34,921 nucleotides of DNA from a virus (taxonomy: Duplodnaviria > Caudoviricetes): positions 1 to 34,921 of the IMG/VR virus record IMGVR_UViG_3300032050_000433; one strand, written 5' to 3'. Position numbers and translations under genes: made by a program. Each line of letters starts with the position of its first letter. Within the stretch, counting starts at the first letter, position 1. Shown in pieces: positions 1 to 34,921 of this stretch. The notes below the pieces were generated by a model. It was not told the origin of the DNA, ran no database searches, and saw only the letters and a program-made list of their open reading frames with translations.

Positions 1-2
1 TG

Positions 3-185
3 AGCATACGTGCGTGGGCAAACACAGCCAGCCATCGGTCCGAAGGGCTAACACCTCTTTACACACACCCGCCCATTGAACGCACCCTCACCGACGAGGT
101 CATCGCTGACCTGTGGCACCAGAACGGCGGGTTCCACCACCACTTCGCTCGGGCGGTGGAGCGGTATCTGAAGGGGGAGGAATGA
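3..185 (+). CDS. partial small phage accessory protein (5' end outside window)
   Basis: Frame from base 3 reads ...PLYTHPPIERTLTDEVIADLWHQNGGFHHHFARAVERYLKGEE*. PLYT..LTDE.I..FARA.E is a pattern I recognise from small phage early proteins. Its TGA overlaps the next ATG (ATGA). Not in the supplied ORF track. Confidence 0.75.
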   Translation, partial: SIRAWANTASHRSEGLTPLYTHPPIERTLTDEVIADLWHQNGGFHHHFARAVERYLKGEE

Positions 186-364
186 AAAACAGCTACCGCA
201 TGCTCATGTACTTCGGCATGCTTGTGTTTGACATCTTTGTCCTTACTGGCACTGCTTGGCTGGTGGCAGAGCGCGGGTGGTCTGGGTGGTGGTTTGCGCT
301 TACCGTGCTGTTGTGTTTTGGGTCTTCACCCAAGAACTTTTTTCCAACGCAGGAGAAGCAATGA
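182..364 (+). CDS. small membrane protein (60 aa, two hydrophobic segments)
   Basis: ATG at 182 follows GGGGAGG and overlaps the upstream stop; hydrophobic stretches MLMYFGMLVFDIFVLTGTAWLV and WWFALTVLLCF. Start revised from 113. Confidence 0.75.
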   Translation: MKNSYRMLMYFGMLVFDIFVLTGTAWLVAERGWSGWWFALTVLLCFGSSPKNFFPTQEKQ

Positions 365-648
365 AGTTCGTCAAAGAACACTCCGCCGCTGTGCTGGACT
401 TCTGTTACCGCCTACGCACCATGAAAGAGATCCGTCAGCACTTTCATCAGTGGCCCGACAAGGCCCGCTATGCGGTGCACAACTTGGTCAAAAAGGGGTG
501 CCTTGTAAACATGGTGCCCGGTGCCAAGCGTGGGCTATATCTAACCAAGAGCAAGCCACCTGTGCTGCGAGTAAAGCCCAAGGCAGTCAAGGCTGTGCCT
601 GTACGCAAGCCGGTGGCAAATAGTGTGTGGCAACTAGGAGCGATATGA
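361..648 (+). CDS. small basic hypothetical protein, possibly winged-HTH (95 aa)
   Basis: ATG at 361 with upstream AGGAG and ATGA coupling; ARYAVHNLVKKGCL resembles a wHTH recognition helix/wing; ends NSVWQLGAI. Confidence 0.7.
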   Translation: MKFVKEHSAAVLDFCYRLRTMKEIRQHFHQWPDKARYAVHNLVKKGCLVNMVPGAKRGLYLTKSKPPVLRVKPKAVKAVPVRKPVANSVWQLGAI

Positions 649-1133
649 ACATCAACGACGACGGCGCGGAGATCGACCGCGCAGAGAATGTAGAACTCTA
701 CGGCGACTGGATCAGGTTCACTGATGGCGAAGGTGCCAGCGTGAAGATTGCCATTGATGTGATCTTGGAGCTGCACGATTTCATCAGAGAACAGCCTTTG
801 GCGGACTTCAGCCATGTTGACAGAAGCGCGTTACTTCAGGAATTACTGCCAGGGCTAAATGCCCTGTTTGGTATGGAGTACAAAAAACTGGAAGACCCGT
901 TTCTCACGCCCTGGTTCCCGCCAGATGTCGATCCCGTTCGCCCCGGCGTTTACATGGTTGACCAAAGCTGGCGACCCGGCCAGGAAATTGAGTCTGTCTA
1001 TGCCTATTGGGATGGCATTGATTGGTATCCACAAGGATCATCACCAAAGGATGCGATGTACACAATGTCTTACGGCCCCAAGAAGAACGGGCAGAAGTTC
1101 AGACAGTGGCGTGGATTGCGAGGGGAGGAATGA
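645..1133 (+). CDS. hypothetical protein (162 aa) with capsid-N-terminus-like peptide and C-terminal TPWFP..PVRPGVY..WRGL module
   Basis: ATG at 645 after AGGAG, ATGA overlap with the previous stop; internal RSALLQELLPGLNALFGMEY. Confidence 0.8.
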   Translation: MNINDDGAEIDRAENVELYGDWIRFTDGEGASVKIAIDVILELHDFIREQPLADFSHVDRSALLQELLPGLNALFGMEYKKLEDPFLTPWFPPDVDPVRPGVYMVDQSWRPGQEIESVYAYWDGIDWYPQGSSPKDAMYTMSYGPKKNGQKFRQWRGLRGEE

Positions 1134-1393
1134 AATGCCCAAAATGCGGCAGTATCAAACAACTTACACCAGAGTCCCGACGAACAGAGGACATGGTATG
1201 GCGCAGGAGGATATGCAAGTCATGCAATCACTCGTGGCTGACGGAGGAGCGTCTGAGTTCAGAGACGCAGATGCCTGCGGAGACGCAACAGTTTCTGGAC
1301 AAGGTGATGCGCCACACACCGAAGTCAAACTACAAGAAGAAGCCAAAGGAACCGAAGTTCGATACGTCCGCGCTCCAAAAGATGCCGTGGTGA
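1130..1393 (+). CDS. NrdR-N-like zinc-ribbon protein (87 aa)
   Basis: MKCPKCG...ESR....RRRICKSCNHSWLTEE matches the NrdR N-terminal CxxC..RRR.CxxC..T.E pattern; no ATP-cone; strong SD and ATGA coupling. Confidence 0.85.
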   Translation: MKCPKCGSIKQLTPESRRTEDMVWRRRICKSCNHSWLTEERLSSETQMPAETQQFLDKVMRHTPKSNYKKKPKEPKFDTSALQKMPW

Positions 1394-1500
1394 ACTGGCC
1401 CTTCATGTTCAGCTACAAAGACGGAAGATGTTTTATAAACACTGCCCCGCGTAAGTCCGCTTATGCGCAGGCTACAGAAGCAGGCGAGGCCCTATTTTGA
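1390..1500 (+). CDS. small hypothetical peptide (~36 aa, ends GEALF)
   Basis: GTG overlaps the upstream TGA and its stop overlaps the next TTG start, filling the gap exactly; it is the 3' end of track ORF 859..1500. Confidence 0.55.
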   Translation: MNWPFMFSYKDGRCFINTAPRKSAYAQATEAGEALF

Positions 1501-1802
1501 GCGCTAATGAAATTCAGATCGCTGGCTCACACTATAAACAGTTGTCCGTCGAGCCTTGGGACGCAATGGAAGCATGGATGACGCCAGAACAATTTCAAGG
1601 TTTCCTGCTGGGGTCTGCCATTGGATATTTGGCGCGTTTCAACACCATTGGAAACCCGGCAAAGGGCGGCGTGACTGATATTAAAAAAGCTGCGCACTAC
1701 CTACAGAAGCTCATTGAGATTGCAGATGAACAGCAAAAACCTGACCTCGCTCGACAGGGAACATTTGGCGCGAATCAAGGAACTCCCATGCGGGGTCTGT
1801 GA
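1497..1802 (+). CDS. DUF3310 / SaV-like protein (family related to T7 gp1.7 nucleotide kinase)
   Basis: SANEIQIAGSHYK..VEPWD...GF.LG.AI.YLAR...KGG..DIKKA.HYLQKLIE is the DUF3310 signature; TTG start after GAGG. Confidence 0.85.
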   Translation: MSANEIQIAGSHYKQLSVEPWDAMEAWMTPEQFQGFLLGSAIGYLARFNTIGNPAKGGVTDIKKAAHYLQKLIEIADEQQKPDLARQGTFGANQGTPMRGL

Positions 1803-1989
1803 AGCAAGAGGCCCCTCTGATGCTCACCACATCAAGCAGGGGCTCCACTATCTCTGCATACCGTTATGCAAGGACTGCCACCAGGGCAGTTTTAACGGCA
1901 TCCACGGGCAGGCTAGGATCTGGTCTGTTTACAAGAAGGACGAGATGACCGTGCTCAATGACACGGTCAAGAAGCTCAGTCTCCCTTAG
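1726..1989 (+). CDS. Ref/DUF968-like HNH-type zinc nuclease (87 aa)
   Basis: HL.RIKELPCGVC...DAHHI...IPLCKDCHQG..GIHG motif set. Confidence 0.85.
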   Translation: MNSKNLTSLDREHLARIKELPCGVCEARGPSDAHHIKQGLHYLCIPLCKDCHQGSFNGIHGQARIWSVYKKDEMTVLNDTVKKLSLP

Positions 1990-4900
1990 CCAGCTTCTTC
2001 ATGTACTGGATGTTGGATGTCAATTGGTTCTCCATCTGATCGATTGCCAGGATGGCGTCCTTCTTGGCATCTGCGTCCATAGAAGCTGAGCGGATCAGGA
2101 TCTTCATCTCCCGGAACTCCTTCATGGTCTTCTCAAGATCAAGGATGTAATCCTTGGAGGCCAACATCTTCATGTTGTCCATCAGGTAACCGGGCAACTC
2201 CTCATAGTTCATCGTCCTCTCAAGCATGTTGGAGGTGCGGACGATGGAGTCCACCGAGTTCTTGAGTTCGTAGTACGCGGTGACGTTTCCACGGGCCTCA
2301 GGATCAACTGCAAAGCGACGGATCAGAGGCATCTGCTCAAACCTTCTGGCAGGCTTGGGCGAGTCCGTGTTCATGTCGTAAACGGCATCCATCAGGTTCA
2401 TCAGATACATGCCCATCGTGCCGGTGTACCCGCTGATCAACTGATCGATCTTCATTGGGGAGACTTGCAACTCCTTTGCCATCCCCTTGGTCATCTCTCC
2501 TAAACCTTCTGCCAGACGAGACGTACCCGGCCCAACTTGGTACGCAGGTTGCAACCCTTCCAGTCCCTGCCCAACAATCGGGCGCATGGTGAAGAAGGAG
2601 AAGTTGGTCATCGTCTCCACAACAGGCATAACCGCCTGCGGGATTGGATTAAACGCAAGGGTGCTGGTCAACTGCCGAGCCATCGACTTCAGGAAGTCTT
2701 CACCCGTGTCGCTACCAAATGTGTAACCAAGGATGCGCTCAGGGATCACCTTGAACAACACACCGATTTCAAAGGGGATCGGGATCTTGACGCCCAGCGA
2801 AGGAAGAAGCCAGTAGTTGTCTCTTGTCTCCTGCTCCTGCTTCTTGTATTCCTCATCGTCATGCGTCAGCAGCCAGTAAGCGGCAGACAAGGATGCAATC
2901 ATTGCGCCGCGCACAAAGAACTGCTTCTGGATCTGCGCTGCATCACGAGCGTTCATCTGCCCCGAAGCTGCGCGGTACAGAACATCCAGGCCCTGCATGC
3001 GTGCGTTTAAGAACGGCACCGCAGCGGTAAGAATTCTTACGACAGCAGAAGATCCTTTACGGTTGAAGTTCATCACCTCAAGCGCTCTAAACAGAGCCTC
3101 TGCTTCGTTGTTGGTCTCGGCCAGCGTGCGCTTGTAGACCTCCATCCGAGTGGCTGCGTCAGATGCAGTGGAACCTTTCTCCAGCGCATCCCACAGAGAT
3201 GTAAACGGCTTAGCGCCCATCTCTGCTGCGCCCTTGAGCCCGGTGGACTTGATCTTGGCTTGCTTCCTCAGAGCCTTGCCGAACTCACGCCCGCTCTGCT
3301 CCACGTTCTGCGAGAACTCATAGCCACCCAAAATGCCTGCGTTCATCAGAGCTTGGAAGGCCGGGTCTTTGCCTGCGATAGCAGCACCAAAGTTGGTGAA
3401 GGTGTTTACCATCGGGGTCATCTTCACGCCGGAGGTAACCCATGCGGACATTGAGTCACGCATCAGGTTGGCAAGCATGAAGCCTGGGTCTTTGGTTACC
3501 AGATTGCGAAGCAAGTTCGCGGGGCCAGACAACAGTCCTATAAACGGCAGGTCAGGAATACCAAGGCTCTTGATGGCGTTGATGAAAAGCTCATCCTTTG
3601 ATTGGTACGTGACAACCTGACCGTTCTCCAGAACATCAAAGGTTCCGGCTGCGGAGGACTTGAAGCCCAGCCGCGATGCCATGCCGATGTCCATAGCCAC
3701 CTTGGCGGCTCTTTGGGCTGCGACATTCTTGACGCCAGCCTGGATCGCAGACTGAGTGTTGCGGACAATGTTTTCTAAAAAGTCATCAAGCAGGGCCTCT
3801 CCACCCTTAGCGGCTTTAGGCGGCTTGACACCAGAGATGGCTTGGAAAACCTTCGGGCCAATGGTCTCTCTGCCGTCCATCTGCCGATAGAAGGGCAGAT
3901 AGTCTGCGTGTTTACGGTACAGGTCAGCACGCTCCTGTGAGAGCACGCCGGTATCGACCATGTACTGGACGAGACCGTCGTTGTACTTGATCCACTCCTT
4001 TTGCATGGCCTCAAAGTCAATCCCCGCCTTGAGGTATGCCTTGCGAATTACTTCCGCCTCTTTGACGTCTGATGGTGTAAACAGTTTCTCTTCGTACTTG
4101 CCTTGTGGGTTTTGCATGTAGCGCGAACCACGCTTCACGCCAGCCCAGAACTGATAGTCCTGATAATGAGCCGGATCAGCAGCCAACGGGGCAAAGATCG
4201 CGGTCGGGCCTTTGATCGTGCCGTTTTGGTTGCTGATGATGGTGATACCGTTCCTGAACACAGGAATGCCACCCATCCGGTCATGCACACCCAGCGCGGA
4301 AGCGGTTAGACCAGCACCCAGGTCAGACAGCAGGGCAGCAGACTCAGCGCTGGAATCAGCAAGCAGCGCAGCACCACCCATCTTCTTGGCGCGGATCTTG
4401 TCGTAAACACCAAGCTGGTTGTAGCGGTTCAGAGCCTGGGCACGGAAGTCGGAGTAGGACGTTGGAGAGATCGCCTCCATGAGGCGCTCAACAAAGCCCT
4501 TCTCTTGACGGGAGGCAATAGTGGCAACAACCCGTGCGCGTGCGCTTGCCGGGATGTTTACGCGCAGGCTGTACTTAACACCAGCCGCTGCGGCAAATTC
4601 TTCTCTCAGTGACTTGGCCTGCCTGTACTCAAGTGGAATCAGGTTGGTGGCCGTCAGAGGTCTGCCAACACCGTCTTGGAATTTCTGCCCCTTGATGGAT
4701 ACAGAATCCTGGCGCTCATACTGATCCGGCTTTTTAGAGCCATACCGATCCTTGACGTACAGCACGACCGGGGCAGACTCAACACCTTCAGCAGAAAGCG
4801 CAGACATACGATGCCTGCCTTCATGACCAACGATGACGCCCTTCTCAATGTCCCATTCCAAGAATGGCGTTTGAGTTTCTTTGGCTATCTGATCGCGGTC

Positions 4901-7900
4901 AAGTGCCCCAGCCTCTGCCTTGAGTTCATCGGCAAACTCTTTGGACGGAGTGGTTGCGCGGACAAACTCTTCCGGGTTTACATACGCAGCAATACCGTAG
5001 GTACGCCCATCGGTGTAGCCGTATTGATCAATTAAACGCTCAATGCGCTTGTCATCCCAGGATGCTTTTTCACGCAGGCTTGGCTTTAGCTGGACAGGCT
5101 GCGCACTAACTCCAGCAACTGCTGCGCCCGCTCCTGTGGCTCCAGCCCCAGAAACAGGTTGTCCAGCGAAGACCACAGAGGGTCCTGCGGGTCGAGTACT
5201 TTCCCCTGCGAGTTGGGTGATGGCTTCGTCGTATCCGATGTCATCTGCTTTCCTTCCACTCAAATGTTGATACAGACGCTTCTCGTAGTACCAGAGAGCG
5301 GCCTGGATGTCTGCTAGTGACAGGTTAATGCCTTCGGCCTTGAGCAGGCTCTGAGTCCGCCTAGCCGTGCGGTACATGAACTCTCGGTCGGTGGATGTAA
5401 ACGGAGCCTCTTCCAGCAACTCATACTCGTTCTTGTAGATGGTGTTAGCCATCTTCTCAAGACGATGTTCAAACAAGAGAGCTTCATATGCGGGGCCAGC
5501 TTGACGCTTCGCCCTTGCCGTCCAGGCTGGCTTGTCCTTATCTTCTGCTGGCTCTTTGCGGCCCACTAACTCTTCTAGTTCAGTGTGCCAGCCAAACTCT
5601 TCATATTTGTTACGCAGCGGGATGGTTGCCGCCACCACCTCATCTCGGGTGGCATTTGGCTTATCCATCATCGCGGCAAACTTCTTGATGGACGCTTCGG
5701 TGGCCTTTGATTCCAACTGCCCACGCATGCGGTTAACCGTCCGGGTCCACCACATATCCATCGTCAGATAGCCCTCTGCGCCTTCAAGATTGGAGAAGAA
5801 TGCGCCTAGCTTTGGCCCGAAATACAATGCCGCAGCAGGTACTTTGGTATCCGCAAGATAAGAGGTATCGGGCTTTTCTCCGCGTGAACGCAGGATAGCG
5901 TTCATGTCCTTAACTGTAATCTCACGCAATAATTCATTGCGCATTCCAGTGGGACCATATTGCTTCATTAGCTGCATGACAACTGCAATGTTATTATCCA
6001 GTGCAGTTTTGCGGCGAGAACCAATATTACGCGGGTCTTTGCCCATACGAATGTCTTCGTAGAGCTTAATGGCGTTCTTTACGTTGAGAGATACTTTCTC
6101 GCCATTGGAGGTAATAGCAACCAATGCAGAGAAAACAGTTCTGGCATATGGATCTGTCTCAAGCTCTGGGAACAGCTTGCCCAGCTTCTTAACTGCCTTG
6201 GGATAGTTGTCCGAGTACCAACCTTTGCCAGTGCCGGTCCCTGCAGTTGCTTTTAGCTGGTAGCCAATCTCATCAACCATTGCCCTCGCAAGTTCTTTTT
6301 CCGAGGTCAATGAGGTATCGGTCTTGGCGATCTTGCCCTTGTTTCGGATGGTGTCTTGATTAAGTGCAAGAGCGATGGAGCGGACATCGTTAAACAACTC
6401 AATGCCACCCGGCTTGCGGACAGCATCTGTTTTGAGCCCAAGCTCCTGCATCGCTACGATGGGCTGAACTTCCATCAACCCACGAGTGGACAGAGGAACT
6501 TCACGCAAACTTTGTTTAGCCGGGGCAGCTTCTGCCTTAGCCTCCGCCTTCAGAGCACCCTTCTCAACCTTACGGAACACTTGCTCTGCGGTGACTTCAC
6601 CACCAAAGGCAGTCTTGACCGCATCAAAGAAGTTACGCAGCCGGGTCAGGATGGCTTGCATCAGGCCCGGAGGAGCCTTGTTTACATCAAAGTCCCCAAA
6701 GGCATCAGCAATTGCCTCTTCAATGATCGCGTCCATGTCGCCCTTGTAAAGCTCCATGTATGCGTCATAGCGGGACTTCTGGCCCTCCTCTAGGTCTTCC
6801 TTGTTGATGTTCTTGGTCTTAAGGTACTGATCAATCCACTTGCTCTTGGCTTGCTTTTCAAGTGCTGCCCATTGTTGTGGAGAGAAGAAGCCCAGTTCCT
6901 TCAGAGCATGGATGGACTCATGCCTCAAGGCCTGCACCGGGTTTACAGCATCCAGGGCCAGACGAACCACGCTCTGTGCGTACTCGCCTTCTGCCTTCAT
7001 GTTGTCGATCAGCTTGAGGGCAACATCCTTCAGGCCGTACTTGTTCATGATCTTCTTGAGAACCTTCTCAAGTTGATCAATCTTTTCCTGTATCTCGGGT
7101 GTGATGGGCAGCGGCTTGGCTTCTTCAGCCAGTGATGGCTTGGCTGCTCTTTCCTTTACGCCACGGACCCAGTCTTGAGCTTCTGCCCGCGTATCAAACG
7201 TGTCTTGTATGTAGTCGTCCTTGGCATCAACAACATTCCAGGCGCGTTTGATCTTGCCGTCCAAACCCTCGACTTGCGTTTGAACAATCTTGTACTTGGG
7301 GATCTGTGCTGCCGATAGCTTAGCGGCAGGCTCTGCGCGTCTAAAGCTGGTTGGCGGGTACAGCCGCATCTCTTCATTGGGGAGCTTAACTCGCCAGTTC
7401 TTTGGGAACTTCTTATCAAGGATGGCTTGTTCGCCATTGGGCGTGATAACTGCATCACCCTCCTTGAGATTGGCAACATCAGCTTGACGAGCTTGATAGT
7501 TCGCCCAAAGCTCGGGTTTCTGTTGTTTCTGCTGCTCTATAAACGCCTGCGTTTGCGAAGCGTTTTTCCACATCTCAATCAAACGACCTGGGGTGGAGCC
7601 AGTCCTGTTGCCACTGCGTAGCTTACCGTCAAGATCTTTGATGCCAGCCAAGTACGAGTTAAGCTGGTCGGTCGCGCTTTCAAATGTCATGCCCCTCTCT
7701 TCTGGGGCAAGCGTGTCCTTGATTTCCCAGTCAATACCAGATGCAGGAGTCTTCGCTTCTTCTATGTTGCGATCAAGCTCATACAACTGCCTGTTTGCAG
7801 GAGACATATCCTGCAATGACTTGGGCAACTCAACAGCAGGTTTCTGAGCAGCCGGCGCTTCAACGGGCTTCTCAGCAGCAGGCGTTTCAACAACCGGCTC

Positions 7901-9544
7901 TGTTGGCGGCGTGACGGCTTCTGCGGCAGGAGTAACTACTTCAGGCTCAACAGGCGCAGGCAGCGCAAGAGGCGGAGCTACTGCAGGCGGTGCTGCTTCT
8001 GCTCCTCCAGCAGGTTGTCTAGCATCCTCGACAGGAGGAACCACTCCTGCTGGTTCAGGGGCTCCAAGTCTTGGGGTGGTGGCTCCTGCACTGGGCTCGC
8101 CAGCCACTTGAACGCCCGCTCCACTTGGTTCGGTGATAGCCGTTCCAACATCTGCTGCTCCTTCAGTTTGCGAGGTTGGCTTGGCACCAAACATGGCTTC
8201 AATGCCAGCCAGCGCATCATCAATCTTGACCTGCGTATTGGGGTGAGCCTTAGGCCGGTACGCGGCCAAGACATCGGCCACAAAGGACGCATCCTCAGGA
8301 TTGCTCAGGTTCTTGTTGACCAGGGAATCAAAGATGGAGCCTTTCCCAAAGCCCCACTGTTTAACCACCTCGGGCGTCAGCAAGCCATCACCGATGGCCT
8401 GTTTCATCTGCTCCAGTGCAGCTTGACGCTTAGCGGCTTCTGCCTGCTCTGCTTGCTGCATTGCAACATAAGCACGATCATTCCCGATCTCTTGACTCAG
8501 CCGGTTGGCGAAGTCCATATCGGACTCACCACGGCGTTGACCGGGCAGAAGAGCTTCACTCCGCGCTGCAGCACGCTCACCCACACGACCCACAGCACCA
8601 ATAGGCGCAAGTAGACCAGCTTGGTATGCCACATTGCCATACTCAGCCAAAGCATCCGGGGTGGTCAGGGCAAGACCAGCCTGAGAGCGCTCAAGCATGG
8701 TCTGGATAACTTCGGTCGGGACTTCAGTAGCGATGCTGATCGCAGCACCCTTGCCCAACACAGTGGGCAGGCTCTCACGAGCTAAACGCTCTGCGCCCTC
8801 AACTGACCCGCGTTTCAACAGTTCTTCAACTTGCGGGCCTAGAACCTTGCCAGCAAACGTCCTGCCCAGTGGGATTAGGGATGCGGCAACATCAAGACCT
8901 GCCTGGGGCACAGCAGCCAAGCCTGCTGATGTCCTGCTGATGTCGATGGGCTTGCCTTGAGCTTGCTGCTCTTGGGCTTGACGCTGGATGTTCCCGCCAA
9001 ACTGCTGGAGCAAAGACGGGGTAAGCGCTCCCAAGATGCCACCGCCGATACCTCCAACTACTGTGCCAACTCCAGGCGCGACAGCCGTCCCCAGCTTTGC
9101 GCCAAGCAAAGAGCCAGCCTTGGCAGAACCAAGTGTTGCCAGGACGTTCGGAGCCTGCTCAGCAATAGCCAGAGGCACCTGCCTAGCGACCTCACCAGCG
9201 GCGGGCAGCAGGCCTCGTTTAGCAGCCTCTGAGACCTTCTCTAAGCTGACTTGGTCGGCGTAGGGAGACTGCTTCTGCCTCTCCAGAGCAGCCAGGGCAG
9301 CTTCTTCAGGAGATCCTGTAAACGCACCAACGGCAGTGCGGCTAGAGCCCAGCAGGCTTTCTAGCCCTTTGCCAAACGCAGCCATCACCCCCTCTTTCTT
9401 AGGGGGCTCAATGACAGGTCGAGGTTGCGGAGCGGGCTGACGGGCCAGTGTTTCTTGCTTGGCTACTCGATCAATAACATCCTGAGGGGTGTTATCAGGG
9501 AACTCAAGAAGCGACCCATCAAAAAGCTGGATGCGAATAGCCAT
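1976..9544 (-). CDS. giant polyvalent internal-virion/ejection protein (2522 aa): N-terminal Gly/Ala hydrophobic region, HExxH metallopeptidase, HhH-glycosylase-like, ParB-like and LPD38-like C-terminal domains
   Basis: Long ORF at the end of the ejection-protein cluster; motifs LRHESIHAL...EEAIADAF; GWY...GPKLGAFFSNL...LTMDMWW...QAALWYYEK; VGHEGRHRM.AL...G....PV; RDNYWLLP..VKIPIPFEIGVLFK. Confidence 0.9.
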   Translation of the reverse strand: MAIRIQLFDGSLLEFPDNTPQDVIDRVAKQETLARQPAPQPRPVIEPPKKEGVMAAFGKGLESLLGSSRTAVGAFTGSPEEAALAALERQKQSPYADQVSLEKVSEAAKRGLLPAAGEVARQVPLAIAEQAPNVLATLGSAKAGSLLGAKLGTAVAPGVGTVVGGIGGGILGALTPSLLQQFGGNIQRQAQEQQAQGKPIDISRTSAGLAAVPQAGLDVAASLIPLGRTFAGKVLGPQVEELLKRGSVEGAERLARESLPTVLGKGAAISIATEVPTEVIQTMLERSQAGLALTTPDALAEYGNVAYQAGLLAPIGAVGRVGERAAARSEALLPGQRRGESDMDFANRLSQEIGNDRAYVAMQQAEQAEAAKRQAALEQMKQAIGDGLLTPEVVKQWGFGKGSIFDSLVNKNLSNPEDASFVADVLAAYRPKAHPNTQVKIDDALAGIEAMFGAKPTSQTEGAADVGTAITEPSGAGVQVAGEPSAGATTPRLGAPEPAGVVPPVEDARQPAGGAEAAPPAVAPPLALPAPVEPEVVTPAAEAVTPPTEPVVETPAAEKPVEAPAAQKPAVELPKSLQDMSPANRQLYELDRNIEEAKTPASGIDWEIKDTLAPEERGMTFESATDQLNSYLAGIKDLDGKLRSGNRTGSTPGRLIEMWKNASQTQAFIEQQKQQKPELWANYQARQADVANLKEGDAVITPNGEQAILDKKFPKNWRVKLPNEEMRLYPPTSFRRAEPAAKLSAAQIPKYKIVQTQVEGLDGKIKRAWNVVDAKDDYIQDTFDTRAEAQDWVRGVKERAAKPSLAEEAKPLPITPEIQEKIDQLEKVLKKIMNKYGLKDVALKLIDNMKAEGEYAQSVVRLALDAVNPVQALRHESIHALKELGFFSPQQWAALEKQAKSKWIDQYLKTKNINKEDLEEGQKSRYDAYMELYKGDMDAIIEEAIADAFGDFDVNKAPPGLMQAILTRLRNFFDAVKTAFGGEVTAEQVFRKVEKGALKAEAKAEAAPAKQSLREVPLSTRGLMEVQPIVAMQELGLKTDAVRKPGGIELFNDVRSIALALNQDTIRNKGKIAKTDTSLTSEKELARAMVDEIGYQLKATAGTGTGKGWYSDNYPKAVKKLGKLFPELETDPYARTVFSALVAITSNGEKVSLNVKNAIKLYEDIRMGKDPRNIGSRRKTALDNNIAVVMQLMKQYGPTGMRNELLREITVKDMNAILRSRGEKPDTSYLADTKVPAAALYFGPKLGAFFSNLEGAEGYLTMDMWWTRTVNRMRGQLESKATEASIKKFAAMMDKPNATRDEVVAATIPLRNKYEEFGWHTELEELVGRKEPAEDKDKPAWTARAKRQAGPAYEALLFEHRLEKMANTIYKNEYELLEEAPFTSTDREFMYRTARRTQSLLKAEGINLSLADIQAALWYYEKRLYQHLSGRKADDIGYDEAITQLAGESTRPAGPSVVFAGQPVSGAGATGAGAAVAGVSAQPVQLKPSLREKASWDDKRIERLIDQYGYTDGRTYGIAAYVNPEEFVRATTPSKEFADELKAEAGALDRDQIAKETQTPFLEWDIEKGVIVGHEGRHRMSALSAEGVESAPVVLYVKDRYGSKKPDQYERQDSVSIKGQKFQDGVGRPLTATNLIPLEYRQAKSLREEFAAAAGVKYSLRVNIPASARARVVATIASRQEKGFVERLMEAISPTSYSDFRAQALNRYNQLGVYDKIRAKKMGGAALLADSSAESAALLSDLGAGLTASALGVHDRMGGIPVFRNGITIISNQNGTIKGPTAIFAPLAADPAHYQDYQFWAGVKRGSRYMQNPQGKYEEKLFTPSDVKEAEVIRKAYLKAGIDFEAMQKEWIKYNDGLVQYMVDTGVLSQERADLYRKHADYLPFYRQMDGRETIGPKVFQAISGVKPPKAAKGGEALLDDFLENIVRNTQSAIQAGVKNVAAQRAAKVAMDIGMASRLGFKSSAAGTFDVLENGQVVTYQSKDELFINAIKSLGIPDLPFIGLLSGPANLLRNLVTKDPGFMLANLMRDSMSAWVTSGVKMTPMVNTFTNFGAAIAGKDPAFQALMNAGILGGYEFSQNVEQSGREFGKALRKQAKIKSTGLKGAAEMGAKPFTSLWDALEKGSTASDAATRMEVYKRTLAETNNEAEALFRALEVMNFNRKGSSAVVRILTAAVPFLNARMQGLDVLYRAASGQMNARDAAQIQKQFFVRGAMIASLSAAYWLLTHDDEEYKKQEQETRDNYWLLPSLGVKIPIPFEIGVLFKVIPERILGYTFGSDTGEDFLKSMARQLTSTLAFNPIPQAVMPVVETMTNFSFFTMRPIVGQGLEGLQPAYQVGPGTSRLAEGLGEMTKGMAKELQVSPMKIDQLISGYTGTMGMYLMNLMDAVYDMNTDSPKPARRFEQMPLIRRFAVDPEARGNVTAYYELKNSVDSIVRTSNMLERTMNYEELPGYLMDNMKMLASKDYILDLEKTMKEFREMKILIRSASMDADAKKDAILAIDQMENQLTSNIQYMKKLAKGD
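5086..5244 (-). CDS. putative overprinted 52-aa protein nested (+1 frame) in the giant gene
   Basis: AAGGA (5251-5255) 6 nt before ATG; MTSDTTKPSPNSQGKVLDPQDPLWSSLDNLFLGLEPQERAQQLLELVRSLSS* spans the linker between the glycosylase-like domain and the KPSLR motif. Below the track size cut-off. Confidence 0.5.
   Translation of the reverse strand: MTSDTTKPSPNSQGKVLDPQDPLWSSLDNLFLGLEPQERAQQLLELVRSLSS
7978..8151 (-). CDS. putative overprinted 57-aa protein nested (+1 frame) in the giant gene
   Basis: AAGGAG (8158-8163) 6 nt before ATG; MLERLSPNQVERAFKWLASPVQEPPPQDLEPLNQQEWFLLSRMLDNLLEEQKQHRLQ is helical/amphipathic while the host frame is an A/P/G-rich linker. Confidence 0.65.
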   Translation of the reverse strand: MLERLSPNQVERAFKWLASPVQEPPPQDLEPLNQQEWFLLSRMLDNLLEEQKQHRLQ

Positions 9545-9549
9545 ATGGA

Positions 9550-11115
9550 TTACCTAACAAGGTTGCCCTGAGCATCGTACCGCGTGATGTTACCTCCGCC
9601 AACCTGCGCAGCCAATCTGTTTCGTTCCATCACAGCGGGCTCAACCATTTGCTTATACAAAGAGTTTCTCTCATTGTTATACGTCTCGTATAAGACAGAT
9701 GATCTTGGATCATCTTGTATCTGCTTTGGCGACATCGTTTTGATGTATGTCATTTGCGGATACTTGGCATCAAGTGCCTTCTCCATCTTTTCTACGGCAC
9801 TGTTTACAGTGATGTTTGCAGAGTTAATTAGATTAGCCAGCTTCATCTGATTGTTTTGCTCGGCCTGTTGCTTGAGCTTTGCTCCTTCAATTTTTAACTT
9901 TTCAGTTTCAAACTTGGCTTGCTGCTCACGATCAAGTCCACGCTGCTGGGCACTGCTCTTAGTGTTGAAGAGATTGGCCTCGGTGGCAAACTGACTTGTT
10001 GCCAAATTGGCTGCAATCTGCTGAGCATCCAAGGCGTTCTTGCGTGCCTTGGTCATCAACTCCGCAGCTTCCTTCTCAAGTGCCGCCTTGCGGTCAAACT
10101 GACCCAAAGCCTCTGCCTGTTGAGCCTGCTGCAACTTGATCTGCGCTTGATCAAACTGCAATTGAGCTTGGTTGGCTGCGCTGTCCCGGCTGGCAATTCC
10201 AGTCAAGACGCGGTCATACGCATCACGATCACCGCCCCAGCCACGGAACACACCAGCCCAACGACGGCGCTCATCATCTGAGCGGTCAACCTCACCAAGC
10301 CGTTTACGCTCTGCCTCCGCCCTTTGCAGAGCAGCGATGCCGCGTTCGTTCAGGTCAGGCATCTTGGCTCTGGCTGCCGAACGAGCCTCTTCAATGTCGC
10401 GCAATCGTTTAACGGAATCTTGCGCTTCTGTCATGATCCCTTGACCAGCGGTTGGAATGCCCTCTCCACGGAACTTGGGCTCCACCAACTGCTCTATACC
10501 GGCTGCCGGTTGTGCAGCTTGCGGAGCAGCCTGAGGTCTTGTCTGCGGTTTAGATTGCGGCTTGGACTCAGCAGCAGGCGGCGCTGCAGGTTTGGCTGCA
10601 GGTTGTGCTGCAGGTTGTGCTGCTCTCACAGGCTCTCGATACTGTGCAGCTTGAGGCGCACCCGCGCCTTCAAGAAACTCAAACTGCCGACGGCGCTCTG
10701 CATCTTCGCGCTTGCGCTTGGCTTCTGCTACACGCAACTCATCAAGGGCGACATCCTCTGACACATATGAACCAAATTCGTCACCAGCAAAACCAACAAC
10801 ACCGCCCTCTGCCATGTTTTGCATGTTGGGCGCGGGTAAACCTTCAATCCCAGCAGGCTGTGGCTGCATGGCCTGTTTAACCATCTGCTGCATCTGCTGC
10901 TGCTGCATGTTGCGCATCATGGACGGCATAGCAGCTTGGAAGTCTTCCTGAGCCTCAGGCATGCCTTGAGCGATGCCCTGAGGGGCCATCTTCTGTTTAG
11001 CTGCTTGCGCCACCTGAGCCGCGACGGTCGGCGTGTTGTCAGGCGTCACCATCTGCGCTGTTTGCATCAGCGCGGCCAGGGCCGGATCGATTGAGGATTG
11101 CTGTGCTGCGTACAT
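9550..11115 (-). CDS. putative internal virion/ejection protein (521 aa)
   Basis: Q/A/M-rich N-terminus, GIEGLPAPNMQNMAEGGVVGFA motif, coiled-coil-like body; lies between the other ejection-like genes. Confidence 0.75.
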   Translation of the reverse strand: MYAAQQSSIDPALAALMQTAQMVTPDNTPTVAAQVAQAAKQKMAPQGIAQGMPEAQEDFQAAMPSMMRNMQQQQMQQMVKQAMQPQPAGIEGLPAPNMQNMAEGGVVGFAGDEFGSYVSEDVALDELRVAEAKRKREDAERRRQFEFLEGAGAPQAAQYREPVRAAQPAAQPAAKPAAPPAAESKPQSKPQTRPQAAPQAAQPAAGIEQLVEPKFRGEGIPTAGQGIMTEAQDSVKRLRDIEEARSAARAKMPDLNERGIAALQRAEAERKRLGEVDRSDDERRRWAGVFRGWGGDRDAYDRVLTGIASRDSAANQAQLQFDQAQIKLQQAQQAEALGQFDRKAALEKEAAELMTKARKNALDAQQIAANLATSQFATEANLFNTKSSAQQRGLDREQQAKFETEKLKIEGAKLKQQAEQNNQMKLANLINSANITVNSAVEKMEKALDAKYPQMTYIKTMSPKQIQDDPRSSVLYETYNNERNSLYKQMVEPAVMERNRLAAQVGGGNITRYDAQGNLVR

Positions 11116-11124
11116 ATCTATTCC

Positions 11125-12825
11125 TCAGGAAAGGCCGAGTTCTTTCATCAACTTGCCAATGTTCTCAAACCCGGAACCAAGCTGCCCCATCGTGGATTGA
11201 TTGGCAGTGGTGGAAGCAGTCGCAACCGGCAGACCTTGCAGCATTTCCTTCTGGAATCGCAGCTTTGTAAACGGATCAAGCAACTCAGTCTCGTACTGCT
11301 TCTGGATTGCGGTGATGCCTTCTTGTTCGATGCCGCGTTGCTTCTGACCAGCCTCTTCCATCATGTCTGCAAGAGTTCTGGCCTGTTGCTGCTCAGTGTT
11401 GAACTGACCCATCGCCCGGTCATAAGCGTTGGAATACCCAGTACCAATGGCCTTGTTTTGCTCTTGCAGCAGGTTACGCTGGGTCTCGGCGTCCATGATG
11501 GCCTGACGAGAACCGCCATACGCACCCGCCTGGGCTAGTTTGCCAGCCGTGCCCATCTGCGTGATCTGAGACTGACGGCGAAGCTCTTCCAGTTGAGGCG
11601 TCAGCACAGCGTTTAGGTACGGATTCATGTACTGAGACGCGATGCCAGTAGGCCCTGTAGTTTGACCGGTGACCCCCGTAGAAGTCATGCTGGGCAGTTG
11701 ATACGCACCTTGTGCTGTAAACGACTGCCCCAGTTGTCCGGGGAAGCTCAAGCTCTCTAGGCCGCCAAACACCTTGCTCTGCAGCGGTGAGGTGCCAGCG
11801 ACAAGCGGACCCTGGTAGGCTTGGTAAGGCGTGTTGGTCAACGCAGCAGTCTTGCTGAGCATGTCGCCTACATAGGGACCAGCCCATTCAGAGATGTTCT
11901 GCTCACTAGAAGCACCCAGCGGCGCAGTTGTTCCGCCCGTCTGGAACGCAACAGCACCACCACCGGCATAGCCAGCAATGCCGCCCGGTGTAAATTTCTC
12001 CGGGTTGATCTGTTTACCTTGCTTCTTGTTGCCGGTCCTGGCCTGACGAACGCGGTCCATCATCTTGTACAGAACCTTGGCTCCAGCATCAGAGTTGCCA
12101 TTCCCAAGGTGGGAAACCACATCAGCAGGGATCACGAACTCACCGTGACTGAGCTTGGCAGGTTGGACCCCATCAATATTGCTGGGAATCTTGTCTGCCA
12201 TGCCATCAGTTTGTCCGCGCAAGTAACGAGGAGGCATCGCTTTGCCACCACGGGCATAGCCCATCAGGCCACCTTCTGCCGCGCCAGCCGACTCTGCATA
12301 GTTTGGCTCTTGCGGGACAAGAGTCCCCGGAAGAGTTGCATCAGGAAAGGTCGGTGGCGTAGTAGGTGCGGGAGCAGCAGGTGCCGCAGCAGGCGCAGCA
12401 CCATACGTCGAGTTGAAGAACTGTCGTCCCATCACCGGAGCAGCGCTTTGCGCATACGGTGTAAACACAGGCTGAGCAATGGGCGTGCGGGTGAACTGAC
12501 GATTTAAGTCAACTGATCCCTTCCAGCCCTTGGTCTTGGGCTGGTTAAGACTTGGCATCAAAAGGCCAAGGATGCCAGCGGCAGCGGCGTATTCAGTAGC
12601 CCCCGCATTGCCTGACTTGATCTTTTCAAAGAGCTTCTTGTAAGAGCCAAGAATATCTTTTGCACCGCCAGTCCAGCTTGCAAGATCCTTGTCAATGTCA
12701 TAACTGCCAGCAGGCAAAGGATCTGATGTGGGCAGAAGCGTGGAGTAGTCTAGAGCGGGATCAACATATGGCTCTCCCCCAACACTGACAACGCCGCCAG
12801 GGGTAACAACATAATCGTCTTCCAT
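11125..12825 (-). CDS. putative internal virion/DNA-transfer protein with central HGEFV domain (566 aa)
   Basis: ATG at 12825 preferred over TTG at 12831; central DGMADKIP...LSHGEFVIPADVVSHLGNG; C-terminal PYQAYQG..VAG...YMNPY...GAYGGSRQAI Q/G/A-rich region typical of podophage pilot/ejection proteins. Confidence 0.8.
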   Translation of the reverse strand: MEDDYVVTPGGVVSVGGEPYVDPALDYSTLLPTSDPLPAGSYDIDKDLASWTGGAKDILGSYKKLFEKIKSGNAGATEYAAAAGILGLLMPSLNQPKTKGWKGSVDLNRQFTRTPIAQPVFTPYAQSAAPVMGRQFFNSTYGAAPAAAPAAPAPTTPPTFPDATLPGTLVPQEPNYAESAGAAEGGLMGYARGGKAMPPRYLRGQTDGMADKIPSNIDGVQPAKLSHGEFVIPADVVSHLGNGNSDAGAKVLYKMMDRVRQARTGNKKQGKQINPEKFTPGGIAGYAGGGAVAFQTGGTTAPLGASSEQNISEWAGPYVGDMLSKTAALTNTPYQAYQGPLVAGTSPLQSKVFGGLESLSFPGQLGQSFTAQGAYQLPSMTSTGVTGQTTGPTGIASQYMNPYLNAVLTPQLEELRRQSQITQMGTAGKLAQAGAYGGSRQAIMDAETQRNLLQEQNKAIGTGYSNAYDRAMGQFNTEQQQARTLADMMEEAGQKQRGIEQEGITAIQKQYETELLDPFTKLRFQKEMLQGLPVATASTTANQSTMGQLGSGFENIGKLMKELGLS

Positions 12826-12827
12826 GA

Positions 12828-15800
12828 TCAAGCCTTTCTAGACTTCAGTTTTTCACGAGCGCCTTTGCGCTTTTCTTCGCGCTCTGCTTTGCGCACCATC
12901 GTCATTGCTTCCAGATCCGCTTCTTCTGTCCGCATCAGTTCCTGAATAAACGCTGCAAGCTCTGGAGTCATCTGCGGTGATTGTGCCTGAGGCTTAGGCG
13001 CAGGACTAGGGGCTTTGGGTTTAGACGTAGTCGCTGGCTTAGGCGTAGGAGCAGGTGTCGGCGCAGGAGTTGGAGCCGGAGGTGCTGGTGTCGGCGCAGG
13101 AGGCGGCGGAGTTGGTGCAGGCGTAGGAGCGGGGGTAGGTTCAGGCGTTGGGGGTTCAACGCTCACACGCGGCTTAACTTCAGGAGGTATTTCTGTTTTT
13201 GTATCTGGAGTGGTGTCCGTCACAGTGTCGGGTGTCGTATCCGGCGCTACATCAGGCGTGGTATCAGGAGTGGTATCTGGCGTGGTATCTGGCGTGGTAT
13301 CTGGCGTGGTGTCCGGAGCCACATCAGGCGCGGTATCCGGAGCAGTGTCCGGCGTGGTGTCCGGCGTGGTGTCCGGAGTGGTGTCCGGAGTGGTGTCTGG
13401 AGCAGTATCAGGAGTTACGTCAGGCGTAGTATCAGGAGCCGTGTCTGGCGCAACATCCGGGACTGTGTCGGGAGCCGTGTCTGGTGCGGTATCTGGTGCC
13501 GTATCAGGAGCAGTATCCGGGGCAACATCAGGTGTTGTGTCCGGTTCTGGTTGTGTGTCCGGCTGGACATCAGGCTGTGTGTCGGGCCGCGTATCCGGCT
13601 TGGGTGCGGTATCTGATGTGGCCTCAGTCTTGGGTGTTGTATCTGGAGCGGTTGTTGCCGTTACATCACCAAGCGTAATCACTTCACCTGTGTTTTGATC
13701 TGTTGCAATAGGCGTAGATAAATCAGGCGCAGTTTCAGTTGTGGTTTTTGGCGTCAAGCCCAAGTCACCCATCGTGACTTCTGCCCCAGTATCTGGATCA
13801 GTGCCTAAAACAACATTCTCCGTTGAGCTTGTTGCAGGCGCATTGCCACCAAGGACTTCATTGATGTAGTCATTGATGATCTGGTCGCTGTCAAGCTCAG
13901 TGTCACTTAGTGGCTCTAAAGTTGGGTCAATCTTTGTGGTGGTGCCAGCAGAACTAATAGTTGAGCCGGTTAAATCACCAAGAGTCAACGTATCGCCCGT
14001 ATCTGGATCTGTGGCAACCACAGTGTTGGGGTCAAATGTTGGCTCTGTTTTGACTGCGGGTTTTGTTACATCGCCAGATGAGACGGTTTGCGCTACTCCA
14101 GGCTCCGTGGCGGCTGCACCTGTTGACCCACTCAAAGTGTCAACAACACCTGCGCCCGTGGCAATACTGCCAGAAGACCCAGCGCCAATGATTGCGCCTA
14201 GACCTGTTGCAGCAGCAACTTGACTTGGGCTTACATCTGCGTATCCCTTGCCAATAGACCTTAATGACTCTCCTTGAGTTATATAGTCTGTGGCACCCTC
14301 TTCCACGCCTTCTGGAACTGTTTCTTTTGCCGCAACCTTCAAGCCGGTTGTAATGGCACTCTTGGCGTCATTTACTGCGCCGCCAACAATAATGCGTTTT
14401 TCCAGGGCGGTGCCACCGGGTATAAACGATATTGCACCAGTCACTGCCATTGATTTAACAAAAGCATTGTCTGCTTGCTTTTGCGCAATCGTGTCAGCTT
14501 CTACTTGTGTAATTTGTCCAGACTTTACGCTGTCTTTTAATAGTGCTTGCGTAGCGTCATAAGTCTCGTTTCTTGCGGACCCGCCGTTTTCCAGCATATT
14601 GGACGCCACCGAAGTAGTGACACCCAAGGTATCGGCAATTCTTTTGCTAAATTCAAGAGCTTTAGCACCAACTTGAACTGCCTTGCCTATACCAAGCAAT
14701 GGTATTTCTTGAACAATTTCAGAGCCAATTTGCCAACCTATTGCTAAAGGTTGCTTATAAATACCTGCGCCAACTGCACCTAATGTTTGCAGAACGCCAT
14801 CAGCACTTTGAATACTCTTGTTAAGGCTTGCAAGATCTTTTAAAACAGCATCAGGCGTTATGCTTGTTGCAATATCTTGTATTTTCTTAAACTCTTGCAG
14901 AGTTGTATTGTCTTTACCTACGCCGCCAAAGGCAGACGAAAACGATGTCCCCAATTGGGACACGGCATCTAATACTAGCGCTGTCGGCGTTTGGAAAGCA
15001 GTGCCCTTAGCGGCATTGGCAAGGCTCTGTGCGTTTTGACTTAGCGTTGCATATGTTGCGTCTGCACTTGGCGCGGTTCCCTGCATATCAGTAGCAGCGG
15101 CAGAATAGTCAATGCCGGAATCTGTGTCGGTCAACTTAGGCGTTGAAACAGTTCGCGCAGTTTCTGTTCGCAACGGAATTGCAGAAAGCTGTGCTGCATT
15201 TGCTGCAGTCACCCCTGGTGCGATACCTCTTCCGGCACCTGCATCCTTTGGTGCGGCAGGAGCGTAGTCCGTTGTGTAAGTCTTTGTTGAGCCGGTGATC
15301 GGATCGGTCCATGTAAACGATTTGCCAGCACCAAGCACGCTTCTGGCTGCGCGGAACGCCTCACCGAAGTCAACATACTTGTCGTATGGGCCTTGGACCG
15401 GAGCGGTTGTTTCGGTAGTTGTTTTGGCCGTAGGCGCTGTGTCCCCGCTGACAATCCGAGCCAACTCCTCAGGCGTGATGGTGGACTCTGTAACAGACGG
15501 AGCTTGTCTCAGCACATCCTCGTACAGAGCCTGCTCAACATCTGCCGTTGTGCCGGCAGGGCCAGTTGTCTTGGGAGACATGGCCTCAATCTGCTTGATG
15601 ACTGCGTCATCTGCAGTGCCATAACGGGCCTGAAGGCGGGCGGTTTCGTCGCCTGTGTCTGTCTTGCTGTTGTCTCGTGCCTGCTGGTTGTTGTACGCAT
15701 CCATCGCAGAGCCAAAGCCCTGCATGGCTGACATGATCCTTGTTGGATTACCAGACTCAACCGCTTCTTTCAGCGTCAAGGCTTTGGAAGCAAGGCCAGG

Positions 15801-16982
15801 GATTGGGCTATCCGTAAACGAACCAGCCCCCGCCAGCATCTTGGCATAGTCACCAGACGCAGCACCCTGTGCAATGTTTACAGCAGCATTGATCTCAGAC
15901 GGTGTAAACCCAGTCAGGTTGGAAATACCCGTGGTAATGCCTGCCGTGGCTCCGCCAGTCAGTGCGCTGGTCAGGACGTTGCCAAAGTCACCGGTTGCAA
16001 TCGCCGATGGGAGTGCCCGCGCACCCGCAGTGATGCCGCTTGTTACGGCTTGGCCAAGTGCAGAACTGTTTAGTTGGCTTGCAACTTGAGAGCCAGCCGA
16101 GTTTGCAAACGCAGCAACTTTTTCTGCCGCTACGCTTCCAAGCCCGCTTGCTGCTGCTGCTTGCAAAACATCTTCAAAACTGCCACCTTTTGCAGCCGTA
16201 ACTGCTGCATTAACAGCAGCACTACCAAGAGCCGATGTTGCCGCTGCAGATAACCCCTGGATACCTAGTGTGGATGCAATAGTTCCACCAATCCCAGCGG
16301 TAAATGCCGGGTTTAGCGTAGCCATTGAAGCGGCCATAGTAGCCGCTATAGCCAAGCCTTCTTTTAGGCCACTCTCAGAAACATCAAATGTTTGCGTTGG
16401 GTTACCGTAGGCATCATATGCTTGGTAAGTTGTAGTTTTACCAGACCAACTATCGCCTGTTTGTCCTATTTCCTTATTGATTTGAATATCATCACCAAGG
16501 AAATCCCTGGTGTCCGTGCCACGACCAAGATTTGCGGTTTCTGGTCGCTCGATAAAACTACGCGCTTCAGGGCTAAAAGCATTCCAATCTTCTTCGGAAT
16601 ATCCGTATTGATTGAGCGCGGGTGTTGGAGCCAGAGTCGGCGTCGGGGCAACGTAATCAGATACGAGGTCTTCGTATGTATATGCATCGGTGTCAAATCC
16701 AGGCTCTTGTGCCAGGGTTTGATAAGCGTTCTGTTGTATTGGGGCTGGAGTTGGCGCAGGGGTGGGAGCAGGAACTCCCAGACCCTTGCTTTGCATCCAA
16801 TCAACATCGCCTTGAGAGTACCCAAGGACATCTCTTAGCTGATCCCCACTTACACCAAGTTGGTTGAGTAAGTTGATTCTTGCAAGTGGGTCTGTGGTGG
16901 TTTCCCACCCGGTCGGCATGGCTGCGCCAAGACGCTCAAACTGTTCTTGAGAAGATAGCGTTTGATACAGCGGAAGAGCCAT
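12828..16982 (-). CDS. large low-complexity putative internal virion protein (1384 aa)
   Basis: Long ORF with Gly/Ala zipper regions, PDTx and PTPA tandem repeats and an FGEAFRAAR..G..FTW module; lies downstream of the nozzle/spike genes. Confidence 0.8.
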   Translation of the reverse strand: MALPLYQTLSSQEQFERLGAAMPTGWETTTDPLARINLLNQLGVSGDQLRDVLGYSQGDVDWMQSKGLGVPAPTPAPTPAPIQQNAYQTLAQEPGFDTDAYTYEDLVSDYVAPTPTLAPTPALNQYGYSEEDWNAFSPEARSFIERPETANLGRGTDTRDFLGDDIQINKEIGQTGDSWSGKTTTYQAYDAYGNPTQTFDVSESGLKEGLAIAATMAASMATLNPAFTAGIGGTIASTLGIQGLSAAATSALGSAAVNAAVTAAKGGSFEDVLQAAAASGLGSVAAEKVAAFANSAGSQVASQLNSSALGQAVTSGITAGARALPSAIATGDFGNVLTSALTGGATAGITTGISNLTGFTPSEINAAVNIAQGAASGDYAKMLAGAGSFTDSPIPGLASKALTLKEAVESGNPTRIMSAMQGFGSAMDAYNNQQARDNSKTDTGDETARLQARYGTADDAVIKQIEAMSPKTTGPAGTTADVEQALYEDVLRQAPSVTESTITPEELARIVSGDTAPTAKTTTETTAPVQGPYDKYVDFGEAFRAARSVLGAGKSFTWTDPITGSTKTYTTDYAPAAPKDAGAGRGIAPGVTAANAAQLSAIPLRTETARTVSTPKLTDTDSGIDYSAAATDMQGTAPSADATYATLSQNAQSLANAAKGTAFQTPTALVLDAVSQLGTSFSSAFGGVGKDNTTLQEFKKIQDIATSITPDAVLKDLASLNKSIQSADGVLQTLGAVGAGIYKQPLAIGWQIGSEIVQEIPLLGIGKAVQVGAKALEFSKRIADTLGVTTSVASNMLENGGSARNETYDATQALLKDSVKSGQITQVEADTIAQKQADNAFVKSMAVTGAISFIPGGTALEKRIIVGGAVNDAKSAITTGLKVAAKETVPEGVEEGATDYITQGESLRSIGKGYADVSPSQVAAATGLGAIIGAGSSGSIATGAGVVDTLSGSTGAAATEPGVAQTVSSGDVTKPAVKTEPTFDPNTVVATDPDTGDTLTLGDLTGSTISSAGTTTKIDPTLEPLSDTELDSDQIINDYINEVLGGNAPATSSTENVVLGTDPDTGAEVTMGDLGLTPKTTTETAPDLSTPIATDQNTGEVITLGDVTATTAPDTTPKTEATSDTAPKPDTRPDTQPDVQPDTQPEPDTTPDVAPDTAPDTAPDTAPDTAPDTVPDVAPDTAPDTTPDVTPDTAPDTTPDTTPDTTPDTTPDTAPDTAPDVAPDTTPDTTPDTTPDTTPDTTPDVAPDTTPDTVTDTTPDTKTEIPPEVKPRVSVEPPTPEPTPAPTPAPTPPPPAPTPAPPAPTPAPTPAPTPKPATTSKPKAPSPAPKPQAQSPQMTPELAAFIQELMRTEEADLEAMTMVRKAEREEKRKGAREKLKSRKA
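13198..13650 (-). repeat. 12-bp tandem repeat encoding PD(T/V)(T/A), roughly 35 units
   Basis: Degenerate gtatctggcgtg / gtgtccggagtg units; protein PDTTPDTAPDVAPDTT... Confidence 0.95.
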
Positions 16983-16993
16983 TTCTTAACCTA

Positions 16994-18364
16994 TCACTGC
17001 GTCAAATCGTAGAAGGTCAAAGACCCGATGGCCGCACCGGAAGAGCCAGACAGCACCCGGATGCCCAGCGTATAGATATCACTCGTCCCAGTCAAGGAGG
17101 AGCCCAACTGAAGATCCCAGTTGTACCCAGCAGTCTGGTTGATCGTCCCGCTGGACTGGTTAGTGGACTTAACGTACTGGATATCTACAATGGCGCCTAC
17201 CGTCATGGCCGTGGCAGAAGTGTCCATCTCCACGTTGGCGTCACTTGCAACTGCAGCCCAAGAAGCCCCAGTCAGCCCCGTGCTGTTCTTTGCCAGAATA
17301 ACCTCAAAATCGTCCCCCGTTGAGGTCGGCATTACGTTAAATTTGGCAGGGAGCACCACTGCGTTCAGCGCCGTAGAAGCCAGCCGGATGGACACCAACG
17401 GTACAAAAGTCGTGCCTATCCCGGTCAGTGTTGCAGTTCTGCGGGCCACGTGCTCAATGGATGTCTGTTCGTACCCACCTTCTGAAACCACCGAGGAGCA
17501 AATTTGCTTCATGAACGAAGCGCTTGCCGTCGCTGCGGTGTTGGTAATCTCGTACCTGACCGGCAAAATTGCCGTGGTCATGTAAACAGAAGTGATGTCG
17601 TTTGCATTCTCAAAGGTGTGGCAGACGATGTAGTTGCCGTCAATGATGAACCCGCACCGAACAGATCCAACCCCAAGCCACTCAAAGTCCATCCACAAAA
17701 TTTGTGCTTTGGTCAGGTCCAGGGTGTAGCCGGAGTCCCCCGTCCCATCAAGTTTGTCGCCGTTCCAGTCCGCTTGGTTGACCGCCCGCGCATCGCTGAC
17801 AGATCCTGAGATGTAAGACCTCAGGACGAAGGAAACAGTGCTGTCCGCTTGCTGGAGGAAGACGCCGTTTTGGGTTCCAAAGTACCCCGCCCGTTGACGC
17901 AGCCCGGTCTTGGCAGTGTTCATGACGAACGTAGCCAAACACAACAACCCCTTACCCGGCTGGTACGGCATGCACCTGTAAGTCTGTCTTACAACTTCAG
18001 ACCCACTGGAGGTGGTGACATTCATCCTCACCGATGATTCGTTGGTCAAGTACGTGGTTGAGCCTCCAGTGGCGGTGCTGGTGTCAAACTGATTGTCAAT
18101 AGCGTAGCGGTTCTGAGAATCAAACAGCGTGTACGGAGCGCTGGTTCTTAGCCGCCCGAACGCATCAACATTGGTGCCGCCAATAGAGATTGGTACTGGG
18201 TTTCCTGTAGTTGCCACGATCTGCCCCAGTAAGTTGTCAAGCTGATTGAAGTACAGGCGCAGCACATTGACAAGCGCGTCCATATAGGACTTGTCGTAGT
18301 CTAGCGTTGGCTTGGGTAGCGCAGGCGCGGTAAAGCGCTTGATGATGGCTGCCCAGATCGTCAC
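16994..18364 (-). CDS. putative tail spike/fibre protein (456 aa)
   Basis: N-terminal APALP.P..DYD..Y...L..VLRLYFNQLD helical anchor, then a beta-rich DAFGRLRTS.PYTLFDS domain; GTGA-coupled to the nozzle gene. Confidence 0.65.
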   Translation of the reverse strand: MTIWAAIIKRFTAPALPKPTLDYDKSYMDALVNVLRLYFNQLDNLLGQIVATTGNPVPISIGGTNVDAFGRLRTSAPYTLFDSQNRYAIDNQFDTSTATGGSTTYLTNESSVRMNVTTSSGSEVVRQTYRCMPYQPGKGLLCLATFVMNTAKTGLRQRAGYFGTQNGVFLQQADSTVSFVLRSYISGSVSDARAVNQADWNGDKLDGTGDSGYTLDLTKAQILWMDFEWLGVGSVRCGFIIDGNYIVCHTFENANDITSVYMTTAILPVRYEITNTAATASASFMKQICSSVVSEGGYEQTSIEHVARRTATLTGIGTTFVPLVSIRLASTALNAVVLPAKFNVMPTSTGDDFEVILAKNSTGLTGASWAAVASDANVEMDTSATAMTVGAIVDIQYVKSTNQSSGTINQTAGYNWDLQLGSSLTGTSDIYTLGIRVLSGSSGAAIGSLTFYDLTQ

Positions 18365-20244
18365 GATTTACGTCCGTCAGGCCTGATGTCTAAACGACAT
18401 GCACCAAGCTGCCACTGCACACCAAGTTGGTCTGATGCGGCCTTGAGAGAAATCTGCCTGCCACGCACTCGAATGTTTACCTGCCCCGTGAACTGGTCAA
18501 TCGGCACTGTGGCGCTACGCACTACAGGGTAAGCGTTTTCACCTGCCACCGACATATCTGAAGTCACGGAAGCAACAGGCACCACACCTCGGGTATACCC
18601 TGAGCCTGAGTTCTGCAAAGGTAACAGCGTCAGGTTCATCGTCGGGCTTTCAGATATGGAACCGGTGAAGTTCACATCAGGCAGCACCCGCCAGACAAAC
18701 CCAAAGTTGTGCCCGTCTTCAATATCAAACTCGGACGAAGTAATGAACGCTGCAATCGGCAGCGTGGTCGTCGTGGCGTTGTCATCAACGCCGGTCTCGT
18801 GATAAATCAAGCGCCGGTTGTAGTCGGTAGCCATTGGCACATCATTGGACACGCTGGTGTCAATCCAAGCGGTCCTGCCCATCGTTCCGTAATACCACGC
18901 CTTCTCGACGTAGTTGTAGATCACGTAACTGTCAATCGCGGTGCTATTCTTGGAGCAGTAAAACCACCAAACTTCATTGAACTGCTCGTTTGTGGATGCA
19001 AAAACCTGCTGAGATTGGTTTAGGTTGAAATTGTTAAACACAAACTGACGCAGATCGCAGACCAGATTCTGGACGCGACCGTCGTACATATAAAACTTAC
19101 CGTTACCCATCCAGTACGTCACACCAGCAGCCGTCGCCCATGCGCGGTCACTAAGGATGGAAACGCTGTCGGATAGGATCTGTGAGCCCCAGACAATAGG
19201 AGGCCCCAGGTACTGCAGTGAGTACAAGGCTGTGTCGGTCCAAACCAAGAACTCCTGGCGGACCTGGGCTACAGCCTCAATGACAGAGCCGTGAGACAGG
19301 CGCAAGCTGCCCGCTTGATTGGTTGCAGAAGGGGTCCAATTGACCGCGCTCTCCTGATCCGACCATCTGATCAGCATTGTGTCTTGCGTGGCAGAGCCGT
19401 AGTCATTACAGCCCAGCGCCAAAACAAAACGCGATGTGTCGGACACCACAACCAAGTGCTGCACGGTAGGCACATCAGAGGCACCAGCCAAAGATGTCAG
19501 CGCCACGCCACGAGTGCTTAAACCTGCTGTCTGGTCCCAGTAATACAGCGGACCATCCTTAGGCCCAAAGATCAAGTCTTCGCCAAAGTTGTCATTGTTC
19601 CAAACACGGATAGACGATGTGCTTGCAAGGCCGTTGCCCCAAGTCCCAAGGCCCCATCCTCCGGCACCCCAGCCAGTCACTGCTGTTTGCAGAACATCAC
19701 CAACACTTACTTGGTAACTTGCAAGGACAGTAGCGCCACCATAAGAGCCAACAGCAATGTTGGAGCCGGTTGTGATGGTGTATGTGTCGGCGGTCAGAAC
19801 CGTGACTTGAAACTCTGCATTAAAAATGGTGTCGTAAGTGCCTGTCGCGCCACTGAAAGTTACGAAATCACCCGTGATGCAGCCGTGAGCAACATCAGTC
19901 ACAGTGACGGTGGTGGTGCCGTTGCCTGTAAACGGATTGTTCAGTGTTGCTGTGCTTCGGATGGGCGTGACATCGTTGTACGTGCCCCCACCAGACAGCG
20001 CGATGTAGTACTTCAGGTTTGTGCCAAGCCCTACATAAGCCACGCCTGACAAAGCCGACCACGCCCACAAGGAGCGGCACACACCCAGGAACTGCTCATT
20101 GCTGACCTGCTGCCAGCCGCCAATCTTTTCTGGACTTCCTTGACGGAAGCGGATCTTGTCACAGGAGTACCAGCCGCCCTCATTGAAGTAGCGGGTGTTT
20201 TCTCTGTTTACACCAGACTTGGCTACAAATTTCTTGAGTGGCAT
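18361..20244 (-). CDS. tail nozzle / tail tubular B-like (P22 gp10-like) protein (627 aa)
   Basis: Size and propeller-like motifs (IRWSDQE...W.P..TNQAG.LRL, YWMG...FYMYDG.VQ.L.C, FNEVWWFY, R.RGRQ); sits just before the ejection genes. Confidence 0.8.
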   Translation of the reverse strand: MPLKKFVAKSGVNRENTRYFNEGGWYSCDKIRFRQGSPEKIGGWQQVSNEQFLGVCRSLWAWSALSGVAYVGLGTNLKYYIALSGGGTYNDVTPIRSTATLNNPFTGNGTTTVTVTDVAHGCITGDFVTFSGATGTYDTIFNAEFQVTVLTADTYTITTGSNIAVGSYGGATVLASYQVSVGDVLQTAVTGWGAGGWGLGTWGNGLASTSSIRVWNNDNFGEDLIFGPKDGPLYYWDQTAGLSTRGVALTSLAGASDVPTVQHLVVVSDTSRFVLALGCNDYGSATQDTMLIRWSDQESAVNWTPSATNQAGSLRLSHGSVIEAVAQVRQEFLVWTDTALYSLQYLGPPIVWGSQILSDSVSILSDRAWATAAGVTYWMGNGKFYMYDGRVQNLVCDLRQFVFNNFNLNQSQQVFASTNEQFNEVWWFYCSKNSTAIDSYVIYNYVEKAWYYGTMGRTAWIDTSVSNDVPMATDYNRRLIYHETGVDDNATTTTLPIAAFITSSEFDIEDGHNFGFVWRVLPDVNFTGSISESPTMNLTLLPLQNSGSGYTRGVVPVASVTSDMSVAGENAYPVVRSATVPIDQFTGQVNIRVRGRQISLKAASDQLGVQWQLGACRLDIRPDGRKS

Positions 20245-20246
20245 GA

Positions 20247-20750
20247 CTACCCCAAAAACAACGCACGTTCATCCCTGCGCCGCCTGACCAGTCCTGGCAA
20301 TTCCTTGCCACCACCCTTTGTCCACATCATGAATGCATCAGCGGCATCTTCAAACTCACCGCGATTATTCTTCATCCGGATGGTGCTGCGCTGATAATTT
20401 CCCAGGCCTGCGTTGAATGCAAAAGAGACCACAGCGTCAAATGCGCCTTGACGACCAACCAGATTAGGAGACAGTCGAAGAGCACCACGCTCAAAAGACG
20501 CGACATCTTCGCTGAAGAGCTCTTCAATCTCATCTTTAGTCCAGGCGCGATTGTCTTCAGGGCGCAGCGGGAACTCTTTGCGGATCATGCCTTGGTAGTC
20601 GCCTACACGAACTACAGGCAGTCTGATCTGCTCTTGATACAGAACTCTTCCCCAGCCAACCGTCCAAATTTGGGCCGGGCATAAATATGGCCTGTTCCGA
20701 TACCCTTCGTACCGGTGCATCAGCGCCGCACCGATGGGGCTCAGTTTCAC
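20247..20750 (-). CDS. endolysin, GH24 phage lysozyme (167 aa)
   Basis: EG....PYLCPA.IWTVGWG, FDAVVSFAFNAGLG, W.KGGGK.LPGLVRRR..ER.LFL; GTG start at 20750 overlaps the upstream TGA, with SD GGAG. Confidence 0.95.
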   Translation of the reverse strand: MKLSPIGAALMHRYEGYRNRPYLCPAQIWTVGWGRVLYQEQIRLPVVRVGDYQGMIRKEFPLRPEDNRAWTKDEIEELFSEDVASFERGALRLSPNLVGRQGAFDAVVSFAFNAGLGNYQRSTIRMKNNRGEFEDAADAFMMWTKGGGKELPGLVRRRRDERALFLG

Positions 20751-21232
20751 TTCTTGCTCCCACACTTGTCAAAGTGATAACGGCGCATATTCCCGCCGCC
20801 GCCTTCAACCTCGCAATGCGGGCACTTCAATACTTGCCTTTTGCCCTTACACGCCGCACTAAGTTTAGCCCGATAGTCAGGGTCAGCCAGACGCTTTGCT
20901 GCCGCCTTGACATAAAGATGTCGTTTGCGCTTGACTCCAGTTGCACCATTGGCGCTTGGTGCCTTGTTGTACAAGTCACTCAACCACATTTCAAGAAATG
21001 CAGTCTCCAGTTCTTTTGCCTCTTCAATTGAGTCGGTTTTGCAAATCACCTTAAAGTCAAAACCGCCTACGCCATACGCCTTTGCGTCTTCAGCGTAGCC
21101 TTGATAGTGCAAAAACCGACCTGTATTGATGTAGCACTTGTGATGCCGCATTCGCAGTTCAACATTTGTGGAGCTGCCAATGTACGCCCTGCCATTGTGT
21201 TTATTGACAACAGCGTACAAACCAATAGTCAT
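20747..21232 (-). CDS. free-standing GIY-YIG homing endonuclease (161 aa)
   Basis: GLY.VVN..NGRAYIGSS.N...R..HH, conserved Glu (ELETAF), YN; NUMOD3-like RAKLSAACKGK; C-terminal CPHC...MRRYHFDKC Zn module. Confidence 0.9.
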   Translation of the reverse strand: MTIGLYAVVNKHNGRAYIGSSTNVELRMRHHKCYINTGRFLHYQGYAEDAKAYGVGGFDFKVICKTDSIEEAKELETAFLEMWLSDLYNKAPSANGATGVKRKRHLYVKAAAKRLADPDYRAKLSAACKGKRQVLKCPHCEVEGGGGNMRRYHFDKCGSKK

Positions 21233-21732
21233 TTCTTGCTCCAGCTACGCGATCCAAACCAAAACCCTAGTATACCCCCAAGCATTGCCATCTCGTCATC
21301 AGAGAAGATCACCGTAGTGATGCGGATGAGGTCATCCACGTTGTTGATCAACCCCTGCTGATTAAACGCATACCAAGCGATGGCTGCGTTAATGGCGACA
21401 AGCTCAAGGATGAAGATGTACGTGACCGTCGGCCTGACGGTGCCCACGTAGCTGGCGACCCACTTGCTGGCCTTCTCCAGCACCTTCTTGTCATGGTCGA
21501 GCGCAGCCTCGGTCATCTTGGCCTCAGTCTGCATGGCAATCTGGTCGGTGCGGATCTCTTCCATGCGGGCCTGGGCAGCAAAACCTTGGGCAGCAAGCTG
21601 CAACTCCCGCTCGATCTGCACGCGGGCAAGTTCAAGTTCGTGCTTCTGGTCTGCGCGGTTCTGGAAGTAATCAAGCAGCTTCGGCAAGCCGCTGATGAGC
21701 AGGCCCCCAAGCGTTGAGAGAAGGGACAGCAT
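21229..21732 (-). CDS. holin-like membrane protein (3TM, GTA-holin-like; 167 aa)
   Basis: Hydrophobic N-terminus, D.KHELEL, VRPTVTY + TM, ILGFWFGSR C-terminus; upstream of the lysozyme. Confidence 0.75.
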   Translation of the reverse strand: MLSLLSTLGGLLISGLPKLLDYFQNRADQKHELELARVQIERELQLAAQGFAAQARMEEIRTDQIAMQTEAKMTEAALDHDKKVLEKASKWVASYVGTVRPTVTYIFILELVAINAAIAWYAFNQQGLINNVDDLIRITTVIFSDDEMAMLGGILGFWFGSRSWSKK

Positions 21733-21734
21733 GT

Positions 21735-22148
21735 TTAGCTCCTTGTGGTGATGGTGTCTTCACCCTTGGTGACCGTGACCTTGCCGTCGTTTACATCCAC
21801 ACGCATGGGCTGCTCTGGACGGTCAAGCCTGTCGAGCTTTTCAATCAGGGACTTGATGACCTCAAACTCAGGCTTCTCTTGCTTGGGGTTGGCCCCGGCA
21901 ATACCGTTAAGCATGGAGATAAGCGCCGTCAACGCAGCACCAAGCAGACCCATTACCGCAGCAATCTTCTCGGATTCAAGCGCCAAGGAGGCCAAGACAC
22001 CGATCACCACGATGAACGTGATGTAGAACAGCCCCTGCTTGCCGATGGCTTTGCCAGCGACTTCCTTGGCTGTGCTTTGGGCTTCAAGCCTGTTTAACTC
22101 GGCACGGGCCTGCTCTTGAAGCAGTTTGATTTCGTCTGCTTGGGTCAT
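21735..22148 (-). CDS. two-TM membrane protein, probably lysis-related (137 aa)
   Basis: TM segments LFYITFIVVIGVLASLAL and IAAVMGLLGAALTALISML; adjacent to the holin-like gene. Confidence 0.7.
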   Translation of the reverse strand: MTQADEIKLLQEQARAELNRLEAQSTAKEVAGKAIGKQGLFYITFIVVIGVLASLALESEKIAAVMGLLGAALTALISMLNGIAGANPKQEKPEFEVIKSLIEKLDRLDRPEQPMRVDVNDGKVTVTKGEDTITTRS

Positions 22149-22390
22149 GGCAGTGCGTTAATTTGCGCCTGCAAAGCCTGAATTTGAGCAAGCAGTTCTT
22201 CTTTGGTCGGGCTAGAAGGTTCAGGCGCAGAAGGCGAGGGAGGGGGTGCTGTCCAGTTGGTGCCATCGAAGGACCAACCAATGCCCGCTCCCTCTGGCAG
22301 TGCTACCCAGCCCTGTTCTGCTGCGTATTCGGGAGATGCTAGAACGGCGTTTATGACGATGTCGGACTCAATAATTGCGTAGTTTTTCAT
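22145..22390 (-). CDS. tail-fibre chaperone-like small protein (81 aa)
   Basis: YAII....VIN...AGIGWSFDG..W.AP pattern and PTKEELLAQI tail; follows a Gly-rich fibre gene. Confidence 0.7.
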   Translation of the reverse strand: MKNYAIIESDIVINAVLASPEYAAEQGWVALPEGAGIGWSFDGTNWTAPPPSPSAPEPSSPTKEELLAQIQALQAQINALP

Positions 22391-22396
22391 AGCGAT

Positions 22397-23419
22397 TTAC
22401 CAAGAAATTACGATAACTTGACCAGCAGCGCCATTGCCCCCGTTTCCAGACGCAACACTTCCGGTTCCTCCGCCGCCACCTCCACCAGAAGGAAAACCTC
22501 CTGCCCCACCCGCTCCAGCCGTGCCGCTATTAGTTCCGCCGCCACCACCCCCACCTGATCCATTAGTTCCCGCAGTACCAGCTACACCAGAAGAGCCGCC
22601 AGCACCACCGCCACCCACATAAACAATTGCGCTTGAAGCGCCAGATAATCCACCTGCACCACCTGCTTGGTTTGCAGGGCCACGACCGCCGCTACCTCCA
22701 CCACCACCGCCAAAAGCAGAACGACCGCCTTCAAAACTAGTAGTCCCATTCCCGCCTTTTGCTCCAGATCCACCTCCAAATACTGACGCAAATGTGTAAT
22801 CTGGATAAGTACCAGCAGCACCTTGACCCCCTTGTGGAGGGGCTCCAGGGACACCAGGGCTACTTGATATAGAACCTCCCTGACCTCCGGCCAAAGAGAT
22901 CAAGGAGCCGAAAGATGAAGTGCCCCCAGCAGAACCAACAGAGTTAGTGGTGGTGCCACCTGCCCCACCTGCACCAATAGTGACAGACTCCGTTGACCCT
23001 AAGGACGCGGCAGTAAATATTTTTTGAAAATAACCGCCGCCTCCACCACCTCCACCGCCATCTTCGTTATTGGCAGATCGAGCACCGCCACCACCACCAC
23101 TCCAAACCCCGACCATCACCGTCGTCTTGCCAGATGGCTTGGTCCAAGTGCCGGAAGAAGTAAATACTTGAACATCTGCCCCAGGCGGTGCAGAACTTGT
23201 CCAAGCAGTTCCGTTACTGGTCAGCACATTTCCAGACGTACCAACAGATGTAACGCCTGTGCCGCCATTAGCTACAGGCAAAGTACCCGTCACGCCCGTG
23301 CTTAACGGGATATTCGTAACGGTATTGCTGGCCCCGCTGATCGTCTTGTTGCTCAGCGTGTTGGTGCTGGTCGCCGTCAGGACGTTACTGGGCGTGATGA
23401 TGTTGGAAAGGTTTGCCAT
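22397..23419 (-). CDS. glycine-rich tail fibre/receptor-binding protein (340 aa)
   Basis: TNTLSNKTI and GTLPVANGGTG fibre modules, then an FTSSGTWTKP..GGGGGG..G.VIVISW Gly-rich domain. Confidence 0.8.
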   Translation of the reverse strand: MANLSNIITPSNVLTATSTNTLSNKTISGASNTVTNIPLSTGVTGTLPVANGGTGVTSVGTSGNVLTSNGTAWTSSAPPGADVQVFTSSGTWTKPSGKTTVMVGVWSGGGGGARSANNEDGGGGGGGGGYFQKIFTAASLGSTESVTIGAGGAGGTTTNSVGSAGGTSSFGSLISLAGGQGGSISSSPGVPGAPPQGGQGAAGTYPDYTFASVFGGGSGAKGGNGTTSFEGGRSAFGGGGGGSGGRGPANQAGGAGGLSGASSAIVYVGGGGAGGSSGVAGTAGTNGSGGGGGGGTNSGTAGAGGAGGFPSGGGGGGGTGSVASGNGGNGAAGQVIVISW

Positions 23420-23422
23420 GTG

Positions 23423-23884
23423 TTACTCCGGCTGAGTGGGCCACTGAACTTCCCAAGGGAAGCCGGTTTGAGAAGTGATGTCACGCAGTTCTTGACGGTA
23501 CGCCGCCCATGCGGCTTTGTCCACCGGGGCGTCAATTAACTGAGTCCAGTCGGTCTGATAGAGCTTTTGATTACGAGTAAAGCGCACCTCGGCAGATTTA
23601 CGCTCATCTTCTAATGTTTTCTCGCTATCGCTCATAGCAACTGTTTCCCATGTTTGACACCAGATTCCGTACTGATTTTTTACAGGAGTAACCTCGATAT
23701 TTTTTTGATACCGAGCAACGGGTGGCTGGCTACGAAAATCATAAATACCATAGCCAAACGGCTCAATAAATGAGTCCGTTATCACAGTTGGAAATGTCGC
23801 ATTTGTAAGAACTTGACGCAAATTTTCTTCAACAATTACGTTGCCTTCTGGTACGCCATTATTGAGTTTGATAAAGTGTGTCAT
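23423..23884 (-). CDS. tail fibre assembly chaperone (153 aa)
   Basis: R..RN.KL..TDWTQL.DAP...AW..YRQ.LRDIT.Q.GFP..V.WP..P signature. Confidence 0.9.
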   Translation of the reverse strand: MTHFIKLNNGVPEGNVIVEENLRQVLTNATFPTVITDSFIEPFGYGIYDFRSQPPVARYQKNIEVTPVKNQYGIWCQTWETVAMSDSEKTLEDERKSAEVRFTRNQKLYQTDWTQLIDAPVDKAAWAAYRQELRDITSQTGFPWEVQWPTQPE

Positions 23885-24784
23885 TTACACGTTCCCTGTA
23901 TTAGTTGATGGAAATTGGCGCGTGGTCCCGGGCCAAATGATACGAACTGCGCCGACGTTGCCTAACCCACCGTTCTCGCCGCCCCCGCTCTGCCCACCTC
24001 CACCGCCACCACCACCGTATTGCCCGCCATTCGCGCCAGCGCCGATACTTGGACCCGTTCCACCTGAGAAACCACCTGAGCCCCCGCCACCACCGTTACC
24101 GCCTGACCCGCCGCCAGAACCGCCGCTGCCAGAACCTAAAAGCCCTATGCCACCGCCACCGCCACCGCCACCGGGAACTCCATTACCGCCCCCACCGCCA
24201 CCTGAGTCGCCAGCACTACTACTGCCTGATGTGTTAAACGGCCCACCTTGGCCTCCCCCTGCCGTATAGCCGCCCGTGCCGCCACCGCCCCCTGAACCGC
24301 CGCCATCACCGTTACCGCCTGCCCCGCCTGCATTAACTCCAGTGCCTACGGTAGTGTTTGGGTTTGCAGGGCCTGAACCTCCGGATGGTGTTCCGCCGCC
24401 CCTGCCACCTTTTGCAAGAACAGTGCTGCTATTATTAAAGTAACTAGAACCACCGTAATCGCCCGAGTTGTTCGCCGTTCCTCCAAGTCCATAGATACCA
24501 ACAACTACGGTATAACTAACCCCTGGGGTAACTGAGTAATTATTTATGTAACTTAAATCCCCACCACCGCCGCCACCACCGCCACCAGAAGACCCACTGC
24601 TGCCACCACCTCCCCCGCCGCCTCCACCGACGCAAACAACGGAAACAGAGGTAACACCGGCAGGGCAAACCCAAGAATAAGTCCCGTCACCGGTATAGGC
24701 TTGTTGACCTGGGGGCGCGACAAAGCGACCAAGCATCCCAAACCCACGAGCGGAGGCAGCACCCCGAGTTCCGAGCATCGGCAT
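23885..24784 (-). CDS. glycine-rich tail fibre/receptor-binding protein (299 aa)
   Basis: MP.LGTRGAASARGFG leader, GTYSWVCPAGVTSVSVVCVGGGGGG, GAVRIIWPG..RQFPST end. Confidence 0.8.
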   Translation of the reverse strand: MPMLGTRGAASARGFGMLGRFVAPPGQQAYTGDGTYSWVCPAGVTSVSVVCVGGGGGGGGGSSGSSGGGGGGGGGDLSYINNYSVTPGVSYTVVVGIYGLGGTANNSGDYGGSSYFNNSSTVLAKGGRGGGTPSGGSGPANPNTTVGTGVNAGGAGGNGDGGGSGGGGGTGGYTAGGGQGGPFNTSGSSSAGDSGGGGGGNGVPGGGGGGGGIGLLGSGSGGSGGGSGGNGGGGGSGGFSGGTGPSIGAGANGGQYGGGGGGGGQSGGGENGGLGNVGAVRIIWPGTTRQFPSTNTGNV

Positions 24785-26307
24785 TATGCAAACCTCGTCT
24801 GGGCAGCAAAAACGCTGTACGTTGACGCAGCAGTTTTTACTACCGTGTAAGAGTAGATGTCCACGCTCGACGCATTACCCGCTGTAGGCGCTGTACCGCC
24901 CTGCCATCTGGTAGTAACTCCTGACGTAGTTCCGTCAACCTGCACTACGTTGTTGTAGTACGCCGTTCCGCCGTTTGTAACCAAAAACACCACCGTGACC
25001 GATTGGCCTGTAGCCAACGCCGTGTTCAGCGTAGTTCCTGAAGAGGCTCTCAGGTTGACCGTAAAGTTGGCAGAGGCATTGGTGGTGTAGTACAGCACCG
25101 ACTGCGTGGTGATGTCGTAGTTGATCGTGCCGGTCGCTGCTGTGGCGCTGATGGTGGCGACTTCTGCTGCATCGTTGAGCACCATTCCCAGCACACTGCT
25201 GGAGCCACTGAAGGTCTGGGTGTCCGTGAATGTTTGAGCAAGGCCCAAGACCGCAACCGTGCTGGTTGCGTCAGGCAGCGTCAAAGTTCTGCTTGCCGTC
25301 AGAGTTGTGGGCTGCAGGGTTGCACGGAAAGAAGACGATCCGCCCGCACGGCCTGCGAGGATGATGCCGTCTTGGGTTGATGTCGCCGTGCCGAAGGTCT
25401 GGCCCGTGGCGTTGTAGAAGGTGTTTGCACCAGTGAAGGCGTTGTTACCCGGCTGGGTTGCAACGTTACCGCCCTGACCACCGACCTGGGCGTACACCTC
25501 CCATGTCGTACCGTCGTAAACAAACTGGACACTGACCCCGGTGATGTCACACACGAGGTTTTCAGCCAAACCGCCGATGGTCGATCCGTTTCGCCCAACC
25601 GTTAGATTGTTGGTGCCCCATGACGCACCTGCATCAGCAATCACAACCTGAGCGCCAGTGGCTGGTGTGGCGGGCAAAGTGACCGTAAACGCACCACCTG
25701 CAGTGCTGGTCAGAACACCCTGCTTGTCAGTTGCCGTGACAGCGGTAGTTGTGAAAATGTAGGTCAGGCCACCAGCAGGCAGCGCAGCAGAAGTCCACGT
25801 TGTACCGTTGCTGGTCAGGACGTTCCCGTTGGCTCCAGATGCCGTCAGGCCCGTACCGCCTGATGCTGCGCCAAGTGCAGAGCCCAGCGTCAAAGAACCG
25901 AGCGAATTGAGCGTTTCAACTACGTTGGTGCCATCACAGTACAACAGGCGACTTTGCCCCGCAGGGACGGCTATGCCGGACCCCGCTGAGGTCTTGAGCG
26001 TCATCGCAAAGCCGCCCGTGGTGTTATTGCGGAAGACATACATCTTGCTCGCAGCAGGGCAGATGACGTTTCTTCCAGCCCCCGGAGTGCCGGTGGCGTT
26101 GATAACCATGGCCCGAGCTTCGTCTGTCGTGCCGTTGTTGTTGGTGAGTGTGTAATCAGTTCCGCCAACAGTGATGCTGGCGGTCCCCGCAATCGACGTA
26201 TCGATCAGGGTCGTGATGCCCGTGTTGACCAAATTGCCCCAGGTTCCGGCGTTTTCGCCGGTTGCAGGGAGGGTCAGTCGCAGACTGGACGTAAAGGTTG
26301 ATGGCAT
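24784..26307 (-). CDS. main tail fibre protein (507 aa)
   Basis: MPST..S.LRL.L.ATGE.AGTWG anchor; FTVTLPATP.TG...D....W.TNNLTV.RNGS.I repeat resembling T4 gp34; LTASRTLTLPDA; C-terminal W.GG.APT.G....D.YS domain. Confidence 0.8.
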   Translation of the reverse strand: MPSTFTSSLRLTLPATGENAGTWGNLVNTGITTLIDTSIAGTASITVGGTDYTLTNNNGTTDEARAMVINATGTPGAGRNVICPAASKMYVFRNNTTGGFAMTLKTSAGSGIAVPAGQSRLLYCDGTNVVETLNSLGSLTLGSALGAASGGTGLTASGANGNVLTSNGTTWTSAALPAGGLTYIFTTTAVTATDKQGVLTSTAGGAFTVTLPATPATGAQVVIADAGASWGTNNLTVGRNGSTIGGLAENLVCDITGVSVQFVYDGTTWEVYAQVGGQGGNVATQPGNNAFTGANTFYNATGQTFGTATSTQDGIILAGRAGGSSSFRATLQPTTLTASRTLTLPDATSTVAVLGLAQTFTDTQTFSGSSSVLGMVLNDAAEVATISATAATGTINYDITTQSVLYYTTNASANFTVNLRASSGTTLNTALATGQSVTVVFLVTNGGTAYYNNVVQVDGTTSGVTTRWQGGTAPTAGNASSVDIYSYTVVKTAASTYSVFAAQTRFA

Positions 26308-26331
26308 GGGTTACCTCAGAAGGTCAAAAAC

Positions 26332-29300
26332 TTAGCCCGTATCAATATCAGCCCACTCGGCTGACTCAGGGCTCTCCACATCTTGCCACCCGGCAGACTG
26401 ATCATCGTCTACATTCTGCCAGCCGTCAAGAGGGGCGGGGGGCGTGGGTTGCCATACCGGCGCTTGTGCAGTTGTTACATTCTGCCACGGCTGGGATGGC
26501 GCGGTGGTGACACACTGCCACCCAGGCGCTTGTGTGTCAGTTACTAAGACCCAGGTTGGGGTTTGAGCGGTGGTGGCGCATTGCCATGCAGGGCTCTGGG
26601 TATCGTTGATGTGCTGCCACCCAGGCGTCTGCGAGTCTTGGATGTGCTGCCACCCCGGCGTCTGTCCGTCTGGGACAACTTGCCAGTTAGGGTTCTGCGT
26701 GTCGTCAATGGTCTGCCAGCGATTCTGGGCAAAGATTGAATCAAACGCCCCACACTGCTCCAGCAGTGTTGCAATGAACAGCTTGCCAGCATCAAACAAC
26801 TCCATCGCTTGAGCGGCTTCGCTCATGCTGGCTTGCCAGTCAACCTTGGCAACTACGGAGTCTGCGGCTCGTGCAGTCTCACTCACGCTGGCGGGCGTGA
26901 TGGTCGTGGTCGTGACTGCGTCGGCAGCAGTTACACCTTCACTGACGCTTACATTGAATACGCTGCCAGCAGAAACAACATCGCTGGCTGTTGCTGTCTC
27001 CGAAATGTTGGCCGATGAGAGAAGCCCTGATGCAACAGCGTCAGACGCCTGTGCGTTCTCAGAGACTGCCGTGGCGAAGATTTGCTGTGCAGACGCAGCG
27101 TCAGAGACGGCAGCAGCTTCGTTTACGGCTGGATTGAACGTGCTGGCCGCGACAGCGAAGGCATCAGAGGCTTGTGCTGCCTCTGATACAGCCCCGAAGA
27201 ACACAGGTGATGCAGAGACCGCGTCCGAAGCGCTCGCAGCAGTGTCGTTTAAACCGCCCCAAGGATCCTCACCCCAGGCTCCGGAACCCCAGCCTTGAGT
27301 GCCAATAAATGCGTTGAACGTGCTTGCGGCAACAGATACGGAGTCAGCCGCTGTGGCCGTTTCAGCTACGTTGGTTACAAAACGCTGCCCTGCTGATGTG
27401 CTATCAGCAGCCGTGGCACTCTCTGTGACCGCTGTGGCAAAGACTTGTTGTGTTGAAACCGCGTCAGATGCGGTTGCGGTTTCAGAAGTTGTTGAGGTAG
27501 GTGCCTGGGCCGCTGAAACGGTATCAGATGCCCTAGCCGTTTCAGAAACAGCCGATGTAAACGCTTGAGACGCCTGCGTTTGGTCTGCCGCAGTTGCCGT
27601 CTCAGATACAGCCGCTACGAACGATTGGGTGGCAACAACGCTATCCGCCGCAGTGGCCGTCTCTGTTACTGACGTTGCAAATACTTGGCGGGCTGCTACG
27701 GAGTCTGTTGCGGTGGCAGTTTCGGCAACCAGACCATTAAACGTGCTGGCAGCGACCGCGAAAGCATCAGAGGCTTGTGCCGTTTCAGATGCAAACGCAT
27801 TGAATGCGGGGGACGCAGAAACTACATCCAGTGCAGTTGCGGCGGTGTCGTTTAAGCCGCCCCACGGGTCTTCACCCCAAGCCCCCGAGCCCCAGCCAGA
27901 AGTTCCGATGTAGGCGTTGAAGACGCTAGACGCTACAGATACGGAGTCAGATGCGCGAGCCGTCTCTGAAGTATTAGCAGCGAATACTTGCCCTGCGGAG
28001 ACAGAGTCCGATGCAGAAGCTGTCTCTGATACTGCTGTAGCAAACGTCTGTATGGTTGATACAGAGTCGGACGCCCTGGCTGTCTCTGATACTGCTGTGT
28101 TAAACGCTTGCGCAGAACTGACTGCATCAGAGGTTCTGGCTGTTTCAGATACAGAAGCCCCAAAACTTTGGGATGCGGCAACTGCGTCAGATGCTCTGGC
28201 TGTTTCAGATGTAGCGGCAACAAATGCTTGAGAAGCTGCAGTACTGTCAGATACGTTTGCGGTCTCACTAACGGCGGTAACAAACGTCTGGCTAACCGCA
28301 ACAGAATCAGACGCCCTAGCTGTTTCAGATACTGCGGTGTTAAATGTGCTTGCAGCAACAGCAAATGCGTCAGATGCTCTAACCGTCTCCGATACAGAAC
28401 CAAAGAATGCAGGCGATGCAGAAACGGCGTCTGAGATACTTGCTGCCGTATCATTTAAGCCGCCCCAAGGGTCTCCACCCCAGGCACCAGAACCCCAACC
28501 AGAAGTGCCGATATAGGCGTTAAACGTGCTGGCGGCTACAGATACCGCATCGGATGCACGCGCAGTCTCGGATGCACTTGTACTGAATGACTGCCCTGCC
28601 GCTACTGCGTCTGACGCATTGGCCGTTTCCGAAACTGCCGTTGCAAATACCTGCCGCGCAGCCACAGCATCTAGTGCTGTAGCGGTCTCAGAAATTGCTG
28701 TGGCAAATGTTTGAGCAGCGGAGCTTGTATCTGATGCGCGGGCAGTCTCAGATATAGAGACACCAAATCCTTGCGCCGATGAAGTGGCGTCAGAGGCTGT
28801 GGCAGTTTCAGATGCAGAGTTACTAAATGTTTGCGCAGCACTAACACTGTCAAATGCAGTTGCCGTCTCACTTTCAGACGATGCAAATGTTTGTCTAGCA
28901 GTTACTGCATCTAGTGCTGTGGACGTTTCCGAAACTGCCGTTGCAAATGTCTGACGCGCAACTACGGAATCAGAAGCGTTTGCCGTCTCTGATACAGACG
29001 AGACAAACGTCTGCGTTGTGCTAACACTGTCAGATGCTCTGGCAGTTTCTGAAACTGCGGAGGTAAAGCCCTGCCTAGCAACTACGGAGTCAGATGCGTT
29101 TGCCGTTTCTGATACGGTGCTTCTGGCTGTCTGTGCCGCACTAATGCTGTCAGAAGCGTTGGCTGTCTCGCTAACTGACGTAACAAAGGTTTGCCTCGCT
29201 ACAACCGTGTCAGACGCTGATGCCGTCTCAGAGATGGCTGGATTAAACGTGCTGGCTGCGACGGATACCGAGTCTGACGCCCTGGCAGTCTCAGAGACAG

Positions 29301-30219
29301 CGCCGTTGGCAACAGGCGAAGCAACAACCGAGTCAGAGATAGACGCGGCTGTGTCGTTCAAACCCCCCCAAGGATCTCCGCCCCAAGCTCCAGAACCCCA
29401 GCCAGACGTTCCTATGTAGGCTTGGAATATCTGCCTTGCAGTTGAAGCATCCGACGCTGTGGTGGTCTCTGAGACCGACGAACCGAAGGCGGTGCGCGAT
29501 GAAGTAGCGTCTGCTGCAGTAGCGGACTCAGAAACCGTTGGCCTGAATGTGCTGGCGGCGACCGATACGGAGTCCGAAGCGGTGCTTGTCTCGGCAACCG
29601 TTGGGACTAGTATTTCTCTGGCAGTTACAGAGTCAGCCGCCGTTGCTGTCTCTGACAGAGTCGGTCTAAACGTGCTGCCTGCGACTGATACGGAGTCACT
29701 GGCTCTGGCCGTTTCTGATACAGAGGGCCTGAAGGTGCTGGACGCGACTACCGTTGCATCTGCCGCCGCTGCAGTCTCAGAGACTGTTGGGCGTAGTGTC
29801 TCGGTGGCGGAGACCGTGTCCGCTGCAGTGGCCGTTTCTGCGACTGACGGCCTAACAACTAAGGCTGAAGACGCTGTATCCGATGCCCTTGCCGTCTCAG
29901 CAATAGACGGTCTGAACGTGCTGGCGGCTACAGAGACAGCATCAGATGCGTTTGCTGTCTCAGATTCAGTTCTCGCGTATTTTGGTGTAGCCGAAATCGA
30001 GTCTGCTGCGGTGGCAGACTCAGAAACAGACGCGGGTACTGCAAAAACCGCTGACGTTGCATCAGCGGCTGTGGCCGTCTCAGAGACGGCGCGGGGGGAA
30101 ACTAATCTTGCAGAAGCGGAATCAGCGGCAGTTGCGGATTCAGACGAGGCTCCATCATAGAGCCCCATCCCCCATGCAACTTGACCCCAGGAGCCTGAGC
30201 CCCATCCGCCATTCGACAT
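26332..30219 (-). CDS. 1295-aa Ser/Thr/Ala repeat protein, putative virion filament/head fibre
   Basis: About 50 units of 20-21 aa (VSETA.ASD.VS...F), four internal GWGSGAWG.DPWGG blocks, C-terminal 11-aa Trp repeats. Confidence 0.85.
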   Translation of the reverse strand: MSNGGWGSGSWGQVAWGMGLYDGASSESATAADSASARLVSPRAVSETATAADATSAVFAVPASVSESATAADSISATPKYARTESETANASDAVSVAASTFRPSIAETARASDTASSALVVRPSVAETATAADTVSATETLRPTVSETAAAADATVVASSTFRPSVSETARASDSVSVAGSTFRPTLSETATAADSVTAREILVPTVAETSTASDSVSVAASTFRPTVSESATAADATSSRTAFGSSVSETTTASDASTARQIFQAYIGTSGWGSGAWGGDPWGGLNDTAASISDSVVASPVANGAVSETARASDSVSVAASTFNPAISETASASDTVVARQTFVTSVSETANASDSISAAQTARSTVSETANASDSVVARQGFTSAVSETARASDSVSTTQTFVSSVSETANASDSVVARQTFATAVSETSTALDAVTARQTFASSESETATAFDSVSAAQTFSNSASETATASDATSSAQGFGVSISETARASDTSSAAQTFATAISETATALDAVAARQVFATAVSETANASDAVAAGQSFSTSASETARASDAVSVAASTFNAYIGTSGWGSGAWGGDPWGGLNDTAASISDAVSASPAFFGSVSETVRASDAFAVAASTFNTAVSETARASDSVAVSQTFVTAVSETANVSDSTAASQAFVAATSETARASDAVAASQSFGASVSETARTSDAVSSAQAFNTAVSETARASDSVSTIQTFATAVSETASASDSVSAGQVFAANTSETARASDSVSVASSVFNAYIGTSGWGSGAWGEDPWGGLNDTAATALDVVSASPAFNAFASETAQASDAFAVAASTFNGLVAETATATDSVAARQVFATSVTETATAADSVVATQSFVAAVSETATAADQTQASQAFTSAVSETARASDTVSAAQAPTSTTSETATASDAVSTQQVFATAVTESATAADSTSAGQRFVTNVAETATAADSVSVAASTFNAFIGTQGWGSGAWGEDPWGGLNDTAASASDAVSASPVFFGAVSEAAQASDAFAVAASTFNPAVNEAAAVSDAASAQQIFATAVSENAQASDAVASGLLSSANISETATASDVVSAGSVFNVSVSEGVTAADAVTTTTITPASVSETARAADSVVAKVDWQASMSEAAQAMELFDAGKLFIATLLEQCGAFDSIFAQNRWQTIDDTQNPNWQVVPDGQTPGWQHIQDSQTPGWQHINDTQSPAWQCATTAQTPTWVLVTDTQAPGWQCVTTAPSQPWQNVTTAQAPVWQPTPPAPLDGWQNVDDDQSAGWQDVESPESAEWADIDTG
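26335..26718 (-). repeat. 11-aa period Trp repeat (W-Q-x-[IV]-x-[DT]-x-Q-x-P-x), 12 Trp
   Basis: WQTIDDTQNPN WQVVPDGQTPG WQHIQDSQTPG WQHINDTQSPA ... WADIDTG*. Confidence 0.9.
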
Positions 30220-30222
30220 TCA

Positions 30223-30402
30223 TTAAGCCCCCGCAGGCTCCAACTCTTCTTCGCGAAACCAACGCTGTTGGGTTTCACCCTCTAGATCCACCCACTCCAG
30301 CAAGTAGGAGATGTCGCCATCCTCGCTCATGCGCAAGGCCAGCACAGGCCCAGTTGGGATAACCGCTTTGACCTTGAGGGTGTCACCTTTTCTGTACGCC
30401 AT
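30223..30402 (-). CDS. small SH3/KOW-like protein (59 aa)
   Basis: Missing from the track. TAAGGAG SD, then MAYRKGDTLKVKAVIPTGPVLALRMSEDGDISYLLEWVDLEGETQQRWFREEELEPAGA*; fills the intergenic gap. Confidence 0.85.
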   Translation of the reverse strand: MAYRKGDTLKVKAVIPTGPVLALRMSEDGDISYLLEWVDLEGETQQRWFREEELEPAGA

Positions 30403-30415
30403 GACTTACTACTCC

Positions 30416-30997
30416 TTAAACAGCATCAAGGTTGAACGTGTAGGTGACGTTTAGCGTGTCACCAGAGGCAACTGAACGATCCCCAGGCGACTGGAAGTCA
30501 GACGCCGAAAACAGGATGCCAGTAGTTCCGCTCTTGGTGCTATTGCTAATTAGGAAAGCCCCACCCACCGTCGCCGTGGCGTTGATGGAGAACGCGGCAG
30601 GGGAGCCAGAGTTGCTGATCACAGACGGGTCAGCGGTAGTCGCGGTTCCAAAAGTTGCCGCAGGGCGAGTGGCATTGCTGTAAGGCACCACCTCAGTCCA
30701 GCCAGCGTGCGAAGCGGCGGTGTCACCCGCTGCGGGTGTGTTGGATGCACCAGCGCCATACAGGCCAATGAACCACGTAGCGGTATAAGTACTGCCACTG
30801 AAGTACTTGGCGTTCATGTCTTGCAAGCCGACGTTCACCACAAGGTTCGGGCACTCGGCGGTCCACTTGACGTTACCGTCCGGGCCAATGCATTCCATGC
30901 GGTATACACCGCCAGCCTTTGCGCCATCGATGGACTCTTTGACGGAAGCCAAAGCAGAAGCAACGAGGTCTTGAGATTTTGCGTTTTCACTTGCCAT
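30416..30997 (-). CDS. putative structural (decoration/fibre-base) protein (193 aa)
   Basis: KW....NLVVNVG...W.IGL...Y..R....F....F.I.AT..GAFL...G.LFS...F...R.V..GDTL.VTY beta-rich pattern; AAGGA SD. Confidence 0.7.
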   Translation of the reverse strand: MASENAKSQDLVASALASVKESIDGAKAGGVYRMECIGPDGNVKWTAECPNLVVNVGLQDMNAKYFSGSTYTATWFIGLYGAGASNTPAAGDTAASHAGWTEVVPYSNATRPAATFGTATTADPSVISNSGSPAAFSINATATVGGAFLISNSTKSGTTGILFSASDFQSPGDRSVASGDTLNVTYTFNLDAV

Positions 30998-31006
30998 GAT
31001 CAGTCC

Positions 31007-31423
31007 TTAGCTAAATCGAAGGAGCGCGGTTGTCGCGGTTGCGACCGGAAGCTGGACCGTGAAGTTGGGCCCAGCGGTTTTGTCAGCACCGAAGTCTAAG
31101 ACAGCTATTGCTTTATCAGACTTGGAGAAGTTGTAAATCAAACCACCACGGGTGACAAAACTTACCCCAGCCCATGTTGGGTTATCAAAGGTTGCATATG
31201 CCGTCGTGCCACTGAGCAGCACTTGGACATTTGTCAGCACTATGCCGCCCGCCGTGTACCCTGTGCCCACAACTTCTTGCGTTGTGGTGTAAACAGTCGT
31301 TGCAGCACCAAGATCAGCAAGGCTGGTGTACAGGGCCAGCTTAAGCGTGTCGGTGTCCAAGTCATGGACGCCCTGCCATGATTCCTGCTTAAACGATGAA
31401 CACAGTGTTTGGAAGAGTGCCAT
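31007..31423 (-). CDS. putative structural (decoration/fibre-base) protein (138 aa)
   Basis: C.SFK.E...G.HD...KLALYT...EV.GTGYTAGG..L...F....W....RG.LIYN....A..VLDFG.DKT pattern. Confidence 0.75.
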   Translation of the reverse strand: MALFQTLCSSFKQESWQGVHDLDTDTLKLALYTSLADLGAATTVYTTTQEVVGTGYTAGGIVLTNVQVLLSGTTAYATFDNPTWAGVSFVTRGGLIYNFSKSDKAIAVLDFGADKTAGPNFTVQLPVATATTALLRFS

Positions 31424-31424
31424 C

Positions 31425-32075
31425 TCAAAGCACCTGCGTTCTGAGTTGGCCGCTGCGGTATGCGTCTTGACGGTTCTTGCCGTCGCCCAGGTTCTTCAGC
31501 AGCGTCAGGGACTGGACGTACTGCTTGTCCATCTCAGCCACGAGATCCACCTCTTGCTTCATGAACCGCGCTGCTTCGACCATGACGGCATTGAACAGCA
31601 CTGAGTCAAAGTTGTCGCCCAACCAAGACGTACCGGCAGTCACGATGCTCTGCGGGTAGTAGAAGTAGTGCAGTTCTGCGGTCAGTCCTGCGTTCGGCGT
31701 GGGGCCGAGAATGAGCGTCAGGTCCGTGATGTTCGACGAGTCAGGACCAAACAAAGCGTAGTACTTGGGCGTCCCGGTCGTTGTCGGGTTTGGAAACGAT
31801 GAGCGAATAAAGTTGACATCCTTGTTCAACAAGTATTCGTAGTTACCCAAAGCATCAATGACCGCGAGGCTGAAGACGGACAGGAAGTCCACTGGGGCGG
31901 CGAGGTACTGATTGCCTGCCGTCAGAGTGCCTGTGACGTTCTTGCGAAGTGCAGGAAGCTGCACCGAGTTGTAGATGCGCTGCTCAGCCAACTCCGTCAT
32001 CGTGGCGAAGTCGGTTGCCGAGAACGTGTTCTCGGTGTAGTCCTCAACAGCGGTCTTCAACTCGGTGTAGTTCAT
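31425..32075 (-). CDS. head-tail adaptor / tail tubular A-like protein (216 aa)
   Basis: MNY.EL..A..DY.E...AEQRI...P.DFL...G.PKYYA...GPTP....ELHY. Confidence 0.75.
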   Translation of the reverse strand: MNYTELKTAVEDYTENTFSATDFATMTELAEQRIYNSVQLPALRKNVTGTLTAGNQYLAAPVDFLSVFSLAVIDALGNYEYLLNKDVNFIRSSFPNPTTTGTPKYYALFGPDSSNITDLTLILGPTPNAGLTAELHYFYYPQSIVTAGTSWLGDNFDSVLFNAVMVEAARFMKQEVDLVAEMDKQYVQSLTLLKNLGDGKNRQDAYRSGQLRTQVL

Positions 32076-32266
32076 GCCATCGGACCCCTAGCCATCGTGC
32101 CCTTGGTGGCAGCGCCAGTCCCACGGATCTTGATGCCCGAGGTTTTGGCAGCAGAAGGCTTGCCCATAGCGATGTTGCCCACCACCATGCAGATCTCGTC
32201 CTTGAGGGTTTCGATCTCTTGAGGTTGCCCCGGCTTAGCGGGGGCGAGCTTCTTGGTCGGCAGCAT
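32072..32266 (-). CDS. small basic protein (64 aa) ending IRGTGAATKG.MARGPMA
   Basis: ATGA-coupled to the adaptor gene; K/G-rich tail resembling neighbouring small proteins. Confidence 0.8.
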   Translation of the reverse strand: MLPTKKLAPAKPGQPQEIETLKDEICMVVGNIAMGKPSAAKTSGIKIRGTGAATKGTMARGPMA

Positions 32267-32270
32267 GGTG

Positions 32271-32432
32271 TCAGCCCGTCTTCTGGTTCATGGCGCGGGA
32301 CATATTCTTGCCCAGGCGCATGCGGTCCTCAGAGGTGGGACCACCCTTTTTGAAGGCTTTCCCGCCCTTGGCGAGCTTGGTCATCGGCTTGCCGGGGTGC
32401 ATTGCACGTTCGTGCTTGTGAACATCTTTCAT
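32271..32432 (-). CDS. small basic GG-motif protein (53 aa)
   Basis: Missing from the track. TAAGGAG SD, MKDVHKHERAMHPGKPMTKLAKGGKAFKKGGPTSEDRMRLGKNMSRAMNQKTG* (alternative ATG at 32435). Confidence 0.85.
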   Translation of the reverse strand: MKDVHKHERAMHPGKPMTKLAKGGKAFKKGGPTSEDRMRLGKNMSRAMNQKTG

Positions 32433-32441
32433 CATCGCTCC

Positions 32442-32873
32442 TTAAGCGGTAGATACCGCGACTGTACCAACATATCCCACGCCAACCAAGCTATTCGGTG
32501 TCAAGGGTGCATCAAACCCACTAGATCCGCCTATTGGAGCCCAACCCCACTCAATTACACGGCTGCCCTCTCCAGGGAAACCGTCTTGCAGCACACCTGT
32601 ACCGGGCGTGGGATCAACCTGAAGACCTGTATTACCTGATGCAAACCAAGTGTTTGTGTCTGGGCGTGGATCTCTGATTGCTTGTGGGTCACTAACCGGA
32701 TACATCCCAAGCTGCAACTGCGGCTGATCCGGAGTCCAGCACTGAGGGCAGGCCTTGATCTGAGTCTGCTTGGTCTTTACCGTGAGGTTCTTGAGCTTCT
32801 TCAGGTCAAAACGAAAACCGCAAAGATCACAGAACCCGAAGGCCTTGGCACCATTTGCGAAGCGGTTTGACAT
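32442..32873 (-). CDS. zinc-finger morphogenesis-region protein (143 aa)
   Basis: CDLCGFR...CPQCW..DQPQL...DPQA.RDPRPD. Confidence 0.8.
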   Translation of the reverse strand: MSNRFANGAKAFGFCDLCGFRFDLKKLKNLTVKTKQTQIKACPQCWTPDQPQLQLGMYPVSDPQAIRDPRPDTNTWFASGNTGLQVDPTPGTGVLQDGFPGEGSRVIEWGWAPIGGSSGFDAPLTPNSLVGVGYVGTVAVSTA

Positions 32874-32882
32874 AGTTTAGGG

Positions 32883-32905
32883 AGTTTATCTTGCGACGAT
32901 AAACT
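32883..32905 (-). promoter_or_regulatory. intergenic inverted repeat (8-bp stem, 7-nt loop)
   Basis: AGTTTATC-GTCGCAA-GATAAACT on the coding strand, 9 nt upstream of the ATG at 32873; no U-tract follows. Confidence 0.5.
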
Positions 32906-32911
32906 GGCTAA

Positions 32912-33607
32912 TTAACTGATAAACATCTCTCTTGGGACCAGCCGAATGGCTGCCTTCTCACGGTCCTCGGAACTAGCCAGATCCCAATCTTGGTCGTACT
33001 GCGCCTTTAGCACTTGCATACGCTCCATCGCACCAGGGATCTTCATGGACAGGTAGTACGCAAGCCCGGAGACCAACGCATTGAGGAAACGGAACGGGAT
33101 GTCTTGCGTGTACACACCACCAGCCCCAGCGTCTTGAATCCGGCGCAGTCGCCAGTAGACGAACGTGTAGGTCTGCGAGTTGTCTGGCGTGGGCCAAACA
33201 GTGATGGTTGGAGCAGGCTGCTGGCGGTTGATCCACACCTGAATCGGCCTTGCCTGCTGCAGTTTGTTCGGGATGGACGAGTAGGTGGAAACACTGATGC
33301 GCGTGATGGTCAGGTCCGTCTGCGTGGAGACGTTACCCGCGCCCGTACGGATCACATGCTCAATCAGGTCTACCGTGTCAGAGGGGAGCGTGTATGTGGC
33401 TGTGCCAGGAGTCAGGACTTGTTGGCCCTGCTCAATGGTCCACATATTGATGCCACGGTTCGCCCAGTCTGCGAACAGCAGGTTCAGGGATCGACGGGCG
33501 GTCTTCAGGTCGTAGCCCGTGCGCAACTCAGCACCACAACGCTCAAAGGCTTCTTCAACAGCTTCGTTGAGGTCGAGATTAAACGTAGTGGTGCCGGAGG
33601 TTGCCAT
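32912..33607 (-). CDS. head-tail adaptor-like protein (P22 gp4/tubular A-like; 231 aa)
   Basis: EEAFER.G....GY....ARRSLNL.F.DWANRG.N.W...Y.LP.D..D...Y..IPNK...RP...WP.PD...P.RF..ALV.GLAYY. Confidence 0.75.
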   Translation of the reverse strand: MATSGTTTFNLDLNEAVEEAFERCGAELRTGYDLKTARRSLNLLFADWANRGINMWTIEQGQQVLTPGTATYTLPSDTVDLIEHVIRTGAGNVSTQTDLTITRISVSTYSSIPNKLQQARPIQVWINRQQPAPTITVWPTPDNSQTYTFVYWRLRRIQDAGAGGVYTQDIPFRFLNALVSGLAYYLSMKIPGAMERMQVLKAQYDQDWDLASSEDREKAAIRLVPREMFIS

Positions 33608-33610
33608 GAT

Positions 33611-33874
33611 TTACTTTGCTGTCAACGCGGAACGCTTGAAGGCTTTGGCAGTAGGAGCGCCGGGAGAACCCGGTTTACGCATCTTTTCACCTGATCCAGC
33701 GGCAATGCGTTTACGCTTTGCGTAGATGTTTTCGTAGAGACCGCCAGAGGCATACTCGGTGAAATCCGTGTTGTCGCGGCGGGCATGACGCTTTCCATCT
33801 TGGAGGAAGTCCGTATTGTCACGACGCTTCTTAAGTTCCGGGCGGATAGCACCCATACCACGACTTTGGCGCAT
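33611..33874 (-). CDS. small basic GG-motif protein (87 aa)
   Basis: SRGMGAI start, duplicated RRDNTDF, YASGG followed by LYENIYAKRKRIAAGSGEKMRKPG..GAPT.KAFK. Confidence 0.85.
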   Translation of the reverse strand: MRQSRGMGAIRPELKKRRDNTDFLQDGKRHARRDNTDFTEYASGGLYENIYAKRKRIAAGSGEKMRKPGSPGAPTAKAFKRSALTAK

Positions 33875-33876
33875 GT

Positions 33877-34752
33877 TTACACCATCCTGCCTTTAGTTTT
33901 GCCGCGCATTTCACAGCCGCCACCACGTACTTGTCCACCTTTGGCATAGCCAACCCGGCCACCACGAGCGCGGAGTTCGTAGTCCGTGTCCTCATCCCGT
34001 GTGCGAGAGCGAGGAGACTTCTTCTTGGGCGTGGCTTGCATGATGGGCTTGTTAGCCTCCATAGCTTCAGCACGGCCCTTGGCAATGGCAGGAGACGGCG
34101 TCTCGGAACCAATCCGACGGCGAGTCACATTAGCTTTTGCAGGAGGCAACTGCTTCGGGCTATCGCCACCCTTGACCGGCGTACCAGACTTCGGGCCTTC
34201 AAGCCTGTCCATCTTGTTTACACCAACCCGCTCAGCGGGCGTGACATTGCGACGGCCAGAAGCGCCCAAGAACGTCACAGGAGTTTCGGTGGTTGCCAAT
34301 GCGCGGCCAGTTGGCTTAGCGGCTTGTGCGCCACGGGCAGCCATACGCAGACCTGACAACCCAGAAACACCACCGAGCGTGTTCAGGATGTTGCGCTCTG
34401 TGTCGCTCATGCTCCGGCTGCCATCAGAAGGCGGAGCAGTGTAGGAGCCAGCCCCTGGGATCTGACCGGCAGGCGCTGCATCCATACGGGCAGCAGGACG
34501 CGCAGGAGCAGCCTTGGCAGCAGCCTTTGGGGCTGCAGCTTGCTTGTTTACAAAGCGCTTTGCCCGCTCGTAAACATCTTGGTCAAAGCTGCCCTTCTCT
34601 TCACCCGAAGCAAGAGCATCAAGCGCCGAATAGCGCTTGGGCATGGCCTTGTCTTCAAAGTCCTCAAGATCACGGGGCTTGGCCTTGGGAAGAGCTTTGT
34701 CTTCAAAGTCTTCCATGCCGCCTTCGGCAAATTTACGTACACGGCGCTTCAT
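33877..34752 (-). CDS. disordered basic GG-motif protein (291 aa)
   Basis: True start is probably the ATG at 34752 (ATGA overlap with the upstream stop): MKRRVRKFAEGG...; ends YAKGGQVRGGGCEMRGKTKGRMV*. Confidence 0.85.
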   Translation of the reverse strand: MKRRVRKFAEGGMEDFEDKALPKAKPRDLEDFEDKAMPKRYSALDALASGEEKGSFDQDVYERAKRFVNKQAAAPKAAAKAAPARPAARMDAAPAGQIPGAGSYTAPPSDGSRSMSDTERNILNTLGGVSGLSGLRMAARGAQAAKPTGRALATTETPVTFLGASGRRNVTPAERVGVNKMDRLEGPKSGTPVKGGDSPKQLPPAKANVTRRRIGSETPSPAIAKGRAEAMEANKPIMQATPKKKSPRSRTRDEDTDYELRARGGRVGYAKGGQVRGGGCEMRGKTKGRMV

Positions 34753-34919
34753 ACGATCCTGCCTTTCGTCTTCCCACGCTTGGCGCATCCATCGATAGAT
34801 CCGCCTTTTGCATAACCTTTGACGTTACCGCCCTTTTTGTAATCATCGCTCATACGCGGAGTGCGAGTTTCAAAAAACTCATCTTCTCTGGGCTGCCGAT
34901 AACGCAAACGTCCCGACAT
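34749..34919 (-). CDS. GG-motif protein, probably partial (5' end likely outside window)
   Basis: Missing from the track: ...MSGRLRYRQPREDEFFETRTPRMSDDYKKGGNVKGYAKGGSIDGCAKRGKTKGRIV*. Confidence 0.8.
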   Translation of the reverse strand: MSGRLRYRQPREDEFFETRTPRMSDDYKKGGNVKGYAKGGSIDGCAKRGKTKGRIV

Positions 34920-34921
34920 TT

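Follow-up and report, generated by a model that had tools for sequence, protein, structure and literature searches.

The window analyzed here, a stretch of 34,921 nucleotides from a virus of the Caudoviricetes, contains a frame of 57 codons that is, judging from its conservation, a real gene with its own ribosome-binding site and a predicted translation, nested in the +1 frame within a linker of a giant ejection-type gene. Comparison of relatives further indicates that this small gene is accessory, and that it looks like the older of the two frames, with the giant's linker as the by-product. The protein ends in a conserved tail resembling the Lon His-degron, and our tentative proposal, quite possible while short of probable, is that it uses this free C-terminal end to dock on host Lon at the N-terminal domain. 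What the present case contributes is the protein family and its spread over unrelated giants, together with the copies that stand free or are carried by MAGs and the lead to Lon. The features concerned are as follows.

1976..9544, minus strand: giant gene of 2522 residues, large polyvalent / ejection-type, last of the virion gene block (PF18857, phrog_9854, phrog_18222)
2324..2857, minus strand: LPD38 domain, giant residues 2230-2407 (PF18857 match)
9550..12831, minus strand: two upstream ejection-block genes of 521 and 568 residues (the latter with a weak phrog_4287 match)
8158..8163, minus strand: Shine-Dalgarno sequence AAGGAG of the nested gene
7978..8151, minus strand: nested 57-residue gene P0001, +1 frame within the giant gene
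7981..8004, minus strand: last eight codons, EQKQHRLQ, the P0001 copy of the family tail
5225..6247, minus strand: giant domain, residues 1100-1440, predicted by structure comparison to have a HhH-GPD DNA-glycosylase-like fold
5086..5244, minus strand: second nested gene P0160, 52 residues, +1 frame, preceded by AAGGA (5255-5251) and linked to the domain directly upstream

The signal of the nested gene (8163-8158) is followed, after a spacer of 6 nt, by an ATG (8151-8149), and the frame closes with TAG (7980-7978). It lies at +1 relative to the ORF 9544-1976 and covers giant residues 465-522, where the giant frame reads through it as a low-complexity linker rich in Ala, Gly, Pro and Val. An earlier note on this DNA had described this signal, spacing, peptide and linker exactly as we find them, and the two helices it noticed appear in an AlphaFold2 model (mean pLDDT 86) as helices 7-18 and 34-56, joined by a proline loop in an acidic protein. 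A longer reading of 104 residues from the ATG at 8292 was rejected, as the extension is not conserved and many relatives have a stop 0-4 codons before the start. No sigma-70 promoter was found between 7600 and 9800, the RNA structure at the nested start is nothing unusual (z -0.72), and no RNA holder of the small gene occurs among the matches listed.

The enclosing protein matches the LPD38 family PF18857 with an E-value of 4.9e-38 (131.6 bits against a cut-off of 27), as well as phrog_9854 and phrog_18222. Its gene comes after the virion and ejection genes, the 568-residue upstream protein being weakly similar to phrog_4287, ‘DNA ejection protein’ (E 3.4e-6). We infer that it is a large polyvalent or ejection-type protein, with packaging and injection predicted from its family. 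Both have been proposed for LPD38 proteins (accessible text of PMC5512222 and bioRxiv 10.64898/2026.04.10.717836), in the case of phi24B gp47 on the basis of virion proteomics; gp47, as described in the accessible part of the preprint, resembles the giant in its length of more than 2000 residues, C-terminal LPD38 domain, position among late virion genes and mosaic domains. Unlike the situation found here, nested genes are not described in the accessible portions of these two sources: the word ‘overlapping’ is absent from PMC5512222, and the three uses of ‘overlap’ in the preprint concern cryo-EM.

Relatives of the small gene were detected in 103 cases in viral contigs, and 80 of these, picked by similarity to the peptide, were retained. 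The small frame is nested at +1 in a long ORF on the same strand in 79 of the 80, so the layout goes beyond chance; among 107 related loci inspected, 104 are nested likewise, two are free-standing and one is truncated by the end of its contig. The Shine-Dalgarno sequence, the start codon (an aligned ATG or GTG) and the stop are conserved across relatives, the signal being found in 60 of 64 distinct copies, with the remaining four having GGAG ahead of a GTG located nine bases further up. For 46 distinct sequences, pN/pS is 0.44 in the small frame, 1.91 in the giant frame and 0.90 in the third frame, and identity in the overlap is 62% for the small protein versus 38% for the giant. The most invariant positions are the wobble positions of the giant frame (27 of 57 columns). 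Across 87 distinct nested copies, the giant frame has no stops in the overlap where 236 would be expected, and the third frame has 218 against 210 expected. The earlier note's view of the frame as a real gene that standard annotation misses is thus borne out: relatives exist, their small frame is unbroken, it is under purifying selection, and Pfam, PHROGs and NCBIfam have no match.

The note had also set this frame apart from the other ORFs here, which it regarded as shadows; it was right that the gene is real, but not that it is the only one, given the second nested gene at 5244-5086. That gene stands directly after the HhH-GPD-like domain (a predicted fold; best Z 8.9, rmsd 4.2, 168 residues aligned) and is linked to it in 17 of 17 cases. 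Two further candidates were rejected: the +1 ORF 9042-8875 is a shadow (0.62 versus 0.88, an identity pattern opposite to that of the nested gene), and the AGGAG-ATG ORF 7455-7156 does not belong to any cluster with at least three loci.

At 50% identity, the small-protein family falls into at least 156 clusters, its best match in the three family libraries being to QLQ, from two of 56 members and not significant (E 0.0013). For the small protein, a PDB sequence search gave nothing significant, Foldseek against PDB and BFVD gave no match at E <= 0.001, and VIA-align gave generic, non-significant three-helix matches (best Z 5.0, rmsd 3.0, 55 aligned). The homologue P0164 has no usable match in the ESM Atlas and none in plasmids, E. 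coli K-12 has no match, and annotated phages yield three weak partial matches to P0001 and none to the H-ending homologues P0069 or P0048. Two scans of genome contigs, one with alignment A1 and the other with the giant's C-terminus, found nothing.

Embedded phage genes such as lambda Rz1 in Rz, T7 18.7 in 18.5 and phiX174 E in D are likewise short genes with their own start, wholly enclosed by another gene whose strand they share and to which they are read at +1. The present case differs from them in its outer genes, which encode polyvalent ejection-type proteins of 1800-3600 residues that do not align with one another, and in its small gene, which also occurs alone, is accessory and apparently has the older frame. 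The lipoprotein signal and transmembrane helix are also absent here: the 57-residue protein has no Cys, in a lipobox or elsewhere, and no hydrophobic leader, and with an outer LPD38 gene of 2522 residues it does not answer to an Rz1-type o-spanin. Literature searches, covering few subscription papers and no supplements, found no overprinted gene in a phage ejection protein; those on phage polyvalent proteins, also with few subscription papers, found no nested overlapping genes, and no such case figures in the listed titles on overprinting, nested genes or ribosome profiling.

The carriers are many uncultured aquatic phages, even ones with unrelated giant proteins. Less than 10% of the window's giant can be aligned in 36 of 83 carrier giants, and the small proteins of many such poorly aligned giants are 54-79% identical to P0001. 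The two free-standing phage copies (L169 and L170) have AGGAGG and six stops each in the would-be giant frame. A subfamily, to which MEN9514013.1 and MBU6382483.1 belong, is carried by Betaproteobacteria MAGs, on contigs of up to 618 kb, and these relatives were not found among the viral contigs. It is because of the non-aligning giants, the two solitary loci and the MAG relatives that the small frame looks older, and the earlier note's term ‘overprinted’ is probably reversed, the linker being the derived frame. De novo overprinting, with a younger and narrower nested frame, does not describe this case, in which the outer frame is unconstrained in the overlap. The small gene is judged accessory because none of 14 near-complete relatives chosen for lacking the nested copy has a full-length match elsewhere; close giants and entire near-complete records do without it.

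The family tail has the form E-[KR]-x-x-S-x-[LVI]-[HQN]-stop. Among 141 of the 150 representatives listed (nine that were spurious, fused or without an end being left out), E stands at -8 in 131 and L, V or I at -2 in 138, -3 is mostly P/Q/S/T/R and -4 mostly S/N/H, and the final residue is H in 93, Q in 45 and N in 3. P0001 retains the E, L and Q and departs at -7 and -4; it ends in LQ rather than H, as do 67 of 103 loci in its cluster. According to the accessible text of PMC11986505, Lon substrates end in x-L/I-L/I/V-H, some proven degrons have T or S at -3, and Q is outside the three best terminal residues; in the LarA–Lon crystal structure, the terminal His and penultimate Val touch a pocket of the N-domain (PMC11882793, accessible part). 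The small-protein tail resembles this degron in its hydrophobic penultimate residue. However, about one third of the family, the window's copy included, ends in Q or N rather than His, and polar residues occupy -4 and -3, with no further hydrophobic residue before the penultimate one. In the available portions of PMC10665427, PMC11882793 and PMC11986505, LarA from Caulobacter (likened by description), Smg and SulA are similarly small helical proteins with a short conserved hydrophobic-His tail, whereas the present protein is phage-encoded and nested. Smg ends in H in all 109 full-length enterobacterial orthologues (from the best 120 of 1909 matches, close enterobacterial ones), so the H/Q exchange is unseen in Smg within this enterobacterial sample. 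Homology to Smg was rejected (hhalign probability 0.3%, no sequence similarity).

A predicted complex lends weak support to docking of the small protein on the Lon N-domain, which LarA contacts in the crystal structure cited above. With residues 1-210 of E. coli Lon, a stand-in that may not be the host's, the complex scored 0.53 versus 0.00 for the best control; of 157 solved complexes 116 reached this mark, as did 2 of 215 mismatches, yet just 18 of the solved ones, and both of these mismatches, did so with a score of 0.60 or below, and such passes are more often wrong than right. The runs share at least 41% of contacts with a partner pLDDT of at least 58, and the score may reflect memory of the solved LarA–Lon complex.

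According to the explanation we prefer, an older accessory gene would have been absorbed into the linker of a giant ejection-type gene, so that one late message would serve for the translation of both proteins. The product, modeled as a small acidic helical hairpin, might mimic a Lon degron with its hydrophobic-then-H/Q/N end, and, as a decoy or modulator, could keep Lon from attacking the poorly folded ejection proteins before these are packaged. The small protein thus possibly acts on host Lon via its conserved tail, and the Betaproteobacteria MAG subfamily fits a host-side target. A precedent is T4 Pin (PinA), a phage Lon inhibitor (accessible text of PMC9697503), with which the role of shielding phage proteins from Lon would be shared. 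However, no PHROG match connects the two proteins, and Pin is visible from 3 min after infection (same source), whereas the small gene belongs to the late virion genes. A degron could also merely render the small protein short-lived. The conserved body residues Q9, E11, A13, E36 and W37 are not accounted for by a tail-only contact.

The small gene's independence from the giant and its accessory status would also suit an accessory protein with a different host target, in which the hairpin binds another host protein and the tail enters some other C-terminus-reading pocket or is itself a degron. This is a serious, if doubtful, possibility. The conserved residues of the helical body and the Q-ending copies, a poor fit to Lon, speak for it, and the net charge is negative in 130 of 137 representatives, which makes a protein more plausible than DNA as the target. 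However, no search supplied a candidate, and the sole complex tried, that with Lon, gained weak support.

All phage copies with visible surroundings lie within the ejection block, the solitary copy in L170 being flanked by an ejection gene of phrog_4287 and by the ejection-type gene that comes next. Together with the proposed packaging and injection of LPD38 proteins, this would be consistent with a minor component of the virion, or an ejected protein, that is synthesized late along with the ejection proteins, is taken up into the particle non-specifically and enters the cell together with them. We consider this rather improbable, since close relatives dispense with the gene, the protein lacks a segment of membrane type, whether hydrophobic or Gly/Ala, and the MAG-borne relatives stand apart from viral contigs.

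The earlier note had cast the protein as a chaperone, inhibitor or packaging partner of the enclosing giant. The two share a message, the nested gene consistently follows the giant's N-terminal region (giant residues 262-755), and the domain linkage of the second nested gene indicates that such pairing exists in these giant genes. A dedicated partner is nevertheless improbable: carriers vary greatly in the giant sequence on either side of the gene, many of their giants hardly align with that of the window, five giants with a related N-terminus (L118, L139, L141, L142 and L149) lack the gene, and it tracks with no giant segment, N-terminal type or upstream ejection-gene type. The idea is left unsupported by a small gene that looks older and accessory. 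Finally, a shadow frame maintained by giant-protein or RNA constraints is very improbable and, from sequence comparison, largely refuted: the initial 80 loci were indeed selected by resemblance to the peptide, but all 15 nested copies located via the giant's C-terminus are intact, giant-frame wobble positions are the most invariant while giant pN/pS is high, free-standing copies are known, and true shadow ORFs give the opposite identity pattern.

Taken further than the Lon proposal itself, and less likely than it, the family would consist of widespread but unannotated degron-mimic Lon modulators, moving among unrelated giants as an in-frame cassette (Shine-Dalgarno sequence, ORF, stop and a silently stop-free -1 frame) and shielding ejection proteins of the same message. 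Freshwater Betaproteobacteria would carry a chromosomal version, and linkers would be slots for several hidden genes, some cognate to an adjacent enzyme domain. The Lon lead, according to which the phage protein would imitate the C-terminal Lon degron, is cheap to test. More broadly, linker-like stretches of giant phage ejection proteins can be by-products of older, well-conserved small genes, and this small-gene family, skipped inside intact giant genes, offers a large natural series for studying the origin of overlapping genes by absorption rather than de novo.

The record is linear, 34,921 bases long and 56% complete, and carries a minus-strand gene block (tail, lysis, virion) that ends in the giant gene; this gene is preceded by a 521-aa gene and by a 568-aa gene that weakly matches phrog_4287 'DNA ejection protein'. 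The giant contains LPD38, described as a mark of phage polyvalent proteins, for which packaging and injection are supposed (PMC5512222); in phi24B, an LPD38 protein has been proposed as the ejection protein (bioRxiv 10.64898/2026.04.10.717836). Elsewhere on this strand, a GIY-YIG homing endonuclease gene (20747-21232) lies immediately upstream of the endolysin gene (20247-20765), the ORF ends overlapping by 19 bases; a 1295-aa gene of the tail region (26332-30219) has four repeat-like phrog_12240 matches; and a 1384-aa ORF (12828-16982), between the virion and ejection genes, is without Pfam or PHROG match and shows strong GC and AT skew at 13001-14000.

9544-1976, minus strand: giant gene, 2522 aa, with LPD38 at residues 2230-2407.
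8163-8158, minus strand: AAGGAG, followed after a 6-nt spacer by the ATG at 8151 that opens a 57-aa frame.

The 57-aa frame is +1 relative to the giant, across giant residues 465-522, and its coordinates, peptide and AAGGAG-6 nt-ATG opening agree with those quoted in an earlier note. A scan of viral contigs with the peptide yielded 103 relatives, of which 80 were kept (53-100% identity); in 79 of these the frame lies +1 within a long ORF of the same strand, and the remaining one, L017, is cut by the contig end. The comparison of both frames that the earlier note had proposed finds the small one constrained: for 46 distinct ungapped sequences, the small frame has a pairwise identity of 62% and the giant frame one of 38%, with pN/pS of 0.44 and 1.91, respectively, and 0.90 in the third frame. 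The most invariant columns are wobble positions of the giant frame (27/57), and 60 of 64 distinct copies have an SD-like motif ahead of the start. Because these loci had been selected by likeness to the peptide, a second sample of 80 further loci was fetched independently of it, by the giant's C-terminal 622 residues. The gene is present in 13 of the 65 loci with a complete 5' end (three being near-copies of the window) and in 2 of the 15 with an open 5' end, the remaining loci giving no trace of it. As refutation, the earlier note had named a lack of homologues together with a frame broken by stops in related genomes; besides the 79 nested relatives, all 15 giant-selected copies are intact, +1 and within the giant. 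A profile search gave 156 clusters at 50% identity, and distant members reached by five single queries were nested in 8/8, 13/15 (the other two free-standing; truncated L182 left out) and 4/4 loci. This brings the total to 107 loci, some redundant: 104 nested, two free-standing and one cut. Two database proteins (P0056 and P0146) seem to start in a giant-like frame and finish in the small frame, most likely through indels in the assemblies. The small ORF is a real gene of an unannotated family, and it is most improbable that the frame is not a gene.

Both frames are kept open where they overlap. Over the last 50 codons, stops were counted in 87 distinct nested copies: 0 in the giant frame, where the codon usage of the giant itself predicts 236, and 218 in the third frame, where 210 are expected. 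Pyrimidine-ending codons before AA, AG or GA end in T in 0 cases and in C in 251 within nested copies, with 111 and 713 elsewhere. The free-standing homologues each have 6 stops in the frame that a giant would use.

L169, 4400-4576: free-standing homologue with an AGGAGG; the gene immediately before it is a 423-aa ejection gene.
L170, 8001-8177: free-standing homologue with an AGGAGG; a 423-aa ejection gene likewise comes immediately before it.

The L170 copy lies between two ejection-type genes, upstream of a giant, and its record (98% complete) holds no second, nested copy. Of 83 carrier giants, 36 align with less than 10% of the window's giant, and many of the small proteins in these 36 share 54-79% identity with the window copy. 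One carrier giant (L161) is DarB-like. The small frame looks older than the giant's linker frame. A pre-existing small gene would have been absorbed into giant linkers, whose sequence would be its by-product; absorption would be cheap, since a third-position T-to-C change is always silent and clears all -1 frame stops.

The predicted structure (pLDDT 86) has two helices, one at residues 7-18 and a long one at 34-56, separated by a proline loop, with no significant match in family, sequence or fold searches. The protein is acidic in 130 of 137 representatives, so DNA binding is an unlikely reading of its generic homeodomain-like fold matches. A tail whose residues keep a constant spacing to the stop is the clearest functional signal. 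Among the 141 of 150 listed representatives that were retained (nine were dropped as spurious, fused or missing the end), E occupies -8 in 131, K/R -7 in 122, S -4 in 84 and L/V/I -2 in 138; the C-terminal residue is H (93), Q (45) or N (3). Q endings, mostly CAG, associate with GC-rich loci (mean 0.53 vs 0.43) and may result from a bias of the giant frame towards G in its first codon position.

Ejection proteins must remain poorly folded before packaging. For this reason, and because phage T4 encodes a Lon inhibitor (PMC9697503), we tentatively favour a small protein that would act as a Lon-directed decoy or modulator. The Lon degron is described as a hydrophobic-His C-terminal end (PMC11986505), and the Lon activator LarA makes use of such an end (PMC10665427), its final two residues touching a pocket of the Lon N-domain (PMC11882793). 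A complex predicted for E. coli Lon 1-210 and the small protein, from the family alignment, scored 0.53 (runs 0.58, 0.28 and 0.53; best of three controls 0.00), with contact agreement of at least 41% and partner pLDDT of at least 58; as a caveat on this score, a like complex has already been solved. The mark for a complex is reached by 116/157 solved complexes and 2/215 mismatches, but at scores up to 0.60 by just 18/157 solved complexes and both mismatches; the prediction lends weak support. Against a Lon role, the window copy ends in Q, outside Lon's top three terminal residues as reported (PMC11986505), family positions -4 and -3 are polar, and Smg ends in H in 109/109 full-length enterobacterial orthologues among the matches listed. 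Action on another host target is nearly as likely as the Lon role, and a virion passenger seems unlikely.

The earlier note had inferred a chaperone, inhibitor or packaging partner of the giant. We searched 47 of 52 negative control records whole, together with three positive controls, all recovered; the 47 (14 at least 90% complete) gave no full-length match in a loose first look that may miss distant copies, and weak matches covering just 20-30 positions in four. Giant sequence flanking the nested gene on both sides is widely divergent among carriers, no 150-residue giant window is common to all of them, and presence of the gene tracks with neither giant N-terminal type nor upstream gene type. 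Judged by sequence, the gene is accessory and independent of the giant, which speaks against a dedicated role as chaperone or packaging partner and makes any partnership with the giant improbable.

Across 164 distinct giant genes, 378 alternative-frame ORFs have an SD, 374 of them in +1. The alternative frame is more identical than the giant frame in 7/23 clusters; in the small gene's cluster (103 loci), identity is 0.55 vs 0.34. Other nested +1 ORF families that look protein-like and have strong SDs occur in the giants of L053, L143, L104, L097, L079, L136 and others, some better conserved than the giant frame (clusters C0, C1, C3 and C5) and some about equal or lower (C7, C8 and C12). The window's giant holds a second nested gene, directly after one of its domains.

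5244-5086, minus strand: second nested +1 gene, 52 aa, in one of the clusters with higher alternative-frame identity.
6247-5225, minus strand: HhH-GPD DNA-glycosylase-like domain of the giant, by predicted fold.

Over codons 15-45 of 15 distinct sequences, identity in the second gene is 0.59 vs 0.44 in the giant frame. Of 131 complete giants, 17 have it, always immediately after this domain, which is present in 23; in the other six, whose domain copies are divergent, a nested ORF of another kind fills that slot. The domain model (best Z 8.9, rmsd 4.2, 168 aligned) matches nearly only the HhH-GPD DNA-glycosylase superfamily in its top 26 rows, with no result from Foldseek or sequence searches and no Pfam match above cut-off. 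Domain and nested protein resemble a putative effector with its cognate partner, possibly an effector-immunity pair.

A 58-aa subfamily ending LLN or MLN (P0164, P0176, P0190 and P0205), linked to the family at E about 2e-5 by the close-member profile alone, is present in Betaproteobacteria MAGs and was not found in viral contigs. One of its sequences lies on 659 contigs of up to 618 kb, and the subfamily is probably chromosomal.

Nested +1 genes are of a known kind, as with Rz1 in Rz and phiX174 E in D; our literature search found no report of them within polyvalent or ejection genes. The small gene family would be a new variation on the known nested arrangement, with a candidate Lon lead that is testable.
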